The translations under genes and the position numbers were made by a program. From positions 1,305-65,304 of the forward strand of contig JAZBOG010000020.1 in assembly GCA_036351015.1 (NCBI GenBank): a stretch of 64,000 nt of DNA. Direction: 5' to 3'. This document shows positions 1 to 64,000 of this stretch, piece after piece. The first letter of the stretch is position 1, and every line of letters starts with the position of its first letter. Below the pieces are notes generated by a model, which saw only the letters and a program-made list of their open reading frames with translations, was not told the DNA's origin and made no database searches. This DNA is from Bacteroidales bacterium (GTDB lineage Bacteria > Bacteroidota > Bacteroidia > Bacteroidales > UBA12077).

Positions 1-37
1 TATTTGTTTGTTATTTTTATTTTAACCTGATTGCTAA

Positions 38-1351
38 CTATTTACTAAAAAGGGTGGGATTAATAACCAACATCATAAATGCCCAATTGGCTAACTCATC
101 GGCATTCCCTCCTTTTATCACTTCCATGGACTTGCTGGCGAACATCATGGAGTATCCGGCATTAAGGGTAATATCGGGAGTAAATTGATACTTAAAATAA
201 AAATCAATTTCGGTACCCAGATGTTTATCCAATGCTTTTAACCCCGGTCCGGAGTAATTAGGATCTAATACATTGTTGGCCAAAGAGAGATAATGTAGTG
301 TACTCCCAATATTTATCTTTTCGTTAAGAGGATACTGAATATTCAGATAAAGATCGGATAGACCTCCATTCATGGTTTGAGAATAGGTATTGGTAAAATA
401 GTCCATATGGCCGTTAAATTTATGACCTGCACCATACAATTTATTAAATGTATTGATTTCGGTATTTGAAGTATCCAACCCATTGGTTCCGGAATAATAA
501 TCAAACCCTAAATCAATGCCCAGTTTGTTAAAATTCTTATGCCCTTTCACCGAATAAAAATAGGCATCGACCACTTTTCCTGTACTTTCTTTTCCATGCT
601 GATAATAGAAATTACCCGACAGGCTTAATTGTAGTGAAGGCATATCGTAATAAACATTAGGCCCGAAAGTATTACGTCCGTATATTGTATGATCCGTATT
701 TGCTTTCTGGTTTCCATCGAGAACATCAATAAAAGAAATTGTTAATTGGTCATTAAATTTCTTTGAAAACCACACATAAGTAAGCGTTTTATAAAAATCC
801 AGGGGATAATAGCTTTCAAAGTTCTTTTCTTTGTCATTATTGTAAGCAAATCCAACATGTGATTTAAACGTTTTGCTTTCATATTTCAGTAAAAGTAGAT
901 CATGCGAAGTACTAACATTGTTCCAGTTGGTAACAGAAAGTAAACGCTGATCATCATATTTTAAAATTTGCCGACCTATCTTCAGGTTCAACCGGGAATT
1001 CAATTCCAATTCGGCCCAGGCCTCATTTAAAAAAGTAGATGCCAGATCATTTTTGATGGTCACATCTCCCCAGGTGCGCACATCCTGTAAAGATATTTTA
1101 AAATTTATTTTCTCCATCTTCGACTCAAAAATCAAACGGGATCTTTGAGAGATTACCTGGGCTGGGGAAGAACCGGTTGAAGGTAAGGTCTTATATCCAT
1201 TACGAAACTCATACCGTGGTCGCATCTCTGCTTTAATCGAGAACTGAGATAATACTTCAGTAGTCGATAAGCCAATCATTAATACCAGTAGAATAAACTT
1301 ACTAATCTTGAAACTCATTGCAATAATTATCTGTTTGAAAGAGCTGCTCAC
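38..1351 (-). CDS. Outer-membrane beta-barrel porin, alginate-export-like (putative)
   Basis: 437-aa ORF. Signal-like MSFKISKFILLVLMIGLSTTEVLSQ, so the true start may be Met12 near 1318. Y/F/G/N-rich alternating beta-strand pattern and an RPRYEFRNG motif typical of alginate-export-type barrels. Confidence 0.5.
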   Translation of the reverse strand: MSSSFKQIIIAMSFKISKFILLVLMIGLSTTEVLSQFSIKAEMRPRYEFRNGYKTLPSTGSSPAQVISQRSRLIFESKMEKINFKISLQDVRTWGDVTIKNDLASTFLNEAWAELELNSRLNLKIGRQILKYDDQRLLSVTNWNNVSTSHDLLLLKYESKTFKSHVGFAYNNDKEKNFESYYPLDFYKTLTYVWFSKKFNDQLTISFIDVLDGNQKANTDHTIYGRNTFGPNVYYDMPSLQLSLSGNFYYQHGKESTGKVVDAYFYSVKGHKNFNKLGIDLGFDYYSGTNGLDTSNTEINTFNKLYGAGHKFNGHMDYFTNTYSQTMNGGLSDLYLNIQYPLNEKINIGSTLHYLSLANNVLDPNYSGPGLKALDKHLGTEIDFYFKYQFTPDITLNAGYSMMFASKSMEVIKGGNADELANWAFMMLVINPTLFSK

Positions 1352-1453
1352 TCAATTAAAAATCTTGATCAATCCCAATATTTCGATCAGATCGCATGAA
1401 TCATTTCCAGGCTCTTAAATTGTTTGTTTGTTGTTGGTGGTGTAGATTTCCAG

Positions 1454-1984
1454 TTATTTTTCCTTCTTTTTTGTTTTTTTATCCATCGCCGATTTTCCTT
1501 CGGTCGTTTTTTCCTGTAAAGAAACAATCTCGTCCGACGAAAAAACTTTCTCCATATCCAGCAGCATGATAAACTTCTCGTCAACTTTTACCATTCCGTA
1601 AATAAATTCCGACTTATATTTACTGCCAATACTTGGTGGAGGTTGGATCTGGCTATCGTCAATTTCAAGTACTGCCTGAACCGAATCGACTAAAGCACCT
1701 ACCTGGACCATGTCATGATCCAGTTCAACTTCCATCACAACAATACAGGTGTTGTTGGTATATTCGGTGGGAGTCATTCCAAATTTAATCCGGGTATCAA
1801 TAACCGGCAAAACCGTACCCCGTAAATTAATTACTCCTTTCATATACGCGGGAGCCTTAGGAACCTCCGTAATTTTTGTCATCTCGAGGATATTCAGTAC
1901 TTTGCCCACATGGGCTGCAAATTCTTCGTCGCCCAACTTGAATGACAAATAAGAGTTAATCTTTGTTAATTCTTCTTTTTCCAT
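1454..1984 (-). CDS. cheW: Chemotaxis coupling protein CheW
   Basis: 176 aa. Typical CheW core (YLSFKLGDEEFA...VPKAPAYMKGVINLRGTVLPVIDTRIKFG). Lies 6 nt downstream of cheA. Confidence 0.85.
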   Translation of the reverse strand: MEKEELTKINSYLSFKLGDEEFAAHVGKVLNILEMTKITEVPKAPAYMKGVINLRGTVLPVIDTRIKFGMTPTEYTNNTCIVVMEVELDHDMVQVGALVDSVQAVLEIDDSQIQPPPSIGSKYKSEFIYGMVKVDEKFIMLLDMEKVFSSDEIVSLQEKTTEGKSAMDKKTKKKEK

Positions 1985-1990
1985 GATTCT

Positions 1991-4054
1991 TTAATTTTTT
2001 TGTTTTTTTTCTTCTGTAATTTCTTTTGAGAATTGTGCTATGATCTTATTCGGGTCCATTACCAAAGCTACGGTACCATCCCCTAATATAGTAGCTCCGG
2101 AGATAATCTCCTGTTGTTTGTATAATTTGCCCAATGATTTTAATACCGCCTGATATTCACCGACCACATCATCCACAACCAGCCCTATTTTCTGATCCGA
2201 GTAGCTAACCACAATAACCTGTTCAATGGATTGAGTTCCTTCCGGGAAATCAAACTCTTCCCGCAAATAATAGAAAGGAATTTGTTTGCCATCTAAAATG
2301 ATCATATTGTTAAAGGTGTTTACAACCTTTTGATGCTCGGTAGCGTAGATTTTGTCAACGGCATTTAACGGAATGATATAATGATTTTCAGCTATTTTTA
2401 CCAACAAACCATCAATGATGGAAAGTGTAAGTGGGAGTTTTATGGTAAGGGTAGTCCCTACATTAATCTCAGAGTCAATTTCTACCTCACCACGGATCTC
2501 GGCCAGTTTTCTCTTCACAACATCCATGCCCACTCCTCTGCCTGACACATCGGTTATATTCTGGGCGGTCGAAAATCCAGACCGAAAGGTAAGGTCCAGG
2601 ATCTCCTTTTTGGATAATACAGCATCCTTACTGATTAATCCTTTTTCTATCGCCTTCGCTCTTATTTTTGCAGGATCAATCCCAGCACCATCATCACTAA
2701 TCTGAATAATTACATTGGCTCCTGAATAAAAGGCTTTTAACAGGATTTTTCCCTGGGCCGGTTTTTTTAATTTCTTTCGTTGTTCTGCAGATTCTATTCC
2801 ATGATCAATACTGTTTCTAAGAATATGTAACAGCGGATCGGTAAGACTTTCAATAATTGTTTTATCCAGTTCTGTATCTACTCCTTCGGCACTAAAAGCA
2901 ATATCTTTATTTTGATCTTTGGACAAATCTCTGACCAAACGTTGAAACCGGGTAAGCATGGTCTCAATAGGAACTAACACAATGTCAAAGGCATTGTCGC
3001 GTAATTGTCTGGAAAGCTTCTGAACATTTTCTGCTATGGTCATCAATTCAGAGTCGCCTGTTTGCTCGGCATATAAACTTAACCGTGCCTGGGTGGTCAC
3101 CAGCTCGCTCACCAGGTTCATCATTCTGTCGAGTTTCCCCGAGGAAACCCTGATGCTTGAAATAGCATTTTCCTTTACAGAAGGTAGTGGACCCGTCTTT
3201 TTTATTTTCTTCTCGATCTCACTTAAATCACTGGATGAGTCTCCCTTTTTATCTTTTATCAACCTTTGAATCTCGGATAATCCAATATCATCTTTTGATG
3301 CTGCAATTTTGGCTAATTCCTGAACGATCGTTTCATGTGTTAAAATATTAAAATCGGCAACCTCGTTTATCTCCAGCTCACACTGATCCTCAACAAAAAT
3401 GAAGACATCGTTAATGTCATTTAGATGATTCTCGGTGGCAAGCAGTATCTCCCAATACGTATAACATTTAGTGACATCCAGGGTATCAATCGCAGGAATT
3501 TTATTCAGATGGGAAAATACTTTACAATCCCCTAACGAATGCAACTCATCTAAAAGGAATAAGGGGTTAGTGCCATCATTGAAGATATCCGGATCAGGAG
3601 CAAAATAAATATAATACGTTTTCAAACGGGATTCGGTTGACTTTTCTTTTGGCCCGGAGATTCCTATATCCTCTCCCCTGTTCTCTTCAATCTTTTTTAT
3701 CTTTACAATCAGATCGTTATGTTGGGCAGTAATTGCCGGTGAGTTTGAATCTTCATTGGACAACAAAACTTTCATATGATCGACCGACTGAAGGGTAATA
3801 TCCAATAAATCCCGGGTCACACTCAGCTTATCCTCCCGTACCAGGTCGTATACATTTTCAAGATGATGCGTAAAATCACTCAACTGCTGAAAGCCAAACA
3901 TGGCCCCCCCTCCTTTAATGGTATGCATAGCCCGAAAAACCCTCTCGACCAACTCCCTGTTGTTCGGTTCGTTTTCGAGAATTAACAGGGCATCCTCCAG
4001 ATCTTTAATATTATCTGTAGCTTCTTCTATAAATTTAGCAGTAAACTTATCCAT
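1991..4054 (-). CDS. cheA: Chemotaxis histidine kinase CheA
   Basis: 687 aa. HPt motif RAMHTIKGGGAMFGF, HATPase boxes (HILRNSIDHG, DDGAGID, GRGVGMDVV) and a C-terminal CheW-like P5 domain. 1-nt overlap with cheY. Confidence 0.9.
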   Translation of the reverse strand: MDKFTAKFIEEATDNIKDLEDALLILENEPNNRELVERVFRAMHTIKGGGAMFGFQQLSDFTHHLENVYDLVREDKLSVTRDLLDITLQSVDHMKVLLSNEDSNSPAITAQHNDLIVKIKKIEENRGEDIGISGPKEKSTESRLKTYYIYFAPDPDIFNDGTNPLFLLDELHSLGDCKVFSHLNKIPAIDTLDVTKCYTYWEILLATENHLNDINDVFIFVEDQCELEINEVADFNILTHETIVQELAKIAASKDDIGLSEIQRLIKDKKGDSSSDLSEIEKKIKKTGPLPSVKENAISSIRVSSGKLDRMMNLVSELVTTQARLSLYAEQTGDSELMTIAENVQKLSRQLRDNAFDIVLVPIETMLTRFQRLVRDLSKDQNKDIAFSAEGVDTELDKTIIESLTDPLLHILRNSIDHGIESAEQRKKLKKPAQGKILLKAFYSGANVIIQISDDGAGIDPAKIRAKAIEKGLISKDAVLSKKEILDLTFRSGFSTAQNITDVSGRGVGMDVVKRKLAEIRGEVEIDSEINVGTTLTIKLPLTLSIIDGLLVKIAENHYIIPLNAVDKIYATEHQKVVNTFNNMIILDGKQIPFYYLREEFDFPEGTQSIEQVIVVSYSDQKIGLVVDDVVGEYQAVLKSLGKLYKQQEIISGATILGDGTVALVMDPNKIIAQFSKEITEEKKQKN

Positions 4055-4419
4055 TAGCGTAGTACTTTTTTAAGTGCGGCAATTAATTTAGCAGGAACAA
4101 ATGGTTTTACAATCCAGCCGGTAGCTCCGGCTTCTTTTGCCTCCATTTTCTTGGCTGCTTGTGATTCGGTAGTTAAAAACAAAATAGGGATTCGTTTATA
4201 ACTATCCATGGCTCTAATATTCTTAATTAGCTCAATACCATTCATCTTAGGCATATGCAAATCAGTAATTACCAGGTCGATTTGCCGTCCATCAAGAAAC
4301 TTCATGGCATCGGTACCATCATCACCAACGAATACATGGTATCCTTCATTTTCGAGGGTAAAGCTTACAACCTCCCGTATACTTTCGGAATCGTCTACGA
4401 TTAAAATATTTTTACTCAT
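4054..4419 (-). CDS. cheY: CheY-like single-domain response regulator
   Basis: 121 aa. Receiver signature DD (IVDDSE), phospho-Asp context VITDLHMPKMNG, LTTES, VKPF. Confidence 0.8.
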   Translation of the reverse strand: MSKNILIVDDSESIREVVSFTLENEGYHVFVGDDGTDAMKFLDGRQIDLVITDLHMPKMNGIELIKNIRAMDSYKRIPILFLTTESQAAKKMEAKEAGATGWIVKPFVPAKLIAALKKVLR

Positions 4420-4437
4420 AATGTTTTATTTTTTCTT

Positions 4438-4743
4438 TTAGGCCTTAAATATTTTACGGATATCAGAATTTTCAAGTAACGCCTGGATTTCATCATTAAA
4501 TTCGGCAGTAAAAACAATCCTCTTTCCTCTCGCTTTAGCACTCTGACTCAATGAATAAAGAAATTGGATAAACGATAAATCCAGGTTGTTCACATTTTTT
4601 AATGTAAAATCAATTTCCTGATTTGCATTAAATGTTTGAATGATTTTATCTTTGATTTCTTCGATAGTATATATTGTTAGATCATGGTCTAATAATATAT
4701 TTACTTTTTTCACTCCTTTGGATTTTGCTTTTTTGATTTGCAT
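4438..4743 (-). CDS. STAS-domain (anti-sigma-factor-antagonist-like) protein
   Basis: 101 aa with SpoIIAA-like size and layout (LDLSFIQFLYSL...GKRIVF). The canonical DSSG phospho-serine motif is not visible; IQFLYS sits in its place. Confidence 0.55.
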   Translation of the reverse strand: MQIKKAKSKGVKKVNILLDHDLTIYTIEEIKDKIIQTFNANQEIDFTLKNVNNLDLSFIQFLYSLSQSAKARGKRIVFTAEFNDEIQALLENSDIRKIFKA

Positions 4744-4766
4744 ATTCTCATAATTTACATTATTCC

Positions 4767-6578
4767 TCAGAAAAATTCAATATCACCATCTTCTTCAAGA
4801 TCTATTTCAATATTCTCTGCTTTGTCCCGGAGAATCTGATCATGGACCTGGTGCTCTGAATGCATGGTGTAATAATCTTTTAACTTTTTTAAATTTTCTT
4901 CTTTAGATAATTCAGAATTCTGATCATCTGTTTTTAATTTGAAATTAATCGTATTTAATTCCGTAATGATCTCTTCAATTACTTTCTCGAAAAATTTATA
5001 ATATTTTATGTCAGCAATTGCTTTTTTAATGATCCCAATAACTTCCCTGCTTACCTGTTGATTGACTTTCAGCTTTTTATCAATGGAGTCTCCGGACTCT
5101 TTGATTTGATTTACAAAGCCATCAAATTGGTTAATATATTCCCGGGTTAATCGGTTCTGATGGTTATGCTCATTAGATTCCTGAAAATTTTTTTTTATTC
5201 GTTTTAATTCATGAAAGATTTTATACACTTTCTGATAGTTATTCTTAATGTCGGAATGTAAATTCTTTACCTGTGCAATATTTTTTTTCGAATTCAAATC
5301 ATCAACCGAAAGCTCCTGTAATCTTTCCAGGGTATTAAAAAACAGCTGGTTAAAATCCTCACTCAGCAGGTCCAATTTACGAAATGACGAATCAATAGTA
5401 TCTATCTTATCTTCCAGGGAATCAATATCCTGGTTAATCGTTTTGTTTTGGATAAATTTCTGGTCAAGAATCTCGTTCGCTGAAGAAAATAAATGAAAAA
5501 TATCATCATAAAGTTTTAATCCATTCTCATCGTATAAAATCTCATTTCCTTTTTCGGAAATGTATTTCATATGATCGCCAATATTTAAAAACTGGTTAAT
5601 AATAATCTCCAGGGCACCCTGGTATTCCTTATTGGCATGAATCAGCTGCGCAGCTTGCAATCCGGCAATATCGCGGATACGAAGAAAACATTTTGCCAGA
5701 TCGTTGAGATGGCTCTCATCTTTATGGGTTTCCTCAAAGGCTTTCAGTTCTTCTATTAAATCACGATGGGTTTGCTGGATATGTTCCATCTTTTGTTGAA
5801 TAATATCCTGATATTGTAATTTTTTAATAATATCATCCACACTAAGTGTAGTCTTTTCAGAGCTTTCAATTATTCCGGGAATCAACCTCTTGTTTCTCTT
5901 ATACTTATCTTTTAAGGCATTCAACACGTGCTCAATTTTTGATAACCATAAATCAAAATTGAATTCTTTTTGTTGTTTTATATCCTGCAAATTCTTTATT
6001 GAAAGTTTGGATACTTTTTGAAGATGATTAATATTTTTAACAATAAGATCAGAATATTTTTTGATTTCATCGATTTTTTGACTAGCCATTTGATTCTGTT
6101 GTTCAATCACCACCTTATCAGTCCCTTTAATGTGTGAAATGTTGAGGTTTAAATTAGCAAGCAAATACTTTAAACTCATTAAATTCTGGCAATAATTTTT
6201 CATAGGAAAAAAAATATGCCGTAAATGATTGGAAAGTTTATCAAACGAATCAATGACAATTTCTAATTTATAATCAAAAAGCTCAATCCGGGCTTTGAGG
6301 CTATGGTACAATTGTTCAACCTGGCAATAAAACTCCTGGCTGTTATTATCATTAAAGTGATTAAGGACAGTATGGATATTTTCGGCAATGATTTTTGATT
6401 TTGTGTATATGATCTTAAATTCACTATTTAATTTTAAAAAATCATCCGCCGAACATTCATGCAACGAAATCAGGTTTTTATCAATACTGGAAAACAGGGT
6501 AGAAATTTCTTCTACAGAAAATGTGTTGAGTAAAGCTTTTAACTGTATTTTATTTTCGAGTTCTTTATCGTAATCCAT
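4767..6578 (-). CDS. 603-aa coiled-coil protein of unknown function in the Che-like operon
   Basis: Long uninterrupted ORF, 12 nt downstream of a receiver gene and 23 nt upstream of the STAS gene. K/E/N/I/L-rich heptad-like sequence with no TM segment. No MCP signature (NLLALNAAIEAARAGE) seen. Acidic tail ends in DIEFF. Confidence 0.6.
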   Translation of the reverse strand: MDYDKELENKIQLKALLNTFSVEEISTLFSSIDKNLISLHECSADDFLKLNSEFKIIYTKSKIIAENIHTVLNHFNDNNSQEFYCQVEQLYHSLKARIELFDYKLEIVIDSFDKLSNHLRHIFFPMKNYCQNLMSLKYLLANLNLNISHIKGTDKVVIEQQNQMASQKIDEIKKYSDLIVKNINHLQKVSKLSIKNLQDIKQQKEFNFDLWLSKIEHVLNALKDKYKRNKRLIPGIIESSEKTTLSVDDIIKKLQYQDIIQQKMEHIQQTHRDLIEELKAFEETHKDESHLNDLAKCFLRIRDIAGLQAAQLIHANKEYQGALEIIINQFLNIGDHMKYISEKGNEILYDENGLKLYDDIFHLFSSANEILDQKFIQNKTINQDIDSLEDKIDTIDSSFRKLDLLSEDFNQLFFNTLERLQELSVDDLNSKKNIAQVKNLHSDIKNNYQKVYKIFHELKRIKKNFQESNEHNHQNRLTREYINQFDGFVNQIKESGDSIDKKLKVNQQVSREVIGIIKKAIADIKYYKFFEKVIEEIITELNTINFKLKTDDQNSELSKEENLKKLKDYYTMHSEHQVHDQILRDKAENIEIDLEEDGDIEFF

Positions 6579-6590
6579 GGAGCAAAATCT

Positions 6591-6968
6591 TTATTTATGG
6601 GTAGCTAATACCTGGTATACTTTGGCTAAAAAGTCTGGAATATTAATCGGTTTCTCAATAACATCAGCAGCCCCGAGGTCCTTTGCTATAATAATATTTT
6701 CTTTATTAGCAAATGCTGTTACTATAATGGTGGGAATACAATTCAATTCGTTCGTTACTTTTAACTTCCGCAATAAATCAAATCCATTTTCATTAGGCAT
6801 TAACAGGTCTAATAAAATTAAATCGGGAGTATATGATTTTAACTTCTTCTCTGCTTCCTTTACATTAAAAGCTGTTTCAACATGAAACCCATCATCTTCC
6901 AAAATTGCTTCAAGCAGAACCAAATTGGTTTCAGAGTCATCAACAATTAAAATATTATGTTTTGCCAT
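6591..6968 (-). CDS. Single-domain response regulator (receiver only)
   Basis: 125 aa with IVDDSE, LLDLLMPNENG, VTA, EKP receiver motifs. First gene of the Che-like operon. Confidence 0.85.
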   Translation of the reverse strand: MAKHNILIVDDSETNLVLLEAILEDDGFHVETAFNVKEAEKKLKSYTPDLILLDLLMPNENGFDLLRKLKVTNELNCIPTIIVTAFANKENIIIAKDLGAADVIEKPINIPDFLAKVYQVLATHK

Positions 6969-7197
6969 GATTATATTATTGGGTGATAAGATTTTTTATT
7001 AACTGTAAACCGGCACATAAAAAGAATATAAACGAATATCATTTTATGGAGTAAAATTACAACCAAGAGGGTTAATGCTACAACAAAATTGCTATGACAT
7101 TCATTACTAAACATGATGATTTACATCACCAAAAAAAGTAGGGTTAATCATTTTTTTTAAAAAGAATTTAATATTTTTACCAAAACGACGGAGGTTT

Positions 7198-7884
7198 ATG
7201 AGCAAAGACAAAAAAGGGGATTTATTCGATTTATTATTTCCCGATAAGGATATCATATCAAAAGCTGAGATTGATCGAATCAGAGCAGGTTGTGAAATCG
7301 TTCAATTCCAGAAAAAGGATATCATTTTTAAACAAAACACCCTCACCTCGCATATCATGTTTATTAAATCGGGATTGGTAAAAATTTTTAAGCAAGGGAA
7401 AAATAATAAATCAATCATTCTCAAAATTGCCACACCAGGTAACTTTTTGGGGTTAATTTCAATTTTTGGGGAATCAACTTTTCAATATTCGGCCTCAGCC
7501 ATTGAAGATGCAGAAATTTTATTTATTGATTTCAATACTTTTCAATCAATCTTAACCAACAATGGAAAATATACGACCTCGTTGTTAAAAAAATTAAGTA
7601 AGGAAAATCTTTATGTGATCGACCGATTAATTGCTCAGTACCACAAACAACTCCCAGGAAAAATTGCCGATCTAATCCTCTATTTTTCCGAGGAGATCTA
7701 TCATTCTGAAAAATTTGAGTTACCCCTTACCCGGAACGAACTGGCTGAATTTGCCGGGACAACCAAAGAAAGTCTTATTAGAACTTTAACTGAGTTTAAA
7801 AACGATAAAATTATCGAGCTGGAAGGGAAAAAAGTGAATATAAGGAGTATGGATATTATTAAAACACTAAGCAGAATAGGGTAA
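7198..7884 (+). CDS. Crp/Fnr-family transcriptional regulator
   Basis: 228 aa. N-terminal cNMP-binding beta-roll (FKQNTLTSHIMFIKSGLVKIF...PGNFLGL) and C-terminal HTH (LTRNELAEFAGTTKESLIRTLTEF). Confidence 0.85.
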   Translation: MSKDKKGDLFDLLFPDKDIISKAEIDRIRAGCEIVQFQKKDIIFKQNTLTSHIMFIKSGLVKIFKQGKNNKSIILKIATPGNFLGLISIFGESTFQYSASAIEDAEILFIDFNTFQSILTNNGKYTTSLLKKLSKENLYVIDRLIAQYHKQLPGKIADLILYFSEEIYHSEKFELPLTRNELAEFAGTTKESLIRTLTEFKNDKIIELEGKKVNIRSMDIIKTLSRIG

Positions 7885-7886
7885 TA

Positions 7887-8261
7887 ATGACTAAGTATAA
7901 CATTCTAATTGTTGATGATATTTTTTTAAACAGATTATTATTAAAAGAATTTTTAAAAAATATCGCAGAGAAACTTATTGAGGCAGAAAACGGAAAAGAT
8001 GCCATTGAAATCATTAAAAACAATCCGGTCGACGTTGTCTTAATGGACATTGAGATGCCTGTCATGAATGGGCTAGAAACCACAAAGTTTATTCGAAATA
8101 ATTTTCCCGAGCCCAGTAACAGGATCCCTATAATTGCGCTAACAGCTCATAATCCGGATGACTTTTTTAATGATTTTAACAGTGCTGGTTTTGATGAGTT
8201 ACTTACCAAACCCTATTCCTTTGAAAAGGTGTTAGGGGCCATAAAAAAAGCAAGATCGTAA
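7887..8261 (+). CDS. Single-domain response regulator
   Basis: 124 aa with IVDD, VLMDIEMPVMNG, LTA, TKP motifs. Starts 2 nt after the Crp-family gene. Confidence 0.85.
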   Translation: MTKYNILIVDDIFLNRLLLKEFLKNIAEKLIEAENGKDAIEIIKNNPVDVVLMDIEMPVMNGLETTKFIRNNFPEPSNRIPIIALTAHNPDDFFNDFNSAGFDELLTKPYSFEKVLGAIKKARS

Positions 8262-8288
8262 AATACTTTTTACCAATACACAGCAAGA

Positions 8289-10892
8289 ATGAAGAAATTA
8301 AACACGTTTCAGCATTTATTTTGGGTTCTGGTTTGTTTTTCTCTATTGTTCATTTCCTGCGATAAAACCCCTCCAAGGTATATTGAACCTGGTGTTAGCT
8401 TTGATTTAGCCCGGTTAAGAAATGATCAACTCAAGAATATAAAATATGAGCTAACCTTTTTAGTCCCGGATTCATTAAACCAACCTATTACAGGCAGGGT
8501 AACCCTCCAGTTTGATTTTAATAAAAGTACTGATCTCCCCTTAATCCTGGATTTCAGAAACGAACCTGCTCAGATCCAATCGGTAAAAAAAGAGAATAAA
8601 AAAATAAGCTATCGTTTCCGTAATGAACATATCATTATTCCGGAAAGGTACCTTGAAAGTGGAGTTAATCAGATCGAGATTGAATTTATTGCAGGCGAAA
8701 GAGCATTAAACCGTAATGATGAATATTTATACACGTTATTTGTACCCGACAGGGCCTGTACTGCATTTCCCTGTTTCGACCAGCCGTCGTTAAAAGCCAT
8801 TTTTAAACCCACCATAACTGTACCCCGGGAATGGAAAGTGGTTGCAAACTCCCCCCTGCTTAACATAAAGGTTAAGGAGAGTAATCAATCCTACTTTTTT
8901 ACTGAAACAGAACCAATCAGCACATACCTTTTTGCATTTGTTGCAGGACAGTTCAATACCATTACCAAGAAAGAGGGAAAACGTGAAATTACCTTATACC
9001 ATCGGGAAAACGATTCAGAAAAGATAAATCGAAATATTGACCAGATCTTCGAACTAAAATTTGAATCCTTAGCCTGGCTGGAGGAATATACCCAAATCGG
9101 CTATCCTTTTCAAAAACTTGATTTTATTGCCATCCCTTCTTTTCAATATTCCGGAATGGAACATCCGGGTGCAGTATTATATCGCGACACCAAGCTCTTT
9201 CTGGACGAATCGGCCTCCATTCGTGATGAACTAAGCCGTGCAAATTTAATTGCTCACGAAACAGCACATATGTGGTTTGGCGACCTAGTTACAATGGAAT
9301 GGTTTAGTGAAGTTTGGCTAAAAGAAGTGTTTGCCAACTTTATGGCCGATAAAATTGTAAATCCTCACTTTCCTGCAATCAATCATAACCTCAACTTTCT
9401 GATCAATCATTATCCATCTACATACGCGATTGATCGAACCAAAGGGGCTAACCCCATAAGCCAGAAACTGGATAACATGAAAAATGCCGGAACAATATAT
9501 GGCCCTATCATTTATCATAAAGCACCGATTATGATGTGGCACCTTGAGGATATCATTGGCCGGGAGATGTTAAAATCTGCAGTACGTCAATACCTTAACA
9601 ATTACCAATATCAAAATGCTACCTGGGATAACCTGGTGCAAATCATCGACCAGGAATCAACCATAAATATTAAGGAATGGAGCAATGTTTGGGTTTATCA
9701 GTCAGGTATGCCTCATTATATCACACAAAAAGCGTTTAACCCTGATCAAGAATTGCAGAATATAATTCTTGAACAACAAGATCCACAAGGAAAAGGACGA
9801 CAATGGGTTCAAAATCTAAAAACTGTAGTCGTCAGCGACCATCATACCAATTATTATTCGATTCAGACCAAAGACACTTTTAATATTGTAAATTTAAAAA
9901 AGCCCATAGCCAGGAACGATTATATTTATACCAATGCTTCAGGATATGGTTATGGTTACTTTAAGCCGGACCAGGAATCTATACGCTTTTTCCTCAATAA
10001 GATAACCTCCATTACCGACGAAGTATTGCGATGTACGTTATATATGAGTTTGTGGGAAAATATGCTTTTTGAACAAATCGCCCCCAAAGAACTACTGCAG
10101 TGTTATCTTAAGGCCTTACCTGCAGAAAATAACCCACAAAACATTAATCTGTTGCTTGACTATGTTGAGACCATATTCTGGAAATTTCTAACTCCTGAGG
10201 ATCAACAAAACACAGGCTCCATCCTGGAAAAAATTCTATGGGATGAACTGGAGAAAGCCAGGTTTGAAAAAACACAATTAAATATTTTCAAAACCTACAC
10301 AGGTATTGCCTTAAACAATACGGCAATAGAAAATCTTCTGGCCGTGTTTCGCCAGGAAAAGAAACTGAATAAGCTCCATCTTTCTACCCGCGACTATACA
10401 GACTTAGCTTTTGAATTATCTCTTCGGGGGATTGCCCATGCAGAAGAAATTCTTGACACCCAGTACCAACGAATAGACAACAAAGAAAGAAAAGCAAGAT
10501 TTAACTTCATTCGTCAGGCTCTTTCACAGGATGAAAAACTACGCGACCAGTTTTTTTATTCCTTGCTGGATGAAAAAAACAGAGAGAAAGAACCCTGGGT
10601 AGTGAGTGCCGTCTACTATTTAAATCATCCCCTCCGGAGTCAGTCAGCAATTAAATACATCCGGCCTTCCCTCGAGGAATTAGAAGAGTTGCAAATCACC
10701 GGAGATATCTTTTTTCCTGCACAATGGCTTAATGCAACCTTTTCCGGTCATTCCTCAATTAAAGCGGTTATCGAAATCAATCTCTTTTTAAACGAAAACC
10801 CGGATTACCCGGAAAATCTTAAAAATAAAATCCTGCAATCCACGGATATGGTATTTCGTGCAAACAAAATAAAAAATAAAACCGGATTTTAG
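8289..10892 (+). CDS. M1-family zinc aminopeptidase (aminopeptidase N-like), secreted or lipoprotein
   Basis: 867 aa. HEXXH-18-E zinc site (HETAHMWFGD...WLKEVFANF), exopeptidase motif variant SGMEHP, and a signal/lipobox-like N-terminus (LLFISCDK). Confidence 0.85.
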   Translation: MKKLNTFQHLFWVLVCFSLLFISCDKTPPRYIEPGVSFDLARLRNDQLKNIKYELTFLVPDSLNQPITGRVTLQFDFNKSTDLPLILDFRNEPAQIQSVKKENKKISYRFRNEHIIIPERYLESGVNQIEIEFIAGERALNRNDEYLYTLFVPDRACTAFPCFDQPSLKAIFKPTITVPREWKVVANSPLLNIKVKESNQSYFFTETEPISTYLFAFVAGQFNTITKKEGKREITLYHRENDSEKINRNIDQIFELKFESLAWLEEYTQIGYPFQKLDFIAIPSFQYSGMEHPGAVLYRDTKLFLDESASIRDELSRANLIAHETAHMWFGDLVTMEWFSEVWLKEVFANFMADKIVNPHFPAINHNLNFLINHYPSTYAIDRTKGANPISQKLDNMKNAGTIYGPIIYHKAPIMMWHLEDIIGREMLKSAVRQYLNNYQYQNATWDNLVQIIDQESTINIKEWSNVWVYQSGMPHYITQKAFNPDQELQNIILEQQDPQGKGRQWVQNLKTVVVSDHHTNYYSIQTKDTFNIVNLKKPIARNDYIYTNASGYGYGYFKPDQESIRFFLNKITSITDEVLRCTLYMSLWENMLFEQIAPKELLQCYLKALPAENNPQNINLLLDYVETIFWKFLTPEDQQNTGSILEKILWDELEKARFEKTQLNIFKTYTGIALNNTAIENLLAVFRQEKKLNKLHLSTRDYTDLAFELSLRGIAHAEEILDTQYQRIDNKERKARFNFIRQALSQDEKLRDQFFYSLLDEKNREKEPWVVSAVYYLNHPLRSQSAIKYIRPSLEELEELQITGDIFFPAQWLNATFSGHSSIKAVIEINLFLNENPDYPENLKNKILQSTDMVFRANKIKNKTGF

Positions 10893-11167
10893 TGGGTCAG
10901 GCTATTAATGCGTTCAATTAATTCAATATTTAAATCGTATAATTCATCCGTTATCCGATGATAGTATTGTTTCAAATTCTTTTCCTCAGCAGGAGGATTA
11001 TTGACCTTATAAAGCAAGTTACGCCGGATAATTTCTGCATCATGCAAAATCTCCAATAAATTTTCATGATTCTCAACCGGAGAATACTCCATAAAAGAAA
11101 AACACTCGTTAATTACTTGTTTGGAAAGAAAGTTGATATCTTTTTTAATATCTCTGCAATTAGCCAT
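10889..11167 (-). CDS. Hypothetical protein (92 aa)
   Basis: Only ORF in this interval. Its stop codon overlaps the convergent aminopeptidase stop. No recognisable motif. Confidence 0.4.
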   Translation of the reverse strand: MANCRDIKKDINFLSKQVINECFSFMEYSPVENHENLLEILHDAEIIRRNLLYKVNNPPAEEKNLKQYYHRITDELYDLNIELIERINSLTH

Positions 11168-11259
11168 AAATCAGAATAAAAATATAAATCAGTGAACAGA
11201 TCAAATTTACAGTAAGATATAGGGAAAAATCTAGAAAAACAAAAATCCTGTTTTAATTT

Positions 11260-13257
11260 TTACCAATATTTTACTTCATAAGTTTGTTCCTGAGCATGCT
11301 GAGGTTCAATTTTTGAGATGTTATAATTCTCGCGGTATTCAATCAAACTAACATCGATATTTTCAAATCCGGAATCCTTATACCATCTTACAAAATGATA
11401 ATCAGCCTGCAGTAAATCCTGCTGATGATAATAGATACAATCTTCAAGGTTATTTCCGTATTTCAACAATGCCGATAAAAAGTACATCCCGATATCGAAA
11501 CCGTGGATTGCATATTGCTGGGGTTCTGTATTATAGGTTTCCCGATATTCTAGAATAAAATCTTTCACGTTATCCTTTTGATAATCTACAAAATAAGGAG
11601 TGCTAATACATAAATTCAGGTTAAAGTAATATTCTGTATCAATATTTCTAAACCTTTGCCAGCGGGATAATCCGCACACCTTTACAGGATAATTAAAAGC
11701 AGCTAAAGTATTTAAATTAGTAACCACGCTGGTAACAAAAGCTTCCTCATTGGACGGAACGACAAATACATTATCGACTTCCTTACTTGCAGCATGCTCC
11801 AATACGTTAATGCTGTCCTTAAAAACAACTTCTTTAAATTGAATACTCCCCAAAACAGAATCGGAGAAGTGGGCAAACAGCTTATCCTTAACCATTTGAA
11901 TATTATCATAATGTAAGCTATCCCCATTATGAACCAATACGAGGTTTTTATCCTTAAACCGGGTGATATATTCAACGTATTCATCAATTTGTGCAGCATA
12001 GGATGGTGTTACCTGAAAAAGAAAGGGATTTTCATCCACCAGTTGAAGATTATCCCATAAAGGAGATACCATTTTTATCTGGTGTTCTTTCGAAAACTCG
12101 GAGACCAGCTTTAATTCTTGATTATAAATCGGCCCAATCAACAGATCCATATTTTCCATCATCGGATAATTCAGTATTTCTTTAACCCGGGCCGTATCAT
12201 TTGCGGTATCATAAACATATAGATTAAGGTTTAAACCTGACTCTTTTAAACGATCAACCGCCAAAAGGAAACCTTCATAAAACTCAACAAAGTTTAACGA
12301 GCGAGGGTAGATATAATAAGGATCATAATACACCCGCTCATAAATTTTTTCACCCAGGTCATCTACTTCGCTTGAATCGATATAAAACTCCTCATCATTT
12401 TTATCAAGATAGAAGGGCAGTAATACAGCTACGTTAAAGGTTTGTCCTGTTTTTTGCGGAAAACTGTCGCAAGGAAATAACTCTGCCGAGTCGGAATATG
12501 CTATGGCAGTTCTTTCTTTATATAAAACGGAAGTATCTTTTCCCTCTTCGTCTGGCTGAAACAACAAACTAACAGGTTCGAACGTTTGTTTTTTAGGGAT
12601 TTTAATGGTTTGTCCTGCTTTCAATCCATCGGTTAAAAAGGGATTATGCTTAATCAAATCATCATACGATAGATCGAAGGTACGGGTTAATGAATAGATC
12701 GTTTCTTTTTTGGCAACGGTATGGTAAATAAAATCATCTTCAACAGGAACCGTATCCTTTACCTGATCATCTGTTTTGGGATACTGCTGGATCAGCTCAA
12801 CTACGCTTTTCGATTTAGGAATTTTTAATACTTCGCCCACATTAATTCCATACCGGGCATCAGGATTGCATATAATCAGGTCATCCAGTGAAACATCATA
12901 TTTTTTTGATAAAGAGTACAAGGTTTGCCCTTTTTTAACCTGATGATAAATAAACTGATCTTGGTCATCGCCTGCTGCAGCAGTCTGTTCATCAACAACA
13001 GGGATTTTTAAAGCTTGTCCGACCTGCAGCCCCAGAAAAATTTCAGGATTCTCTTTGGCGATCTCCTTTTGTGAAACATTATATAGCTTACTTAATGAAT
13101 ATAAAGTTTCTCCTTTTTTAACAATATGCACATAATAGATTTTTCCACCGATCATCACCTTATCTTCTGCTTTACGGAGCGTTAGGGTATCCTCCTGGGC
13201 TCCTGCAAAATTTTGAAAGATGATAACTATTAACAGAACAAACCAAACTCTTCTCAC
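11260..13257 (-). CDS. LysM-repeat protein fused to a type-1 periplasmic-binding-protein-like domain
   Basis: 665 aa with a signal peptide. Three LysM-like repeats (YVHIVKKGETLYSLSKLYNVS..., YHQVKKGQTLYSLSKKYDVS..., YHTVAKKETIYSLTRTFDLS...) followed by a ~400-aa PBP1-like region. Confidence 0.7.
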   Translation of the reverse strand: MRRVWFVLLIVIIFQNFAGAQEDTLTLRKAEDKVMIGGKIYYVHIVKKGETLYSLSKLYNVSQKEIAKENPEIFLGLQVGQALKIPVVDEQTAAAGDDQDQFIYHQVKKGQTLYSLSKKYDVSLDDLIICNPDARYGINVGEVLKIPKSKSVVELIQQYPKTDDQVKDTVPVEDDFIYHTVAKKETIYSLTRTFDLSYDDLIKHNPFLTDGLKAGQTIKIPKKQTFEPVSLLFQPDEEGKDTSVLYKERTAIAYSDSAELFPCDSFPQKTGQTFNVAVLLPFYLDKNDEEFYIDSSEVDDLGEKIYERVYYDPYYIYPRSLNFVEFYEGFLLAVDRLKESGLNLNLYVYDTANDTARVKEILNYPMMENMDLLIGPIYNQELKLVSEFSKEHQIKMVSPLWDNLQLVDENPFLFQVTPSYAAQIDEYVEYITRFKDKNLVLVHNGDSLHYDNIQMVKDKLFAHFSDSVLGSIQFKEVVFKDSINVLEHAASKEVDNVFVVPSNEEAFVTSVVTNLNTLAAFNYPVKVCGLSRWQRFRNIDTEYYFNLNLCISTPYFVDYQKDNVKDFILEYRETYNTEPQQYAIHGFDIGMYFLSALLKYGNNLEDCIYYHQQDLLQADYHFVRWYKDSGFENIDVSLIEYRENYNISKIEPQHAQEQTYEVKYW

Positions 13258-13364
13258 GGGTTATAATTTTATAGTTACGTATTTAAAACCTGTTTATTGG
13301 ATTAAAATTGTTTAAAGATACATTAATTATCCACAAATAATCACGCAAAATTACCATGAACGGG

Positions 13365-13402
13365 TGAAATAAAAAAATAAGCACAACAGAATTGTTATGC
13401 TT
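13365..13402 (-). terminator. Rho-independent terminator after the erythrin gene
   Basis: Minus strand reads AAGCATAACA-attc-TGTTGTGCTT (10-bp stem, one mismatch) followed by a T-run. Confidence 0.5.
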
Positions 13403-13424
13403 ATAATCAATTTATTTGCAGCCG

Positions 13425-13880
13425 CTAATTTTCTCTTAACACAAACTCGTCATATTCAATCTCAAACCTTAATTTATGTTTCGACTCTTCTTCGGCCAGG
13501 GAAAGGAAAACATCCTTCATTTCATCATTAACAGCCCTTTTGCTCAGTTCAAGATATAATTTATAGGCTGCTTTCTCCTTTTTCATGGCTAAAACCAGTG
13601 CCTCACTATAAGTCATGTCGGCTGCCGGTTTAACACTTACCATGTAATCGCTGATCTTAAGGTCTTTAATTTGATGGGATTCAGCCTGATAAGCACCCTC
13701 TGCCTTAATTTTAGTCAACCGGGCTTTATGCCCAATTTCTTCCTGTGCAAACTGGACAAAAACATTACGCATATCCTCTGTTTTTGCTATTTCTGCCAGG
13801 TCGTTATAAAAATCAACGGCTTCCTGTTCCGATTTTATGGCAAAATCAAAAATATCATCTATGGTTTTAAATTCTTTCAT
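13425..13880 (-). CDS. Rubrerythrin-like diiron four-helix-bundle protein lacking a rubredoxin domain (erythrin)
   Basis: 151 aa with two EExxH diiron motifs (QEEIGH, EEESKH) in a duplicated helix-pair layout. Lies 18 nt downstream of the 1234-aa oxidoreductase. Confidence 0.7.
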   Translation of the reverse strand: MKEFKTIDDIFDFAIKSEQEAVDFYNDLAEIAKTEDMRNVFVQFAQEEIGHKARLTKIKAEGAYQAESHQIKDLKISDYMVSVKPAADMTYSEALVLAMKKEKAAYKLYLELSKRAVNDEMKDVFLSLAEEESKHKLRFEIEYDEFVLREN

Positions 13881-13898
13881 AACACTGCTGTTTAATAG

Positions 13899-16800
13899 TT
13901 AAAAAGCTTGATCAAAATCTTGGTCAAATTTCTTGACCAGATAATCACATCCGTATTTAAAAAGTTTATTCATATTATCTTTTATTGTATAGCTAAAACT
14001 ATATTTCTCGGATTGATTGGTTGAGGGTAATAGTTCAAAAATTTCCTTCCGGATATCATCGATGGTTTTATCTATTTCTCCACCGGTAAATTTAGCCATT
14101 AAATGGATCAACTGAACATAATTTTCTTGTTCCACCTTCCCTTTAAATTGTTTTTCGAATTGCTGAATATGTTTTTGTGTATTGGTAAAACTACCTGAGG
14201 TTTCAACAGGGAAAGTAGCCGGTAGAATTAAGTCAGCCTGTTTAGCTGTTTCGGTCATAAAATAATCCTGCACCATGATAAATTCGGCATCGGCAAACCA
14301 TTTCTGGATTTTAGCTTTGTCCCTGGCACAGCCTATCGGATCTTCACCGAAGATATAGAACTTTTTAATTAATCCCTCATCGAGTAAATCCTTGGTGCAT
14401 TTCTCGTGGATTTCAGGTAAACTCTTAATCTTCCAGTTTTTCGACAATTTCTTAGCAAATTTCTCATCTTTTAAATCTGTATAACCAACCCCGTTTTTGG
14501 AAGAAATTCCCATATCAAATAATCCCTGTGCATTATTTTTCTCCTTAAGAGAGATAAGTCCACTGGATGTTTTGCCTAGTTTGCCCGTGATCATGGCTAG
14601 GTTAAACAACTCTTTGCTAACATTAGCCGATATATATTTCTCTGAAAAAACAATAATTCCATTCATCTCCCGGTTATAATTCTCGGCAAATTCTTCCAGG
14701 TGTTCCTGGCAACATATACCCGAAGCAGATACTAATTTTTGATAGTCTTCGTTCAACAATTCTTTCTTATATTGTTCAAATCCTATACAACGGTCCTTGA
14801 TAAACAATGAATTTTGTAATCCCCTACTAACCAGGTAGTAATTAACAGCCTTGATAAAATGATAATAGGATTTAATTTTCATAATTTTATCAACCTTATG
14901 CTCCAAAGCACTTTCTTTTCTGTCGGTAATTAGTTCTACAGGTACTTTATCGGTCTCCCGGGTATTATTTACCATAAACCCAACAACAGCATTATCCCTG
15001 TTTATTTCAGAGCCAAGCAGGTATATTTTACCTGCCTTTTTCAGTTGATCGAAAGGAACATTTGCTTTAAAATTAGATTCATAGCCTCTACCCTGACCTA
15101 AATAATAGAAACTGGTTACATTGTTGGTTTTGGCATTCGCCCGAGCCAGCTTTTGAATCAAATACATCTCTTCATTACTTAATCTAGCGCCTGCAAAGAA
15201 TCCATTCTCATCAGCATCTGCCCCTTTAATTTCGTCGGCAATCACATCAAAAGCTTTTTCCCAGCTGATGGTCTCAAAATTATCATCTACCTTAAGCAAG
15301 GGCTGGGTAATTCTTTGCAAATCATTCATAGCAGTATATCCAAATTTAGGATAACGGCAGATATTACCATCTTTATTTACCAGACCTTCTTTCCCGGTAG
15401 CTTTCCAAACAAATTCCGATTTATGATGATACTTTACTTCACATCCTACCGAACAATAATTACAAAGGGTATTCACAGAATCCAGTTTTACAGGTCCGGG
15501 TTTAAAGGAAGTATTTTCTGTAATGGCTCCGGTTGGACAGGTAGAAATGCACAGTCCACAGGACTCACACCGTGTATCCACCAACGATCCTCCCATACTT
15601 GGCGCAACATAAGTATCAAACCCCCGATTAACGAGACCTAATGCATTTGCACCTACTACTTCGTCACATATTCTGACACAACGGGCACATAAAATACATT
15701 TATTGTTGTCAATTTCAATAAAAGGGTGTGAAAAGTCAATAGAATATTCCTGAAATTCACCACTAAACCGCTTTTGTTCAGCATGATATTGTGAACTATA
15801 CTTTTTCAGATCGCAGGTAAAAAACTCGTTACAACCACATTCCAAACAACGATTAGTTTCATGCTGGGCAACATTCTCGTCAGCATAGCCTAATTCCACT
15901 TCTTCGAAATTATTCCGTCTGTCGGCAGGTAAAACAGGCATCTCTTCACGCAACTGCTGTTGATATCTGCCTAAAAAATCATCTGGGGAAAGTTCTTTAA
16001 AATTATCTTTTCTGCTTATAAATTCTTCAGCTTCAGGCTCTATGGGCAACCCTGACAAATACTGATGGCAACTTCTACTGGCAATCTTAGCCTGAGCAAT
16101 AGCTTCAATGATAGTTGCAGGTCCGGTTACGCCATCACCGGCAGCAAAAACAGAGGCAATTCCGGTTTGCAGAGTCTGTTCATTTGCAGCAATATCTCCC
16201 CAACGGTTCACTTCCAGTTTGCCTTTGTCCGAAAATTTATTGATATCATCTAAAAAATTAACGGTTGTTTTTTGGCCTATCGCTGCCAGCACGTAGTCCA
16301 ATTCAATTTCAAACTCAGAGCCTTCAATGGGAATTGGCCTCCTGCGCCCAGAGGCATCGGGCTCGCCCAGCTCCATTTTAACACAGGTCATGGTTTTTAA
16401 TTTCCCGTTTTTATCTTTATTAATCTTTACCGGGTTGGTTAAAAACAAATATTCTACCCCTTCAACTTTTGATTCATGGATTTCAATGGGGTTCGCCGGC
16501 ATCTCTTTTTCGGTTCTACGGTAAATAATGTATACTTTTTCTGCGCCACAACGAACAGAAGTCCGGCAGCAGTCCATGGCGGTATTTCCACCCCCCACAA
16601 CAGCAACCGTTTTTCCCGAAAAATCATATTTCTGACCGGTCATTTCCATGTTCCGCAAAAAGTCGATTCCTGAAAACACATTTTCAGCGTCATCACCCTC
16701 ACATCCAATTAATGTTCCCCGTTGTGAACCTATGGTTAAAATTACGGAATCGTATTTCTTTTTAAGCTCCCGGTAGCTTAAATTATCCCCCAATTTTTTC

Positions 16801-17603
16801 TGATAAAAAATATTGACTCCCAGTTCAGTAACTGCTGCTACTTCCTGGTCCAGTATATCATTGGGAAGACGGTATTCAGGGATTCCATAGCGTAACCAAC
16901 CACCCGGATTCGGACTGGCTTCGTAAATATCACACTGATGTCCCTTTTGTTGCAGGAAGTAGGCTGATGATAATCCCCCGGGACCGGCTCCAATGATGGC
17001 TATTTTTTTACCGGTAGAGGTTTCAATATCCGGAACATACCGCGCTTCGGAAAGTAAATCCTTATCCGCGGCAAACCGCTTCAAATAATCAATACCAACG
17101 CCACTACCCTCATCCAGGAAGTTTCTTCGACAGGCCAGTTCACAGGGGCGAACGCACACACGCCCACAAATTGCCGGTAATGGATTGGTTTGTTTTATAA
17201 GTCCTATAGCTTCACTATATAAACCTTTTTCTATAAACGAAATATATCCCTGTACATCTACACCAGCCGGACAGGTTTGCTTACAAGGAGCTTCACAATC
17301 GGCATAGTGATTACTTACCAATAGATCTAATGCTGTTTTACGAGCTTTTTGAACCTTCTCATTTTCTGTTTCTATACGCATTCCCTCTTGTATCTTCGTA
17401 GAGCATGAAGGTTGCATTCCTTTCATCCCTTCCACTTCGACAACACAAACAAAACACGATGAAAAAGGCTGAAGCCTGGGATCATTACAAAGGGTTGGGA
17501 TTTTAATTTCATGTCGGTTGGCTAATTCGAGAATTGTTTCGCCGGGATTGCCTTTAACATTTTTCCCGTTTAGGATGATATTGAGTTGATTACTTTTTTT
17601 CAT
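13899..17603 (-). CDS. Multidomain Fe-S flavoprotein: NuoG/HydA-type [2Fe-2S] + inserted GltD/NfnB-like FAD/NAD(P)H module + NuoG-type Fe-S clusters + cofactor-less molybdopterin-oxidoreductase-like domain
   Basis: 1234 aa. C39/C50/C53/C67 form the 2Fe-2S site. CEAPCKQTCP and CGRVCVRPCELAC are the GltD N-terminal clusters. GAGPGG and VVGGGNTAMD are dinucleotide folds. HETNRCLECGCNEFFTCDLK is a His-Cys3 cluster like NuoG N5. CILCARCVRIC and CESCGLCISTCP are 2x[4Fe-4S]. CNYCSVGC is the molybdopterin-type 4Fe-4S. SNEEMYLIQKLAR and ADLILPATFPVETSGSFTN are molybdopterin-domain motifs. Confidence 0.85.
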   Translation of the reverse strand: MKKSNQLNIILNGKNVKGNPGETILELANRHEIKIPTLCNDPRLQPFSSCFVCVVEVEGMKGMQPSCSTKIQEGMRIETENEKVQKARKTALDLLVSNHYADCEAPCKQTCPAGVDVQGYISFIEKGLYSEAIGLIKQTNPLPAICGRVCVRPCELACRRNFLDEGSGVGIDYLKRFAADKDLLSEARYVPDIETSTGKKIAIIGAGPGGLSSAYFLQQKGHQCDIYEASPNPGGWLRYGIPEYRLPNDILDQEVAAVTELGVNIFYQKKLGDNLSYRELKKKYDSVILTIGSQRGTLIGCEGDDAENVFSGIDFLRNMEMTGQKYDFSGKTVAVVGGGNTAMDCCRTSVRCGAEKVYIIYRRTEKEMPANPIEIHESKVEGVEYLFLTNPVKINKDKNGKLKTMTCVKMELGEPDASGRRRPIPIEGSEFEIELDYVLAAIGQKTTVNFLDDINKFSDKGKLEVNRWGDIAANEQTLQTGIASVFAAGDGVTGPATIIEAIAQAKIASRSCHQYLSGLPIEPEAEEFISRKDNFKELSPDDFLGRYQQQLREEMPVLPADRRNNFEEVELGYADENVAQHETNRCLECGCNEFFTCDLKKYSSQYHAEQKRFSGEFQEYSIDFSHPFIEIDNNKCILCARCVRICDEVVGANALGLVNRGFDTYVAPSMGGSLVDTRCESCGLCISTCPTGAITENTSFKPGPVKLDSVNTLCNYCSVGCEVKYHHKSEFVWKATGKEGLVNKDGNICRYPKFGYTAMNDLQRITQPLLKVDDNFETISWEKAFDVIADEIKGADADENGFFAGARLSNEEMYLIQKLARANAKTNNVTSFYYLGQGRGYESNFKANVPFDQLKKAGKIYLLGSEINRDNAVVGFMVNNTRETDKVPVELITDRKESALEHKVDKIMKIKSYYHFIKAVNYYLVSRGLQNSLFIKDRCIGFEQYKKELLNEDYQKLVSASGICCQEHLEEFAENYNREMNGIIVFSEKYISANVSKELFNLAMITGKLGKTSSGLISLKEKNNAQGLFDMGISSKNGVGYTDLKDEKFAKKLSKNWKIKSLPEIHEKCTKDLLDEGLIKKFYIFGEDPIGCARDKAKIQKWFADAEFIMVQDYFMTETAKQADLILPATFPVETSGSFTNTQKHIQQFEKQFKGKVEQENYVQLIHLMAKFTGGEIDKTIDDIRKEIFELLPSTNQSEKYSFSYTIKDNMNKLFKYGCDYLVKKFDQDFDQAF

Positions 17604-17668
17604 TGGTCATTGGGTTAATAATTGATTATAACTTTTTACTGATTAACATCCATTTAAAAAGTCTGACT

Positions 17669-19447
17669 TTAGGATAAAACAATGGCATCAAATTTACATT
17701 TCGAATAACACATTCCGCATTTTATACAAGCCTCCTGCCGGATAAAATGTACTTCTTTTCTTGCTCCATCAATTGCATCTGACGGGCAATTTTTGGCACA
17801 TACAGTACAACCGGTACATTTTTCAGGATCAACGGTGTACGTAAGTAGTTTTTTACAATTTAATGCAGGGCATTTTTTATCCTTGATATGGGCTTCATAC
17901 TCATGGCGGAAATACTTAATGGTAGTTAATACCGGATTTGGCGCTGTTTGTCCCAAACCACACAATGAATTGTCTTTAATTTGATAAGCAAGTTCTTCCA
18001 GTTTTTCGATGTCTCCTTCCTCACCTTCACCTTCGGTGATGCGGGTAAGTATTTCGAGCATTCGTTTGGTTCCGATGCGGCAGAATGTACATTTTCCACA
18101 CGATTCTTTCCGGGTAAAATCAAGAAAGAAACGAGCCATATCGACCATACAGGTGGTTTCATCCATCACCACCATCCCCCCGGATCCCATAATTGCGCCG
18201 GTAGCATTCACCGAATCATAATCAACAATGGTATCGGCAAGGTACTCAGGGATACAGCCTCCGGAAGGGCCACCCAGTTGAACCGCTTTAAATTTCTTGT
18301 CCCCGGTAATGCCGCCTCCTAATTTAAAAATAATATCATGGATTGAAATTCCCATAGGGACCTCAACAGCTCCTCCGTGTTTAATTTTCCCGGTAAGTGC
18401 AAAAACTTTGGTTCCTTTACTTTTTTCTGTACCATACCGGGAAAAGGATTGGGCCCCGTTTAAAATGATGTAAGGGATATTGGCAAAAGTTTCCACATTA
18501 TTAATGTTTGAAGGTTTACCCCATAATCCTGCTTCGGCAGGAAAAGGAGGTCGTTTCCTGGGCATCCCGCGTTCCCCTTCCACAGAGGCAATCAATGCTG
18601 TTTCTTCACCACAGACAAAGGCTCCTGCACCTTCTTTCACATACAGATCAAAATGAAAACCTTTCATTCCCAGAATATTTTTACCAAGATAGCCTTTCTC
18701 CCTTGCCTGCCCAAGAGCTATATTAAGCCTTTTAATCGCCAGGGGATATTCAGCCCGGCAATAGATTACACCTTCTGTGGCACCAATGGCATACCCCCCA
18801 ATAATTAATCCTTCAATTACAGCATGCGGATCACCCTCCAACAATGAACGGTCCATAAAAGCACCGGGATCTCCTTCGTCGGCATTACAGATGATATATT
18901 TTTCGTCGGATTGGTTTTTATAGGCAAACCTCCATTTTAACCCTGTGGGGAAACCACCTCCTCCACGGCCCCGGATTCCTGAATCTAAAACCGTTTGAAT
19001 TACCTGTTCCTGATCGATTTTTTCTGCAACTATTTTTTTAATTCCTTTATATCCATCATTCTTTTCGTATTCATCGATACTTTCAGGATTGATTATTCCA
19101 CAATGACGAAGGGCTATTTTTACCTGTCCATCCCAAAAGGTGTCGTCCGGGGATTTAAACAGATCGCTTTTAACCACGTAATCCTTAATCGGTTCGCTCT
19201 GTTTGAGATGTTTATCAAAAATCTCAACCGCTTTCTCTTCATTAATGTCTCCATATAAATAGGACCCGGTATCATCAACCACCTCCACTAATGGTTCCCG
19301 GTAACACATGCCAATACAACCGGTTTTTTTCAATTCAAAATCAAGTTGATCTGCATGCTTTAAAGCGATGAGTTTATCGTAAACTTTTTGAGCACCTGCA
19401 GAAATTCCACAGCTTGCCAATCCAACCAAAACTTTTGTTTTTTCCAT
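17669..19447 (-). CDS. NuoF/HydB-type NADH-binding FMN Fe-S subunit
   Basis: 592 aa. N-terminal thioredoxin-like 2Fe-2S domain, GRGGGGFPTGLKW (FMN), CNADEGDPGAF, ESCGKCTFCRIG (N3-type cluster) and a C-terminal 2x[4Fe-4S] ferredoxin (CTGCTVCAKNCP, CIKCGMCYSKC). Confidence 0.9.
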   Translation of the reverse strand: MEKTKVLVGLASCGISAGAQKVYDKLIALKHADQLDFELKKTGCIGMCYREPLVEVVDDTGSYLYGDINEEKAVEIFDKHLKQSEPIKDYVVKSDLFKSPDDTFWDGQVKIALRHCGIINPESIDEYEKNDGYKGIKKIVAEKIDQEQVIQTVLDSGIRGRGGGGFPTGLKWRFAYKNQSDEKYIICNADEGDPGAFMDRSLLEGDPHAVIEGLIIGGYAIGATEGVIYCRAEYPLAIKRLNIALGQAREKGYLGKNILGMKGFHFDLYVKEGAGAFVCGEETALIASVEGERGMPRKRPPFPAEAGLWGKPSNINNVETFANIPYIILNGAQSFSRYGTEKSKGTKVFALTGKIKHGGAVEVPMGISIHDIIFKLGGGITGDKKFKAVQLGGPSGGCIPEYLADTIVDYDSVNATGAIMGSGGMVVMDETTCMVDMARFFLDFTRKESCGKCTFCRIGTKRMLEILTRITEGEGEEGDIEKLEELAYQIKDNSLCGLGQTAPNPVLTTIKYFRHEYEAHIKDKKCPALNCKKLLTYTVDPEKCTGCTVCAKNCPSDAIDGARKEVHFIRQEACIKCGMCYSKCKFDAIVLS

Positions 19448-19478
19448 AAAAAAATATTTTAATTATCCCAATGAGGGA

Positions 19479-19997
19479 TTAATTACTTTCCTTTATTTTT
19501 ATCTCTTTCACAATTTTTACTGCCTGATTTCCGGTTAGTTTTCCAAAAGTCTCATCACCAATCATCATTACCGGAGCAAGAGAACAACAACCAAGGCAGG
19601 CAACAGATTCCAGCGTAAAAAGGTTATCCTCAGTAGTTTCGCCATCGTTAACCCCCAAAGCATCCTCCAATGCTTCGCTTATGGCTGTAGCATTCTGAAC
19701 ATGACAGGCTGTTCCGTGGCAAACCTTAATAATATGCTTTCCTACCGGATTTAACCTGAACTGGGTATAGAATGTTGCCACCCCAAACATTTCACTCAGT
19801 TCTAATCCTGTAACTTCAGCTATTTTATAAAAAGCCTCCCGGGGTAGATAACCATAAATATTCTGCGTACCTTGTAATATGGGTATTAAACTCCCTTTCT
19901 TTTGCTTATATTTTTCTAATAGAGGATCAATTAGTGAAAGATCAACAGAGGGCCCTTCAGTACCCTCAATTTTAGGCAAGATTCTTTGAACACGCAT
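19479..19997 (-). CDS. NuoE/HydC-type [2Fe-2S] subunit
   Basis: 172 aa. VCHGTACHV and CLGCCSLAP cysteine motifs of the 24-kDa/NuoE family. First gene of the operon. Confidence 0.9.
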   Translation of the reverse strand: MRVQRILPKIEGTEGPSVDLSLIDPLLEKYKQKKGSLIPILQGTQNIYGYLPREAFYKIAEVTGLELSEMFGVATFYTQFRLNPVGKHIIKVCHGTACHVQNATAISEALEDALGVNDGETTEDNLFTLESVACLGCCSLAPVMMIGDETFGKLTGNQAVKIVKEIKIKESN

Positions 19998-20199
19998 AAT
20001 TGTAGAGCTTAGTTTTCGAAAATTCTTTAATTATTTTGCTTCTTAAATAAGGGTTCAATATATAATTTTGAATGATGAATAACAAAATTAATCTTATGCC
20101 GTATAATATTTTTACTGAAATCTGTTATTATTGCACTTTTTACAAAGTTATTTATAATTATTCTATTCTATTTTGTAAATTGCACAAAAATAAACAACT

Positions 20200-20403
20200 A
20201 TGGCATTTAGTGAAAGTGGTGAACGTATACGTAAATTGATAATCAAGGCTATCGATGATCATATCATTACCCCGGAAGAATACGATGAAATTCTTGAAAT
20301 CTCTTTTGAAGATGGGCATATTGATGCTCAGGAACAGGCCTTGCTAACCGAATTACAAAAAATGATTGAAAATAAAGAGATTCGGTTTGCTAAAGAAGAA
20401 TGA
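20200..20403 (+). CDS. Small acidic hypothetical protein (67 aa)
   Basis: Isolated ORF in an otherwise non-coding 670-bp interval. No motif recognised. Confidence 0.35.
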   Translation: MAFSESGERIRKLIIKAIDDHIITPEEYDEILEISFEDGHIDAQEQALLTELQKMIENKEIRFAKEE

Positions 20404-20671
20404 TCTAAATACCATTTCTCAAACTCCATTTTGTCCTTTCTACAATCCATGAATTCATTCAGAAAAACAGGGGCATTGATGTATCTGAATTTTCATCATA
20501 ATACCCCCTCATCACCTCCCTGCGCATAAATATTCAACGTTAAAAAAAATAACTCCCTGATTCTTTTTCGAATGTAACGTTTGTTAACAAATAATTGTCA
20601 CAATCCGGTTTCAAATCATAGGAAAATAATATTTTTATAATTTTTGAAAAAAATAACTTTCTGTTTTCCCC

Positions 20672-23626
20672 ATGAAAAAAAGATTGGTTATCGGTATAAC
20701 TGACCACCCTCTTTTAGGGCTGATTATGTCCCCTTACATTGTCACTATCAGGCCAAATCACGGATTTTATCCGATCGAAGCCAAAATTTCCAGGTTAAAT
20801 ATTAGCAGGTATATTGATTTTTTTACCGAGAATGAGAAAAAAGTATTGGAAGCCATCGAAGAATATAGCGATCAGAGTTTACATAAATTGTTTTCACGAA
20901 AGAAAAAAGATACTACGGTTGACTTTATGAAAAAGCTGGACAGGCCATTTGCTGAAAAATATATTCGACCCTATCTAGAAAAGAAGATGGCAAAAGCTGT
21001 TGATTTCCTCTACGATACCAACCTGCAACTATTTTATAAAGAAAAACCTAAATACATTAATTCAGAAGACAGAATTGAGCAATATAAACCTAACGCTCAA
21101 GCAATTTTTAACATAACACGCCTTGAACATGAGAGTCATTACTATCTAACGGTAAAACACCAGGATGAAGAAATCCATTTATTGAATAAACCCTCTCAAA
21201 TACTGGTTGAAAATCCAGCCCATATCATTATTGAAAATAATCTCTACCGTTTTGAAGATATTAATGCCAAAAAACTACTTCCCTTTTTTCATAAAGAAAG
21301 TATTCGTATTCCTAAATCCTCGGAAGAGATATGGTTTAAAACCTTTGCCCTGGATATTGTCAAAAACTTTAATGTGAAACCCTCAGGATTTGAAATTGAT
21401 GAAACCATAGATCATAAAAAAGCGGTTTTTAGCTTCGAAAAAAACCTGGAAGGAAAACCTGTTTTTCATTTATATTTTATTTACAATCAACTATTTAAAT
21501 TTGATGCTTTCAAAGAAAACAGGGTCTCTGTAAAATTTGAAAAACAAAATGAACAGTACCTTTTCTACAAAATAGCCCGGGATGATTCATGGGAAAATCA
21601 AATCATCCAGAAAATAAAATCCATGGGGTTAATACATTTAAATGAATCATACTTTAGCCTACCCGAAAATGTGGATACTGAATTATCCAACCAGTTATTT
21701 CAGACCGTAAGGTGGTTGCAACAAAATAAAAATCAAATTTTAAAAACGGGAATTAGCCTTAATCAGGATCGAATGGATATTTCCTATAATTTCGACCCCG
21801 TATGCATTGAAACAAATCTTGAAGAGAAAAGTGACTGGTTTGATATTTATATCCGGGTTCAAATAGGAGAGTTTACTCTCCCCTTTACCAAATTCAGAAA
21901 AAATATTTTAAACGGGAATCCGGAATACAAGCTACCCAATGGAGAAATAGCCATTTTACCCCGGGAGTGGTTTTCCAAATACCAGGAATTGTTCCAGTTT
22001 GGAAAAGAAGATAAGGGACACCTGATTTTAAAGAAGCACCATTTCGGCTTATTGGACCACCATGTGCCGGAAAAAGACTTATCGATTATAGAAAAATATA
22101 TAAACCTTCTTCGTGAGATAAATCATCTACATTACAAAGTTCCTCAACCCTTAGAAGCAGCATTAAGGCCTTATCAAAAAACCGGTTATTCCTGGATGCA
22201 ACTCCTTCAGGAGTATCATTTTGGCGGATGCCTGGCCGATGATATGGGATTGGGGAAAACGATACAAACCCTGACCTTACTTTTAAAAGCCAAAGAAACG
22301 AAGCCAAAGGATCAAGAAAATTACCCTGAAGCTGCACCTGAACTTTCCCAATTAAGTATTTTTGATGAAATCAAAACACAATTTACCCATTCTTCTTCTC
22401 AAACCTCCCTTATTGTCATGCCCACCTCACTAATCCATAACTGGGCGGAAGAAATAAATAAGTTTACCCCCTCGCTTTCCTGTTTCAAATACACAGGTCA
22501 AAACCGTCCAAAAGAACTTCATATCTTTAGGGAATTTGACATTATTTTAACAACTTATGGAATTGTACGCAATGATCTGGATCTGCTTGTTAAGTTCAAG
22601 TTTCATTACTTAATTCTGGATGAAAGCCAGTATATTAAGAATCCGGATTCCAAAATATATAAAGCGGTAAACCAGTTAAATTCATGTCACCGCCTGGTAT
22701 TAACCGGCACCCCAATTGAAAATTCCCTGACCGACTTATGGGCACAACTCAATTTTCTCAATAGGGGCCTGCTGGGAAATCTCCGTTTTTTTAAACGAGA
22801 GTTTATTCTTCCCATAGAAAAAAAATCCGATGTCCAAAAGAAAGAGAAGTTGCAACAATTTATAAAACCTTTTATTTTACGAAGAACCAAGCAGCAAGTA
22901 GCTAAAGATTTGCCTGAAAAAATAGAATCGGTGATCTATTGTGATATGACAGAAGAACAAAAATCCTTTTATGAAAAAGAAAAATCAAAAATAAGAAATT
23001 CGATTATTGAACATATTGAAACCGATGAACACAAGCCTGTCATGCTGGCCATTGAAGGGTTAACCAAATTAAGGCAAATAGCCAATCATCCCATTTTAAC
23101 AGATCCCGATTATCAAAAAGAATCAGGAAAATTTGAAGAAATTACACGCAATATTGAAAATTTAATTGCTGAAAAGCATAAAGTACTTATTTTTTCTGCT
23201 TATGTAAAGCATTTGCAACTTATTGCACATTATCTCGAAAAATCCCAACATTCCTATTCGATGTTAACGGGGAGTACGAAAAACCGTGACCAGGTAATTA
23301 AAGATTTTCAAAATTCACCCGAAAAATCAGTATTCCTTATACAGATTAAAGCCGGGGGGGTGGGATTAAACCTAACGGCTGCCGATTATGTATTTATCAT
23401 CGATCCATGGTGGAATCCTGCCGTGGAGGAACAAGCCATTAACCGGGCACACCGCATTGGGCAGGATAAGAATGTTATGGTTTATCGTTTTATCTCTTCA
23501 GACACTGTAGAAGAAAAAATTCAACGACTTAAATCAAAAAAATCAAAACTCGCCAACACCTTTGTTAATACCGAACGGGCTGAACAAAAAATGAATTTAG
23601 ACCTGATCCTGGAATTTCTTCGTTAA
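20672..23626 (+). CDS. SNF2-family helicase/ATPase with a long N-terminal accessory region
   Basis: 984 aa. Helicase motifs LADDMGLGKTIQ (I), LILDESQYIKN (II), TGTPIEN (III), and C-terminal motifs GGVGLNLTAADYVFIIDPWWNPAVEEQAINRAHRIGQ. Confidence 0.9.
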   Translation: MKKRLVIGITDHPLLGLIMSPYIVTIRPNHGFYPIEAKISRLNISRYIDFFTENEKKVLEAIEEYSDQSLHKLFSRKKKDTTVDFMKKLDRPFAEKYIRPYLEKKMAKAVDFLYDTNLQLFYKEKPKYINSEDRIEQYKPNAQAIFNITRLEHESHYYLTVKHQDEEIHLLNKPSQILVENPAHIIIENNLYRFEDINAKKLLPFFHKESIRIPKSSEEIWFKTFALDIVKNFNVKPSGFEIDETIDHKKAVFSFEKNLEGKPVFHLYFIYNQLFKFDAFKENRVSVKFEKQNEQYLFYKIARDDSWENQIIQKIKSMGLIHLNESYFSLPENVDTELSNQLFQTVRWLQQNKNQILKTGISLNQDRMDISYNFDPVCIETNLEEKSDWFDIYIRVQIGEFTLPFTKFRKNILNGNPEYKLPNGEIAILPREWFSKYQELFQFGKEDKGHLILKKHHFGLLDHHVPEKDLSIIEKYINLLREINHLHYKVPQPLEAALRPYQKTGYSWMQLLQEYHFGGCLADDMGLGKTIQTLTLLLKAKETKPKDQENYPEAAPELSQLSIFDEIKTQFTHSSSQTSLIVMPTSLIHNWAEEINKFTPSLSCFKYTGQNRPKELHIFREFDIILTTYGIVRNDLDLLVKFKFHYLILDESQYIKNPDSKIYKAVNQLNSCHRLVLTGTPIENSLTDLWAQLNFLNRGLLGNLRFFKREFILPIEKKSDVQKKEKLQQFIKPFILRRTKQQVAKDLPEKIESVIYCDMTEEQKSFYEKEKSKIRNSIIEHIETDEHKPVMLAIEGLTKLRQIANHPILTDPDYQKESGKFEEITRNIENLIAEKHKVLIFSAYVKHLQLIAHYLEKSQHSYSMLTGSTKNRDQVIKDFQNSPEKSVFLIQIKAGGVGLNLTAADYVFIIDPWWNPAVEEQAINRAHRIGQDKNVMVYRFISSDTVEEKIQRLKSKKSKLANTFVNTERAEQKMNLDLILEFLR

Positions 23627-23634
23627 CCAATAAT

Positions 23635-24450
23635 CTATTTATTTTTTTTCATTGTTCTGAAAAATAAAACCAATAAGATCGTACTAATCGCCGAGAGAAA
23701 AAGAAAAATTCCTGCCACAGACGAATCATCGCTAATATCTTTAACCTTTAGCATAACAACCATCCCGATAAGAGCAATGGTTAAAATAATTGTAAATACA
23801 AGTCCTACCGGAGCAAAGATATACCCCAGCTGGTGTTTTTTAAACAATAAAAAAGCGACAACAATTAATCCGGGCAATGCAAATGCAATATCGATAACAT
23901 GTACCGGGTTAACCAGTAAATCATTATCACTTACCAGATCAGGAACCGTATTGCTAAGAATAGCAGGAACAAGATCTTTAAACCAGAGCAAATAAAACAT
24001 GGTTGCTACAATTATAAAATAGATACCTATTGTTTTGGTAATCCCGGATGGATTAAACCAACTTTTAATATCCTGATGATTTAACTCCAGCATTAAAACC
24101 CAGAAAGCAAAAACTGATAATCCCAGTGTTGAACAGTATAATAAAAAAAGCTGATTAAAATGAACACCAAAAGCATAAATAATAAATGAATACAAAATAT
24201 AAAACAAGGTTCCGGCAAGTACGAATAATCCCATACGGTTATTTTTAAGGCCAGCCCAAAGAGAGATCAATAAAACAGGAACCACAAAGAACAAGTCTAC
24301 CAGATCCTGGCCAATTCCCTGTGCGCCCATTGATGCAGAGTCTCGCACATAGGTCAAAGGATAAAATGCGCCAAGATAAGATACTACCGTGAGCGAAACG
24401 GCAAGCAAAACAACGAGTACGGTTAAGGTTTTTTTTGATTTCAGTTCCAT
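23635..24450 (-). CDS. Polytopic membrane protein, unknown function
   Basis: 271 aa with about 8 hydrophobic segments and no other motif. Confidence 0.55.
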   Translation of the reverse strand: MELKSKKTLTVLVVLLAVSLTVVSYLGAFYPLTYVRDSASMGAQGIGQDLVDLFFVVPVLLISLWAGLKNNRMGLFVLAGTLFYILYSFIIYAFGVHFNQLFLLYCSTLGLSVFAFWVLMLELNHQDIKSWFNPSGITKTIGIYFIIVATMFYLLWFKDLVPAILSNTVPDLVSDNDLLVNPVHVIDIAFALPGLIVVAFLLFKKHQLGYIFAPVGLVFTIILTIALIGMVVMLKVKDISDDSSVAGIFLFLSAISTILLVLFFRTMKKNK

Positions 24451-24491
24451 AATTTATCATTTATTGGTTAATGCAAAATAATAACTTTTTA

Positions 24492-25376
24492 TCATATCAT
24501 TGATGAAGTTGGATAAACATTCTCGGGAGTTTTATTGATTGCATTTTTCAAATAAGCAATCATCTTCTCCTTATCTTTTCCAAGTACCCCCTTTAACACC
24601 AAATTATTCGACACATGATCGGAGCGGTAAATAACATGATTTACATCGAGATACCGGATAAAAAGCAACAATTCCTCAAACAACTCCTTAACACTTAGCT
24701 GCTGATAATCTCCTTTAAAACGCTGCTGAAAATGAGCTTGTCCGTAGGGCATGCTTAAAGTAAGTGTAGAAAGGAATTTAGGTTGTAAAAAATTAACAAT
24801 CTCAGCAGACTTCAGGGCATGTTGCCGACTATACATCCTCCCCCCCAGTCCGTTAATTATCATGACCGAAGTATCTATCCCAGCCTCGTGTGCCTTTTGA
24901 ATTCCGGTAACGGTAGAATTAAAAGTCTCTCCTTTATGAATCCATTGCAACAGCTCATCGTCACCGGTCTCTATACCAATATATAATAATTTTAATCCCA
25001 GGTTACGTAATTCTTTTAATTCTCTAACTGATTTATGCACAAGATCCTTGGGTAAGGCATAGGAGGATACCCGCTGAACCCGATTAAACTGCTTTTTTAA
25101 TTCTACCAGAACTGAAGTTAATTTTTCTGTTGGTAATACCATGGCATTGCCATCAGCAAGAAATATTTTTCTGGCCTTTGGAAAAGTATTTGCCAGTTGA
25201 AAAATTTCGGGTTTTATTTCCTTCAAAGGACGAATTTTGAATTTTTTAGAGGTATACATCTCACAAAACGCACACTTATTCCAAGAACAGCCCAGGGTTA
25301 CCTGCAATATTGCAGCACTGGCCTCAGCCGGAGGACGAAAAACAGGCTGGTTATATGAAACTGGCGAAAAAAACAA
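24492..25376 (-). CDS. Radical SAM-type protein, unknown substrate
   Basis: 294 aa. Cys triad GCSWNKCAFCEMY near the N-terminus, followed by a TIM-barrel-like pattern (FLADGNA, YIGIETGDDELL). Confidence 0.75.
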   Translation of the reverse strand: MFFSPVSYNQPVFRPPAEASAAILQVTLGCSWNKCAFCEMYTSKKFKIRPLKEIKPEIFQLANTFPKARKIFLADGNAMVLPTEKLTSVLVELKKQFNRVQRVSSYALPKDLVHKSVRELKELRNLGLKLLYIGIETGDDELLQWIHKGETFNSTVTGIQKAHEAGIDTSVMIINGLGGRMYSRQHALKSAEIVNFLQPKFLSTLTLSMPYGQAHFQQRFKGDYQQLSVKELFEELLLFIRYLDVNHVIYRSDHVSNNLVLKGVLGKDKEKMIAYLKNAINKTPENVYPTSSMI

Positions 25377-25463
25377 AAGAAAACGGGCGTTAATAAATTA
25401 ATTACTACTTATGTCAATTAAACTTTTTGTATTTTCAACGCATCAAAGAAAGATAAAACTTTA

Positions 25464-28400
25464 ATGAAAATAAAATTTAACCCGATGAAAAATTCAACAG
25501 TACTATCAATTCTTATCCTGTTTTTCCTGAGTATACATGGAATCGCCCAGGAAAACACAGCCTATTTCTTAACTGAACCTACCCTTTCGCCCAATGGCGA
25601 AACCATTGTTTTTGTGTATGAAAACGATTTATGGCAGGTAAAAACGGAGGGTGATGTTGCCACGCGGTTAACGGCCATGGATGGTTCCGAATCGAACCCA
25701 CGTTTTTCTCCCGATGGACAGTGGATAGCATTCTCGTCAGAGCAAAACGGCAATGCCGATGTTTACCTTTTACCTGTAAAAGGTGGAGAAATTATCCAGC
25801 TTACTTTTCATGATGCAAATGATTATGTGAATAGCTGGTCATGGGACTCTCAAACCATAAACTTCACTTCTAACCGGTATAATGTAATTGGTTCGTACAA
25901 AATACAGGTAACCGGAGGTACTCCGAAAAGGCTTTTTGGCGACAATTATTTTAATAATGTACATCATATCGCCGAGCTTCCCGGCGAGGAGGCATACCTG
26001 TTTACCGAATCATGGGAAAGCTTTATGTTTCCCCACCGGAAAAGATATAAGGGAGAACATAATCCGGACATCAAGTATTACCATGCAGGAACCCAGGAAT
26101 ATAAACAGCTGACTGATTATCGGGGAAAAGATTTATGGCCCTCAACTGATCAACAGGGAATAATCTATTTTGCTTCAGATGAAATCAACTCAGTATACAA
26201 TCTTTTAACTTTCGATGATTCATCCAAAAAAGCATTAACAAATTTTTCAACCGCCATAGGTCAACCACAGGTTAGTGCAAATGGTGAAAAAGTGGTTTTT
26301 ACAAAAGACTATCAGATTCATATTTATGATGTAAAAAGCAATCGAACTTATAAACCTGAAATTAAAATATATAAAAATGAAACCCTGGATATTCACCAGA
26401 AGTTCAATGTGAAAGGAAAAATTTCATCCTTTGACATATCACCCGATAATAAAAAAATAGCCTTGGTTTCTCGCGGGAGATTATTTGTTTCGGACATTAA
26501 AGGGAAGTTTGTAAAAGAGATAAATACAAACCCCAGAGAACGTGTTGTGGAGGTAAAATGGCTGGAGAATAATGAAGAGCTGCTATATTCAAGAACAAAT
26601 AAAGGATGGACAAATATTTTTAAAACGTCTGCCGTTAAAAATACTGATGAAAAACAATTAACCTATGAAAATAAAACCGAACGCTATATCGGGCTTTCTC
26701 CGGATTTCAGAAAAGCGGTATATATCTGTGGTTCATCCCATATTCATCTGATGGATTTAAAATCTTTTAAAGTTGAAAAAATTATTGAAGATGAATTCTG
26801 GTTTAGTGGATCACAACCACGTTTTTCACCCGATGGAAAATATATTACCTATACAGCATTCAGAAATTTCGAACCCGATGTTTTTATTTATGATATTGAA
26901 CAAAAAAAGAGTTTGAAAATTACCAGTAACGGGGTTCCTGAAGATGATCCTTTCTGGTCGCCGGATGGAAAATACCTTTATGTCAGTGCCAACAGATTCA
27001 TCCCCGCCTATCCCAGGGGTAAAGGGACCCATAAATTATACCGGATTCCTTTATACCGGTTTGCCGGTGATTTTAAATCGAGCGAATATGAGAATCTTTT
27101 TCTAAAAGAACATCCTAAAGATACAGCCATTGAAATAAAATTAGAACTAGAAAACATTGAAAAACGATGGGAAAATGTGTCCAATGTCAGTGGAGAACAT
27201 CACAACCCCTATATTTTTAAAGAAAAAGATAAAGAGATTCTGTTTTTTAATGCCTATAGTGATAATTGGGAATCGTCCTTTCACAAAATGGAAATGATTC
27301 CTTTTGAGAAAAACAAATCCAAAAGCATCTCAGATCATTCATTTCAACAAATTGTAAAATCGAAGGATAAATATTATGCGTTAATCAATGGCTCCATTCA
27401 TGAAATCAATGTTTCAGCCGATAAAACCGAAGAGCTTGCCATAGATTTTATCTTCACCAAAAACCTCAACAATGAATTTGAGCAGATGTTTTATGAAAAC
27501 TGGGCTGCCCTTGCAGAGAATTTTTACGATAAAGATTACCACGGAATTGACTGGAAGAAAACCCGTGATTATTATGAGCAATTCTTGCCCTACATCAGAA
27601 ATCGGGAGAATTTACGCAAACTGCAAATAGATATGTTAGGGGAACTAAATGCTTCACACCTAGATTTCAGATCCAGCGGAGAAGAGCAAGAAACATTTTA
27701 TAAACTAAAAAGCAATGAAACCGGGATCCTTTTCCGGGAAGATGATCCATATATGGTTAAGCAACTGGTTAAGAATTCGCCGGTTGATCTTTTAAATATC
27801 CCGATAAAACCAGGAGATAAGCTGATTGCTGTAAATGATGCGAAGATTAACCCGTTAAAAAACAGGAATGCCTTCTTTAATCATCCGGAAGTACTGGAGG
27901 AGATAAAACTAACTTTTAAACGCGACAAATCAACCATTGATGTAAAAATTCACCCGATCTCTTCACGAAAACTCAACAATTTGCTTTATGACCAATGGAT
28001 TGAAAGTAAACAAAAAATAGTAGACAAAGCCTCTGATGAAAAAATTGCCTATGTATATATGAAAGATATGGGATCCGGAAGCCTGGAAAATTTCTTAATT
28101 GACATGACTACCGAAGCACTTCATAAAGAGGCAATTATTTTAGATTTAAGATATAACCGGGGAGGAAACGTTCATGATGATGTTTTGCAGTTTTTATCTC
28201 AAAAGCCTTACTTAAACTGGAAATACAGAGACGGGGAGCTTTCACCTCAGCCCAACTTTGCTCCTGCTGCCAAACCTATAGTTTTATTAATTAACGAACA
28301 TTCGTTAAGTGATGCAGAAATGACCGCTGCCGGATTCAAACAACTGGAATTAGGAAAAATAATCGGAACGGAGACATATCGCTGGATTATTTTTACCTCG

Positions 28401-28592
28401 GCCCGAAGCCTGGTTGATGGGTCGTATACAAGGTTACCTGCCTGGGGTTGTTATACCCTGGATGGCGAAGATCTGGAGCTTACTGGCGTAGCACCGGATA
28501 TTTATGTAAAAAATACTTTTATGGACCGGTTGAATGATACAGATCCTCAATTGGAAAGAGCCATCCATGAGATAATGAAAACGTTAAATTAA
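25464..28592 (+). CDS. Tricorn-protease-like S41 peptidase (beta-propeller + PDZ + S41 domain), secreted
   Basis: 1042 aa with a signal peptide. Repeated PRFSPDG(Q/K)(W/Y)I(A/T)(F/Y) TolB/WD40-like blades, a PDZ-like segment (PGDKLIAVND) and a C-terminal S41-like region (LDLRYNRGGNV, SLSDAEM). Confidence 0.8.
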   Translation: MKIKFNPMKNSTVLSILILFFLSIHGIAQENTAYFLTEPTLSPNGETIVFVYENDLWQVKTEGDVATRLTAMDGSESNPRFSPDGQWIAFSSEQNGNADVYLLPVKGGEIIQLTFHDANDYVNSWSWDSQTINFTSNRYNVIGSYKIQVTGGTPKRLFGDNYFNNVHHIAELPGEEAYLFTESWESFMFPHRKRYKGEHNPDIKYYHAGTQEYKQLTDYRGKDLWPSTDQQGIIYFASDEINSVYNLLTFDDSSKKALTNFSTAIGQPQVSANGEKVVFTKDYQIHIYDVKSNRTYKPEIKIYKNETLDIHQKFNVKGKISSFDISPDNKKIALVSRGRLFVSDIKGKFVKEINTNPRERVVEVKWLENNEELLYSRTNKGWTNIFKTSAVKNTDEKQLTYENKTERYIGLSPDFRKAVYICGSSHIHLMDLKSFKVEKIIEDEFWFSGSQPRFSPDGKYITYTAFRNFEPDVFIYDIEQKKSLKITSNGVPEDDPFWSPDGKYLYVSANRFIPAYPRGKGTHKLYRIPLYRFAGDFKSSEYENLFLKEHPKDTAIEIKLELENIEKRWENVSNVSGEHHNPYIFKEKDKEILFFNAYSDNWESSFHKMEMIPFEKNKSKSISDHSFQQIVKSKDKYYALINGSIHEINVSADKTEELAIDFIFTKNLNNEFEQMFYENWAALAENFYDKDYHGIDWKKTRDYYEQFLPYIRNRENLRKLQIDMLGELNASHLDFRSSGEEQETFYKLKSNETGILFREDDPYMVKQLVKNSPVDLLNIPIKPGDKLIAVNDAKINPLKNRNAFFNHPEVLEEIKLTFKRDKSTIDVKIHPISSRKLNNLLYDQWIESKQKIVDKASDEKIAYVYMKDMGSGSLENFLIDMTTEALHKEAIILDLRYNRGGNVHDDVLQFLSQKPYLNWKYRDGELSPQPNFAPAAKPIVLLINEHSLSDAEMTAAGFKQLELGKIIGTETYRWIIFTSARSLVDGSYTRLPAWGCYTLDGEDLELTGVAPDIYVKNTFMDRLNDTDPQLERAIHEIMKTLN

Positions 28593-28597
28593 AAACT

Positions 28598-28666
28598 AAG
28601 GGGCAGTCCAAAAAGGAAGTTACCCAGGTTTTCTAAAGGGTTACAAAGCTTCGTGGACTGCCCCTT
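28598..28666. repeat. 13-bp perfect inverted repeat with a 43-nt loop between convergent genes (terminator-like)
   Basis: AAGGGGCAGTCCA (28598-28610) pairs with TGGACTGCCCCTT (28654-28666). The left arm and loop contain GTCCAAAAAGGA, which is also present at 57714-57725. Confidence 0.55.
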
Positions 28667-28671
28667 TATCT

Positions 28672-29040
28672 TTATAAAAATTCAAAGATTGACTCTTCAA
28701 TTTCTTGCATATTAAAAGGTTTTTGGAAATAACTTTGAATAAGGTTATTATTCAGGGCCTCAGCAATCTCTTCAGTTATTTCAAAGCCCGTTAAAATAAA
28801 ATACTTAATGTCAGGATAATCCGATTTGGCTTTCTTAATAAATTCAATTCCATTCATCCCGGGCATCTTCATATCGCTGATCACTACGTTTACCACATGG
28901 TGTTTTTCTGCCAGTACTTTTAATCCTTCGTTACCACTTAGTGCAGTAATCACATTAAATTTCTTACTAAAATTAATTTCAAATAATTTTAGGTTCATAG
29001 GCTCATCATCGACATAAAGAATGGTGGTTTTATTTTCCAT
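28672..29040 (-). CDS. Single-domain response regulator
   Basis: 122 aa with VDDEP, VISDMKMPGMNG, LTG, QKPF motifs. Overlaps the upstream kinase gene by 11 nt. Confidence 0.85.
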   Translation of the reverse strand: MENKTTILYVDDEPMNLKLFEINFSKKFNVITALSGNEGLKVLAEKHHVVNVVISDMKMPGMNGIEFIKKAKSDYPDIKYFILTGFEITEEIAEALNNNLIQSYFQKPFNMQEIEESIFEFL

Positions 29041-31720
29041 GGACGTCTGATTTTAAAGGTAAAGTAATAATTACCGTCGTTCCTCGATTCGGTTTTGACT
29101 TAAATTCAATTGTTCCAGCATGTTCCTGAACAATATTATGGGTAATAGATAATCCCAGGCCTGTTCCTTTGCCAGGTGGTTTGGTGGTAAAAAAAGGATC
29201 TAAGATCTTATCCAAATGTATATCACGGATCCCTTTTCCTGTATCCTGGATTTGCAGCTTATAGTTGTTTGCACTGATAGAGGATATAATGGTTATGGAG
29301 CCCTTTTTTTCGATGGCATGAATTGCATTGGTTAAAATATTTAAAATAACCTGGTGCAACTTTCCTTCATTCCCTAATAAAGTAAAATTCTTGTCGGTAT
29401 AACTCTTTTCAATCTCTATTCTATTTTTCAATTGATTTCTAAGCATTACCAGGCAATTATCAATTATTGAATGAATATCACAGGGAAGCATTTTTGAATC
29501 ATCCTTACGGTTATAATGGTTAAGACTTTTTACTATTTCAGCGGCTCTGTAAATCCCTTCATTGATTCCCTGTAAAAGAGGGCTTAATTCTTGTAAATGA
29601 TCCTTAAAGTTTTCATTTAAGAAGGACTCAATACCAAATACCCCACCTTTGATAAAGTTGAGGGGGTTATTTATTTCATGGGCAATTCCTGAGGCAAGAA
29701 CACCCAAAGAAGCCATCTTTTCAGAATGTATTAATTGTTTTTGGGTGTTTTGCAGATTCAATAATACGGCTTCCAGTTCCTGGCGTTGATTAAGCAACTC
29801 TTCGTTAGTAGACGTTAACTCTTCATTTGCAGTGGCAAGCTCCTCGGTACGCTCCTGCACCAGAAACTCCAGGTGTTTATGATATTTCTCGAGCTCCTGC
29901 TCTGCTTTTTTTGCTTCTGTTATATCAATCGTAACTCCAATAAATCCTACCGGTTTTTTGTCATGATAAATAACACTGGTAAAAATATTTGCCGGAAAAG
30001 TGGTTCCGTCTTTTCTAAGGGCCACATACTCATCCCCGGGAGAAATATCACCTTTCAACCGCTGCATCAATCGTTTCTTTGCATAATCCCGTTGTTCGGG
30101 GATAATCAGGTCAAGTACATTGATCCCACGAACCAGATCTTCGGGGCTGTATCCGTGAATTTTGAACCCCACCTTGTTGGTATAGGTACAGATTCCCTTT
30201 AAATCAATTTCCCAGATGGCTACCGGCAGGATTTCGGCCATTTCCCGATACTTCTCCTCACTTTCAGCCAGTGCCTTCATCACTTTTTCATGTTCGGTAA
30301 TATCCACCACAAAACCTTCATAATATTTTATGTTACCCTGAGCATCTTTTACTACCCGGGCATTCTCGCGAATAATAATCTTCTCACCATTTTTTCTCAA
30401 CCACTCCGACTTATAATCTTTAAGATATCCCTGTTTCTCAATAGTATTTATAAATTCTTTGCGCGACTTTTTTAGAAAGTATTTGTTTTCGTTGAGATTC
30501 CTTTTCGACAGGCTTTCCAGGTCATCATACCCTAAAATATTTAATAAAGCGGGATTAGCCTGCAAAATCCTTCCATCAGGGGTTGTCTGGTAAATCCCTA
30601 CCTGTGCATCCTCAAATATCCCGCGAAAACGTGATTCACTCTCTGACAGGGCTTCCTTAGCCTTTTTACGTTGGGTAATATCAATTAATGAATACTGTAA
30701 AAAAAACTGATCCTCGTATTCAAAAGCCAGCAAATGAATTTCTGCATCCCAGGAGCTCCCGTCGGATCGCTTAAACTGCCATTCTACGGTCATTGTTCCA
30801 TACTCATTGACCCTTTCAATTATTTCTTCAGCCTTCACCCACGATAACTTTCCATCCCCCTGACAGGCCGGAGAAACATCGGCAGGCTTTTTGCCTAACA
30901 AATCATTCCTCGAATCATACCCAAAACTCTGGATCGCAGCATCGTTTAAATCAACAAATTCCCGGCGATCAATATCCATAATAATCATAGGAATGCTGGA
31001 GCTTTCAAAAACCTTTTTCCGGATGGCCTTACTTTTCCTTAACTCCTGCTCAACCTGTATTTTATCCTCATAATCCCGTTCTACCTTCTTTAACGTTTGA
31101 TGATTGATCCGAACAATCTGGTAGACAACTATTCCTGAAAAAATTAATGCAATTGCGGTATCAGCAATATAATCTACTACAATATTCGCCGACAATCCAT
31201 ATTCGTGCTGATAGATACTAATAAAAAGAAGAAGAATAGCGAGGTTAACAGCCGTAAAAAATATTATTGTTGTCTTATATTTACTGATGAACAGAGGAAT
31301 ACTATTTATGATTGCAAGTATTAGGACTACCGTATCGAGTTTAGCAACAACATGTTCACCCCTGCTAAAAAACATGATATACCAGACGCAAAAATTGGCC
31401 GAAATTAAGAAGAGATGAGTCGCAATATTATATTTTCCTTTGAACAACAAGAAAAGCGTAACAGAAAAAATCAACAGTAAAATAATGATGGGTAAAAAAA
31501 TCTGGAGATCTAACTTGTTGAAACTTCCTGTCAGTTGTACATAACTTGAACTTACCAATAGAAAAGTCAATGCAAAAATAGCTGCAATACATATACTATA
31601 AAATACACGAACCCTTAACTTTAAAGAAAAACTCGAATTCTTATAAAATTCTAGGATTCTGGGGAGTTTAATATGAAAAGATTTTTCGAGATCATTATTT
31701 CTATGGTGTAAATCTCCCAT
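29030..31720 (-). CDS. Membrane-bound multi-PAS sensor histidine kinase
   Basis: 896 aa. About 6-7 N-terminal TM segments and three PAS-like modules. H-box [13 protein letters not shown]-box [11 protein letters not shown]-boxes DTGKGI and GKGTGLGLS. Confidence 0.9.
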
Positions 31721-31904
31721 CCAGTAAATTTTTAATGATAACTTTTCCGCTTGTTCTGTGCATATTATGCTTCCAAAAAGAGCCGATAATATTTTAAAGT
31801 TAACTATATACTTATAAATATAATGAATGTTTCAATAAATATCAAACATCATCCCTTTCCTTCAGGGAAATATCTGCTGAGAACCTGATTTTTAAGATAA
31901 AAAC

Positions 31905-31927
31905 AGGGCAACGAGAATCGCTGCCCT
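31905..31927 (-). terminator. Terminator hairpin after the PfkB kinase gene
   Basis: AGGGCAACGA/TCGCTGCCCT stem (one mismatch), followed on the minus strand by a T-rich run. Confidence 0.5.
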
Positions 31928-31956
31928 AAGATCCGGATAATATTCTGGCGCAACTT

Positions 31957-32922
31957 TTAAATTTGCTGTTTAATTGAATTCCAAGTTTCTGCACTCATTT
32001 TGGAACCTACCACTTCGATTACTTTGCTTGCACATAGTGAGCCGATACTCCCGCACTTTTCCAAAGGCATTTTATTGACCAAGCCATATAAAAAACCAGA
32101 AGCATAGAGGTCGCCTGCACCCGTTGTATCAACTGAATCTGCTTTAAAGGGATCAATGGTATAGATTTGTCCATCACTTTTTATCAAAGAGCCTTTACTT
32201 CCAATTTTAACAATTGCAATCTCACACTGTTCAGCGATTTCATTTAACGCTTCTTCTGGTTCCTTTCCGGTATAAGCCTTTGCTTCTTCTTCGTTTGCAA
32301 AAATTATATCTACATAGTTTTGAATATAATCTTTCAAAAAATCAAGGTTATCTTCTACAACATTATAGCTTGCCAGGTCCAGTGAAATTTTCATATGATT
32401 AGCCTTTGCCAGTTGGGCTGCCTTAAGCATTAACTTATGATTTAAAACCAGGTACCCTTCGATATGCAGATACTTATAATCCTCAAATTGATCGGCAATT
32501 AAATCCATATCGGAAAGTTCAACAGCTGCTCCCAGGTAGGTAGCAAATGTCCGTTCAGAATCAGGCGAGATTAAAGCCATCGCTCTTCCGGTTTCGGTCA
32601 TGGTTTTGAGCATAAACGGCACTATTCCATTAGCTTTCATATCATTACTAAAAAATTCACCAAAAGAATCATCTCCTACTTTTCCAATATATCCGGCAGG
32701 AGCTCCTAAACTAGCCAATCCGTGAATGGTATTTGCAGCAGACCCTCCGGAAGACTGGGATTTTTTAAAATTCACCGTTGCTTGATCTACCTGGTCGGCA
32801 AAATCTCTTTCTGATAGTTGCATACTCCCTTTTTTCAATGAAAATTTTTCCAAGGTTGAATCATCCGGGAGCATTGTCATAATATCAACCAGTGCATTTC
32901 CTATTCCTAATACTTTGTCCAT
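31957..32922 (-). CDS. PfkB-family carbohydrate/nucleoside kinase (adenosine-kinase-like)
   Basis: 321 aa. N-terminal GIGNALVD, GGSAANT, and a C-terminal DTTGAGDLYASGFLYG ATP/anion-hole motif. Confidence 0.75.
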   Translation of the reverse strand: MDKVLGIGNALVDIMTMLPDDSTLEKFSLKKGSMQLSERDFADQVDQATVNFKKSQSSGGSAANTIHGLASLGAPAGYIGKVGDDSFGEFFSNDMKANGIVPFMLKTMTETGRAMALISPDSERTFATYLGAAVELSDMDLIADQFEDYKYLHIEGYLVLNHKLMLKAAQLAKANHMKISLDLASYNVVEDNLDFLKDYIQNYVDIIFANEEEAKAYTGKEPEEALNEIAEQCEIAIVKIGSKGSLIKSDGQIYTIDPFKADSVDTTGAGDLYASGFLYGLVNKMPLEKCGSIGSLCASKVIEVVGSKMSAETWNSIKQQI

Positions 32923-32949
32923 GTTTATTATTTTATTTTAAATCAGCTA

Positions 32950-32957
32950 CAAAAGTA
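32950..32957 (-). promoter_or_regulatory. Bacteroidota-type -7 box (TAnnTTTG) for the PfkB kinase gene
   Basis: Minus strand reads TACTTTTG, 27 nt upstream of the ATG at 32922. Confidence 0.35.
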
Positions 32958-33087
32958 ATAAGATTATTTAAACCCCGATTAAATGATGTTAATTAAAATA
33001 AGAACGGCTAAAAAATGTTTTCTTGAAACGCATTTAAGTATATTCGATACAAATAAAATATTTGACAGCAAATGTTATGGGCTAATT

Positions 33088-33170
33088 AACTAACCGCAAA
33101 GTTGCGTAGAGGAAAAGTAAGGAGCCCATTATTTAAGCATTTTTCGGTCTACGCACCTTTGCGGTTAGTT
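33088..33170. repeat. Long hairpin: 23-bp inverted repeat with a 37-nt loop
   Basis: AACTAACCGCAAAGTTGCGTAGA (33088-33110) pairs with TCTACGCACCTTTGCGGTTAGTT (33148-33170), with one G-T position. A possible extension exists via GAAAA/TTTTC inside the loop. Lies 12 nt downstream of the purC stop. Confidence 0.6.
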
Positions 33171-33181
33171 GTTGTGGGATT

Positions 33182-34132
33182 CTAAGGTAAATTATTTAAT
33201 TCCTTGATAACGTTTTGTTCTATTCTTTCTTTAACCTGACTTGCTTCTGCTTTTACAAACTTATCGCCGGTTATTTTTTCATACAATTCAATATATCTTT
33301 CAGACACCTGGTTTACAAACTCTTCGGGCATTTCCGGAACCTGCTGTCCATCTTCTCCCTGAAAGCCATGTTCCATAAGCCATTCACGAACAAACTCTTT
33401 CGATAGCTGCTTCTGGTTTTCTCCTTTCCTTTGTCGCTCTTCATATCCGTCTAGATAAAAGTAACGCGATGAATCCGGGGTATGAATTTCATCGATTAAA
33501 TAGATCTTTCCCCCTTTCTTTCCAAACTCATACTTGGTATCAACCAAAATCAGTCCCATCTCTTCAGCAATCTCACTTCCCCGTTTAAATAATTCCAACG
33601 AATACTTTTCAAGCATTTCATAATCTTCTTTCGAAACCAAACCCTGTTTAATAATTTCCTCCCGGGAGATATTTTCATCATGACCAATATCTGCTTTTGT
33701 TGTAGGGGTAAGGATGGGTTCAGGGAAACGTTGATGCTCTACCAAGCCTTCGGGCAAAGGAACACCGCAAATATCTCTTCCTCCTTTCTTATACAAACGC
33801 CATGAACTTCCTGTAAGATATCCACGGACAATCATCTCAACAGGAAAAGGATCAACATAGTGTCCGATGGTAACCATCGGATCCGGGACTGCTATTTTCC
33901 AGTTGGGAACGATATCAGCGGTTGCATCTAAAAATTTCTCTGCAATCTGGTTAAGCACCTGTCCTTTGTATGGGATTCCTTTGGGAAGAACAACATCAAA
34001 TGCAGAAATGCGGTCACTTACAACCATTACTAAATACTCATCGTTGATATTATAAACATCACGAACTTTTCCGTTATATACACTCTTTTGTTTCGGAAAT
34101 TTAAACTCTGTTTTTACTACTGCCTGTGCCAT
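33182..34132 (-). CDS. purC: Phosphoribosylaminoimidazole-succinocarboxamide (SAICAR) synthase
   Basis: 316 aa, long-form PurC. Motifs [27 protein letters not shown]. Confidence 0.9.
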
Positions 34133-34185
34133 AAGTTAGTTTATTTGTAAATTAAAAAAATCGCAATCTAGAGATAAGCCAAGAA

Positions 34186-35166
34186 TCACTTCTGGGCACC
34201 TGTTCCTTCACCCTCATCCTCCTTAAAATTATTCTGGTATGCATCCACAATATATTTCACCAGGTGATGACGGATGATATCCCGTTCGTCAAAATAAACA
34301 ACAGAAATCCCCTGAATGTTTTTCAGTATTTTTAATGCCTGAATTAATCCTGATTTTTGCTTTGGTCGTAAATCAATTTGTGTAACATCCCCGGTAACAA
34401 TAAATTTAGCATTTTTCCCCATTCGGGTCAGAAACATCTTCAACTGATTTACCGTAGTATTCTGGGCTTCGTCGAGGATCACAAAGGCATTATCCAGAGT
34501 TCTTCCCCGCATATAAGCCAGGGGAGCAATTTCTATTATTCCGTCCTCTATTAAATCGGCCAATTTCCGGGGATGAATCATATCCATCAAGGCATCATAC
34601 AAAGGACGTAAATAAGGATCCAGCTTTTCTTTTAAATCCCCGGGCAAAAAACCCAGGTTCTCTCCTGCCTCAACGGCAGGACGGGTTAAAATAATCCGTT
34701 TTACCTCCTTGTTTTTAAATGCCCTCACAGCCAGTGCAATCGCTGTATAGGTCTTTCCTGATCCTGCAGGACCAATCGCAAAAAGTAAATCATTGGTATC
34801 ATATTCATTAACCAGCTTTTGTTGATTCACCGTGCGTGCTTTAATCGGACGTGCAGAGTTGCTGTAGATTAAAGCATCATCCGATTCTTCTTTTCTTTTT
34901 AACAACGTTTTTCCCTCTCCCTTTAACAATGCTTCAAACTCTGTATCCGTCAACTTTTTAAATTTTAAAAAATATTCAATAATCAACTGAAGCCTTTCTT
35001 CAAACTCAAAAATTAACTGTTCTTCTCCCTGCACTTTAATTTCATCACCACGGGCAATAATCTTAAGTTTGGGATAAAATGCTTTTATTTTTTCCAGCCG
35101 GGTATTTTTTACCCCATAAATGTTTACCGGCTCGATCCCCTCTAAATATATAACCTTTTCAATCAT
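34186..35166 (-). CDS. phoH: PhoH-family ATPase
   Basis: 326 aa. Walker A GPAGSGKTY, AFVILDEAQN, and the PhoH C-terminal pattern (FIVTGDVTQIDL). Confidence 0.9.
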   Translation of the reverse strand: MIEKVIYLEGIEPVNIYGVKNTRLEKIKAFYPKLKIIARGDEIKVQGEEQLIFEFEERLQLIIEYFLKFKKLTDTEFEALLKGEGKTLLKRKEESDDALIYSNSARPIKARTVNQQKLVNEYDTNDLLFAIGPAGSGKTYTAIALAVRAFKNKEVKRIILTRPAVEAGENLGFLPGDLKEKLDPYLRPLYDALMDMIHPRKLADLIEDGIIEIAPLAYMRGRTLDNAFVILDEAQNTTVNQLKMFLTRMGKNAKFIVTGDVTQIDLRPKQKSGLIQALKILKNIQGISVVYFDERDIIRHHLVKYIVDAYQNNFKEDEGEGTGAQK

Positions 35167-35332
35167 AAAATTTCAACAAATATTGCTTACATTTGGTAAT
35201 TGTTTTGCTCGACCTTTGAATTTTTATATTTATTTATAAATCAATAAACAAAGGGATTTTAAATATCTTTTTAAGACATCGAAATTAAGCAAAAAACTTT
35301 AAAACCGAAAAAGATTTTTTAGTTCGCCCGGT

Positions 35333-36103
35333 ATGCCCATAATAACCCTTACAACTGACTGGAATAATGAGGATTTTTATATTGGCGCTGTAAAAGGCTC
35401 AATTTACAGTCAATGTAATCAAATCCAAATGGTTGATATTACCCATCAGATTAAGCCTTTTAATATCTTTCAGACTGCTTTTATCCTGAAAAACAGTTAT
35501 CATTTTTTTCCCAGGGGGAGTGTACATATTATTGGGGTAAAAACAGAGATACTTCCCGATCAGCCAGTTCTTGTAGCCAAATGCAACGAACATTATTTTG
35601 TGGGAACAGATAATGGAATTTTTAGTTTATTATTCAAGGAAGAGGAGAAACCTGAGTTTTATTTGCTGGATGACTATACTCCTTCGAGTTTTCCTGTGCT
35701 GGATATTTTTACTAAGGTTGCCTGCAAAATTATCCAGGGTGAACTGTTAACATCCTTCTGTACTCAGACCGAAACCATAAACCGCCGGGTACCGTTACGT
35801 GCTACGATTGAAGATAATGTTATTTCAGGCAGCATTGTATATATTGATTCCTTTCAGAATGCCATTACCAATGTTTCCAAAGATTTATTCGAGCGTGTGA
35901 TTAAGGGAAAACCCTTTAAAATTTATGTGCAAAGCAACCATTATATGATTTCAAAGATTAACCGGTCGTATCACGAGACATCTGCAGGTGAAATACTGGC
36001 CCTGTTTAATTCCCTAAATTTACTGGAAATTGCAATCAATGGAGGGAATGCAGCCGAATTATTAAATTTAACGATCAACTCGTCAATACGAATAAAATTT
36101 TAA
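35333..36103 (+). CDS. SAM hydroxide adenosyltransferase / chlorinase-fluorinase family (DUF62) protein
   Basis: 256 aa. N-terminal PIITLTTDWNNEDFYIGAVKGSI matches the family hallmark (ITLTTDFG..D.YVG.MKG). Confidence 0.75.
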   Translation: MPIITLTTDWNNEDFYIGAVKGSIYSQCNQIQMVDITHQIKPFNIFQTAFILKNSYHFFPRGSVHIIGVKTEILPDQPVLVAKCNEHYFVGTDNGIFSLLFKEEEKPEFYLLDDYTPSSFPVLDIFTKVACKIIQGELLTSFCTQTETINRRVPLRATIEDNVISGSIVYIDSFQNAITNVSKDLFERVIKGKPFKIYVQSNHYMISKINRSYHETSAGEILALFNSLNLLEIAINGGNAAELLNLTINSSIRIKF

Positions 36104-36109
36104 AAACAA

Positions 36110-36889
36110 ATGCAAAAAGAATTAGCAGCTTTTGGGCGATTAGTAGAAATCATGGACGAATTACGTAACAAATGTCCATGGGACAAAAAACAAACCATAG
36201 AAACGCTCCGAACGCTAACTATTGAAGAAACTTATGAATTGGCGGATGCCATCATTAAAAATGATATGCAGGAACTCAAGAAGGAGCTTGGGGATTTACT
36301 TCTTCATATTGTTTTTTATGCAAAAATTGGATCCGAAAAAAATGCTTTTACCCTCTCCGATGTTATTGAAGGGATTAATAAAAAATTAGTCCGTCGCCAT
36401 CCGCACGTGTTTGGCGATACCGAAGTGAAAGACAGCAAAGAGGTAGAAGAGAACTGGGAGTCCATAAAACTCCGGGAAAAAGACCGAAAAAAAGCCGTTC
36501 TGTCAGGGGTTCCTGATTCTCTTCCGGCACTGGTAAAGGCGAACAGAATTCAACAAAAAGTCCGTGGGGTCGGCTTTGACTGGGAGGAAAGAACACAGAT
36601 CTGGGAGAAAGTTAAAGAAGAACTCAACGAGTTAGAACATGAAGTGGAAACCGAAGATTATGATAATATAGAGGCTGAGTTTGGGGACCTGTTTTTTTCC
36701 CTAATTAATGCAGCCCGTTTATATGATATTGATCCTGAAACCGCCCTGGAACGTACCAATAAAAAATTCATCAAACGGTTTAACTACCTTGAGGAACAGA
36801 CCCTAACGAAGGGATTATCGCTAAAAGATATGTCTTTGGATGAAATGAATGAAATTTGGGAAAAGGCTAAAGAATTTGACGAAGAATAA
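36110..36889 (+). CDS. mazG: Nucleoside triphosphate pyrophosphohydrolase MazG
   Basis: 259 aa. Tandem MazG EEXXE motifs (IEETYELADAI, ELGDLLLHIVF; second half EEVETE, EFGDLFFSLIN) and CPWDKKQT. Confidence 0.9.
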   Translation: MQKELAAFGRLVEIMDELRNKCPWDKKQTIETLRTLTIEETYELADAIIKNDMQELKKELGDLLLHIVFYAKIGSEKNAFTLSDVIEGINKKLVRRHPHVFGDTEVKDSKEVEENWESIKLREKDRKKAVLSGVPDSLPALVKANRIQQKVRGVGFDWEERTQIWEKVKEELNELEHEVETEDYDNIEAEFGDLFFSLINAARLYDIDPETALERTNKKFIKRFNYLEEQTLTKGLSLKDMSLDEMNEIWEKAKEFDEE

Positions 36890-36983
36890 TTTTAACACCA
36901 AAAAAAGAGGCCGTCGAAAAAGTCAATTTATCTTTTAGAGAATTTGATATTTAAAAAAGGACCTCGCACAGGGAAACAAAGAA

Positions 36984-37017
36984 AAAGGGCTGTCGAAAAC
37001 TTTTCAGACAGCCCTTT
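36984..37017 (-). terminator. Terminator after the DUF5606-like gene
   Basis: AAAGGGCTGTC ... GACAGCCCTTT 11-bp stem, followed on the minus strand by TTTTTCTTTGTTT. A degenerate direct copy of the left arm (GAGGCCGTCGAAAAAG) lies at about 36909. Confidence 0.6.
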
Positions 37018-37039
37018 AAGATAAGATAAAACTATTTCT

Positions 37040-37525
37040 TTACTGGTCCTTTGCATTTTCTTCCCTATCGTTCGCTTCTTTATTTTCTGCTTTCTTTTCC
37101 TGTCCGCCTGATTTTTCACTTTCTGCTTTTGTTTCTTCTTCCTCGTCGAAGTTGAGCATATCTAACTGATGTAACTGATTATACCACTGAAAAACTTTCT
37201 TGATATCAGAAACATATACCCGGTCCCGGTCATAATCAGGTAATATTTCGGCAAAATAACTTTTCAGTTCATCGGGGGATGATTTATGTGAGATCGCTTC
37301 GCCTCCATTCTCTTTCTCATAAATTGCCTTAAAAACATCTTTTAAAGCAATATCCTCGGTATCCGTAAAGATAGCAATATCTTCCAGGGCACTAATCTTT
37401 GCTGTTGCCGAGGCATTCATACGTTTCTTGGTTTCAAGCGATTCCACAATGATGCCATGTCGTCCCTGGGAAATAAACTGGAATAATCCGCCATGACCAG
37501 CAATTGATAAAATATCTTTTAACAT
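37040..37525 (-). CDS. DUF5606-like protein with an acidic/lysine-rich tail
   Basis: 161 aa. N-terminal MLKDILSIAGHGGLFQFISQGRHGIIVESLETKKR recalled as typical of a conserved Bacteroidota family. Confidence 0.5.
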   Translation of the reverse strand: MLKDILSIAGHGGLFQFISQGRHGIIVESLETKKRMNASATAKISALEDIAIFTDTEDIALKDVFKAIYEKENGGEAISHKSSPDELKSYFAEILPDYDRDRVYVSDIKKVFQWYNQLHQLDMLNFDEEEETKAESEKSGGQEKKAENKEANDREENAKDQ

Positions 37526-37596
37526 AAAACTATTTTTTAATATTTAATGAGATGCAAAAATAATATTCATTTCAAAAATCTGAAATAATTTTAAAA

Positions 37597-38316
37597 TTAA
37601 TTCATTCCCCGTTCTTTTTTTATCTTCTCGTAGGCTTCGTTAACCCGTTGAAATTTCTCCTTTGCTTTCAGCTGAAAGTCCTCCCCCAAATGACTCACCT
37701 TATCGGGATGATATTTTAAAGCCATTTTACGATAGGCCTTTTTCACCTCTTCGTCAGACACGGTGGATTCAATCTCCAGAATTCTATAAGCACTATTCAC
37801 CTCCTCCACAAACATCGATTTTATGGAGTCGAAATCTTTAGAGCTGATACCAAGATATCTTGATATTAACGCAATAGCATTTAACTCAGATGCATCCACC
37901 TGTCCGTCGGCTTTTGCAACACCCAGCAAAAGATGCAGTAATTCAAGACGTGATGAATAATCCAGGTTTTGTTTGATCTGCAGACATACCGACTGAACAG
38001 GGATTGTTTGCTTTAACAGATCACGAAGCAAATGAATAGCTTCAGCTGCAGATTCCTCCCCGAAGGTCTGGATAAAATATTTTTTGATATAATTTAGCTC
38101 AGATTTCATTACCCTCCCGTCAGCTTTCATTACCGCAGCAATAAGTACCAGTAAACTTGCAGCAAAGCTGCCGGTTGTGGTCATCGAGTATCCTGTTCTG
38201 GACTGAGCATCCACCTTTTCAATCAGTGAACCCAGGGCAAAAGCAAGAATCCCTCCTATTGGACCAAATATTGCCCAGCCTAAACCTCCGGCAATCCATT
38301 TTCCAAATTTTCCCAT
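37597..38316 (-). CDS. TerB-like domain + C-terminal J-domain co-chaperone (DjlA-like)
   Basis: 239 aa with an N-terminal TM segment, a TerB-like helical region, and a J-domain YRILEIESTVSDEEVKKAYRKMALKYHPDK. Confidence 0.8.
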   Translation of the reverse strand: MGKFGKWIAGGLGWAIFGPIGGILAFALGSLIEKVDAQSRTGYSMTTTGSFAASLLVLIAAVMKADGRVMKSELNYIKKYFIQTFGEESAAEAIHLLRDLLKQTIPVQSVCLQIKQNLDYSSRLELLHLLLGVAKADGQVDASELNAIALISRYLGISSKDFDSIKSMFVEEVNSAYRILEIESTVSDEEVKKAYRKMALKYHPDKVSHLGEDFQLKAKEKFQRVNEAYEKIKKERGMN

Positions 38317-38320
38317 GATC

Positions 38321-38917
38321 CTATAATTTGCTTAAAATTTTCTGATGTATCTCCATCACCTGGGGCAATAACATTCGCTCATCATCATTATATATCGTAA
38401 AATCAGCTAACTTCATTCTTTTCTCATCACATAACTGATTTTTCATCCGGCTTAAAACATGTTCCCTGCTGATACCATCACGTTTCATTACCCGTTTTAT
38501 TCTATTCTCCTGTCGTGCATGAACATTTATAATATAATCCAGATCCAGGTATGCATTGCTTTCAAAAAGAATGGCAGCCTCTTCGATCACGTAGTTGGCC
38601 GTCTGTTTCTCGGCCCAGTTTAAAAAATATTCTCTTACCTTAGGATGTACAATCGAATTGACTTTATCCAGAGCCTTACTGTCATTGAAAATAATTTTGG
38701 CCAGCACATCTTTTTTCAGCTCGCCATGATGATAAATATCCTGCCCGAAAAGTTGTTTGATTTGTTTTGTTACCTCCTGGTCGGAAACATAAATTTCTTT
38801 TGCTTCAAGGTCGGCATGAAACACAGGAACTCCCAGATGCTTAAAAATTTCACAAACCAGGGTTTTTCCACTTCCTATGCCTCCGGTTACTCCAACTTTA
38901 ATCATTTTTCCGTTCAA
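38321..38917 (-). CDS. coaE: Dephospho-CoA kinase
   Basis: 198 aa. P-loop GVTGGIGSGKT and the CoaE layout. Confidence 0.9.
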   Translation of the reverse strand: MNGKMIKVGVTGGIGSGKTLVCEIFKHLGVPVFHADLEAKEIYVSDQEVTKQIKQLFGQDIYHHGELKKDVLAKIIFNDSKALDKVNSIVHPKVREYFLNWAEKQTANYVIEEAAILFESNAYLDLDYIINVHARQENRIKRVMKRDGISREHVLSRMKNQLCDEKRMKLADFTIYNDDERMLLPQVMEIHQKILSKL

Positions 38918-39905
38918 TTAAATATTCAACTGCCTGCGGATAAAATCTTAAGGACCTGATATACTCAGGAGAACCAGTAATTTTTACTTTTGCCTTATTA
39001 TCCGTAAAATTAATCTCATTAAAATCTACTTCAGCATCAAAGAATTGAGGTAAAACTTTATCATAATCGCTTAGGGCTACAAAATACGATACTGATATTT
39101 CGTTGGGAAAAGTTCTCAATACCAGGGAATCCGGAACATTTTTCACCTTTAACGGAATCTTCAGGCTTCCTTCGGTAAATTTTTCAATGGATATTGCTAT
39201 TTCAACTTCCTCGTCGGAATAATCCACCTGATCATACTTGTCAATGGCAATAGATTCCTTATAATCTTTGGTAAGATCTGGTAGTTCAATTTCCCGGGTA
39301 TATACCTGTTGAATCGTATCTATTATTGGATTGGCCCCGGAAATAATAATGCTGTCGGGATCTAGTTTGAGATCGCCTTTGATTAAATACTGAGAGGCTG
39401 GAATAGGTTTTACTTTTGAAATTACCGGTACTTTTTTATGAATTCGATCGGCAAAATCAAAGAACAGGGTATCGGGCTGGATAGTAATAATTTTCAGTTC
39501 AGAGCTTAACTGTTGCTCAATTTTATCCGACAGATTTCTGGTCAATGCATAAAATTTCACATAATCCTTTCTCGAATACAATCGCATGGTAATGGTATTT
39601 ACATCAATAACAAACGGAAGAAATTTGTTACTAATTTTATACTCAAGAAGTTTATATCCATACCCCTTAACCCGGATATCAAATTGCCGGGGCAATTCAT
39701 TCACTAAAATTTTATCCTTGGGAAAACTGGTATATCTTACCGGTAAAGTAACCTCTGTTTCATATTCCTGTTCCAGTTGGTTTAAAAACCAAAATATGGT
39801 TGAAATAAAAACAAATATCAAAAACACAATGATCCTTTTGTCAGATTTAAAATTCCGTCTGGCAAAAAAATTCTTGATATTATCTTCGATATTTTTGGCT
39901 ACCAC
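38898..39905 (-). CDS. YbbR-like (CdaR-type) domain protein, membrane-anchored
   Basis: 335 aa with an N-terminal TM segment and repeated beta-rich modules. Sits between yajC and coaE, as in other Bacteroidota. Overlaps coaE by 20 nt. Confidence 0.5.
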   Translation of the reverse strand: MVAKNIEDNIKNFFARRNFKSDKRIIVFLIFVFISTIFWFLNQLEQEYETEVTLPVRYTSFPKDKILVNELPRQFDIRVKGYGYKLLEYKISNKFLPFVIDVNTITMRLYSRKDYVKFYALTRNLSDKIEQQLSSELKIITIQPDTLFFDFADRIHKKVPVISKVKPIPASQYLIKGDLKLDPDSIIISGANPIIDTIQQVYTREIELPDLTKDYKESIAIDKYDQVDYSDEEVEIAISIEKFTEGSLKIPLKVKNVPDSLVLRTFPNEISVSYFVALSDYDKVLPQFFDAEVDFNEINFTDNKAKVKITGSPEYIRSLRFYPQAVEYLIERKND

Positions 39906-39965
39906 AAGCTATAAAAATAAAAAGCGTCTAAGAATCAACACCTTAAACGCTTAATTTAGCATCAT

Positions 39966-40295
39966 TTATTTTGCTGAATTAATATCTGTTGAATCTTTTA
40001 GAATCGCACTTTTATCGATTTTAATTTTAACATTATTATCAATCTCAACAATAACGTATTGATCTTTAATGCCATCAACTCTTCCATAAATTCCACCGGT
40101 AGTTACCACTTTGTCCCCTTTTTGGAGTGACTCCCTGTATTTTTTCAATTCTTTCTGACGCTTCATCTGAGGCCGGATCATAAAGAAATAAAAAATTACA
40201 ATGATTAGCAATAAAGGTAAAAAAGAGGCTAAAGGGCTTTGTCCTTCAGCAGGCTGTCCCATCCATAATAATACATTCAATAAATTGTTCATCAT
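39966..40295 (-). CDS. yajC: Preprotein translocase subunit YajC
   Basis: 109 aa. FYFFMIRPQMKRQKE...LQKGDKVVTTGGIYGRV signature. Confidence 0.9.
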   Translation of the reverse strand: MMNNLLNVLLWMGQPAEGQSPLASFLPLLLIIVIFYFFMIRPQMKRQKELKKYRESLQKGDKVVTTGGIYGRVDGIKDQYVIVEIDNNVKIKIDKSAILKDSTDINSAK

Positions 40296-40320
40296 TTTTA
40301 ATTTTAATTAAGATTTATAA

Positions 40321-40749
40321 TTATTTTTTTACAACATTCGCCCGAATAGCCAGGGTATGATCTCCCTGGTGGGTATTCATTTTTAGAATAATATTTTTGT
40401 ATTGTACCCCAAGCCTTCCTGTACTGTCAAAAATAACTTCTACCGAACCATACTGGTCGGACGGTACTGCCTGCCTGGTATAATTGGCAACAGTACATCC
40501 GCAGGTTGAGTAGGCATCGGCAACCACCAGGTCAGATGCTCCTGTATTTTTAAACCGGAAAGTGTATGCAACCTGTTCTCCCTGGATCATGTTCCCAAAG
40601 TTATAATACATCGTATCAAATTTAACCGTTGTTAGTTGATCTCCGGGGGATACAACAATCTTTTTCTCCTTTTGGTTTTTCAAAGAACATGCTGCCAAAA
40701 AAAATAAAACAATCCATAAACAATTCTTTCCAATTATTTTACTTTTCAT
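40321..40749 (-). CDS. DUF1573 domain lipoprotein
   Basis: 142 aa. Lipobox LAACS and the hallmark FRFKNTGASDLVV...STCGCT. Confidence 0.75.
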   Translation of the reverse strand: MKSKIIGKNCLWIVLFFLAACSLKNQKEKKIVVSPGDQLTTVKFDTMYYNFGNMIQGEQVAYTFRFKNTGASDLVVADAYSTCGCTVANYTRQAVPSDQYGSVEVIFDSTGRLGVQYKNIILKMNTHQGDHTLAIRANVVKK

Positions 40750-40861
40750 ATGGCCTGTATATTTGCATTACAAAGTAATAATTATTTTTGGAAACCATCA
40801 AGAAATATTAAACAGACGTATTTTTAAAGTTTATCTTCTTTATAATTTATAAATGAGACTG

Positions 40862-41812
40862 CTAAATTTCACCAATCAATCCCCGTCCTGTTTTCTTAAT
40901 CCTTCCGTCTTCTTTTAAGTCAGCAACCATTTTATCCAGAACACCATTTATAAACACATTGCTTTTTTGAGTACTATAGAATTTAGCAATTTCAATATAT
41001 TCATCCAGGGTGACCTTTACGGGGATTTCATTAAACTCAATCAATTCAGCAACAGCTAATTGCATAACAACAATATCGGTAAACGCAACACGTTCAATAT
41101 CCCAGTTTTTAATATAATCGGCAATAAGCTGCTGATACTCCTGGTGGTTGATAATCGTTTTACGAAACAGGCGTTTGGCAAAATCCCTGTCTTCCTCATT
41201 TTTAAACAATTGCATCAGTTGTTCGGACTCGCCGGTCGAAGCTTTGAAGTTTTTCAGTGTCCTGATGATCATGCCCACAACAAACTCCAGGTCATCATTC
41301 CAATAAATGCTTTGTTCTTCCAGATTCTGATGCAAGGGTTCGTGGAGAATAATAATTTTTGCATAAAGATCTATAATAAACTTTTTATCTTCCTTGTACG
41401 AACGCTCTTCGACATTCATATAATTCTGATAAATTTCGGAATCTTTAATCTCCAGAAATAAATTCTTGATTAACTCGGGATACTTTGACCAGCTCAATTT
41501 ACTATCATTTAGATATTTCCTGAGCGACTGGTTTTGTTCCAGTTGTTTTACAAGCTTATTATCCACAAATTTCGTATTGGGATTTAGATCTTCGTAGGTG
41601 GGCACGAGCTTTTGGGCAGCCAGATCTATTCTTGACCGGGCATATTTTACAAGATCAACAACCAATAATAATAAATAATGATATAAATCGTAAGATTTTT
41701 GGATACTAAAAAACAACTCTTTTTCTGCCTGACCTAAAGTTTTCCCCTGTGACTTCAGATAAGCGTAACAAATCTGAAGAATTTTTATGCGTAGTAATCG
41801 TCGGCTAATCAT
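40862..41812 (-). CDS. nusB: Transcription antitermination factor NusB (long Bacteroidota form)
   Basis: 316 aa. ISRRLLRIKILQICYAY at the N-terminus and a NusB core in the C-terminal half (ERVAFTDIVVMQLAVAEL..., INGVLD). Confidence 0.8.
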   Translation of the reverse strand: MISRRLLRIKILQICYAYLKSQGKTLGQAEKELFFSIQKSYDLYHYLLLLVVDLVKYARSRIDLAAQKLVPTYEDLNPNTKFVDNKLVKQLEQNQSLRKYLNDSKLSWSKYPELIKNLFLEIKDSEIYQNYMNVEERSYKEDKKFIIDLYAKIIILHEPLHQNLEEQSIYWNDDLEFVVGMIIRTLKNFKASTGESEQLMQLFKNEEDRDFAKRLFRKTIINHQEYQQLIADYIKNWDIERVAFTDIVVMQLAVAELIEFNEIPVKVTLDEYIEIAKFYSTQKSNVFINGVLDKMVADLKEDGRIKKTGRGLIGEI

Positions 41813-42019
41813 TGGTAAAGAACTCCTTAATATTTTTTCTGGTTTTGAGACTGCAAAGTAAACGATTTTTTTTAAAACTGAAGGCAGGATTTTCCAAATA
41901 TTTACCCCGACTTAACGTTATCGGCCCTCTGATCAAAATCAACCATTGATTCAAAAGAAATAAAAAGAATGAATTATAAACAGGGATGTTGAAAACAGGA
42001 ATTCAAAAAAAATCTATTT

Positions 42020-42052
42020 TTTGATGTTTTAATAATAATTTTTTTACTTTTG
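42020..42052 (+). promoter_or_regulatory. Candidate Bacteroidota promoter (-33 TTTG / -7 TACTTTTG)
   Basis: TTTG at 42020-42023 and TACTTTTG at 42045-42052, separated by a 21-nt spacer. The -7 box is 38 nt upstream of the ATG at 42090. Confidence 0.35.
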
Positions 42053-42089
42053 GGTGTTGATTAATTTAAACCAACTAAATTATTAAAAG

Positions 42090-42509
42090 ATGGACGGATA
42101 CGACAAAAATGAAGAGTTAGAGAAAAACGAAAACAACAACGAATCAAACAACAACGGACGTGATGAGATTTTCTCTAAAGTTGTAAGAGCTGGGAAAAGA
42201 ACTTACTTTCTTGATGTAAAAACAACCCGAAGAAATGATTATTATCTTACCATCACAGAAAGTAAAAAAAGGTTTAATCGGGACGGAAGACATTATTTCG
42301 AAAAACACAAAGTTTTCTTATATAAAGAAGATTTTGACAAGTTTACCGAGAACCTTCAGGAAGTAATAGACTTTATAAAAAATGCAGTTCAAAATCAGGA
42401 AAATGAATCCTATGAACATGCTGAAGTAAACGCTGAAGTTGAAAACACCAAAAATGAAAATTACACTTCAGACGTTAATTTCGATGACCTGGGAGAAACC
42501 AAAGAATAA
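42090..42509 (+). CDS. PUR-alpha-like nucleic-acid-binding protein (DUF3276 family)
   Basis: 139 aa. Core VRAGKRTYFLDVKTTRRNDYYLTITESKKR...KHKVFLYKEDFDKF, with N/E-rich low-complexity ends. Confidence 0.7.
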   Translation: MDGYDKNEELEKNENNNESNNNGRDEIFSKVVRAGKRTYFLDVKTTRRNDYYLTITESKKRFNRDGRHYFEKHKVFLYKEDFDKFTENLQEVIDFIKNAVQNQENESYEHAEVNAEVENTKNENYTSDVNFDDLGETKE

Positions 42510-42537
42510 AAAAAAGCTGGCAATGCCAGCTTTTTTC
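42508..42537. terminator. Bidirectional rho-independent terminator
   Basis: A-run, then the AGCTGGCA/TGCCAGCT stem, then a T-run, between convergent genes. Confidence 0.65.
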
Positions 42538-42553
42538 ATTTTACCTCCTATCC

Positions 42554-42847
42554 TCAATCATATTTCTCCATCTTATCTTCGATGGTTACCATTCCGGTTT
42601 TTCGGTTCTGGATTTTCAAAAAAACCAACAATTCATCAGCTCCTTCCTTAAAGCACACTTCCTGGATTTTTTCTACAACTTCCATTATTTCCTGATAAGG
42701 TCCTTCAATCACCGTTTCAAAAGGACAAACCCGGTATCGCAGCCCCGAATCATGAATAACCTGGATCGCATCGTCAACCAATGCATAAATTTCTTTTCTT
42801 TGGGATTTTGGGATTACCTGCACGGCAACATTAACCTGGTGATTCAT
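42554..42847 (-). CDS. MTH1187/YkoF-like (DUF77) thiamine-binding-fold protein
   Basis: 97 aa. The N-terminal pattern VAVQVIP...and GLRYRVCPFETVIEG matches the family. Confidence 0.7.
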   Translation of the reverse strand: MNHQVNVAVQVIPKSQRKEIYALVDDAIQVIHDSGLRYRVCPFETVIEGPYQEIMEVVEKIQEVCFKEGADELLVFLKIQNRKTGMVTIEDKMEKYD

Positions 42848-42867
42848 TATTTTTAAATTTATCAGTT

Positions 42868-43593
42868 CTACAATCCTTTCTCTTTAAAAAATTTCTTAAT
42901 CTCAGAAAGATCTAATAGCTTAACATTGGTAATTAAATATTGATGATATAAAAAATCTCCAAATTGATTACATTCAGCAATAGCAGTCTTTATTACCTTA
43001 CCAATAGAAACTTCAACCGGGATTAGTGCAATTACAGAAGCATAATTCTCAACAAAAGAAATTTTTTCGAGCTGACAATTATTTTTTTCAAAAATATCTT
43101 CGAACTCATTTTGCACAATTTTCTTTTGAGTAGCAGAGAATACCGTTGCCGTTTTCTGTTTGCAGGCCAGGAAATAGCGTAACTTTTCACCTTTCCCGCC
43201 TAACCCCGTGGAGATGAAAACCTGGTTTTCATCAAGCAGGCTTGTCTCCAGACCAATCCGACAATGCTGAAGGGCCAGAACAGACCAGGAAGTTAATTCA
43301 CTATCCCCGGAATCTCTCATACGCTCGATAATCCGGTAAGCTTCAGGTTTATTAATACCGGAAAGCTCAGCTAATATTTTCTTCTTTTCTTCAAGATCCA
43401 AGGCAGGGTCAGAGAGCCTTTCGGCATCTGCAAATACAACCCGGTGATCTCTTGGATTCACAGTCAACTCATTAACCAGTTCAAAAAACTCAACCTGCAA
43501 ATTAACATCTACCTGTTCCTCCAGGATACTGAAATCACCTCCCATCTCTATTAAAATCTCTTTCAGCTTATGATAGATATTATCCTGCTCCAT
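42868..43593 (-). CDS. Hypothetical protein (241 aa)
   Basis: Clean ORF 20 nt upstream of the DUF77 gene. No recognisable motif. Confidence 0.5.
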   Translation of the reverse strand: MEQDNIYHKLKEILIEMGGDFSILEEQVDVNLQVEFFELVNELTVNPRDHRVVFADAERLSDPALDLEEKKKILAELSGINKPEAYRIIERMRDSGDSELTSWSVLALQHCRIGLETSLLDENQVFISTGLGGKGEKLRYFLACKQKTATVFSATQKKIVQNEFEDIFEKNNCQLEKISFVENYASVIALIPVEVSIGKVIKTAIAECNQFGDFLYHQYLITNVKLLDLSEIKKFFKEKGL

Positions 43594-43698
43594 TTTTTAA
43601 TCTTTTGTAGCAAACTTAAGTTTTTTTTAGCATTAAAACCGGTTTTCTCCATACTTTAATGCATGAAAACAACAAAAAGCTTATCCCAATTGTTAAAA

Positions 43699-43718
43699 AA
43701 TACCATCATTATGGTATT
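43699..43718. promoter_or_regulatory. Perfect 8-4-8 palindrome, candidate metalloregulator operator of feoAB
   Basis: AATACCAT-CATT-ATGGTATT. Sits 21 nt upstream of the -7 box, overlapping the expected -33 region, and about 65 nt upstream of the feoAB ATG. Confidence 0.45.
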
Positions 43719-43739
43719 GTTTGTTTAATGAGTTAACTA

Positions 43740-43747
43740 TATTTTTG
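43740..43747 (+). promoter_or_regulatory. -7 box TATTTTTG for feoAB
   Basis: Matches TAnnTTTG, 37 nt upstream of the ATG at 43784. Confidence 0.35.
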
Positions 43748-43783
43748 AAACCTTTAATAAAGGAAGGGAGACGATAAAATTCC

Positions 43784-46237
43784 ATGCGATTATCACAATT
43801 AAAAAATAGCGAGCAGGGTATCATTACCAAAGTAAGAGGCCGGGGTGCTTTCCGCAGGCGTATTACCGAAATGGGATTTGTCCGGGGGCAAATGGTAACC
43901 GTAATAAAAAACGCTCCTTTGAAAGATCCAATTCAATACAGTCTGATGGGTTATGAAGTCTCTCTTCGCCGAAGCGAAGCTTCATTGATTGAAGTCATTA
44001 CCGAAGAAGAAGCCAAACAACTTACCCACAAATCATTTAACGGGGTAATAACAGAAGAAGCCTTAAAAACCTCGGCCCGCAAAAAAGGAAAAGAGATACA
44101 GATTGCTTTGGTCGGGAATCCAAATTCCGGCAAAACCTCCCTGTTTAATTTTGCCTCCAAATCCAGGGAACATGTAGGAAATTACAGTGGAGTAACGGTA
44201 GATTCAAAGACCGCTCTATGCAAGATAGAAGATTATGTCCTAAACATCACTGACCTCCCCGGAACCTACTCTCTATCAGCCTACACTCCTGAAGAACTTT
44301 TCGTGCGTAAATTTATTCTGGGCGAACTTCCCGATGTGGTAATAAACGTCGTAGATGCTTCGAATCTCGAACGAAATCTATACCTTACCACCCAGTTAAT
44401 CGACATGGATATCAAAGTAGTCATTGCCCTAAACATGTATGATGAACTGAAGAAAAAAGGCGATGCTTTTGATTTTAAAGCATTGGGCAAAATGCTTGGA
44501 ATCCCCATTATACCTACTATCGGCTCCAAAGGTTTTGGGATTAAGGAATTGTTTGATAAAGTAATTGAAGTTTATGAGGACAAAGACCCAACGGTAAGAC
44601 ATATTCATATCAATTACGGAAAAGATGTTGAAAACTCCATTCGAAATATTCAGGATGAAATCTGGGAAAACAAACGATTAACAGATATTGTTTCCTCGAG
44701 GTTTTATGCGATCAAACTGCTTGAAAAAGATGAAGCTGCGAATTTTTCGCTTTCCAAGTGGGACAATTATACGATCATCAAACAAAAAACCGAGAAGGAG
44801 ATCCAGAAACTGGAGTTGTTGTTAAATGACGATATTGAAACCATCCTGACCGATGCCAAATATGGTTTCATTACCGGGGCTTTAAAAGAAACCTATGAAG
44901 GGAACATCGAGTCGAGAAGAAAAAACACCGACCGGATAGACAAATTCCTTACACACAAATACTTAGGATTTCCTATTTTCATCTTCTTTCTCTGGGTGAT
45001 GTTTTTTTCTACCTTTAAATTAGGCCAGTACCCGATGGAGTGGATTGATGCGTTGATCGGATTTATAGGAAACGGTATAGATCGTCTAATGTCTGAAGGC
45101 CCGCTAAAAGATCTGATTATTGACGGGGTAATCGGAGGTGTTGGAGGAGTCATTGTTTTTCTGCCCAACATTTTAATTTTGTTTTTCTTTATCTCTGTGA
45201 TGGAAGATACGGGATATATGGCCCGGGCAGCTTTCATTATGGATAAAATTATGCACCAGATCGGGCTTCACGGCAGATCTTTTATCCCACTGATCATGGG
45301 CTTTGGATGTAATGTGCCGGCCATTATGTCGGCAAGAACCATAGAAAACCCACAAAACAGGCTCTTAACAATACTGATCAATCCCTTTATGTCATGCAGT
45401 GCAAGACTTCCGGTATATGTATTAATTATTTCTGCATTTTTCCCTGCTTATCCCGGCACCGTGCTCTTTTCCATCTATATGATTGGAATTATCGTTGCGG
45501 CCCTGGTGGCCATTCTCTTTAAAAAGACAATCTTCAAGTCCAAAGAGGTTCCTTTTGTAATGGAGTTGCCACCCTATAGAATACCTACAGTTCGCAATAC
45601 ATTTAGACATATGTGGTCCAAGGGTTCACAATACCTAAAAAAAATGGGAGGCGTGATATTAGTTGCTTCAATCATCATCTGGGCACTGGGATATTACCCA
45701 AGAGATATTAAATACTCTGTAGATTATGACCACAAAATTGAACAGATAGCCGGAACAACCCCTGCAGATCAAAACGCCATACAGCTCCTTGAAAACCAAA
45801 AAAATGCTGAACGACAGGAAAAATCATACATTGGACAAATCGGTAAATTTATTGAACCGGTTATGCGTCCCCTGGGTTTCGACTGGAAAATGAGTATTAG
45901 TATCTTATCCGGGGTCCCGGGCAAAGAAATTGTAGTAAGTACCATGGGAGTTCTCTACCAGGCCGAAGAAAACGGATCAGATGTTCACGAAAACCTGGTT
46001 CAACGGCTTCAAAACGAAAAAGATGAAAAGGGCAATAAGGTGTTTACCCCGCTTATTGCTTATACCTTTTTATTATTTATCTTATTATATTTTCCCTGCA
46101 TTGCATCTATCATTGCAATAAACAAAGAAGCAGGACACTGGAAGTGGGGTCTTTTCTCCATATTCTATACCACCTCTTTAGCATGGGTTATTTCATTCCT
46201 GGTTTATCAAACCGGAACATTCATCTCAAATTTATAA
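43784..46237 (+). CDS. feoB: Ferrous iron transporter, FeoA-FeoB fusion
   Basis: 817 aa. N-terminal FeoA SH3-like domain (GIITKVRGRGAFRRRITEMGFVRGQ), G-domain GNPNSGKTSLFN / DLPGTYS / NMYD, and a polytopic C-terminal permease. Confidence 0.9.
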   Translation: MRLSQLKNSEQGIITKVRGRGAFRRRITEMGFVRGQMVTVIKNAPLKDPIQYSLMGYEVSLRRSEASLIEVITEEEAKQLTHKSFNGVITEEALKTSARKKGKEIQIALVGNPNSGKTSLFNFASKSREHVGNYSGVTVDSKTALCKIEDYVLNITDLPGTYSLSAYTPEELFVRKFILGELPDVVINVVDASNLERNLYLTTQLIDMDIKVVIALNMYDELKKKGDAFDFKALGKMLGIPIIPTIGSKGFGIKELFDKVIEVYEDKDPTVRHIHINYGKDVENSIRNIQDEIWENKRLTDIVSSRFYAIKLLEKDEAANFSLSKWDNYTIIKQKTEKEIQKLELLLNDDIETILTDAKYGFITGALKETYEGNIESRRKNTDRIDKFLTHKYLGFPIFIFFLWVMFFSTFKLGQYPMEWIDALIGFIGNGIDRLMSEGPLKDLIIDGVIGGVGGVIVFLPNILILFFFISVMEDTGYMARAAFIMDKIMHQIGLHGRSFIPLIMGFGCNVPAIMSARTIENPQNRLLTILINPFMSCSARLPVYVLIISAFFPAYPGTVLFSIYMIGIIVAALVAILFKKTIFKSKEVPFVMELPPYRIPTVRNTFRHMWSKGSQYLKKMGGVILVASIIIWALGYYPRDIKYSVDYDHKIEQIAGTTPADQNAIQLLENQKNAERQEKSYIGQIGKFIEPVMRPLGFDWKMSISILSGVPGKEIVVSTMGVLYQAEENGSDVHENLVQRLQNEKDEKGNKVFTPLIAYTFLLFILLYFPCIASIIAINKEAGHWKWGLFSIFYTTSLAWVISFLVYQTGTFISNL

Positions 46238-46241
46238 AGCG

Positions 46242-46409
46242 ATGCTTCAAGAAATTATGGTCTATATTATTCTTATCTTATCGGTTGTCTATTCGGCAAT
46301 CCAGGCTTACTCCTTCTTCAAAAACAATAGAAAATCGGGATGCCATTGCTCGGGATGTAATATGAATCCAGAGATCTCCCATATTAAGTCTCTGCTTAAA
46401 AATAAATAA
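46242..46409 (+). CDS. FeoB-associated Cys-rich small membrane protein (55 aa, absent from the ORF track)
   Basis: My translation is MLQEIMVYIILILSVVYSAIQAYSFFKNNRKSGCHCSGCNMNPEISHIKSLLKNK. It has one TM helix followed by a CxCxxC cluster, and starts 4 nt after the feoB stop. Confidence 0.65.
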   Translation: MLQEIMVYIILILSVVYSAIQAYSFFKNNRKSGCHCSGCNMNPEISHIKSLLKNK

Positions 46410-46480
46410 GAATAATCAACATTTTCTATTTAAGAATAAAATTATATTATTATTTTTATCTATCATTAAATGAACTATCC

Positions 46481-46957
46481 ATGGATTGGTTATTATTAGT
46501 TATAGCAATACTGTTAATTATTTTAGGATTATTAGGATGTATTTTACCGGTTATCCCCGGTCCTCCTCTTAGTTTTCTGGGGTTACTGATTGTCCATTTT
46601 ACCGATTTTGCTGATTTTACTACAAATTTTCTATGGATTGCAGCATTCATAGCGATTGTAGTTACGGTACTTGACTATGTTGTACCCATTTGGGGGACCA
46701 GGCGTTTTGGGGGGACCAAAGCAGGAATGTGGGGGGCCGGCATCGGGATGGTTGTTGGTATGATCTTTTTAGGTCCCCTGGGATTAATCCTGGGCCCACT
46801 GGCAGGAGCAATCATCGGAGAATCGTTGCAAGGAGCCAATAATAAAGATGCCTTCAGAGCCGGGCTGGGCGCATTTATAGGTTTCTTAACCGGGGTTGGC
46901 CTAAAACTTGCTGCATCCATTTATATTACCTGGCATTTTGTTAAAGGTTTAGTTTAA
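46481..46957 (+). CDS. DUF456-family membrane protein
   Basis: 158 aa. LLGCILPVIPGPPLSFLG hallmark, G-rich TM helices. Confidence 0.7.
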   Translation: MDWLLLVIAILLIILGLLGCILPVIPGPPLSFLGLLIVHFTDFADFTTNFLWIAAFIAIVVTVLDYVVPIWGTRRFGGTKAGMWGAGIGMVVGMIFLGPLGLILGPLAGAIIGESLQGANNKDAFRAGLGAFIGFLTGVGLKLAASIYITWHFVKGLV

Positions 46958-46975
46958 TCGATTGAAATTTTTTTT

Positions 46976-47866
46976 ATGAAAGATATTATTGTTCCCATAA
47001 ATTTTACCAGCGATTCGGAAAACTCCCTGGAAGAAGCTGTATTCTTGTCCAGACTTCTAAACAGCAAAATCCACTTAATCAATATTGTATCCCTGGGAGA
47101 CTGGTGGAATAATATGATTATCACCAAAGATACCCGGGAAAAACTTTACCAGTTATCGCTCGAAAATTTAAAAAAAACAGCTGCTTTACATCCTGAAGCA
47201 GATTTTGAAATTAAGGTTTTATTTGGCAAGGTACATGAACAGATTCTGGAGTATTCCGAATCAGTTCATGCTGAATTAATTATATTATGTGATAAACATA
47301 AAGAAGAAAAAGAAAATAAAATTCTGGGATCCATTGTTACGCATGTAATCACTGAGGCTAAGTGTCCGGTGATTACGATTAAAAATAAAATCGATACTGA
47401 CTTTAAAAATATTGTTGTTCCGGTGGATCTTGCCGAAGATGCAGACCGACAGGTTAATGCCGCATTAGCATTTAATCACTTTGCAAAAGCTAAATTACAT
47501 TTTGTTTCTGTGCTGTTTGGTGGTGCAGGAAACCGGAATATTCGTACCCGGAGAAAAGTAAAACAGATTGAAAAGAAATTAAAAAAGCACGAAGCAAATT
47601 ATACATTCAACCTGTTGAAGAAAAGAAAAACCTATGCTTACCAGGATATCTTAGAATACTCTAATGCTGTAAATTCTGATCTTATCATTATCATGACGCA
47701 TAAGGAGCGCTATTCATTTGATAACTATATTGGAGCTTTTGCCCACCGAATTATTAATTTTTCCCTGGCCCCGGTGATGACCATAACTTCCCAGGCGGTA
47801 AGGTCTGAGAAACAATCGGTGGTGAATAAGTTTGTTGACCCACTGGGAATCTTTAAACCAGAATAA
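46976..47866 (+). CDS. Tandem universal stress protein (UspA) domain protein
   Basis: 296 aa. Two Usp-like halves (IIVPINFT..., IVVPVDLA...) with the conserved C-terminal strand pattern (CPVITIK, APVMTIT). Confidence 0.7.
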   Translation: MKDIIVPINFTSDSENSLEEAVFLSRLLNSKIHLINIVSLGDWWNNMIITKDTREKLYQLSLENLKKTAALHPEADFEIKVLFGKVHEQILEYSESVHAELIILCDKHKEEKENKILGSIVTHVITEAKCPVITIKNKIDTDFKNIVVPVDLAEDADRQVNAALAFNHFAKAKLHFVSVLFGGAGNRNIRTRRKVKQIEKKLKKHEANYTFNLLKKRKTYAYQDILEYSNAVNSDLIIIMTHKERYSFDNYIGAFAHRIINFSLAPVMTITSQAVRSEKQSVVNKFVDPLGIFKPE

Positions 47867-47870
47867 AAAA

Positions 47871-47890
47871 GGGTGCCTTAGAAGGCACCC
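47871..47890 (-). terminator. Terminator after argF
   Basis: GGGTGCC-ttagaa-GGCACCC stem-loop, with a T-run on the minus strand. Confidence 0.6.
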
Positions 47891-47918
47891 TCCAGGTATA
47901 AATAAGCTCTTCGCCTTT

Positions 47919-48920
47919 TTATGCTCCTAATGTAGCTACCATTACTGCTTTTATGGTATGCATCCGGTTTTCGGCTTCATCAAACACAATGGATGCAGGC
48001 GATTCAAAGACCTCTTCGGTAACTTCCATGGACTCAATGCCAAATTTCTGGTAAATTTCCTCCCCGATCTTTGTTTCACGGTTATGGAAAGCTGGTAAGC
48101 AGTGCATAAATTTACATTTGGGGTTTCCTGTTAACTCCATCATTTTCTGGTTCACCTGGTAAGGTTTCAACAACTCAATTCTCTCCTTCCAAACCTCTTC
48201 GGGTTCACCCATAGAAACCCAAACATCGGTGTATATAAAGTCACACCCCTTTACACCTTCTTCCACCTTGTCGGTAACCATTATTTCAGCACCTGTTTCT
48301 TTCGCAATTTCTTTCGCTTGCTTTACCAGTTCGTCTGAAGGCTGTACACTTTTTGGAGCTACCGAACGGAATTTCATTCCCATTTTGGCTGCACCAATCA
48401 TCAGGGAATTCCCCATATTATTGCGTGCATCACCCACATAGGCAAAAGTAACCTGGTGAAGCGGCTTATCCGAATGTTCCATCATGGTTAAAAAGTCAGC
48501 TAAAATCTGTGTCGGATGAAATTCATTGGTTAAACCATTCCAAACAGGAACACCAGCATATTTAGCCAGTTCCTCAACAACTTCCTGTCCAAAACCTCGA
48601 TATTCAATTCCATCGTACATGCGCCCCAGTACTCTTGCAGTATCGGCCATCGATTCTTTTTGTCCGATCTGGGAGCCGGAAGGTCCTAAATAGGTAACAT
48701 GGGCACCCTGATCCAAAGCAGCTACTTCAAAAGCACATCGTGTCCGGGTAGACGATTTTTCGAAAATAAGCGCGATATTCTTTCCTTTGAGCTTTGGTTG
48801 TTCTGTTCCGCTGTATTTTGCTTTTTTCAGTTCAGCAGAAAGATCCAATAAAAACTTAATCTCCTGTGGAGTATAATCCAGAAGCTTTAGAAAGCTCCTA
48901 TTTTTTAAATTAAATGCCAT
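47919..48920 (-). CDS. argF: Ornithine carbamoyltransferase
   Basis: 333 aa. [42 protein letters not shown]. Very close in pattern to enterobacterial ArgI/ArgF. Confidence 0.9.
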
Positions 48921-48964
48921 AACTAGTTTTGTTTAATGATTATTTATTATTTTATTTTTGTCGA

Positions 48965-49927
48965 TTAATCTTCATATTCAAGGGTAATCTTAGTACCAAA
49001 CGAACGATCTTCCAGTTTAGTGGCTTCAGTAATCACGCTCTTTTTTCCGCCTTTTTCAATAAACTGCAGGCAGGCACCAATTTTCGGAGCCATACTTCCT
49101 TTAGCAAACTGGCCTTCTTCCATGTATTTGTCAGCATCGGCTTTACTCAGGAATTCCAGTTTCTTCTCGTTTGGTTTTTTGTAGTTGATATAAACATAAG
49201 GCACATCCGTTAAAATATAAAACTCATCGGCCTTAATCCGTGCCGCTAATAACGAAGAAGCAAGATCTTTATCAATTACTGCCTCCGAAGGCCTGACATC
49301 TCCCTTCTCATCGAAATATACCGGAACGCCACCTCCTCCTGCTGCAATAACAATATTTCCCTGGCGGGCTAATGCTTCCACAACCTTTTCATTCATAATA
49401 CTGATCGGTTTTGGCGAAGGAACCACTCTTCTCCATCCCCCGTGAGCTTTAACCTCTTCTTTAAATTCCCATCCCTTATCGGCTGCTAACTGATCTGCCT
49501 CTTCTTTGGTATAGATCTTTCCTACCCGTTTTTGAGGATCTTTAAAGGCTGGATCATCTTTATCAACCTGTACACAGGTTACCAGGGTTACAATCTCTTT
49601 CTGGATATTATGTTTTTTAAGCACATTACGTAACATCCGTTCAATCATATATCCAATCCCACCCTGTGAATCGGCAACACAAACGTCCAATGGCATCTGG
49701 GGTATCTTATACATATGTTCACCCGCATCGTTACGCATTAAAATATTCCCTACCTGAGGACCATTCCCATGGCCGATCACAATATCGTAGCCTTCCTTAA
49801 TTAAATACACCAGATTTTCCAGGGTGTCAAAAGTATTTTGCTCCTGCTCATCGATTGTTCCTATTTGATTACCGCGCAAAAGAGCATTACCTCCCAATGC
49901 AACTACAGCTAATTTATTCATAATCAT
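48965..49927 (-). CDS. arcC: Carbamate kinase
   Basis: 320 aa. VVALGGNALL, GHGNGPQVG, AGGGGVPV motifs. The start may be the third codon (MNKL). Confidence 0.9.
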   Translation of the reverse strand: MIMNKLAVVALGGNALLRGNQIGTIDEQEQNTFDTLENLVYLIKEGYDIVIGHGNGPQVGNILMRNDAGEHMYKIPQMPLDVCVADSQGGIGYMIERMLRNVLKKHNIQKEIVTLVTCVQVDKDDPAFKDPQKRVGKIYTKEEADQLAADKGWEFKEEVKAHGGWRRVVPSPKPISIMNEKVVEALARQGNIVIAAGGGGVPVYFDEKGDVRPSEAVIDKDLASSLLAARIKADEFYILTDVPYVYINYKKPNEKKLEFLSKADADKYMEEGQFAKGSMAPKIGACLQFIEKGGKKSVITEATKLEDRSFGTKITLEYED

Positions 49928-50157
49928 AAATTTATATATTATTAATAGTTAAAGCTACAAATCTATAAAAAAAAATCGGATCTAAAATCTCTTCTATAAC
50001 ATAAACGATAAACTATCAGATGAATAAAAATAAACCGGGTGGATTAATCAAAAAATTAGAACCAATAATCAATTCTTTTTGTTTTTTGCTATTTGTTTAT
50101 TTATATTAGTTTTCTTAATTATACAAATTTTAATGCAATAACCCTTAATATCTATCC

Positions 50158-50847
50158 ATGAAATTCAAGTTTCCTGCTTTATTAATCATTCTTGGCATAC
50201 TAACCATTTCCTCGTGTGATAAATTACAACAAAAAGACCGAATAAAAGAGGGTTATATCGAATATACCATTGAGTATCTAAACGATACGCTAGACAGTTT
50301 TATGATTGGGCTTTTGCCCAAAAAAATGATCATCAAGTTTAAAGATAATAACACCTTAAATAAAATTGAAGGATTCTCGGGGATTGTCAGTTTCACTCAT
50401 ATTCAAAATTACAAAGAGAAAAAAAATACCACCCTGGTGAAGGTACTTAACAAAAAATACAGGTATGAAGAAAAAATGAATGAATCTTCACTTTTTTTTG
50501 AGGAATTGCCCGGCATGAAAATTAAATTACAGGATGAAGTTAAAGATATCTGTGGATTTAAAGCTCATAAAGCAAAAATCATATTACCCGATAGCCGGAT
50601 AGAGCCCTTTTACATTTATTATACCAACGATATCAGCATTAACAATGTTAATTCTCAAACTCCTTTCAAGTCCATTGATGGCGTTCTGCTGGAATTCCAG
50701 GTTAAATTTTACGATCTGGACATGAAATTAACCGCTACAAAAGTTCAGGAAGCAGAGATATCGTCGGAACACTTCAAAGTACCTGACGGTTACCAAAAGA
50801 TTAACCGAAAAACCATGGTCGAAATTATCGAGTTACTCAAGCAATAA
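50158..50847 (+). CDS. Hypothetical lipoprotein (229 aa)
   Basis: Signal peptide plus lipobox (LTISSCDK). No other motif. Confidence 0.5.
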   Translation: MKFKFPALLIILGILTISSCDKLQQKDRIKEGYIEYTIEYLNDTLDSFMIGLLPKKMIIKFKDNNTLNKIEGFSGIVSFTHIQNYKEKKNTTLVKVLNKKYRYEEKMNESSLFFEELPGMKIKLQDEVKDICGFKAHKAKIILPDSRIEPFYIYYTNDISINNVNSQTPFKSIDGVLLEFQVKFYDLDMKLTATKVQEAEISSEHFKVPDGYQKINRKTMVEIIELLKQ

Positions 50848-50965
50848 GTTCATCCATTCCGAGTTTTCAGAAGATAAAGAATTTGTGACTATATTTGCAT
50901 TAAATTAATTTACTTTGCAGGGATTAAAAAAAGCAAACATCAAACGCATAAAGGTTATCATCTAA

Positions 50966-53341
50966 ATGGCAAATAAAAACGGCAAAAAAAACAAAAAAAA
51001 CAGGTCGTTCAATGATGAACGGATGAAAATTATTTTAGGAATTTTCACCTTATTTTTAGCTGCATTTTTAACCCTTGCCTTCATCTCCTATTTTTTTACC
51101 TGGAAAGTGGATCAGAGTTTTCAATATTCAAAAGTAATTTCGGGGATTGAAATTAATGTAGAGAACTGGTCGGGTAAAGCAGGAGCTCATTTTGCTAACC
51201 TTTTTATCAATAAATGGTTTGGTATTGCTTCGTTTACTTTTCCGTTTTTGCTGATCGTAATAGGATTACGTTTTTTCAATTTAAAATTATTTTCCCTCCG
51301 CAAAACACTCCGGATAACCATTTTCGGAACAATTATTCTATCCGTGCTTTTAGGTTATTTATTTGGAGATTTAAACGGATACCTGGGAAGTGGATTAGGC
51401 GGAGGACATGGATATTTTATAGCCCTTTGGCTGAATTCAGTTTTAGGAAAAGTGGGAACTGCATTTCTGCTTACACTCTGCATTATAGCTTTTATTATTT
51501 TCTCTTCAAGAAAATCTATTCTTTGGAGTCAAAAATTATTTGCCGAATTATTCAATAAACAAGGCAAAACTGAGGAAAAATATCCCGCTGAAGAAGAAAC
51601 AGAAGAACAAACAGAGAAAAAAACTGAAGCGGAACCAGAAATTACAGAAGAAGAGATTGACGAACAACTAATATTTACTCATCGTAAAAAGGATCAAGAA
51701 GAAGCTGTGCAGGCCAGAAGCACACAGGATACAGAAACAGGGCAAACAGGGAATATAGAAATAAGCATAGAAGAAAAACATGCAGAAGACATCATCAATG
51801 GTACAGTAAAAAACTACCAACCGGAGAATTACGATCCTACCCTCGAGCTTTCTTCTTACAAACTACCGCCTATAAGTTTGCTTGAAAAACACGGGGATGA
51901 ATCGAACGGAGAAATTGATAAAGAAGAAATTATCGCCAATAAAAACCGTATTGTTGAAACCCTGGCCAATTATAAAATTCAGATTGACAAAATTAAAGCC
52001 ACGGTTGGGCCAACAGTTACCTTATATGAAATTATTCCAGCCCCGGGGGTACGGATCTCAAAAATCAAGAATCTTGAGGATGACATAGCACTTAGCCTGG
52101 CGGCTTTGGGAATACGTATTATAGCCCCTATTCCGGGCCGGGGTACCATAGGGATTGAAGTCCCCAATCAAAATCCCGAAATCGTTTCCATGCGGTCGAT
52201 CATCTCATCCAAGGCTTTTAGCGAGACAAAATATGAGCTGGCCATTGGCTTAGGGAAAACCATTTCGAACGATACTTACGTGGTGGATCTGACAAAAATG
52301 CCACACCTGCTGGTTGCCGGAGCAACCGGACAGGGTAAATCGGTGGGGCTGAATGCGATCATTGCATCTCTCCTTTATAAAAAACATCCGGCACAGCTAA
52401 AATTTGTCATGATCGACCCGAAGAAAGTTGAGCTTACCCTTTACACTAAGATTGAAAACCATTTCCTGGCCAAGCTGCCCGATTCCGAAGAACCCATTAT
52501 TACCGAAACCCAAAAAGTGGTAAATACGCTGAACTCCTTATGCATCGAGATGGATCACCGGTACGACTTATTAAAAGCAGCCCATGTACGAAATATCAAG
52601 GAGTACAATACCAAGTTCATTGCCCGGAAACTAAACCCTGAAAAAGGGCATAAATACCTGCCTTATATTGTCGTGGTCGTTGATGAATTTGCAGATCTCA
52701 TCATGACTGCCGGGAAAGAAATTGAAGGTCCTATTGCACGGCTGGCACAGCTCGCAAGAGCTATCGGGATTCACCTGATTATAGCAACCCAGCGTCCCTC
52801 CACTAATATCATTACCGGGGTAATTAAAGCAAACTTCCCTGCACGGATGGCCTTCAGGGTTTCTTCGATGGTTGATTCAAGAACCATTCTTGATACCCCG
52901 GGCGCAAACCAGCTGATCGGACGAGGGGATATGCTGATCACATCCGGGAGTGATTTAATTCGTTTGCAATGTGCTTTTATCGACACTCCTGAACTGGATA
53001 AAATTACCGATTATATCCAGTCCCAGCAAAGCTTCCCTACAGCCTTTATCCTGCCCGAATATACACCCGAAGGTTCCGAAGAGATTGGCGAAGTGGATTT
53101 AACAAAACGGGATGCGCTCTTTGAGGATGCTGCAAAACTTGTAACCAGACACCAGCAGGGATCAACTTCGTTAATCCAACGTAAATTTTCCATTGGGTAT
53201 AACCGAGCAGGCCGTATTATTGATCAGCTGGAAGCTGCAAATATTGTAGGGCCATTCGAAGGCAGTAAAGCCCGCCAGGTTTTATTCCAGGATGAATACG
53301 CTCTGGAACAATATTTGAACGATTTCCTTGAAAACAATTAA
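50966..53341 (+). CDS. ftsK: DNA translocase FtsK/SpoIIIE
   Basis: 791 aa. N-terminal TM helices, an acidic linker, Walker A VAGATGQGKS, Walker B VVVVDEFADL, and a C-terminal gamma winged-helix domain (SLIQRKFSIGYNRAGRIIDQLE). Confidence 0.9.
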   Translation: MANKNGKKNKKNRSFNDERMKIILGIFTLFLAAFLTLAFISYFFTWKVDQSFQYSKVISGIEINVENWSGKAGAHFANLFINKWFGIASFTFPFLLIVIGLRFFNLKLFSLRKTLRITIFGTIILSVLLGYLFGDLNGYLGSGLGGGHGYFIALWLNSVLGKVGTAFLLTLCIIAFIIFSSRKSILWSQKLFAELFNKQGKTEEKYPAEEETEEQTEKKTEAEPEITEEEIDEQLIFTHRKKDQEEAVQARSTQDTETGQTGNIEISIEEKHAEDIINGTVKNYQPENYDPTLELSSYKLPPISLLEKHGDESNGEIDKEEIIANKNRIVETLANYKIQIDKIKATVGPTVTLYEIIPAPGVRISKIKNLEDDIALSLAALGIRIIAPIPGRGTIGIEVPNQNPEIVSMRSIISSKAFSETKYELAIGLGKTISNDTYVVDLTKMPHLLVAGATGQGKSVGLNAIIASLLYKKHPAQLKFVMIDPKKVELTLYTKIENHFLAKLPDSEEPIITETQKVVNTLNSLCIEMDHRYDLLKAAHVRNIKEYNTKFIARKLNPEKGHKYLPYIVVVVDEFADLIMTAGKEIEGPIARLAQLARAIGIHLIIATQRPSTNIITGVIKANFPARMAFRVSSMVDSRTILDTPGANQLIGRGDMLITSGSDLIRLQCAFIDTPELDKITDYIQSQQSFPTAFILPEYTPEGSEEIGEVDLTKRDALFEDAAKLVTRHQQGSTSLIQRKFSIGYNRAGRIIDQLEAANIVGPFEGSKARQVLFQDEYALEQYLNDFLENN

Positions 53342-53354
53342 TTCAATGTAAACC

Positions 53355-54002
53355 ATGAAAAAATTTTTTATCTTTTCTACCCTTTTTATATCAACTTTTG
53401 CCCTTGCACAGCAGGATCCTGAGGCTAAAGTCATCTTGGATAAACTATCTGAAAAAACCAAATCCTATCAAAATATACAATCCGATTTTACGATTGAATA
53501 CAAAAATATCAAAGACAACAGTTATAACACATCCAAAGGGAGTATCACGGTTAAGGGAGATAAATACCGGTTGAATTTTATGGGTTCAGAATCGCTCTAT
53601 AATGGAAAAACATTGTGGAGTTATGTGGCAGAAGTAAATGAGGTAAATATTTCCGAACCCGAACAAAACGACAAGGATATTTTTAGTAACCCCCAGGAAA
53701 TCTTCACTATCTACACAAAGGATTTTAAATATCAGTTGATGGATCAGTTTTCCGAGTCGGGTATTTCCAAAGCAATCATCGATCTGTATCCCAACGATAT
53801 CGAGGAGGATTATTCAAGAATAAGATTGGAAATAAACACAGACAAGTATCAACTAAAATCAGTTACCATCTTTGGAAAAGATGGGTCACATTATCTGATC
53901 AACTTTAATCATTATCAAACAAACCTTGACATCGACAGCACCTATTTTACCTTTAATCCCTCCGACTATCCCGGGGTGGAAGTTATCGACATGCGCTGGT
54001 AA
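53355..54002 (+). CDS. lolA: LolA-like outer-membrane lipoprotein carrier protein
   Basis: 215 aa with a signal peptide. The pattern F.I.Y......(G.I.VKGDKYRL) is typical of Bacteroidota LolA. Conserved ftsK-lolA adjacency. Confidence 0.7.
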   Translation: MKKFFIFSTLFISTFALAQQDPEAKVILDKLSEKTKSYQNIQSDFTIEYKNIKDNSYNTSKGSITVKGDKYRLNFMGSESLYNGKTLWSYVAEVNEVNISEPEQNDKDIFSNPQEIFTIYTKDFKYQLMDQFSESGISKAIIDLYPNDIEEDYSRIRLEINTDKYQLKSVTIFGKDGSHYLINFNHYQTNLDIDSTYFTFNPSDYPGVEVIDMRW

Positions 54003-54010
54003 AAATAAAA

Positions 54011-54030
54011 AGCCCGGATCCGGGCTTTTT
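54011..54030. terminator. Bidirectional terminator
   Basis: Perfect palindrome AGCCCGGATCCGGGCT flanked by an A-run and a T-run, between convergent genes. Confidence 0.7.
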
Positions 54031-54041
54031 AGAGGCTATAA

Positions 54042-56165
54042 TTAACGTTTGTCTTTATCTGGATATTCAATCCTTGCATGATAGATATTCACTAATTTCT
54101 GCTTAAAAATACTTTTAATGGTTGCTATATCTTTAAACGTGATATTGGAGTTATCAAATTGTCCTTCTTTCATCTGACTTTCAATTATAGATTCAACCAG
54201 TTGGTTGATTTTTTCTTCATTAATATCGGATAAGCTTCTTGAAGCAGCCTCCACAGAATCAGCCATCATTAAGGTTGCTGTTTCTTTGGAAAAAGGTTTT
54301 GGCCCGGGATAGGTAAATTTATTAATATCCACCTCCTGGTCAGGAAATTTACGGATATAAGAACGATAAAAATATTGAACCTTTGTTGTACCATGGTGCG
54401 TGCGAATAAAATCAATCAAGGGTTCGGGTAAAGAATATTTTTTGGCCAGCTCAACCCCATCTTTTACATGGCTGATGATAATATTGGCACTTTCATCAAA
54501 TTCATGCATATCGTGCGGATTGAATCCAGCCCGTTGATTTTCAATAAAATAAGCAGGGTTAACCATTTTTCCTATATCATGATATAAAGCTCCTGTGCGA
54601 ACCAGCAAGGGGTTTCCGCCGATTTTAAAAATCGCTTCTTCGGCAAGGTTTGCTACCTGCATTGAATGCTGAAAAGTACCGGGGGCTTTTTCGGCAAGTA
54701 ATCGCAATAACTTCGAATTGGTATCAGAAAGCTCCATGAGTGTCAGGTCCGATAAAAACCCAAATCCCTTCTCAAAAATATAAATCAGCGGATAAGCCAA
54801 TAAAACAAATCCCCCGTTTAAGGCAAAATAGATAAAATTGTGCAGTTCAATATTGGAAAAATTACCTTCCTGGGTAATGGCCAGGCCAAAGTATACAAAA
54901 CTATAGGTTAAAAACACAAGCGCTGCAGACAAAAACAACTTCCCCCGGCGATAAATATTCGTCAGGCTGAAAATTGCCACAATCCCGGCAATGAAATTTA
55001 AAAAAATAAATTCAAATCCATTGGGAGCAAAAAAACCAACAATCAGTACCGTGATCATATGAATAAACAGGGCAAGTCTTGCATCGTAAAAGGTTTTAAT
55101 AATTATCGGGACCAGGGCAAAAGGAATGATGTACAGCACCTGGGTAGTAAACCTTGAAACAAGAACGATGATCAATACCAACATTAAAATAAAGGTGGTT
55201 TTAGTAGTATGCTCAAGGATCTCTTTCCTAAAATTCCATAAGAAAAGGAATAAAACGGCGATACATGCAAAAACAAAGATAATTTGTCCAATAAGGATGA
55301 TCTGAAAAAAGTAGCCGGAACCTAATCGGTTCTCGGATTCGTATTTCAACGATTCAAGGATTCGAAACAGGTGGCTGTCAATTATTTCTCCCTGCGAAAT
55401 AATTTTTTCTCCGGCCTGAACCATCCCCCTGGTTTTTGATATATTCGCCAGCATCTCTGCTTTTACATTCTCCGAGGTTTTTTGATCGTAAAAAATATTG
55501 GGTTCAATAAATTCATAAAGATTAATCGCTTTATAAAAATCAGGATAGCTAACCTTTTGCTGATGATTAACCAAATATTCATCCACATGATTAATAACAC
55601 TTTCATAGGCTTTTTTCTCTGTTAATACTTTATCATATTCGTAGGTATCTGCCAGCTTATTTTTTAAAATAATAATCTCATCATTTTCATTTAACCCTTC
55701 AGTAATCTCACTTGATTCAACAATCCCGGTCCAGTATATCTGATTCAACACCTCCACGGCAAAGCTTTTAAAATTATTGGCATTTTGGATGAAACGCTGC
55801 TTTTGATAGTTAGACTGTTTTCCAAGGGCATCAGACTTTAAAAAATCATTCCGTTTGGCGTCAAAAGAAACAGAAAACGCTTCACGTTGAACCTGTAAAA
55901 CACTACTATCATAAACAAAGTAGGGATTGTAATTCCTCAATATACTATCCCGCTCATCCTGCAGCTGCCTGTCACTCTTGTATATAGGAAAGTCAAAGGG
56001 AGCAATCAGGGTGGTATGCATCCAGGGACGTCCTTTTTGAAACTCATACCTGAATTTTCCTTCCCGGGGAAAAATATATACGATGATAGCTATGGTGAGT
56101 AGAAATAAGATTACACGAAAAATTATCTTATAATGCTCTTTTAAAAAAGTAAATAATTGTTTCAT
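54042..56165 (-). CDS. 7TM-HD (HDIG) membrane phosphohydrolase, PgpH/YqfF-like
   Basis: 707 aa. Extracytoplasmic N-domain, 7 TM segments, and a C-terminal HD domain (HSMQVANLAEEA, LYHDIGK, HHG). Confidence 0.85.
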   Translation of the reverse strand: MKQLFTFLKEHYKIIFRVILFLLTIAIIVYIFPREGKFRYEFQKGRPWMHTTLIAPFDFPIYKSDRQLQDERDSILRNYNPYFVYDSSVLQVQREAFSVSFDAKRNDFLKSDALGKQSNYQKQRFIQNANNFKSFAVEVLNQIYWTGIVESSEITEGLNENDEIIILKNKLADTYEYDKVLTEKKAYESVINHVDEYLVNHQQKVSYPDFYKAINLYEFIEPNIFYDQKTSENVKAEMLANISKTRGMVQAGEKIISQGEIIDSHLFRILESLKYESENRLGSGYFFQIILIGQIIFVFACIAVLFLFLWNFRKEILEHTTKTTFILMLVLIIVLVSRFTTQVLYIIPFALVPIIIKTFYDARLALFIHMITVLIVGFFAPNGFEFIFLNFIAGIVAIFSLTNIYRRGKLFLSAALVFLTYSFVYFGLAITQEGNFSNIELHNFIYFALNGGFVLLAYPLIYIFEKGFGFLSDLTLMELSDTNSKLLRLLAEKAPGTFQHSMQVANLAEEAIFKIGGNPLLVRTGALYHDIGKMVNPAYFIENQRAGFNPHDMHEFDESANIIISHVKDGVELAKKYSLPEPLIDFIRTHHGTTKVQYFYRSYIRKFPDQEVDINKFTYPGPKPFSKETATLMMADSVEAASRSLSDINEEKINQLVESIIESQMKEGQFDNSNITFKDIATIKSIFKQKLVNIYHARIEYPDKDKR

Positions 56166-56367
56166 TTCATGTTCATTAATTATAAAAACAGATCATACAA
56201 ATGTAAAAATTTAACCTGAATAATTGTCAAATTATTTATTTGACTAAACTGTTAGAACCGTGACAAACAAAAATTGTTTGTTTTAAACAATCTATTTACC
56301 TGCTTTATTCTGGGATAGATTATCAGATTTATCAACTTATTTGTATTTTTATAAAAAAATAGAACGC

Positions 56368-57141
56368 ATGAGTCCATTCGGAATAAGTGAAATAAGTGTA
56401 ATTCCGGTTCGAAAAGAACCAAACGAAAAGAGTGAACAGGGAACCCAGATATTATTTGGAGAAACCTTTGAAATTATTGAGGAGCATAGAAAATGGGTTA
56501 AGGTTAAATTAACATTGGATCAGTACGAAGGCTGGGTAGATCAAAAAATGATTACTCCGCTTTCAGCAGATTCGTTTGATGAGATCAATCTTAGTTCCTC
56601 CTTTATAACAAAACAATATCCCGAAAAAATCATTGATCTTCGTTCGAAAGAAATTATACTATTACCTCCAGGTTGTACCCTGCCCAATTTCAATCCAACG
56701 GATTATAAATTCTATATACAACATCATCATTATCAAAAACAAAATAATACCCGGCAACAAAATCTCAATATTATTGATTTAGCCAAAATATTTTTAAATG
56801 CACCTTATTTATGGGGTGGTAAAAATCCATTGGGGATTGATTGTTCAGGATTTGTACAGGTTATTTTTAAAATTTTAGGGGTTAAAGTCGCCAGGGATAC
56901 AAACATGCAGGTAACCCAGGGACAAACCATTAATTTTATTGGTGAAATAACTGCCGGAGATTTGGCCTTTTTTGATGACGAAGAAGGAAATATTATTCAT
57001 GTGGGGATTATCTTAAACCAGGAAGAAATTATTCATGCTTCCGGGAAAGTTCGTATCGACAAGTTCGATCACCAGGGAATCTTTAACCGGGAGGAGAAAA
57101 AATATACTTATAAACTTCGGGTGATTAAACGTATAATTTAA
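56368..57141 (+). CDS. NlpC/P60 (C40) peptidase with N-terminal SH3-like domains
   Basis: Catalytic GIDCSGFVQ and IIHVGI motifs. I prefer the ATG at 56368 (MSPFGISE) over the TTG at 56341 used in the track. Confidence 0.8.
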   Translation: MSPFGISEISVIPVRKEPNEKSEQGTQILFGETFEIIEEHRKWVKVKLTLDQYEGWVDQKMITPLSADSFDEINLSSSFITKQYPEKIIDLRSKEIILLPPGCTLPNFNPTDYKFYIQHHHYQKQNNTRQQNLNIIDLAKIFLNAPYLWGGKNPLGIDCSGFVQVIFKILGVKVARDTNMQVTQGQTINFIGEITAGDLAFFDDEEGNIIHVGIILNQEEIIHASGKVRIDKFDHQGIFNREEKKYTYKLRVIKRII

Positions 57142-57146
57142 CAATT

Positions 57147-57248
57147 ATGGGCAAACTATATATTCTGGTTTTTATTATTTCTGTTATTGTGGTTATTTAT
57201 ATTATGGATAAAAGACGTAAAGAAAATAAAAACAACAAAGAAGACTAA
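57147..57248 (+). CDS. Possible 33-aa single-TM peptide
   Basis: MGKLYILVFIISVIVVIYIMDKRRKENKNNKED. ATG-initiated, hydrophobic helix plus a basic tail, fills the gap between two genes. No further support. Confidence 0.2.
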   Translation: MGKLYILVFIISVIVVIYIMDKRRKENKNNKED

Positions 57249-57252
57249 TCCA

Positions 57253-57687
57253 ATGATCTACACTTATGCTTATCCCAGACCTGCGGTAACAGTTGATATC
57301 ATTGTTTTCAAAAAGACAGGGAGAATGGATCAGGTTCTTCTGATCGAACGTAAAAATCCCCCCTTTAAGGATTGCTGGGCACTGCCGGGTGGTTTTGTGG
57401 ATAAGGATGAAGATCTTGAAAAAGCAGCCTGCCGGGAACTGAAAGAAGAAACGTCAATCGAAGACATCGCCCTTTCCCAGTTACATACCTTTGGCAAACC
57501 CGGACGAGATCCACGGGGACATACCATCTCTGTTGTATATACAGGGATTCTTAATCCTGGGGATCAGAAAATTCAGGCCGGAGATGATGCTAAAAATTTA
57601 CAATGGTTTTCAATTAATCAATTACCTGAACTGGCTTTTGATCATCGTGAGATTATTGAGTATGCAGTGGCGAACATCATACAATAA
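57253..57687 (+). CDS. NUDIX hydrolase
   Basis: Nudix box GGFVDKDEDLEKAACRELKEETSI. ATG at 57253 (MIYTYAYPRPAV) preferred over the upstream TTG. Confidence 0.8.
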   Translation: MIYTYAYPRPAVTVDIIVFKKTGRMDQVLLIERKNPPFKDCWALPGGFVDKDEDLEKAACRELKEETSIEDIALSQLHTFGKPGRDPRGHTISVVYTGILNPGDQKIQAGDDAKNLQWFSINQLPELAFDHREIIEYAVANIIQ

Positions 57688-57703
57688 AAAGGAGGCTAAT
57701 TAG

Positions 57704-57936
57704 AAAAGAGACTGTCCAAAAAGGATTGAAAAGGTCACCCCGAACGCCGTGCCTGCCAGCCAAGGCTGTCTGCCTGCCGGCTAGACAGGGTAAACCGGCA
57801 GACAGGAAGTGATGGAACCGCAGCACGAAGTGCAAGCTCAAAGAAGTTAGTCTGTTTAAATTGATAATCATTATATTACCTCGTTGCTCCTCTCCGGTAT
57901 GACGACGTTTTTTTTATTTTTTGGACACCCTTCTTT
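57704..57936. other. GC-rich structured intergenic element bounded by 19-nt imperfect inverted repeats (candidate sRNA or MITE-like repeat)
   Basis: AAAAGAGACTGTCCAAAAA (57704-57722) pairs with TTTTTGGACACCCTTCTTT (57918-57936), 15/19 complementary. The core at 57735-57835 is far more GC-rich than its surroundings, with nested helices (CGTGCCTGC/GCAGCACG, CAGCC-AA-GGCTG, CTGTCTGCC..CGG/CCGGCAGACAG). A plus-strand T-run lies at 57908-57922. Confidence 0.4.
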
Positions 57937-57987
57937 AATTATGATTTTATGAAAGCTATTTAGGACAGAAAAATGTAAATACTACAA

Positions 57988-58010
57988 GAGCTCTGAAAAA
58001 ATCAGAGCTC
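57988..58010 (-). terminator. Terminator hairpin after cysN
   Basis: GAGCTCTGA-aaaaa-TCAGAGCTC (9-bp stem), 25 nt past the cysN stop, with T-rich sequence following on the minus strand. Confidence 0.55.
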
Positions 58011-58034
58011 CTGTTGGTATATTTAATCTATTTT

Positions 58035-59309
58035 TTACAAAATCATTCCGGCAGCAACCGTCTCATTGGTAGATTCATCGATTAAAATCACACTTCCGGT
58101 TTTCCGGTTCTTGCGATAAGCATCATAAAATATCGGTTTGGTTGTTTTGATTGAAATCTTGGCAATATCATTTAACCCAATGTGCTTATCATCGGGTATA
58201 TTTTCAAGCGTATTTACATCAATCTTATATTTTACATCACGGATAACACAACGTAAATCATTGGTGGTGTGTTTAACGGCATATTTTCCGCCAAGCATCA
58301 TGGGTTTCTCATTAAACCAGCAAATCATCATCTCAATATCCTGACCGGATTTAGGTAATCCGTTGTCTTTAATAAGCAGGTCGCCACGGGAAATATCAAT
58401 ATCATCTTCCAGGGTCAGTGTTACCGACTGGGGTGCAAAAGCCTCTTCCAATTGTCCATTGAATACATCAATCGATTTGATTTTGGATTTTAATCCCGAG
58501 GGTAATACTTTTACAGCATCGCCGGGTTTAAATACGCCTCCTTCGATTCTGCCGGCATATCCCCTGTAATCATGATATTCATCTTTCATGGGGCGAATAA
58601 CATACTGCACCGGGAAACGTGCATCCACGTGATTAATATCACTGGCAATATGGATATTTTCCAACAGGTACATTAAGGTCGGGCCATCGTACCAGCCCAT
58701 ATGTTTAGACCGGTCGACCACATTATCTCCCAGTTTAGCACTTATAGGAACAAATCGAATGTCGTGAACATCAAGCTTAGAGGAGATCTTATCGAAGTCG
58801 GATTTAATCTTTTCGAATCGCTCTTCGCTGAAATCCACCAGGTCCATCTTGTTTACACAAACAATAATATGGGGAATCTGAAGCAGTGAGGCAATAAAAG
58901 CATGACGTAAAGTTTGTTCAATCACTCCGTTCCGCGCATCGATAAGGATCAGTGCAACATTTGCGGTAGATGCCCCGGTTACCATATTCCTGGTATACTG
59001 AACGTGCCCGGGGGTATCGGCAATAATAAATTTCCGTTTGGGAGTAGCAAAATACCGGTAGGCCACATCAATGGTAATTCCCTGCTCACGCTCAGCCCTT
59101 AAACCATCGGTTAACAGGGCCAGATTTACCTCGCCATCACCGGTTTTCAGGCTAGCCTTTTCAATCGACTCCAGCTGATCTTCAAAGATCGCTTTGCTAT
59201 CGAACAACAATCTACCGATTAGGGTACTTTTGCCATCATCAACACTACCTGCGGTAGTAAAACGCAAAAGTTCCATATCCAAATATCCCTTACTAATATC
59301 TTCTGACAT
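58035..59309 (-). CDS. cysN: Sulfate adenylyltransferase subunit 1 (GTPase)
   Basis: 424 aa. G1 GSVDDGKSTLIGRL, G3 DTPGH, G4 NKMD. No fused APS-kinase domain. Confidence 0.9.
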   Translation of the reverse strand: MSEDISKGYLDMELLRFTTAGSVDDGKSTLIGRLLFDSKAIFEDQLESIEKASLKTGDGEVNLALLTDGLRAEREQGITIDVAYRYFATPKRKFIIADTPGHVQYTRNMVTGASTANVALILIDARNGVIEQTLRHAFIASLLQIPHIIVCVNKMDLVDFSEERFEKIKSDFDKISSKLDVHDIRFVPISAKLGDNVVDRSKHMGWYDGPTLMYLLENIHIASDINHVDARFPVQYVIRPMKDEYHDYRGYAGRIEGGVFKPGDAVKVLPSGLKSKIKSIDVFNGQLEEAFAPQSVTLTLEDDIDISRGDLLIKDNGLPKSGQDIEMMICWFNEKPMMLGGKYAVKHTTNDLRCVIRDVKYKIDVNTLENIPDDKHIGLNDIAKISIKTTKPIFYDAYRKNRKTGSVILIDESTNETVAAGMIL

Positions 59310-59315
59310 ACTTTT

Positions 59316-59338
59316 GAAATTTGTAATTTGAAATTTGA
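59316..59338. repeat. Cassette terminal repeat, cysN-proximal (3 x ~GAAATTTG)
   Basis: GAAATTTGTAATTTGAAATTTGA. Its reverse complement matches 59786-59810 at about 17/23 positions. Confidence 0.5.
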
Positions 59339-59364
59339 TTCTGACTAATGTGCCAATTTATATT

Positions 59365-59739
59365 TCAAATTGTTGTTTTATTAATAAATGCATTTAATTT
59401 GGAACCTGGTTCATCAATAAGCCATGCAGACATCTCAATTTTATCACCATAAACAACCTTACGTCTTATTAATTTCTATCACCAGGCTTTGGTTTCTTCA
59501 AACGATCCTTTTGCATGCCTGTAAAACATATTTCTGTCTGCAGAGGCAAATCATCCATAGCTCTGCCTTGCCGGCAGGCAGGCTTCAGCAATATTAGCCG
59601 CAATACTATCCGAAAATCTGATTGTCTGGTAACCCATTGAATTTTGAACTTTAGAAGGCCAAGAATCAAAATCAATCCAGATAATATCGGACAATTTTTC
59701 TGCTAATTTGTAAACATCTGCCCCCTGAACTACATTCAT
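59365..59739 (-). pseudogene. Four-helix-bundle protein (23S rRNA intervening-sequence protein family) with three in-frame stop codons
   Basis: Single-frame conceptual translation: MNVVQGADVYKLAEKLSDIIWIDFDSWPSKVQNSMGYQTIRFSDSIAANIAEACLPARQSYG*FASADRNMFYRHAKGSFEETKAW**KLIRRKVVYGDKIEMSAWLIDEPGSKLNAFINKTTI. It keeps the family motifs (VYK.A, Q.IR...SI.ANIAE, A.GS..ET..W, KLN.FI). Stops are TGA at 59551-59553, TGA at 59479-59481 and TAG at 59476-59478. Confidence 0.7.
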
Positions 59740-59785
59740 TATTTTCTGTTTTACAATTACTAAGACACAAAAAAAATACACGAAA

Positions 59786-59810
59786 CCAATTTCCAATTTC
59801 TAATTTCCAA
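59786..59810. repeat. Cassette terminal repeat, cysD-proximal (3 x ~CAATTTC)
   Basis: CCAATTTCCAATTTCTAATTTCCAA directly abuts the cysD stop codon. Inverted relative to 59316-59338. Confidence 0.5.
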
Positions 59811-60725
59811 CTAAAAATACCCCTCCTTTTTCCTATCTTCCATGGCTGCCTCAGAACGTTTGTCATCATATCTCCCTCCACGTTCAGTAATCCTTGTAGC
59901 AGCTACTTCGGCAATAATATCTTCCAGGGTATTGGCTTTTGATTCAACGGCACCTGTACAGGTCATATCCCCAATGGTTCTGAACCGGATAACTCTCTTC
60001 TCGGGGACTTCATCCTCTTTCAGTTGAACATATTCGCCGGCAGCCAGAATTGTTCCGTCCCGTTCGATCACCTCACGCTCGTGCGAAAAGTACAGGTTAG
60101 GGATCGGTATATTTTCCAGCAGGATATATTGCCATACATCCATCTCGGTCCAGTTACTGATGGGAAAAACCCTGAAATGTTCGCCCATATTTTTTCGCCC
60201 GTTAAAAATATTCCATAATTCGGGCCGCTGGTTTTTCGGATCCCACTGGCCAAATTCATCCCGGTGCGAAAAGAAGCGTTCTTTGGCACGGGCTTTCTCT
60301 TCATCCCGGCGACCTCCACCCATGGCAGCATCAATCTTTAATGCTTCGATGCCATCAAGCAGGGTAATGGTCTGAATCTTATTCCGGCTGGCATTGACCC
60401 CCGTTTCGTCCACAGCCTTCCCCTGGTCAATGGTGTCCTGTACATACCGGACAATCAGTTTAGTTTCCGTGTCTTTCATCAATTGATCCCTGAAATCTAG
60501 CGTTTCCTGGAAATTATGCCCTGTATCGATATGCATCAATGGAAAAGGAACTCTTGCCGGCCAAAAAGCTTTACGGGCCAGATGAAACATTACAATCGAA
60601 TCTTTTCCTCCTGAAAAAAGCATACAGGGATTCTCAAACTGAGCTACCACTTCGCGAATAACATAAATTGACTCAGCCTCTAATTCTCTTAGATGGTTAA
60701 TGTGATATTTATGGTCCATTATCAA
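59811..60725 (-). CDS. cysD: Sulfate adenylyltransferase subunit 2
   Basis: 304 aa. PAPS-reductase-fold motif FSGGKDS and the CysD C-terminal GERGGRYDDK...MEDRKKEGYF pattern. Confidence 0.92.
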   Translation of the reverse strand: MIMDHKYHINHLRELEAESIYVIREVVAQFENPCMLFSGGKDSIVMFHLARKAFWPARVPFPLMHIDTGHNFQETLDFRDQLMKDTETKLIVRYVQDTIDQGKAVDETGVNASRNKIQTITLLDGIEALKIDAAMGGGRRDEEKARAKERFFSHRDEFGQWDPKNQRPELWNIFNGRKNMGEHFRVFPISNWTEMDVWQYILLENIPIPNLYFSHEREVIERDGTILAAGEYVQLKEDEVPEKRVIRFRTIGDMTCTGAVESKANTLEDIIAEVAATRITERGGRYDDKRSEAAMEDRKKEGYF

Positions 60726-60773
60726 TTATTTTTCATGTGTTTATTTTTTATTGTTTTAAGGCCACATGTAATC

Positions 60774-60827
60774 GCATAAGTAAAATAATCATCTTGTTTG
60801 GTATATAAATGTTTATTTTACTTATGC
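60774..60827. repeat. Intercistronic 14-bp perfect inverted repeat between cysC and cysD
   Basis: GCATAAGTAAAATA (60774-60787) pairs with TATTTTACTTATGC (60814-60827), with a 26-nt loop. Confidence 0.5.
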
Positions 60828-60854
60828 TTATTTCAGATAGAGTTGCAAAATTAA

Positions 60855-61454
60855 TCATTTATATTGAATCCTTGGCAATAGAACTTTTAATATTTTATCC
60901 ATGGACTCTTCAACGCTCATTTCCGTTGTTTTTATTTCAACGGCTGGATTTTCAGGCTCTTCGTAAGGTGAGTCAATACCGGTAAAATTTTTGATAATCC
61001 CTGCCCGTGCTTTGGCATACAACCCCTTGATGTCTCTTTGTTCACATACTTCAAGCGGGGTGTTGACATAAATATCAAAAAAATCCTTTTCGCCGATGAT
61101 ATTTTTGGCCTGATTACGAATCTCATGGGTTGGTGAGATAAAACAATTGATCAGAATAACCCCTCCATCCTTAAAAAGTTTCGAAACTTCGGCAATCCGG
61201 CGGATATTTTCTTTCCGGTCGGCTTCCGAAAATCCCAGGTTATTATTGATCCCGGTACGTACATTGTCGCCATCGAGCAACTTGGTCAGGTATCCCCGGT
61301 GATGTAATTCAATCTCAAGAGCTTTAGCAATGGTTGTTTTCCCTGATCCGGATAACCCCGTAATCCAGATCACCAGGGAGTGCTGATTTAAAAGTTTTTC
61401 TTTATCCTCTCGCTTTAGAATTTTATCGAAGGTTGGATGAATATTCTCTTCCAT
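60855..61454 (-). CDS. cysC: Adenylyl-sulfate (APS) kinase
   Basis: 199 aa. P-loop GLSGSGKTT, LDGDNVR, FISP motifs. Confidence 0.9.
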   Translation of the reverse strand: MEENIHPTFDKILKREDKEKLLNQHSLVIWITGLSGSGKTTIAKALEIELHHRGYLTKLLDGDNVRTGINNNLGFSEADRKENIRRIAEVSKLFKDGGVILINCFISPTHEIRNQAKNIIGEKDFFDIYVNTPLEVCEQRDIKGLYAKARAGIIKNFTGIDSPYEEPENPAVEIKTTEMSVEESMDKILKVLLPRIQYK

Positions 61455-61500
61455 TTTCTGCAGAATTAATAATTATGGGCAAAGATAAGAGTATTTGGAT

Positions 61501-61546
61501 AAAAAGAAAAAAGAAAGCAGCATCTACGCTTCAGTAAATGCTGCTT
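61501..61546 (-). terminator. Rho-independent terminator after the C10 peptidase gene
   Basis: AAGCAGCAT/ATGCTGCTT 9-bp stem (61515-61523 / 61538-61546), followed on the minus strand by TTCTTTTTTCTTTTT. Confidence 0.6.
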
Positions 61547-61593
61547 AAAATAAGTTTATCCAAAAAAATCGAGTTCTTTTCCCTAATCCCTGG

Positions 61594-63576
61594 CTAGCGT
61601 TTTAGCACTTTAAATGTTTTCTGGTGTCCGTTTAACAATTCCACATTAACCAGGTATATTCCTGAAGAATAATTCCCTAAATCGATGGTAATGGTGGTAT
61701 TGTTAACCGGATACATATCTTTAACAATCCCGTTAATATCGAATATTTTAATGGTTTTTACGGGTTCTTTTGTTCCGGATACAACCCTAAAAAAGTCGGT
61801 AACAGGATTCGGGAATAATTGAAGGGTATTTTCCGCAATCTTTTCGCCGGCTGATGTATGTGTACCGGTTTGGTTAACCGAGAGGATAATCTCCTTACTT
61901 ACGGTTTCGCCTTTCTTATCCGACGATTGAATATATAACGAACACTCCTCATCCGCATAATCTGTAAAGTCATAATTGGTAAACAGGCTGTCATTCGATA
62001 GGATAAATTTATCATTTTCCCTGCCTATTTCCGGATTTTCATGAACGTCAAACACGTAGGTAAAGGTGTCTATTTCGTCCTCATCAATGGTCTTTAGTTT
62101 GCCTACAAAAGTATGAACCGATACCGTATCGTCAAACTGATCCTTGGTAATGGTAATATCGGTTGGAGCAAAGTTTTCCTTGGTGATCTCAATGGTAAAA
62201 TCCTTGGCAAAGGTATTACCCTCCAGGTCTTGGGCAGTGATTTTAATATATACTTTCTTATAGGTTTCATAATCAATAAGCTCATCAATCTTGAGAGAAT
62301 CTCCATCGATATAAAACGGGCAATAGGGATCATCAAAAACAGAATTGGCACCTTCAACGGTAAGGATATGTTCATCTTCGTCGTCAGGGTCCTGAACAGA
62401 AATTACTGAAGCAACAGATCCCACCGGCAACAACTCCAGGATTTTTGTTTTACTTAACGAAATATCCGTAGGAGAATGATCCCTGGGTTCAATCCCCAGA
62501 ACTGCTGTAGCATTCTGAGAGTAATCAGAACCTCCTGGTGCCAGGTTAGTGATCTGGTAATAACCATTATAGGAACCACTCCATCCCCAGTTTACATGAA
62601 AAGCATCGGCATTATTGTATCCGTCGAGATTATAAGCATGCCCTACATCCACACCGTTGTTTCCGCCATAGGATATGGGTCGCCCCTGGTCCAGTTCACT
62701 TTTTAATAAAGCAATCCAGGCCTGGGTATCGTCGTAGGCACTGGCCCAGTATACTCCGGAGGAATAATCAAAATAATTACGTAATGCTTTGGCGATATCG
62801 CGGGTATAGGCTCCCGAACCATCGGGTCCGAACCCCATTTCAACAGAAACCGCACAATGGTATAGTAATAAGCTGTTGTAATCATCCGGCGAGGTCGTAG
62901 ACATAGAATCCCATTTATATTCAGTTTCTCCATAATTAACCGATAGTAATCCATACCCGTCAGCAGAATAACTCGATTGTCCCACCCCCTGGGCCGGATG
63001 TTCGTATACCGACATGGATTGCGCCATGCTCACAGCTACACATCCCACATATACATGACCTCCCGGTCCATCGGGATCTTCCGGACAGAAACGATTCCAG
63101 CTATTTCCCTGGTTCCATAACACTTGTATAATTGGTGCCACAGAAGCTTTATAATAATCATTACCGGAAGTCTTTAACAAATCCCATTCGGAATTTCGGT
63201 TTATAACCGGACTTATCCCCCGTTTGATGGTTAAAATCTCCTGTTCATAAAAACCGAGCAACTCTTCGAGTTGCGGGGGAATATTCTCCGCATCGTAACT
63301 GCCTTCGTCGGAGTAGCCCAATACTGGTTTTACCCGATAATCATTGGAAAGAATCATAAAATTCTTCTGGTTATCATGTGCGATAAAAAACAAGGTCGTA
63401 TCCTGGTGATGTATCTCCCTGATCGTCATTTGCACCTCTGATTTCAAGTCACTTTTGGCATGAAAAAATCCTTTGGCGATTTGTTCGATATCCGCTCTTT
63501 TCACATCCTGCGCATCTCCCAGCAAGGGTACTGCTAAAACTAAAAAAATAATCAGTATCTTCTTCATTGTCATCAA
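61594..63576 (-). CDS. C10-family (streptopain/SpeB-like) cysteine peptidase with cadherin-like repeats and a T9SS C-terminal sorting domain
   Basis: 660 aa with a signal peptide. Catalytic Cys context VGCVAVSMAQSM and His context VGHAYNLDGY. Two ~95-aa Ig/cadherin-like repeats. C-terminal LQLFPNPVTDFFRV...IYLVNVEL...KVLK matches the type-A T9SS CTD. Confidence 0.8.
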   Translation of the reverse strand: MMTMKKILIIFLVLAVPLLGDAQDVKRADIEQIAKGFFHAKSDLKSEVQMTIREIHHQDTTLFFIAHDNQKNFMILSNDYRVKPVLGYSDEGSYDAENIPPQLEELLGFYEQEILTIKRGISPVINRNSEWDLLKTSGNDYYKASVAPIIQVLWNQGNSWNRFCPEDPDGPGGHVYVGCVAVSMAQSMSVYEHPAQGVGQSSYSADGYGLLSVNYGETEYKWDSMSTTSPDDYNSLLLYHCAVSVEMGFGPDGSGAYTRDIAKALRNYFDYSSGVYWASAYDDTQAWIALLKSELDQGRPISYGGNNGVDVGHAYNLDGYNNADAFHVNWGWSGSYNGYYQITNLAPGGSDYSQNATAVLGIEPRDHSPTDISLSKTKILELLPVGSVASVISVQDPDDEDEHILTVEGANSVFDDPYCPFYIDGDSLKIDELIDYETYKKVYIKITAQDLEGNTFAKDFTIEITKENFAPTDITITKDQFDDTVSVHTFVGKLKTIDEDEIDTFTYVFDVHENPEIGRENDKFILSNDSLFTNYDFTDYADEECSLYIQSSDKKGETVSKEIILSVNQTGTHTSAGEKIAENTLQLFPNPVTDFFRVVSGTKEPVKTIKIFDINGIVKDMYPVNNTTITIDLGNYSSGIYLVNVELLNGHQKTFKVLKR

Positions 63577-63643
63577 TTTTAGGAGGTAAAAATAATAAAT
63601 TCTTCAAAAAAATAACAATTATTTTTTCCCGGGGGATAAAAAA

Positions 63644-63670
63644 AGAAGCTGTCCGTTCCGGACAGCTTCT
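63644..63670 (-). terminator. Rho-independent terminator after the partial upstream gene
   Basis: 12-bp perfect stem AGAAGCTGTCCG/CGGACAGCTTCT with a 3-nt loop, followed by a T-run on the minus strand. Confidence 0.7.
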
Positions 63671-63692
63671 AACATAGGTTATCTAAAGAGAT

Positions 63693-64000
63693 TTATTTTT
63701 TAGGTCCGACTAATGCTTTATCCGAAGGTTTCACATACGACTGATAAAGATCAGGATAAGCCTGCATCTTCGCTTCAAAATCAGTTAAGAAAGCTAAGGC
63801 AATATCAAAGGAGAAGTCGGAATAATCCCAATGTCCAACAGTTATGGTATAGATATCAGGTCTCCATGATTTAACCCATACACCATAATCATCATAATCA
63901 GAATTACCTGTAACATCACCTAAGGTAACATCCAGTAATTGCTCGCTGCAGGTAATCGTACCGTCGGCATGGAACTGGAACTTGGCTGTAATTCCCCAGG
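63693..64000 (-). CDS. Partial CDS (C-terminal ~100 aa), unknown function
   Basis: Open to the window edge. My translation ends ...GHWDYSDFSFDIALAFLTDFEAKMQAYPDLYQSYVKPSDKALVGPKK. The stop at 63693-63695 is followed by a strong terminator. Confidence 0.5.
   Translation of the reverse strand, partial: WGITAKFQFHADGTITCSEQLLDVTLGDVTGNSDYDDYGVWVKSWRPDIYTITVGHWDYSDFSFDIALAFLTDFEAKMQAYPDLYQSYVKPSDKALVGPKK

Follow-up and report, generated by a model that had tools for sequence, protein, structure and literature searches.

The stretch from 1454 to 6968 of the window (the whole 64-kb piece of DNA that was analysed) is probably the half nearest the promoter of a complete chemosensory cluster that is conserved among uncultured Bacteroidales. 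We are similarly confident of the full cluster's layout: a divergent pair, [REC<-Crp], next to REC-CC603-STAS-CheY-CheA-CheW-(porin and/or MCP)-CheR-pHK-CheD-CheB, where CC603 is a 603-aa helical protein and pHK is a kinase-like protein. The cluster is a conventional chemosensory system, and the claim of a receptor-less Che core, made in a preliminary description of this DNA, therefore fails.

The che operon in the window

Six minus-strand genes form the operon, and ORF coordinates and Pfam domains agree with the order and tight spacing first described for them. They and their neighbours are as follows:

1..37: spacer beyond the porin gene, to the window edge
38..1351, minus strand: outer-membrane porin of the Alginate_exp family (Pfam Alginate_exp 4.9e-21)
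1454..1984, minus strand: CheW, 176 aa (Pfam CheW 4e-39)
1991..4054, minus strand: CheA, 687 aa (Pfam Hpt + H-kinase_dim + HATPase_c + CheW; NCBIfam CheA models 5e-128 and 1.5e-114)
4054..4419, minus strand: CheY-type receiver, 121 aa (Pfam Response_reg 1.9e-30)
4438..4743, minus strand: single-domain STAS protein, 101 aa (Pfam STAS_2 2.9e-6, STAS 6.3e-5)
4767..6578, minus strand: CC603, all-helical orphan, 603 aa (no Pfam or NCBIfam match)
6591..6968, minus strand: RR1, stand-alone receiver encoded at the head of the operon, 125 aa (Pfam Response_reg 1.3e-26)
6969..7197: intergenic DNA separating the che operon from the divergently transcribed Crp/REC pair (from ORF coordinates)
7198..7884, plus strand: Crp/Fnr-family regulator (Pfam cNMP_binding 7.6e-19, HTH_Crp_2 2.3e-13)
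7887..8261, plus strand: R3, stand-alone receiver, 124 aa (Pfam Response_reg 1.9e-24)

From RR1 to CheW, the intergenic spacings are 12, 23, 18, -1 and 6 nt, the negative value being a 1-nt overlap of the cheY stop with the cheA start. Pfam profile searches confirmed the embedded STAS gene, the two stand-alone receivers and the orphan 603-aa coiled coil. The core of a Che system is present, i.e., a four-domain CheA and a separate CheW (Pfam, NCBIfam); the Pfam P2 domain and a receiver domain are both absent from CheA. RR1 retains the receiver residues DD, D54, T84 and K106.

The intergenic region at 6969..7197 is presumably a promoter region serving both the che operon and the Crp/REC pair. 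A promoter and terminator scan stayed at background level, with a sigma-70 consensus that is inapplicable to Bacteroidota promoters. The R3 gene lies 2 nt downstream of the Crp gene and is kept together with it in 35 of 37 loci. Elsewhere in the window, a T9SS tail and DUF1573 are Bacteroidota markers.

In a Pfam scan of every ORF of at least 120 aa, the 64-kb window was devoid of MCPsignal, CheR, CheB, CheD and CheC/X/Z domains and of any flagellar domain. For the window itself, the reported lack of MCP, CheR, CheB, phosphatase (CheZ/C/X) and flagellar genes thus holds.

Relatives and the window edge

Synteny was counted by adding a survey of 79 further loci to those first examined. The order CC-(STAS)-CheY-CheA-CheW recurs in 42 of 44 loci, well above chance, so the exact gene order is conserved among relatives. 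In 39 of 42 loci, the gene that immediately precedes CC603 encodes an RR1-type receiver, and Crp plus REC are divergent from the che operon in 35 of 37. Across ~45 related Bacteroidales loci, the order runs on as CheW-[MCP]-CheR-pHK-CheD-CheB. CheR and pHK are both present in all 40 loci that hold CheW and CheR, and in 59 loci, L027, L021 and L023 among them, the gene after CheD is a near full-length CheB. The pHK gene, between cheR and cheD, encodes a His-less (His-to-Asn) kinase-like protein whose domain type is HisKA/HATPase_c (3.7e-24), not HATPase_c_2. At least 250 species-level genomes of Bacteroidales carry the cluster, from marine sediments, microbial mats and ruminant guts. Our search of the literature on Bacteroidota Che systems found nothing specific.

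Individual loci show how the cluster continues past cheW. L027, with a CC603 74% and a CheA 85% identical to those of the window, reads CheW-porin-MCP-CheR-pHK-CheD-CheB and has the window's exact CheW-porin junction. L002 reads CheW-MCP-porin-MCP, and the MCP between its cheW and porin genes was lost in the window's lineage; the gene content of the cluster therefore varies. L021 and L023 come from the same MAGs as L001 and L002, on different contigs, and carry MCP-CheR-pHK-CheD-CheB. Five further loci (L003, L004, L006, L007 and L008) read CheW-MCP-CheR-pHK(-CheD), and L011 reads CheW-hyp-MCP(dCache)-CheR-HATPase-CheD-REC-CheW-MCP(CZB). The MCPs of these clusters have methylation-pair segments (SAEEVSS and SMEEMAS) and C-termini of the form DDEYE[KN]F, which resemble in sequence the pentapeptide that tethers CheR and CheB.

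The window stops 37 nt past the porin gene, which is itself the next gene after cheW. We looked beyond this edge using contigs from individual sequencing runs, which are short and of low coverage. The CheW/porin junction was recovered in independent contigs from runs X1 and X4. The X4 contig, from a ~93%-identical strain, overhangs window position 1 by 11 nt, TTAAATTTCATTTTT..., whose reverse complement ATGAAATTTAA translates as MKF(N/K). In the same relative place, the second MCP of L002 begins MKFNYKDLN and the MCP of L027 begins MKLKYKDFN. We infer that the next minus-strand gene, which begins ~5 nt outside window position 1, would be an orthologue of these MCPs. An exact 53-mer scan of metagenome contigs for the DNA to the left of the window gave no match. 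The predicted continuation of the window's genome into MCP, CheR and CheB genes thus rests on the synteny of relatives and this 11-nt overhang, and its putative CheR, CheB and CheD genes are placed by synteny with L027, L021 and L023.

The preliminary description had favoured a self-contained, MCP-less pathway of alternative cellular function, with an unconventional input, no adaptation enzymes, and two receivers joined to STAS partner switching. It drew on the absence of MCP, CheR and CheB from 64 kb, and two of our findings also suit it: the window's lineage lacks the MCP that L002 has between cheW and porin, and 29 of 40 related clusters have no MCP between cheW and cheR. However, CheR, CheD and CheB are in the cluster of every relative for which enough DNA is available, and an MCP (Cache or CZB)-CheR-CheD-CheB series follows immediately downstream, in the closest relatives after the same porin, as in L027. 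The overhang at the window edge encodes an MCP N-terminus, and MAGs without a cluster-internal MCP have MCP genes on their other contigs. Partner switching also fails to find support, as the STAS protein has no phospho-Ser and no RsbW or PP2C partner nearby. We therefore regard this pathway as extremely improbable. Synteny, rather than direct sequence, places cheR and cheB just outside the window, which is in essence a finding that the preliminary description itself named as telling against its reading. The window looks MCP-less because, in this clade, a porin gene comes after cheW and only 37 nt of the window are left beyond it; judged by synteny, the MCP-less state would be a window-edge effect rather than a property of the system.

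The STAS protein and CC603

An ORF of 101-130 aa lies between the CC and CheY genes in 48 of 50 loci, and 21 of 22 STAS orthologues match Pfam STAS_2. The STAS profile matches RsbV (6m36_B) with an E-value of 2e-6 in HMMER, and the phosphorylated Ser of RsbV aligns with a Leu. Among 44 orthologues, the site after the conserved Asp reads D-[L/M/V]-[S/T/G], i.e., the canonical Ser is replaced. Neither an RsbW-type kinase nor a PP2C phosphatase turned up in the Pfam scans of the window or in those genes of related clusters that could be identified. We therefore rejected a role for the protein as a partner-switching anti-anti-sigma factor, which is how its presence had first been interpreted. Its position upstream of cheY-cheA is instead the known CheS arrangement: in S. 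meliloti and A. fabrum, the STAS gene cheS is directly upstream of cheY-cheA (PMC12654446). By fold and position, the protein is a putative CheS-like accessory.

CC603 belongs to a family, defined at E≤1e-30, with 528 representatives, all of ~575-625 aa and of a single architecture, and restricted to Bacteroidales. Its invariant motif, LQYxDIIxQKxxH, contains D258 and Q262 (D258-x3-Q262); neither residue varies among 33 sequences, and in a set of 42 CC603 sequences that reaches down to 21% identity both stay at least 95% conserved. A second conserved helix has Q308...Q320. The AF2 model (pLDDT 77) consists of long antiparallel helices, and Foldseek matched it in the PDB to SMC/Rad50-type coiled coils only, with E>1e-3, which is uninformative. 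The tail is acidic and disordered, and the family ends in [ILV]E[FL]F-COOH (IEFF-COOH in the window); it does not fit the aromatic pentapeptide consensus.

Given its place in the operon, CC603 could be a strongly diverged cytoplasmic chemoreceptor in the position of icpA, acting as an array member and as a substrate or tether for CheR/CheB/CheD. Like icpA, it heads the operon before STAS-CheY-CheA; it is built of long antiparallel helices, its best-conserved segments flank a helical hairpin, and its flexible acidic tail ends in E-x-F-COOH, comparable to the DDEYE[KN]F of the cluster MCPs. Its top profile match in the PDB is a Thermotoga MCP. However, that match sits among designed coiled coils and falls within the variable region of CC603. 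There is no MCPsignal match (Pfam), and hhalign against the signalling domains of the cluster MCPs gave a probability of 0.1. The family alignment shows the hairpin tip to be variable, whereas the tip is the best-conserved part of an MCP, and it contains no conserved [EQ][EQ] methylation pairs, unlike the cluster MCPs. We consider a chemoreceptor very unlikely: with no significant MCP match in Pfam, hhalign or PDB profile searches, the 603-aa protein is an orphan and not a recognisable MCP, as originally stated.

DXXXQ is the phosphatase motif of CheZ and CheT (PMC12654446). Homology to CheZ was rejected, as Pfam gave no CheZ match and hhalign gave a value of 0.3, which is not significant; the likeness is at the level of the motif only. 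We ran hhalign against E. coli CheZ alone and against 100 CheZ sequences of low diversity. In both runs, the sole CheZ alignment placed LQYQD on the active-site DFQD, at a statistically insignificant level. When the whole CC603 profile and a core-only profile were searched against the PDB, CheZ was not among the matches listed.

Alternatively, CC603 may be an output-side scaffold, not a phosphatase, that binds phosphorylated CheY or RR1 and couples the pathway to gliding/T9SS or cell polarity. Its gene has a stand-alone receiver gene as a close neighbour in 39 of 42 loci, the family is limited to Bacteroidales, and a long coiled coil is typical of scaffolds. CheY is under extreme constraint: relatives in which CC603 has diverged to 67-73% identity still have a CheY 95-98% identical to that of the window (tblastn). 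Flagellar genes are absent from the window. Against this, the loci examined show no linkage of the cluster to a gliding or T9SS gene, and any partner of the scaffold is hypothetical. We rate a pure scaffold as unlikely.

Proposed signal flow and significance

The input to the cluster would be of the conventional kind, with CheA controlled through CheW by MCPs that span the membrane and combine HAMP with a Cache- or CZB-type sensor. The genes for these MCPs would lie either downstream of cheW or in another part of the genome. Adaptation would come from CheR, CheB and CheD. CheA~P would be expected to phosphorylate CheY and probably RR1 as well. By analogy with CheS of Sinorhizobium, the STAS protein would most likely bind CheA and adjust how CheY is bound and dephosphorylated. 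The output could be gliding motility, reached through the strongly constrained CheY, or transcription, reached through the divergent Crp and REC.

CC603 would be a family-specific accessory, and among its possible roles we favour signal termination or scaffolding, though at less than even odds. D258-x3-Q262 would then form a catalytic pair on a helix, like that of CheZ and CheT, and the acidic tail would dock a receiver or CheR. More speculatively, and rather unlikely in its entirety, CC603 might represent a new Bacteroidales-specific family of receiver phosphatases/scaffolds, convergent with or very remotely related to CheZ/CheT, that employs D258-x3-Q262 and docks via [ILV]E[FL]F-COOH. A signal-termination module might then consist of CC603, the CheS-like STAS protein, the sink receiver encoded upstream and pHK, and with it a complete MCP/CheA system could direct gliding, or transcription dependent on Crp, in a lineage in which flagella are not known.

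What is left of value is a strictly ordered Che cluster common to those 250 or more species-level genomes of Bacteroidales. It contains two conserved, unannotated components (the 603-aa D-x3-Q protein and the His-to-Asn kinase-like pHK) and a STAS gene that appears CheS-like outside the alpha-proteobacteria. It also gives sharper form to two questions: which process chemotaxis proteins govern in Bacteroidales that glide or do not move at all, and by what means the signal is ended.

Comparison with known systems

In the Frz system of Myxococcus xanthus, in which chemosensory control acts on gliding, the MCP (FrzCD) is cytoplasmic and CheA is fused to REC. Like Frz, the Bacteroidales cluster is a Che-type pathway in a lineage that is not known to be flagellated, with several receivers and coiled-coil accessories, but its gene content and order are different and its link to gliding is hypothetical.

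The STAS protein shares its fold with SpoIIAA/RsbV, and its best matches among solved structures are RsbV, TM1442 and SpoIIAA. It differs from them in having Leu/Met/Val at the phospho-Ser position throughout the family and in having no gene for an RsbW-type kinase, PP2C or sigma factor nearby.

CC603 resembles CheZ/CheT in its invariant Asp-x3-Gln, which lies on a long helix beside a helical hairpin in the context [FY]QD[LI]xxQ. Like CheZ, whose E. coli form ends DDLLDSLGF, it has a flexible acidic tail that is hydrophobic at its end, with Phe as the last residue. However, CC603 has no significant sequence or profile similarity to CheZ/CheT, and at 603 aa it is ~3x longer than E. coli CheZ (214 aa), with extra conserved N- and C-terminal regions.

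The che operon of S. meliloti and A. fabrum reads icpA-cheS-cheY1-cheA-cheW-cheR-cheB-cheY2-cheD-cheT (PMC12654446). The Bacteroidales cluster is in another phylum, shows no flagellar genes, has a head gene that is not a recognisable MCP, and adds pHK between cheR and cheD as well as the divergent Crp and REC. The two are nevertheless alike in several respects: a single-domain STAS gene is immediately upstream of cheY-cheA-cheW, the head gene encodes a non-transmembrane helical protein, there are several stand-alone CheY-type receivers, CheR, CheB and CheD are in the same cluster, and there is a DXXXQ accessory (CheT there and possibly CC603 here).

The six-gene che operon in the window

The six-gene operon is real as an observation: its open reading frames (ORFs), spacings and domain matches are accurate for the window as first described. 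From the 125-aa receiver gene to cheW, the ORF listing gives gaps of 12, 23, 18, -1 and 6 nt.

Genes of the che operon and their Pfam/NCBIfam matches
6591-6968, minus: Response_reg receiver, 125 aa
4767-6578, minus: CC603, coiled-coil orphan protein, 603 aa; no match
4438-4743, minus: STAS_2/STAS protein, 101 aa; match marginal for the single sequence
4054-4419, minus: Response_reg receiver (CheY), 121 aa
1991-4054, minus: CheA, 687 aa, with Hpt, H-kinase_dim, HATPase_c and CheW-like domains; no P2 or REC domain matched
1454-1984, minus: CheW, 176 aa

A domain scan of every window ORF of at least 120 aa found no MCPsignal, CheR, CheB, CheD, CheC/X/Z or flagellar domain, so the preliminary description was right that the 64 kb hold no MCP, CheR, CheB or flagellar gene. 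To our knowledge, known members of this lineage lack flagella. Bacteroidota hallmarks in the window include a T9SS sorting domain (61594-63576), DUF1573 and DUF3276. The CheY is 95-98% identical in relatives whose CC603 is 67-73%, STAS protein 64-72% and CheA 81-84% identical, and it is under unusually strong constraint.

Other genes observed in the window
7198-8261, plus: Crp/Fnr-type regulator and stand-alone receiver, 2 nt apart, divergent from the che operon; this pair could be a transcriptional output or regulator of the cluster
13425-19997, minus: redox cluster of a thioredoxin-like 2Fe-2S protein (NuoE-like), a NuoF-like FMN/Fe-S subunit, a 1234-aa Fer2/Fer4/Pyr_redox/Molybdopterin fusion and a rubrerythrin; it also adjoins the che region in L011, a 4.6-Mb Bacteroidales chromosome
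28672-31720, minus: separate two-component pair of an 896-aa PAS-PAS histidine kinase, then a 122-aa stand-alone receiver, with an 11-nt overlap
47919-49927, minus: ornithine carbamoyltransferase and amino-acid (carbamate-type) kinase pair
58035-61454, minus: sulfate-activation set of CysN-like GTPase, PAPS_reduct/CysD-like protein and APS kinase
61594-63576, minus: Peptidase_C10 (streptopain-like) protease with Inhibitor_I69 propeptide and T9SS C-terminal sorting domain

The cluster in relatives and at the window edge

The gene order, which the preliminary description proposed comparing across genomes, proved to be conserved. Ten genome loci retain REC-CC603-STAS-CheY-CheA-CheW, down to 42% CC603 identity, together with the divergent Crp/Fnr regulator and stand-alone receiver. 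In L011, cheW is followed by hypothetical - MCP(dCache-HAMP-MCPsignal) - CheR - 304-aa HATPase_c protein - CheD - REC - CheW - MCP(CZB-HAMP-MCPsignal). With L011 proteins as tblastn queries, we found CheW-MCP-CheR-pHK(-CheD) in five loci (L003, L004, L006, L007 and L008), pHK being the HATPase_c protein, as well as CheW-MCP-porin-MCP in L002 and CC-STAS-CheY-CheY-CheA-CheW-MCP-HPt in L009.

Using the 304-aa protein as bait gave 79 further loci, and we restricted counts to 45 loci that are non-redundant and carry CC603 in full. A receiver lies directly upstream of CC603 in 39/42 loci, the divergent Crp+REC pair is present in 35/37, and CheY-CheA-CheW follows CC603 in 42/44. All 40 loci holding both CheW and CheR have CheR and pHK (40/40), and 11 of the 40 have an MCP between cheW and cheR. 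In L024 the ORF next after CheD encodes a typical CheB, combining REC with a methylesterase that contains GASTGG, and a near-full-length CheB lies downstream of CheD in 59 loci.

In the window, an Alginate_exp porin gene (1351..38) starts 102 nt after cheW, and the window ends 37 nt beyond it. The close relative L027 (CC603 74%, CheA 85% and CheY 98% identical) shares this CheW-porin junction and continues with MCP - CheR - pHK - CheD - CheB. Both lack the 696-aa Cache_3-Cache_2/HAMP MCP gene that L002 has between cheW and porin (window 1352-1453 versus L002:13125-15307). The junction is not an assembly artefact, because two other metagenomes each show it in an independent contig. One of these contigs extends past window position 1, adding TTAAATTTCATTTTT; the minus strand of this overhang is ATGAAATTTAA, i.e., MKF(N/K), matching the start of the MCP in the same place in L002 (MKFNYKDLN; L027 has MKLKYKDFN). 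Porin genes of this outer-membrane family recur beside cluster MCP genes in different clades (window 38-1351, minus; L013:16106-17317).

Two other contigs (L021 and L023), from the MAGs holding L001 and L002, carry MCP(3' part)-CheR-pHK-CheD-CheB. Where the cluster of a MAG lacks an MCP between cheW and cheR, other contigs of that MAG hold MCP genes (six cases), which argues for a conventional chemosensory input. The window genes thus appear to belong to a complete chemosensory cluster; strong synteny with relatives places cheR and cheB probably just outside the window, contrary to the receptor-less, adaptation-less pathway first proposed.

CC603, pHK and their acidic tails

Database searching turned up at least 304 relatives of CC603; every one carries the label 'hypothetical', and almost all come from Bacteroidales MAGs. 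At E<=1e-30 there are 528 representatives, the best 150 of which, evident fragments aside, are about 575-625 aa with a full-length match and therefore share one architecture. GTDB species representatives hold at least 250 loci, and the best 80 are all from Bacteroidales/Bacteroidota MAGs, rumen and faecal included. The AF2 model predicts long helices (pLDDT 77) and a disordered tail; with it, Foldseek returned generic coiled coils only.

Residues conserved to 21% identity are L254 Q255 Y256 D258 I259 I260 Q262 K263 H266, Q308 A310 L312 A315 N316 E318 Y319 Q320, Y526 Y527 F530, Y570 T571 M572 E575 H579 and the terminal E601-x-F603. Between the two central blocks lies a helical hairpin with a variable tip. 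D258-x3-Q262, as part of YQDIIxQ, is reminiscent of FQDLTGQ in the active site of CheZ, and the recently described phosphatase CheT has DXXXQ as its motif too (PMC12654446). Homology to MCP or CheZ was undetectable by Pfam, hhalign and PDB profile searches; the sole CC603-CheZ alignment fell on the active site in both hhalign runs, but with P about 0.3.

CC603 could instead be a diverged cytoplasmic receptor, yet its alignment has no conserved methylation-site-type Glu/Gln pairs, whereas the cluster MCPs conserve them. Together with the conserved residues, motif and tail, this favours a signal-termination or scaffold role; a rival reading is specifically an output scaffold.

The pHK is a 295-308-aa HisKA/HATPase_c protein always encoded between cheR and cheD in about 80 loci outside the window (e.g., L011:18962-19876 and L024:10001-10918). 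Its H-box is HisKA-like, SHFISNITNEIINPF, with the phospho-acceptor His replaced by Asn in essentially all loci, and the HATPase_c domain is intact. The protein is a candidate pseudo-kinase or dedicated phosphatase.

In three unrelated cluster proteins the C-terminus is an acidic, disordered tail that finishes with E-x-F-COOH: pHK (...NE[LT]FF[DE]...E[ETV]F-COOH), CC603 (always [ILV]E[FL]F, window 4767-4790, often with an internal [VI][DE]LF[DG] copy) and MCPs (DDEYE[KN]F). For pHK and the MCPs these ends come from L002, L009, L011, L024 and others. The presence of such tails in three different proteins suggests a common docking site or partner. The CheR/CheB pentapeptide site is a known precedent for tail docking.

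The STAS protein

A 101-130-aa ORF lies between CC603 and CheY in 48/50 loci, and 21 of 22 diverse family members match STAS_2. A PDB search with the family profile retrieves RsbV (6m36_B, E 2e-6), TM1442 and SpoIIAA. The Ser phosphorylated in RsbV/SpoIIAA (after the conserved Asp) is Leu/Met/Val throughout the family, and neither the window nor the identified genes of the cluster yielded an RsbW-type kinase or a PP2C, the pHK being of HisKA/HATPase_c type. These results speak against the partner switching first suggested for the STAS protein. A receptor-less, adaptation-less partner-switching Che pathway is very unlikely given the synteny, the MCPs elsewhere and the missing phospho-Ser.

The novelty of the cluster appears to lie in two uncharacterised conserved accessories (CC603 and pHK) and a STAS gene that, by analogy of fold and position, is CheS-like. 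In S. meliloti and A. fabrum, the gene immediately before cheY1-cheA encodes CheS, a STAS protein of one domain that binds CheA and speeds CheY1~P turnover (PMC12654446); the window STAS gene resembles it in fold and position.

Follow-up and report, generated by a model that had tools for sequence, protein, structure and literature searches.

The locus described here raises the question of what a 603-aa protein does in the Che cluster of a Bacteroidales bacterium, where its gene lies immediately ahead of the genes for a STAS-domain protein, a CheY-like response regulator (RR), CheA and CheW. The preliminary description regarded the protein as a coiled-coil orphan in the receptor slot of the operon, and considered an extremely divergent cytoplasmic receptor or a new type of scaffold for CheA/CheW arrays. 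To our knowledge, the chemosensory pathways of Bacteroidales are essentially unstudied and flagella are absent from members of this order; literature searches retrieved no description of the family to which the protein belongs (here called fam600), of its cluster, or of a comparable Bacteroidales Che component. In the window, i.e. the whole stretch of 64,000 nucleotides that was analysed, the gene and its neighbours are arranged as follows:

6591..6968, minus strand: single-domain RR directly upstream of the fam600 ORF (12-nt gap), with D12, D13, D57, T87 and K109 intact
4767..6578, minus strand: the fam600 ORF, 603 aa, ATG start
4438..4743, minus strand: STAS-domain protein in a CheS-like position (cf. 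PMC12654446), 23 nt downstream of the ORF
4054..4419, minus strand: CheY-like RR in which the acceptor pocket is complete and W occupies the position of CheY Y106
1991..4054, minus strand: CheA, with the domains Hpt, H-kinase_dim, HATPase_c and CheW
1454..1984, minus strand: CheW

The phospho-acceptor pockets are intact in all three neighbouring receivers.

A Bacteroidales family and its Che neighbourhood

The label "orphan" did not withstand database searches. The protein has 304 homologues at E<=1e-3 in a 90%-clustered database, and a relative is encoded in 248 GTDB species genomes. At least 782 representatives of clusters at 50% identity match the core profile; the best 150 matches listed are all ordinary fam600 members of ~600 aa, and about 500 matches fall between E=1e-10 and 1e-3. 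The window gene is a member of a large, unnamed Bacteroidales family, whose carriers are almost all Bacteroidales MAGs and whose proteins are labelled "hypothetical". The family evolves faster than its neighbours, with 45% identity compared to 72-82% for CheA, CheW and CheY.

The gene order is fixed in 63 of the 80 loci that were fetched: RR, fam600, STAS, CheY-like RR, CheA, CheW, zero to two canonical MCPs, CheR, a small histidine kinase, CheD and CheB. The preliminary description had raised the matter of whether homologues neighbour cheA and cheW, and they do so in 57 and 53 of the 80 loci, respectively. This arrangement is best explained if fam600 is a fixed accessory part of a Che pathway that is found almost exclusively in Bacteroidales. 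In four annotated clusters, no called gene has a Pfam match to CheC, CheX or CheZ, and CheD is present in three of the four, the fourth stopping inside cheR. The clusters encode at least three single-domain receivers and, as a second kinase, a small HATPase_c protein of ~300 aa. We considered that this kinase might borrow its DHp domain from fam600, and rejected the idea because the kinase has a weak HisKA region of its own.

The "receptor slot" was correctly placed as far as position goes, i.e. upstream of STAS-CheY-CheA-CheW; it is, however, only positional, as in relatives of the window the canonical Cache-HAMP-MCPsignal receptors are encoded after CheW in the same cluster. Two features of the neighbourhood nonetheless favor the view that fam600 is a receptor or a receptor-like scaffold. 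In alpha-proteobacterial clusters, to judge from the locus numbers, the chemoreceptor gene atu0514 stands ahead of cheS, atu0515 (PMC12654446), which is the position that fam600 takes here. Moreover, 21 of the 39 clusters that reach CheR contain no MCP gene between CheW and CheR, despite encoding CheR, CheD and CheB. On the other hand, CheA and CheW of this pathway are canonical (72-82% identical to their relatives) and coexist with canonical MCPs, and therefore a receptor with an unrelated tip acting at the same site is unlikely.

The same neighbourhood can be read as evidence for an output function, in which fam600 would be a coiled-coil effector or adaptor, bound by the phosphorylated upstream RR and linking the Che pathway to a non-flagellar target such as gliding/T9SS or the cell envelope. 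A receiver gene lies directly upstream of fam600 in 61 of the 80 loci (with gaps of 13-200 nt, as judged from the ends of tblastn matches), a T9SS cargo protein with a Por_Secre_tail domain is encoded in the window, and no flagellar gene was seen among the scanned ORFs, which cover part of the window. A rumen subgroup keeps the protein, with its motif and tail, outside the cheA operon, beside DUF4199 and GT2 genes, and the fast divergence of the family is of a kind common in adaptors. Such an arrangement would be a split version of Myxococcus FrzS and AglZ, which are receiver-plus-coiled-coil proteins. However, neither homology nor a conserved neighbour indicates a target; a link to gliding genes was rejected as a conserved association, with GldF/GldG-like neighbours in only one of 17 loci of the rumen subgroup. 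The adaptor function also leaves unexplained the invariant polar stripe and the MCP-like tail described below, and we consider it improbable.

Architecture of the hairpin and its likeness to chemoreceptors

The window protein is soluble and all-helical. The claimed lack of TM segments agrees with a maximal Kyte-Doolittle mean over 19 residues of 0.78, and the composition is indeed rich in K/I/L/E/N/D. Pfam contains nothing that matches the protein at E<=0.01, and searches of NCBIfam and PDB sequences with the whole protein yielded no match beyond coiled-coil noise. Even at E<=10, MCPsignal, CheZ, Hpt, HisKA and HisKA_3 are not among the Pfam matches of the window protein, nor among the 25 families most often matched by 32 members. 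A profile restricted to the core (aa 228-345) found nothing relevant in the PDB, and no MCP.

The preliminary description proposed an extended helical hairpin with a tip in the middle of the sequence, and this view is well supported by the pattern of conservation, by the AF2 model and by structural comparison. Residue conservation in fam600 has a mirror symmetry centred on residue ~287, with r=0.82 at i+j=573-575, and r remains at 0.68-0.72 if the centre is left out. AF2 places a turn at residues 284-287; its pLDDT is 79.5 over the whole protein and 88.5 over aa 151-427. As the centre of symmetry coincides with the modelled turn, fam600 is shown to be a single very long antiparallel helical hairpin with arms of ~265 aa and the following parts:

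5727..6521, minus strand: hairpin N-arm (aa ~20-284), AF2 helices 22-74, 77-149, 153-203 and 208-283
5688..5753, minus strand: hairpin tip region (aa 276-297; AF2 turn 284-287), variable, indel-bearing, unlike the MCP tip
4920..5714, minus strand: hairpin C-arm (aa ~289-553), which pairs antiparallel with the N-arm at i+j ~ 573-575

In Foldseek comparisons the best superpositions of the AF2 sub-model, which are informative for overall shape only, are with two-stranded antiparallel coiled-coil arms: the rmsd is 11-18 Å on the arms of Smc, MukB and Smc5/6, compared to 30-48 Å on compact bundles. The full model retrieved generic coiled coils only (TMq<=0.29). Segment lengths are nearly fixed in the family; indels of 1-9 aa are found in loops, with a weak correlation between the arms (r=0.23), and the spacing between D258 and L312 across the tip ranges from 47 to 55 aa. 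An internal duplication was considered and rejected: hhalign comparisons between the four quarters reached at most 39% probability, which is typical of coiled coils. The output of mean-field DCA (225 sequences, Meff 184) consisted largely of artefacts from indels and misalignment and was set aside.

A hairpin of this kind brings to mind the cytoplasmic domains of MCPs, which share the mirror-symmetric conservation, and it is here that the receptor hypothesis finds its structural arguments. By TM-score, the sub-model is closest to an MCP model (9a69_B, TMq 0.40), and the top match of the full-length profile in the PDB is the Thermotoga maritima MCP 2ch7 (E=6e-9). The latter match is, however, limited to the variable coiled coil at aa 355-492, and designed coiled coils and myosin rank just behind it, which marks it as compositional. 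The profile of the core matches no MCP, and hhalign comparisons with 27 MCP signalling domains from the same clusters gave Prob<=1% and P>=0.05, without aligning the middle region to the MCP tip.

The tip itself does not resemble that of a receptor. The segment IRDIAGLQAAQLIHANKEYQGA (aa 301-322), which had been named as the nearest thing to an MCP tip, is rightly located, but it belongs to a conserved block on the C-arm, and the tip proper (aa 276-297) is the variable part of the protein. The seven identities in 37 positions reported for the tip signature were reproduced at offset 289, and the best value anywhere in the sequence is 8/37; this is the level expected by chance, since shuffled sequences give 6-10 identities with a mode of 7. 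The methylation consensus [ASTG][ASTG]xx[EQ][EQ]xx[ASTG][ASTG] has no site in 219 of 225 members, including the window protein, compared to 3-4 sites per MCP of the clusters. The conserved Gln residues of fam600 are never replaced by Glu, which argues against their being sites of methylation or deamidation. Symmetric indels in multiples of heptads, as in MCPs, were not found in fam600. Neither HMMER nor hhalign detects homology to MCPsignal, and we regard as unlikely the hypothesis, raised in the preliminary description, of a soluble chemoreceptor that has diverged strongly or of a pseudo-receptor scaffold. Under this hypothesis, hairpin dimers would be incorporated into CheA/CheW arrays, or nucleate them, via the conserved patch near the tip, and would recruit CheR/CheB by their MCP-like tail.

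The conserved DxxxQ stripe and the C-terminal tail

The most conserved residues of the family lie side by side on both arms, about 26-40 residues from the tip, and further conserved blocks are found at the open end of the hairpin and beyond it:

6414..6485, minus strand: open-end block, N-arm side (aa 32-55, IDxxxxSLHxCSxDDFLxLNxxFK); S43, D46 and F47 97-100% conserved
5766..5831, minus strand: the most conserved block, IIKKLQYQDIIQQKMEHIQQTH (aa 250-271), with DxxxQ preceded by [YF]-[QH]
5589..5687, minus strand: partner block on the opposite arm (aa 298-330, FLRIRDIAGLQAAQLIHANKEYQxAxExIxxxF), facing the DxxxQ block at equal height
4935..5027, minus strand: open-end block, C-arm side (aa 518-548, ..IKYYxxFExxIEEIIxELNxIN..L); Y526 and Y527 100% conserved, mirroring aa 32-55
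4836..4883, minus strand: motif YYTMxxEHxxHD (aa 566-581) in the low-confidence C-terminal segment; Y570 and T571 100% conserved
4770..4826, minus strand: disordered acidic linker and invariant C-terminal tail (aa 585-603, DKAENIEIDLEEDGDIEFF)

Q255, D258, I259 and Q262 are invariant in 225 diverse fam600 sequences, while K263 and H266 are conserved in 98% and 99%, respectively. Position 256 is Y or F, and position 257 is Q in 127 members (56%) and H in 93 (41%), so that the pattern reads [YF]-[QH]-D-I-I-x-Q-K-x-x-H. In the partner block, Q308, L312, N316, Y319, Q320, A322 and I326 are at least 97% conserved. Judging by the heptad assignment, D258 occupies position b and Q262 position f. On the N-arm, Q255, [YF]256, [QH]257, D258, I259, Q262, K263 and H266 form an exposed stripe, with DxxxQ 26 aa ahead of the turn. 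This invariant stripe had escaped the preliminary description.

The published signature of CheZ is AxxF(Y)Q-DxxxQ (PMC7750401) and the phosphatase motif of HisKA_3 is H-DxxxQ (PMC3510030). The fam600 stripe matches both, although the motif was noticed before it was tested and D-x3-Q in a conserved helix can occur by chance. If fam600 and CheZ are aligned without gaps on D and Q, hydrophobic positions +6, +9, +13, +16 and +20, as read from the sequences, coincide. When the complete family profile is compared with CheZ by hhalign, the best local alignment falls on the active-site helix of the latter (fam600 236-278, CheZ 121-167); with P=0.12-0.24 it is not significant, and the CheZ profile is shallow, comprising only enterobacterial sequences of at least 78% identity. 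CheZ is not among the listed PDB profile matches or the 50 best Foldseek matches.

The His residues of the stripe suggest a different function, namely an Hpt-like or DHp-like relay, in which H266, or His257 where present, would pass a phosphoryl group between receivers. D258, Q262 and the nearly invariant H266 are on one exposed stripe at i, i+4 and i+8, [QH]-D-x-x-x-Q precedes the turn by about 26 aa on the N-terminal helix of the hairpin, an arrangement like that of the HisKA_3 DHp alpha-1 helix (PMC3510030), and the clusters offer several single-domain receivers and a second small kinase as partners. However, position 257 is Gln in more than half of the members, a weak HisKA region is present in the small kinase itself, and Hpt, HisKA and HisKA_3 are absent from the E<=10 Pfam matches given above for the window protein and for the 32 members. 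The surroundings of H266 (MEHIQxTH), which we take to fit neither the Hpt nor the H-box consensus, also count against phosphotransfer, which we deem very improbable.

The hairpin is followed by a flexible C-terminal segment of ~50 aa, modelled by AF2 with low confidence. The acidic tail noted in the preliminary description stands: ...EEDGDIEFF is encoded by nt 4770-4796, with DIEFF at 4770-4784. The tail consensus is [DGN][DNE][ILV]-E-[FL]-F-COOH, with E601 conserved in 99% and F603 in 100% of members. MCPs carry a pentapeptide tether of the consensus x-[FWYH]-x-x-[FWYH]-COOH after a flexible linker. The suspected resemblance to such a tether goes further than the preliminary description could know, as MCPs of the same clusters end in ..DDEYEKF and, more generally, in [YF]-E-x-[FY]; their tails have in common with fam600 an acidic stretch, E at -3, F at -1 and hydrophobicity at -4. 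This likeness speaks for the receptor hypothesis considered above, but position -4 in fam600 is I, L or V and not aromatic.

Proposed role and comparison with known systems

Tentatively, and with somewhat less than even confidence, we propose that fam600 is a tethered DxxxQ phosphatase or adaptor that helps to switch the signal off rather than to sense it. The attacking water is positioned by an Asp and an amide in CheZ, in CheT and in the HisKA_3 DHp helix, and the fam600 stripe could be an aspartyl-phosphate phosphatase site of the same DxxxQ type. Its predicted substrate would be a receiver of the operon, namely CheB, the CheY-like RR or the regulator whose gene lies 12 nt upstream. The C-terminal tail may be a docking peptide that mimics the pentapeptide tails of the cluster chemoreceptors, and so would tie fam600 to CheR and/or CheB; for the rhizobial DxxxQ phosphatase CheT, too, a complex with CheR is reported. 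Alternatively, the tail might bind the receiver itself, like the C-terminal peptide of CheZ. If the hairpin is straight, the tail exits about 235 residues (~350 Å) away from the DxxxQ patch, and therefore a CheZ-style tether in cis needs either an inferred elbow or an arrangement in trans. The paired loops at aa 150-152 and 424-427 could form such an elbow, the folding of which would bring the tail-bearing open end near the patch. The net role would be termination of the signal coupled to the adaptation machinery, in a pathway without CheC, CheX and CheZ in the annotated clusters.

It is tantalizing to combine these elements further and to consider fam600 as a receptor mimic, in which an MCP-like hairpin and tether carry a DxxxQ stripe of the CheZ/CheT type, so that the protein would dock on CheR/CheB or on the array and dephosphorylate a specific receiver, a CheY-like RR or even CheB~P. 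Dephosphorylation by a docked mimic would mean that signal termination and adaptation are physically coupled, in a non-flagellated phylum. We know of no dedicated CheB~P phosphatase, and we consider this combined scheme quite unlikely.

Regardless of its mechanism, fam600 is a near-universal, unannotated component of the Bacteroidales Che clusters, found in 248 species genomes. If it is a phosphatase, it would represent a further independent DxxxQ family alongside CheZ, CheT and HisKA_3, and would explain how signals are terminated in systems that contain CheD but lack CheC, CheX and CheZ. As a receptor-like scaffold, on the other hand, it would provide the first example of a non-canonical tip in an array component. 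In both cases the family would give access to the processes that these systems control in Bacteroidales of the gut, the rumen and sediments.

Among known proteins, the closest parallel in overall design is CheZ (PF04344), the CheY~P phosphatase of Proteobacteria. Like fam600, it consists of a helical hairpin, a flexible linker and a short docking peptide ending in Phe, it exposes [FY]-Q-D-x-x-x-Q, and its gene lies in a che cluster next to those of CheY-like receivers. However, the two show no significant sequence or profile similarity and no Foldseek match, and fam600, with its 265-aa arms, is three times longer and belongs to Bacteroidales rather than Proteobacteria. The motif is on the C-terminal helix in CheZ (PMC7750401) and on the N-terminal arm in fam600, and the residue before the Asp is Gln in CheZ and Gln or His in fam600. 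The tail of CheZ reads ..DSLGF, whereas that of fam600 (φ-E-φ-F, where φ is hydrophobic) is more similar to an MCP tether.

MCPs (MCPsignal, PF00015), especially soluble receptors composed of the hairpin alone, resemble fam600 in the long mirror-symmetric antiparallel hairpin and in the tether-like tail, but fam600 lacks MCPsignal similarity, the methylation consensus and heptad-symmetric indels, and has a variable tip and arms interrupted by loops. The alpha-1 helix of HisKA_3 DHp domains (NarX type) carries [H]-D-x-x-x-Q on the first helix of a hairpin, as does fam600, in which 41% of members have His directly before the Asp. This His is not conserved in fam600, there is neither a HATPase_c domain nor a Pfam match, and the hairpin is about seven times longer.

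Finally, CheT of Sinorhizobium meliloti and Agrobacterium, compared here by description only (Agbekudzi et al. 2024, as cited in PMC12654446), is presented in that source as a DXXXQ protein of CheZ-like model in which no homology to the classical Che proteins can be detected, a phosphatase selective for one CheY~P, for which a complex with CheR is reported. Its gene, atu0522, differs in position, following cheD at the end of the cluster as annotated there. The cluster itself, as given in PMC12654446, resembles that of fam600 in lacking CheZ and in encoding CheD, a STAS protein (CheS) and two CheYs, and CheT, as described there, shares with fam600 the DXXXQ motif.

ORF X, its operon and its family

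ORF X is a genuine gene with an ATG start, encoding 603 aa enriched in K, I, L, E, N and D, and, in keeping with the preliminary description, it possesses no membrane-spanning hydrophobic stretch (the Kyte-Doolittle mean over 19 residues peaks at 0.78). Searches of Pfam and the PDB gave no match for it, and those of NCBIfam none above noise. The claim that it is an orphan must nonetheless be abandoned: a 90%-clustered database contains 304 homologues at E<=1e-3, and among the 120 listed, mostly full length (339-618 aa, 113 of at least 580 aa), every named one comes from a Bacteroidales, Bacteroidota or Marinilabiliales MAG and is annotated 'hypothetical'. When the conserved core of this family, which we call fam600, was used as a profile, 782 representative clusters (50% identity) matched, with E<=1e-10 for 283, and a relative is encoded in 248 GTDB species genomes. 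A 68%-identical copy with complete Bacteroidales-type synteny was found on a contig bearing the name of a gammaproteobacterium, 'Thiohalospira sp.' (L009, JBKHIH010000004.1); this contig is likely mis-binned in that MAG.

Genes of the Che operon and other genes of the window (coordinates, strand, product)
6591-6968, -, response regulator (RR)
4767-6578, -, ORF X
4438-4743, -, STAS protein
4054-4419, -, CheY-like RR
1991-4054, -, CheA
1454-1984, -, CheW
38-1351, -, porin-like gene
7198-7884, +, Crp-family regulator, divergent from the Che operon
7887-8261, +, single-domain RR, divergent
8289-10892, +, M1 aminopeptidase, divergent
13899-17603, -, 1234-aa fusion of 2Fe-2S, Fer4, pyridine-nucleotide disulphide oxidoreductase and molybdopterin domains
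17669-19447, -, adjoining NuoF-like subunit
61594-63576, -, C10 (streptopain-like) cysteine peptidase with I69 inhibitor pro-domain and T9SS C-terminal sorting domain

Intergenic gaps in the operon are 1-23 nt as far as CheW, and the phospho-acceptor pockets of the three receivers neighbouring ORF X are all intact. The window, which begins just past the porin gene on a contig of only 65.4 kb, contains no MCP, CheR or CheD. The divergent neighbourhood of the Crp-family regulator, RR and M1 aminopeptidase is kept in most related loci, and in L001 and L005 the fusion/NuoF-like pair is likewise a neighbour of the Che locus. The sorting domain of the C10 peptidase implies that the organism has a type IX secretion system.

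Four annotated contigs and a tblastn survey of 80 loci reveal a conserved order, in which the divergent Crp-family regulator and RR are followed by RR, X, STAS (in some loci a ~450-nt gap that would accommodate it), CheY-like RR, CheA and CheW, and then by 0-2 Cache-HAMP-MCPsignal receptors and/or a porin, CheR, a ~300-aa HATPase_c protein, CheD and CheB. The association with cheA and cheW, on which the preliminary description let its proposal depend, holds: the context is Che-like in 63 of the 80 loci, and CheA lies downstream in 57. An RR is directly upstream in 61, and ORF X could act as an output adaptor to which this regulator binds, although we regard this as rather improbable. CheC, CheX and CheZ were not seen in the Bacteroidales clusters of the four annotated contigs, though CheD is present. 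The porin-like outer-membrane gene (Alginate_exp or DcaP family) between cheW and cheR, found at 38-1351 (-) in the window, at L003:15532-16776 and in L007, is an unexpected member of an operon for cytoplasmic signalling. Outside the window, the soluble ~300-aa HATPase_c protein between cheR and cheD (L001:18962-19876, L003:17732-18628) has a weak HisKA region and would give the Che cluster a second histidine kinase, a minimal one.

Hairpin fold and comparison with receptors

AlphaFold2 (113 sequences) predicts an all-helical protein (pLDDT 79.5) with helices at 22-74, 77-149, 153-203, 208-283, 288-348, 356-423, 428-470, 479-522 and 526-547 and with residues 550-562 and 585-603 disordered; a separate run on aa 151-427 yielded four helices at pLDDT 88.5. 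The topology was judged by two indirect tests, a Foldseek search with this sub-model and the symmetry of conservation, which uses sequences alone. Two-stranded antiparallel coiled-coil arms gave the sub-model its best superpositions (Smc 5xg2, with an rmsd of 12 A over 266 columns; 5nnv, 11-13 A; MukB elbow, 17 A; Smc5/6 arms, 15-18 A), and compact bundles gave poor ones (BAR, F-BAR and SH3BP5, 30-48 A); the highest TMq, 0.40, was to the MCP model 9a69_B. Per-column conservation in 225 diverse fam600 members is mirror-symmetric about i+j = 573-575 (Pearson r = 0.82 over 263 residue pairs, with a single sharp peak; 0.72 without the centre, 0.68 for residues 16-150 alone). The centre, residue ~287, coincides with the predicted turn 284-287, and conserved blocks are paired across the arms (32-55/518-541, 121-142/431-452, 248-271/302-325). 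Therefore, we conclude that ORF X is one long antiparallel hairpin, in register throughout, as had been guessed from the sequence. The better fit of the full-length model to the folded cohesin elbow (rmsd 30-32 A) than to the Smc5/6 holocomplex or Rad50 (91-124 A), together with loops at equal height in both arms (150-152 and 424-427), suggests, but does not show, that the hairpin may fold at an elbow. Two short palindromes with terminator-like scores on both strands (5543-5562 and 5609-5622) fall in the stretch that encodes the conserved block of the C-arm and are likely to be incidental.

The symmetric hairpin is the only defining feature of MCPs, among those tested, that fam600 shares, and thus we do not class ORF X as an MCP. 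The MCPsignal profile gave no match by HMMER, and profile-profile comparison by hhalign with 27 signalling domains encoded in these clusters was likewise negative. The tip of fam600, rather than being conserved, is variable and carries indels, which are not heptad-symmetric; 219 of the 225 members have no site of the methylation consensus, compared with 3-4 in each MCP of these clusters; and the conserved glutamines show no Gln/Glu alternation across the 225 sequences. The segment previously likened to the MCP tip is indeed located at mid-sequence (aa 301-322), and its 7/37 identity was recovered at that offset (best 8/37), but this is chance level, since shuffled sequences score 6-10. The sole apparent MCP match, 2ch7 (E=6e-9), is compositional, as it is confined to the variable region 355-492 and ranks beside designed coiled coils and myosin.

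The remark that ORF X occupies a receptor slot fares better in part. In an alpha-proteobacterial cluster, the chemoreceptor gene atu0514 precedes cheS, which encodes the STAS protein, by locus number (PMC12654446); this parallels the fam600 order X-STAS-CheY-CheA-(CheW)-CheR and favours the positional argument. On the other hand, many fam600 clusters also hold canonical receptors: among the 39 reaching CheR, an MCP lies between CheW and CheR in 18 and is missing there in 21. A non-canonical receptor or scaffold is, in our view, an unlikely identity for ORF X.

Conserved tail and DxxxQ stripe

Downstream of the hairpin, the invariant motif YYTM..EH..H lies in a segment of low model confidence, which is followed by a variable acidic linker and the terminus [DGN][DNE][ILV]-E-[FL]-F-COOH (E 99%, F 100%); in ORF X this is ..EEDGDIEFF, with DIEFF at nt 4770-4784, at the place given in the preliminary description. 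The canonical transmembrane MCPs encoded after cheW (L007-L031, L036, L044, L053, L084) nearly all terminate in ..G[IF]DLKMYDxKxxDD[ED][YF]-E-[KNSQ]-[FY]-COOH. This end is an aromatic pentapeptide tether of the classical kind, preceded by a further conserved motif, DLKMYD. Both tails combine an acidic run, a hydrophobic residue at -4, an invariant Glu at -3 and an aromatic C-terminus, which makes the fam600 tail more like the receptor tether than like the peptide of CheZ and bears out the earlier impression of a tether echo. In the ..LELF clade of fam600 the MCP tails end in Tyr, and in the ..IEFF clade mostly in Phe.

On the N-arm, Q255, D258, I259 and Q262 are invariant in 225 sequences of at most about 50-90% mutual identity, K263 is conserved in 98% and H266 in 99%; position 256 is Y or F, and position 257 is Q in 127 sequences and H in 93. 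The heptad core of this helix (260, 264, 267, 271, 274, 278) suggests that D258, Q262 and H266 share one exposed stripe. A His-relay function would be another reading of the protein, and a very improbable one. At equal height on the opposite arm, Q308, L312, N316, Y319, Q320 and A322 are each at least 97% conserved, so that the two arms together make up a single conserved patch, which lies 26-40 residues away from the tip.

In 17 loci (L040, L042, L043, L046, L047, L049, L050, L055, L056, L063, L065, L067, L068, L070, L073, L077, L079), from rumen, gut or faecal Bacteroidales MAGs where record titles name a source, fam600 lies outside the cheA operon, downstream of DUF4199 and GT2 genes, with a cheW-apbE pair nearby in five. 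QYHDIIRQK is retained in all 17, and motif and tail together in 16 (15 tails end in ..DDNDVEFF or a close variant, that of L050 in ..DDDDVEFF); L068 has the motif, and its contig ends before the C-terminus.

A putative receiver phosphatase and known systems of similar kind

We tentatively propose, as a possibility rather than a probability, that ORF X is a hairpin auxiliary and putative DxxxQ phosphatase, an explanation that covers most features of fam600. The invariant stripe would dephosphorylate one receiver of the pathway, and the MCP-like tail would dock the protein to CheR/CheB or to the receiver. The pattern of the conserved N-arm residues equals the reported CheZ signature AxxF(Y)Q-DxxxQ (PMC7750401), and members with His257 display the H-DxxxQ of HisKA_3 kinases; in CheZ and HisKA_3, both the Asp and the amide are required for receiver dephosphorylation (PMC3510030). 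Caution is called for, as no homology can be demonstrated, the motif lies on the opposite arm to that in CheZ, and the tail of a straight hairpin would be ~350 A away from the site. In hhalign, the best local alignment of the full fam600 profile with the CheZ profile, which is shallow, fell on the CheZ active-site helix and was not significant (P=0.12-0.24).

CheT, from the same type of alpha-proteobacterial cluster, is described in PMC12654446 as carrying a DXXXQ motif and having a CheZ-like predicted fold, with no homology to any known Che protein detectable, as dephosphorylating only one CheY~P and as forming complexes with CheR. The profile libraries and literature searched contain no description of fam600. 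Hairpin proteins of Che pathways, DxxxQ phosphatases and pentapeptide tethers are each known in kind; what is new in fam600 is the combination of these features, the size of the protein and the phylum in which it occurs.

Follow-up and report, generated by a model that had tools for sequence, protein, structure and literature searches.

The window, as the term is used here, is the whole stretch of 64,000 nucleotides of Bacteroidales DNA that was analysed. The operon described here consists of four of its open reading frames, all on the minus strand, which encode proteins of 172, 592, 1234 and 151 aa and are separated, in that order, by intergenic gaps of 31, 65 and 18 nt. An initial annotation had described four co-directional genes 18-65 nt apart, and this layout is confirmed. 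Pfam agrees with its description of the products as a 24-kDa-type subunit, a NuoF-type subunit with extra N- and C-terminal domains, a large Fe-S flavoprotein and a rubredoxin-less erythrin. The features are as follows.

19998..20199, minus strand: upstream non-coding region, possible promoter, with three Bacteroidetes-type -7 motifs
19479..19997, minus strand: nfnC / stnA (BfuC), NuoE-like 24-kDa thioredoxin-like [2Fe-2S] subunit, 172 aa
17669..19447, minus strand: nfnB / stnB (BfuB), NuoF-like FMN/NAD(H) subunit, 592 aa
13899..17603, minus strand: nfnA / stnC (BfuA), large subunit, 1234 aa
17361..17591, minus strand: N-terminal [2Fe-2S] domain of the large subunit, residues 5-81; Fer2_4, 2.3e-18
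16050..17300, minus strand: inserted GltD/NfnB-like module, residues 102-518; Pfam Fer4_20 and Pyr_redox_2
15324..15860, minus strand: NuoG-type cluster region, residues 582-760; Pfam Fer4_Nqo3 and Molybdop_Fe4S4
14019..15314, minus strand: FdhF-like molybdopterin-fold domain, catalytically dead, residues 764-1195; Pfam Molybdopterin, 1.9e-30
13425..13880, minus strand: erythrin, 151 aa, rubredoxin-less diiron four-helix-bundle protein, COG1633/TM1526-like
13377..13404, minus strand: terminator-like hairpin with a 12-bp stem and T-run, 21 nt past the erythrin stop codon

This strong hairpin likely ends a four-gene transcript; the 18 nt that separate the large-subunit gene from the erythrin gene contain no comparable site. 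Upstream of the NuoE-like gene, -7 motifs of the form TAnnTTTG occur at 20083-20090, 20143-20150 and 20185-20192. Since this motif is not enriched over the whole window (78 matches against 82.8 expected), it is weak evidence, and a promoter within 19998..20199 is possible at most. A scan for sigma-70 promoters, a type inapplicable to Bacteroidota, returned 24 sites against 23.9 expected. An Rfam search of the window found zero families.

The three-subunit core

Judged by their sequences, the first three genes are a Bacteroidales copy of the characterised electron-bifurcating StnABC / NfnABC, an architecture that is already known. This identification follows from full-length PDB matches, a common domain order, and the retention of cofactor cysteines and key residues. 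The best PDB match of each subunit is the corresponding chain of the cryo-EM structures 8oh5, 9bov or 9n5u, with E-values of 1e-50 to 1e-262, and the gene order (nuoE-like, nuoF-like, large nuoG-like) is that of Nfn-Bfu/StnABC. The initial annotation had correctly read a bifurcating logic of the HydABC/Nfn/Stn type with two nucleotide sites, and had named StnABC. Its statement that no characterised enzyme could be matched does not hold: the large subunit matches NfnA and StnC at ~1e-232 and falls within this characterised family, with the same domain order.

The NuoE-like subunit contains the Pfam domain 2Fe-2S_thioredx (3.6e-51), and its top PDB matches are 9bov_C, 8oh5_A and 9n5u_C. It is 54.6% identical to StnA and keeps five of the six Stn cysteines, including every cluster motif. 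The ligands of the BfuC [2Fe-2S] cluster C1 are present as C93, C98, C134 and C138.

The NuoF-like subunit contains Complex1_51K, NADH_4Fe-4S and Fer4 (Pfam), and matches 8oh5_B (5e-262), 9n5u_B and 9bov_B over its full length. Identity to StnB is 64.1%, and 23 of 25 Stn cysteines are kept, all motif cysteines among them. The subunit includes an N-terminal thioredoxin-like Cys region (the B5 domain; C13/C44/C48/C116), a B2 His/Cys site (H520/C433/C526/C531), and a C-terminal 2x[4Fe-4S] domain with the B3/B4 ligands C544/547/550/554 and C574/577/580/584. The NADH-selectivity residues are E282/R299. The B2 histidine, the C-terminal clusters and the B5 domain, all present here, are features that separate bifurcating from non-bifurcating NuoF homologues.

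In phmmer searches of the PDB, the large subunit matches 9bov_A (1e-232; query 9-1039 and 1073-1199), 8oh5_C (1.1e-232) and 9n5u_A (4e-181). Over residues 6-771 its identity to StnC is 46.5%, and it keeps 28 of the 32 StnC cysteines, including all of those in motifs; ligands are present for one [2Fe-2S] and six [4Fe-4S] clusters. The domains follow the order of StnC: [2Fe-2S], GltD module, NuoG clusters, dead FdhF domain. Both parts of the NuoG::GltD fusion described in the initial annotation are thus present, but the GltD module (~102-518) is inserted after the N-terminal [2Fe-2S] domain rather than joined end to end. By homology to StnABC, the complex is predicted to hold 11-12 metal clusters, against the "roughly ten" Fe-S clusters first proposed.

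Within the large subunit, the N-terminal [2Fe-2S] cysteines C39, C50, C53 and C67 align with StnC C36/C47/C50/C64. The GltD-like module has sites for two [4Fe-4S] clusters (C103/107/111, C150/154/158 and K175), together with FAD and NADPH Rossmann folds (R245, R362-R363). K175 corresponds to StnC K170, the Lys ligand of the FAD-proximal cluster, which is reported to be "strictly conserved in all StnC", and R245 corresponds to StnC R239. K175, R245 and R362/363 are invariant in 78/78 clade members. The position of StnC C114, a residue that modulates cluster C7 and is reported not to be strictly conserved, is occupied by V117, and is V or I in all 78 members. It is not a defining residue of Nfn-Bfu, and the archaeal enzyme also has Val. 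Five further cysteines (C146, C345, C346, C352 and C1219) are invariant in the clade but missing from the characterised enzymes, and the clade enzyme could accordingly differ in its properties. In the NuoG-type region, C586/589/591/597, C636/639/642/646, C679/682/685/689 and C714/717/721/749 all align to StnC cysteines.

The FdhF-like domain has lost its active site. The positions of SeCys140-His141 in E. coli FdhH are Gly-Gln in the alignment, and Pfam finds no Molydop_binding cap domain (PF01568) in the large subunit. [quoted passage not shown]

StnABC of Sporomusa ovata (8oh5/8oh9; Kremp 2020 PMC7483475, Kumar 2023 PMC10482914) agrees with the first three genes here in its subunits and in their order. 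All cluster Cys motifs are common to both, as are K170 and R239; C114 is replaced by Val here. The large subunit is ~60 residues longer than S. ovata StnC (1172 aa), and it comes from a Bacteroidales host, not from an acetogen. In S. ovata three consecutive genes code for the complex, which is purified with three subunits, whereas here there is a fourth gene, the erythrin.

Overall, the large subunit finds its top PDB match in NfnABC of Caldicellulosiruptor saccharolyticus (9bov/9bp5; Li 2025 PMC11829005). Its NfnA (1178 aa) aligns nearly end to end (query 9-1199), and its B and C subunits align over their full length. In C. saccharolyticus NfnB, Zn occupies the N-terminal B5 site; here the sequence alone is compatible with Zn or [2Fe-2S]. 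The published operon contains no erythrin.

The archaeal Nfn-Bfu (cryo-EM 9n5u/9n5v; PMC12018979) has the BfuBC core in common with this operon, along with the Lys ligand, the Glu/Arg pair for NADH selectivity and a Val where StnC has C114. Its NfnA is shorter (963 aa), as most of the FdhF-like domain and one cluster motif of the ferredoxin type are missing, whereas the large subunit described here is of the long bacterial type. An Nfn-Bfu operon has also been characterised in Thermococcus sibiricus (Schut 2022 PMC9304861). The characterised Nfn-Bfu/Stn complexes are strict heterotrimers; assembly of these into a tetramer and ferredoxin-dependent NADPH:NAD+ oxidoreductase (bifurcating) activity also belong to the definition of the family.

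Three other enzyme types were considered and rejected. A classical NfnAB (NfnSL) does not fit, as the operon has no separate small FNR-like NfnA/S gene and the FAD-proximal cluster ligand is Lys as in StnC, not the Glu of bifurcating NfnB. For a HydABC [FeFe]-hydrogenase, the large subunit lacks the H-cluster / Fe-hydrogenase large-subunit domain in Pfam searches; only its N-terminal Fe-S part is HydA-like. For respiratory complex I (Nuo), neither membrane subunits nor NuoB/C/D/I were found in a Pfam scan of the window covering 37 of its 42 ORFs of at least 150 aa. The initial annotation, which saw no H-cluster, membrane Nuo subunit or formate dehydrogenase active site, is borne out in this. 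The annotated window genes include no glutamate synthase large subunit.

The erythrin and its distribution

The fourth protein, of 151 aa, contains zero cysteines. It matches Pfam Rubrerythrin (2.5e-15), has no rubredoxin domain, and is modelled by AF2 as four long helices (pLDDT 85). Its diiron ligands E18, E48, H51, E102, E132 and H135 each reach a conservation of 90% or more across 34 homologues. Rubrerythrin proper (1ryt) has a diiron four-helix-bundle domain with Glu/His ligands in common with this protein, but carries a C-terminal rubredoxin-like Fe(Cys)4 domain. Because that fused domain is absent here, the protein is named "erythrin" and not rubrerythrin.

The closest solved relatives by sequence are TM1526 (1vjx) and P. 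furiosus 2fzf (2.6e-8 and 2.6e-5). They are also nearest by fold (TM 0.75), at an identity of just 22-28%. Both are single-domain four-helix bundles with E/ExxH x2 ligands, as in the erythrin, and both are structural-genomics entries for COG1633-type ferritin-like diiron-carboxylate proteins without assigned function.

Some relatives of the erythrin are fused to other domains, either Desulfoferrod_N Fe(Cys)4 (desulforedoxin-type) or AhpC/TSA (peroxiredoxin). Among the best 150 of 1895 family representatives, only fusions to the desulforedoxin-like N-domain and to AhpC were met, and none to any Bfu subunit or GltD module. NCBIfam PRK12775 describes an NfnA-GltD-ferritin-domain fusion; the GltD module matches it and the erythrin does not, so that it lends no support to a fusion.

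The gene order of the core is the same in 65/65 related loci. The erythrin lies directly downstream of the large subunit, on the same strand, in 45 of the 65 informative loci (69%), and is missing from 19, including two whole sub-clades. The presence of the erythrin tracks the phylogeny of the loci, and intergenic gaps reach several hundred nt at many of them. In a coevolution test of the large subunit, no position was conserved exclusively where an erythrin is linked, and no difference appeared in any region.

Erythrins linked to Nfn group apart as a sub-family, at roughly 50% identity or more; those with identities of 48% and below occur in unrelated gene contexts. At an Ignavibacteriaceae locus, an erythrin is again found behind a GltD-type gene. 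A metagenome scan with Firmicutes-type queries gave ~9 true Nfn-Bfu loci out of 25. None of the sampled Firmicutes-type loci carries the erythrin, and its absence outside Bacteroidota and Ignavibacteriota is a result from five informative loci. The erythrin gene is the only new element of the operon, a clade-specific add-on.

A related arrangement has been predicted. Rub-Bfu, a predicted Type 4 Bfu that is itself uncharacterised, has the BfuBC core, no BfuA, and a rubrerythrin directly after bfuB; its proposed role is peroxide detoxification by NADH/Fd (Schut 2022 PMC9304861). The present operon is like Rub-Bfu in having a rubrerythrin-family gene directly 3' of Bfu genes. It is unlike Rub-Bfu in having a full-length Nfn-type BfuA, with the erythrin downstream of bfuA and not of bfuB.

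Proposed mechanism and alternatives

The operon most probably encodes an Nfn-Bfu/Stn bifurcating transhydrogenase together with a clade-specific accessory erythrin that would reduce O2 or H2O2. By homology to the solved enzymes, NADP(H) would react at the FAD of the GltD-like module in the large subunit, and electrons would pass singly through a [4Fe-4S]/[2Fe-2S] chain to the NuoF-like subunit and its FMN. Together with a neighbouring [4Fe-4S] cluster and the NuoE-like subunit's [2Fe-2S] cluster, this FMN would form the point at which electron pairs are split or merged. One partner there would be NAD(H), served by the FMN, and the other ferredoxin, served by the C-terminal 2x[4Fe-4S] domain. 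The FdhF-like domain would be a scaffold that takes no part in catalysis. A fermentative anaerobe would probably run the reaction from Fd(red) and NADH to NADPH for biosynthesis.

The adjacency of the genes, the conserved diiron ligands, and the relatives fused to desulforedoxin-type or peroxiredoxin domains suggest that the erythrin is an O2- or peroxide-detoxifying accessory. Apparently co-transcribed here, it may protect the oxygen-sensitive, Fe-S-rich enzyme or use reductant from it, and it is probably not a stoichiometric subunit of the complex. The window holds no rubredoxin or small ferredoxin gene that would point to its electron donor.

All four proteins could instead work as a single machine, a cross between Nfn-Bfu and the predicted Rub-Bfu; electron flow from the complex to the erythrin had been raised as a second option in the initial annotation. 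The erythrin would dock on the complex, for example at the ferredoxin site or on the dead-end C1/C2 branch within the FdhF-like domain, and pass electrons from NAD(P)H and/or ferredoxin to H2O2 or O2. The 18-nt gap and shared terminator are in keeping with this, as is the retention of the linkage across a clade in which large subunits have diverged to ~63% identity. The Ignavibacteriaceae locus, the prediction of BfuBC-plus-rubrerythrin complexes (Schut 2022 PMC9304861), the C1/C2 branch of StnC, which has no known electron-transfer role, and the lack of an electron-entry domain in the erythrin, where relatives have a fused Fe(Cys)4, point the same way. A dedicated subunit, however, agrees poorly with the 19 loci and two sub-clades that lack the gene, with the long gaps at many loci, and with the strict heterotrimers formed by the characterised complexes. 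Large subunits have no residues peculiar to erythrin linkage, more distant erythrins sit in unrelated contexts, and the best 150 family representatives include no erythrin-Bfu fusion. A single machine is considered unlikely. It is equally improbable that in Bacteroidota and Ignavibacteriota a dedicated erythrin has joined Nfn-Bfu as its fourth redox partner, so that electrons from NAD(P)H or ferredoxin could be diverted to O2/H2O2. If true, it would give rubrerythrin-coupled Bfu chemistry, until now just a prediction, its first tractable example, with electrons possibly passing through the cluster branch of the FdhF-like domain that has no known function in StnC.

At the other extreme, the erythrin might have no functional link to the transhydrogenase and share just a transcript or neighbourhood with it, acting generally in oxidative stress or iron handling (for instance as ferroxidase, iron donor or Fe-S cluster repair factor). 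Its large family is mostly stand-alone and found in varied contexts, some beside ferritin genes; its structural neighbours include Dps-like proteins and bacterioferritins, and it is dispensable in many relatives. Yet the two genes are neighbours in 69% of loci across deep divergence, always in the same orientation and with the erythrin immediately downstream, which is more than chance would give. The Nfn-linked erythrins form a sub-family of their own, and fusions to redox-entry and peroxiredoxin domains favour redox catalysis over storage. This explanation is considered doubtful. A reading of the large subunit as formate dehydrogenase alpha subunit or molybdopterin oxidoreductase, and of the operon as an NAD(P)-linked FDH, is very improbable indeed. 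Source annotations do read "formate dehydrogenase major subunit" or "molybdopterin-dependent oxidoreductase", and searches with the C-terminal half find FdhF-type chains (1e-44 to 1e-50), but the SeCys/Cys-His pair has become Gly-Gln, the cap domain is missing, and the equivalent StnC domain is inactive.

Occurrence and naming

Close relatives of the transhydrogenase are found in at least 559 GTDB species representatives, almost all Bacteroidota, and among thousands of database proteins. Stn/Nfn-Bfu transhydrogenases are thus very widespread in Bacteroidales, and the core enzyme is ordinary in kind. Bacteroidota were already listed for Nfn-Bfu in a 2022 survey, one sentence of which places Nfn-type BfuB in Bacteroidetes (Schut 2022 PMC9304861). 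A literature search for StnABC, NfnABC or Nfn in Bacteroid* found no papers, that sentence being the one relevant statement.

Public databases routinely mis-annotate homologues as formate dehydrogenase or as generic FAD/molybdopterin oxidoreductases. The right name affects metabolic models of Bacteroidota from gut, sediment and digesters, in which NADPH may be supplied from ferredoxin and NADH. The conserved erythrin offers a cheap experimental handle on the role of rubredoxin-less COG1633/TM1526-type erythrins, and on the coupling of Bfu-type bifurcating modules to peroxide or oxygen reduction, so far just predicted.

One of the related loci (L029) also carries an NfnSL-like pair.

The three-subunit core

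The operon consists of four co-directional open reading frames (ORFs), separated by intergenic gaps of 31, 65 and 18 nt:

19997..19479, minus strand: NuoE-like gene, 172 aa (ORF; Pfam 2Fe-2S_thioredx)
19447..17669, minus strand: NuoF-like gene, 592 aa (Pfam Complex1_51K, NADH_4Fe-4S and C-terminal Fer4 domains)
17603..13899, minus strand: large-subunit gene, 1234 aa (ORF and Pfam)
13880..13425, minus strand: erythrin gene, 151 aa (Pfam Rubrerythrin)

The 592-aa protein also has a weak thioredoxin-like Pfam match at its N-terminus. The large subunit carries Fer2_4 (5-81), Fer4_20 (102-182), Pyr_redox_2 (200-505), Fer4_Nqo3 (627-695), Molybdop_Fe4S4 (709-760) and Molybdopterin (764-1159) domains. 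The initial annotation described these four genes accurately, as judged by ORFs and Pfam, but the GltD module is inserted within a NuoG-like scaffold and not at one end of it.

A PDB sequence search places all three core proteins beside the solved Nfn-Bfu/Stn enzymes. The top match of the large subunit is NfnA of Caldicellulosiruptor saccharolyticus (Csac; 9bov_A, 1178 aa; E = 1e-232; query residues 9-1039 and 1073-1199), and Sporomusa ovata StnC (8oh5_C, 1172 aa; E = 1.1e-232) and an archaeal NfnA (9n5u_A; E = 4e-181) are also found. The NuoF-like protein has full-length matches to StnB, archaeal NfnB and Csac NfnB (5e-262 to 4e-251), and for the NuoE-like protein the matches are Csac NfnC, StnA and archaeal NfnC (3e-55 to 6e-50). 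Calculated from these alignments, identity to the S. ovata chains is 46.5% for the large subunit (residues 6-771), 64.1% for the NuoF-like and 54.6% for the NuoE-like protein. Candidate orthologues of StnC have been reported at 37-49% identity (Kremp et al., PMC7483475).

StnC begins with a hydrogenase-like [2Fe-2S] region (1-101), continues with a GltD fold (102-565) and NuoG clusters, and ends in an FdhF-like domain (683-1172) that is inactive; it has six [4Fe-4S] clusters and one [2Fe-2S] cluster in all (Kumar et al., PMC10482914). The large subunit in the window has the same domain order. The core belongs to the Nfn-Bfu/Stn family by every criterion that can be checked in sequence. The earlier claim that the architecture cannot be matched to a characterised enzyme does not hold, since a characterised family shares its domain order. 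Nfn-type BfuB is "also in Synergistetes and Bacteroidetes" (Schut et al. 2022, PMC9304861), so the host phylum is not new either; the core is a new, uncharacterised representative of a known family, in a phylum already listed for Nfn-Bfu. Formate dehydrogenase, hydrogenase, complex I and classical NfnAB were considered as identities and rejected, each failing on its defining features.

Large subunits of this type are common. More than 7998 homologues are found in the protein database at E <= 1e-50. The best 120, all full-length, belong to Bacteroidota/Bacteroidales MAGs or Saccharicrinis isolates and share 64-87% identity with the query. Close relatives occur in at least 559 GTDB species in a scan of one genome per species.

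A different arrangement is found in five loci on metagenome contigs (L090, L091, L092, L093 and L102). Here the large subunit is permuted: the GltD module comes first, followed by the [2Fe-2S] domain and then the NuoG/FdhF-like part. A NuoF-like gene was found in L090-L092 and, weakly, in L102; its match stops at about residue 535-540, apparently without the C-terminal 2x[4Fe-4S] ferredoxin-site domain. These loci may encode a non-bifurcating relative of Nfn-Bfu.

Conserved residues and proposed mechanism

Most cysteines of the S. ovata enzyme are kept (28 of 32 in StnC, 23 of 25 in StnB and 5 of 6 in StnA), including all those in cluster motifs. StnC K170, a lysine ligand of the FAD-proximal cluster reported as strictly conserved, and R239 correspond to K175 and R245, which are unchanged, together with R362/R363, in 78 of 78 clade members. 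StnC C114 is replaced by V117. The characterised archaeal enzyme also has Val here, and Val or Ile is known at this position in some homologues (Kumar et al., PMC10482914).

A BfuB histidine that non-bifurcating homologues lack is found in nearly every bifurcating BfuB protein (Schut et al., PMC9304861). The B subunit has this bifurcating-type histidine as H520, with C433, C526 and C531, and it also has the Cys domain at its N-terminus and the 2x[4Fe-4S] domain at its C-terminus. The NADH-selectivity pair of archaeal NfnB, E286/R303, is found as E282/R299.

The FdhF-like domain is predicted to be non-catalytic, as in StnC, because the positions of E. coli FdhH SeCys140-His141 align with Gly-Gln, Pfam finds no Molydop_binding domain, and the FdhH alignment stops short of the cap domain. 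The best 120 homologues carry the database labels "molybdopterin-dependent oxidoreductase", "FAD-dependent oxidoreductase" or "formate dehydrogenase major subunit". With catalytic residues and cap domain missing, the formate dehydrogenase and molybdopterin-dependent labels, which are in wide use for large-subunit homologues, look like systematic mis-annotation.

By analogy, the best-supported reading is that the complex would be a Bacteroidales Nfn-Bfu/StnABC transhydrogenase acting like the solved enzymes. NADP(H) would react at the FAD of the large subunit, from which single electrons would pass along the cluster chain. The B and C subunits would provide the FMN/[4Fe-4S]/[2Fe-2S] site for bifurcation or confurcation. 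NAD(H) would bind at its FMN, and the C-terminal clusters of the B subunit would bind ferredoxin.

Five further cysteines of the large subunit (13899-17603, minus strand), C146, C345, C346, C352 and C1219, are invariant or nearly so, in 76-78 of 78 Bacteroidota-clade sequences. S. ovata StnC has Ile, Val, Ala and Leu at the first four, and the alignment lacks the C1219 region. In this clade, which has Val at StnC C114, C146 lengthens the GltD cluster motif to C-x3-C-x3-C-x3-C. C345, C346 and C352 lie within the NADPH Rossmann fold ("AMDCCRTSxRCG"). These clade-specific cysteines could serve as a substitute cluster modulator or as a redox switch.

The linked erythrin

The erythrin has 151 aa and no cysteines. 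Its six canonical diiron ligands (E18, E48, H51, E102, E132 and H135) are at least 90% conserved in a set of 34 homologues with identities as low as 36%. AlphaFold confidently predicts a four-helix bundle (pLDDT 85, pTM 0.79). By sequence and fold, the closest solved relatives are P. furiosus 2fzf and T. maritima TM1526 (1vjx), structural-genomics proteins with no assigned function; Dps-like proteins, rubrerythrin and bacterioferritins are the next structural neighbours. Clustered at 50% (E <= 1e-3), the family comprises 1895 representatives, nearly all of them stand-alone and about 150 aa long. Among the few longer ones, three bear a desulforedoxin-type Fe(Cys)4 domain at the N-terminus and one bears an AhpC/TSA peroxiredoxin domain. 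The fused representatives are P0278, P0343, P0309 and P0365 (Desulfoferrod_N or AhpC/TSA). Both fusion architectures resemble peroxide or oxygen defence, and argue that the diiron domain would be a redox catalyst supplied with electrons by an iron centre, with a probable role in oxidative-stress defence.

A T-tailed hairpin with a 12-bp stem lies 21 nt 3' of the erythrin stop codon, and no comparable hairpin is found in the 18-nt gap before the gene; this placement fits a single transcript spanning all four genes. In a survey of 80 related loci, 65 had enough upstream and 65 enough downstream sequence. The nuoE-nuoF-large order is kept in 65/65, and the erythrin immediately follows the large subunit on the same strand in 45/65, at gaps of 16-771 nt. 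It is 3.7 kb away in one locus and absent from 19 of the 65. In a neighbour-joining tree of large subunits the linked state is widespread, and unlinked members fall mostly into two coherent sub-clades plus three tips, a distribution which fits long vertical retention with a few losses. Loci lacking the erythrin have mutually unrelated genes downstream.

The Nfn-linked erythrins are a sub-family of their own, since erythrins at 48% identity or less lie in unrelated gene contexts, and the C-terminus of an NfnA-type subunit again precedes one at 59%. Outside the clade, no erythrin is present in five Nfn-Bfu loci, Firmicutes-type or other, that include downstream sequence. The characterised enzymes have three genes and were purified as three subunits (PMC7483475, PMC9304861).

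The most probable role of the erythrin is that of a clade-specific accessory, co-transcribed with the core genes, for scavenging O2 or H2O2. Alternatively, it could draw electrons straight from the complex, which would then be a hybrid of Nfn-Bfu and Rub-Bfu, a rubrerythrin-containing type that is itself a prediction only (Schut et al., PMC9304861). Such a hybrid is unlikely, because the erythrin is dispensable in whole sub-clades, no fusion evidence was found among the best 150 erythrin-family representatives, and there is no coevolution signal: no position or region of the large-subunit alignment separates linked from unlinked members. The conserved erythrin is the one modestly interesting feature beyond the known Nfn-Bfu family, and no description of it was found in the searchable literature.

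A variant is seen at 11776-15831 of L029, a locus from an Ignavibacteriaceae MAG, where three extra genes separate the Bfu-type large subunit from the erythrin. The first encodes a 293-aa Cys-rich protein. The other two make up an NfnSL-like pair, one being NfnA/S-like and of FNR type (DHODB_Fe-S_bind and NAD_binding_1) and the other encoding a 596-aa GltD-like protein with a 150-aa N-terminal extension. Thus the erythrin once more follows a GltD-type gene, and one cluster houses two different NADPH-ferredoxin modules. In another related locus, L006 (11943-13701), the 293-aa-type and FNR-type genes are present with no erythrin within range.

Neighbouring genes

The remaining window holds ordinary chromosomal housekeeping genes at 30-42% GC. 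A 665-aa protein (11260-13257, minus strand) has three LysM repeats and a Peripla_BP_6/ANF_receptor periplasmic-binding-protein domain. Its gene is syntenic just 3' of the erythrin gene in 18 related loci, most of the closest ones among them, and the protein's identity drops to 34-41% in more distant ones.

Divergent from the operon, a 67-aa acidic ORF (20200-20403, plus strand) lies in the 675-nt gap before a gene for a 984-aa SNF2-family helicase (20672-23626, plus strand). The helicase resembles the models for ZorD, DrmD and pilus-regulating Snf2 proteins below threshold, and no other recognisable defence-system gene lies beside it. At 1454-4054 (minus strand) are genes for CheW and a CheA-type histidine kinase (Hpt, H-kinase_dim, HATPase_c and CheW domains); chemotaxis signalling genes are uncommon in Bacteroidota. 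Finally, a ferrous iron transporter is encoded as a single 817-aa FeoA-FeoB fusion (43784-46237, plus strand), followed on its 3' side by a DUF456 gene and a tandem universal-stress-protein gene.
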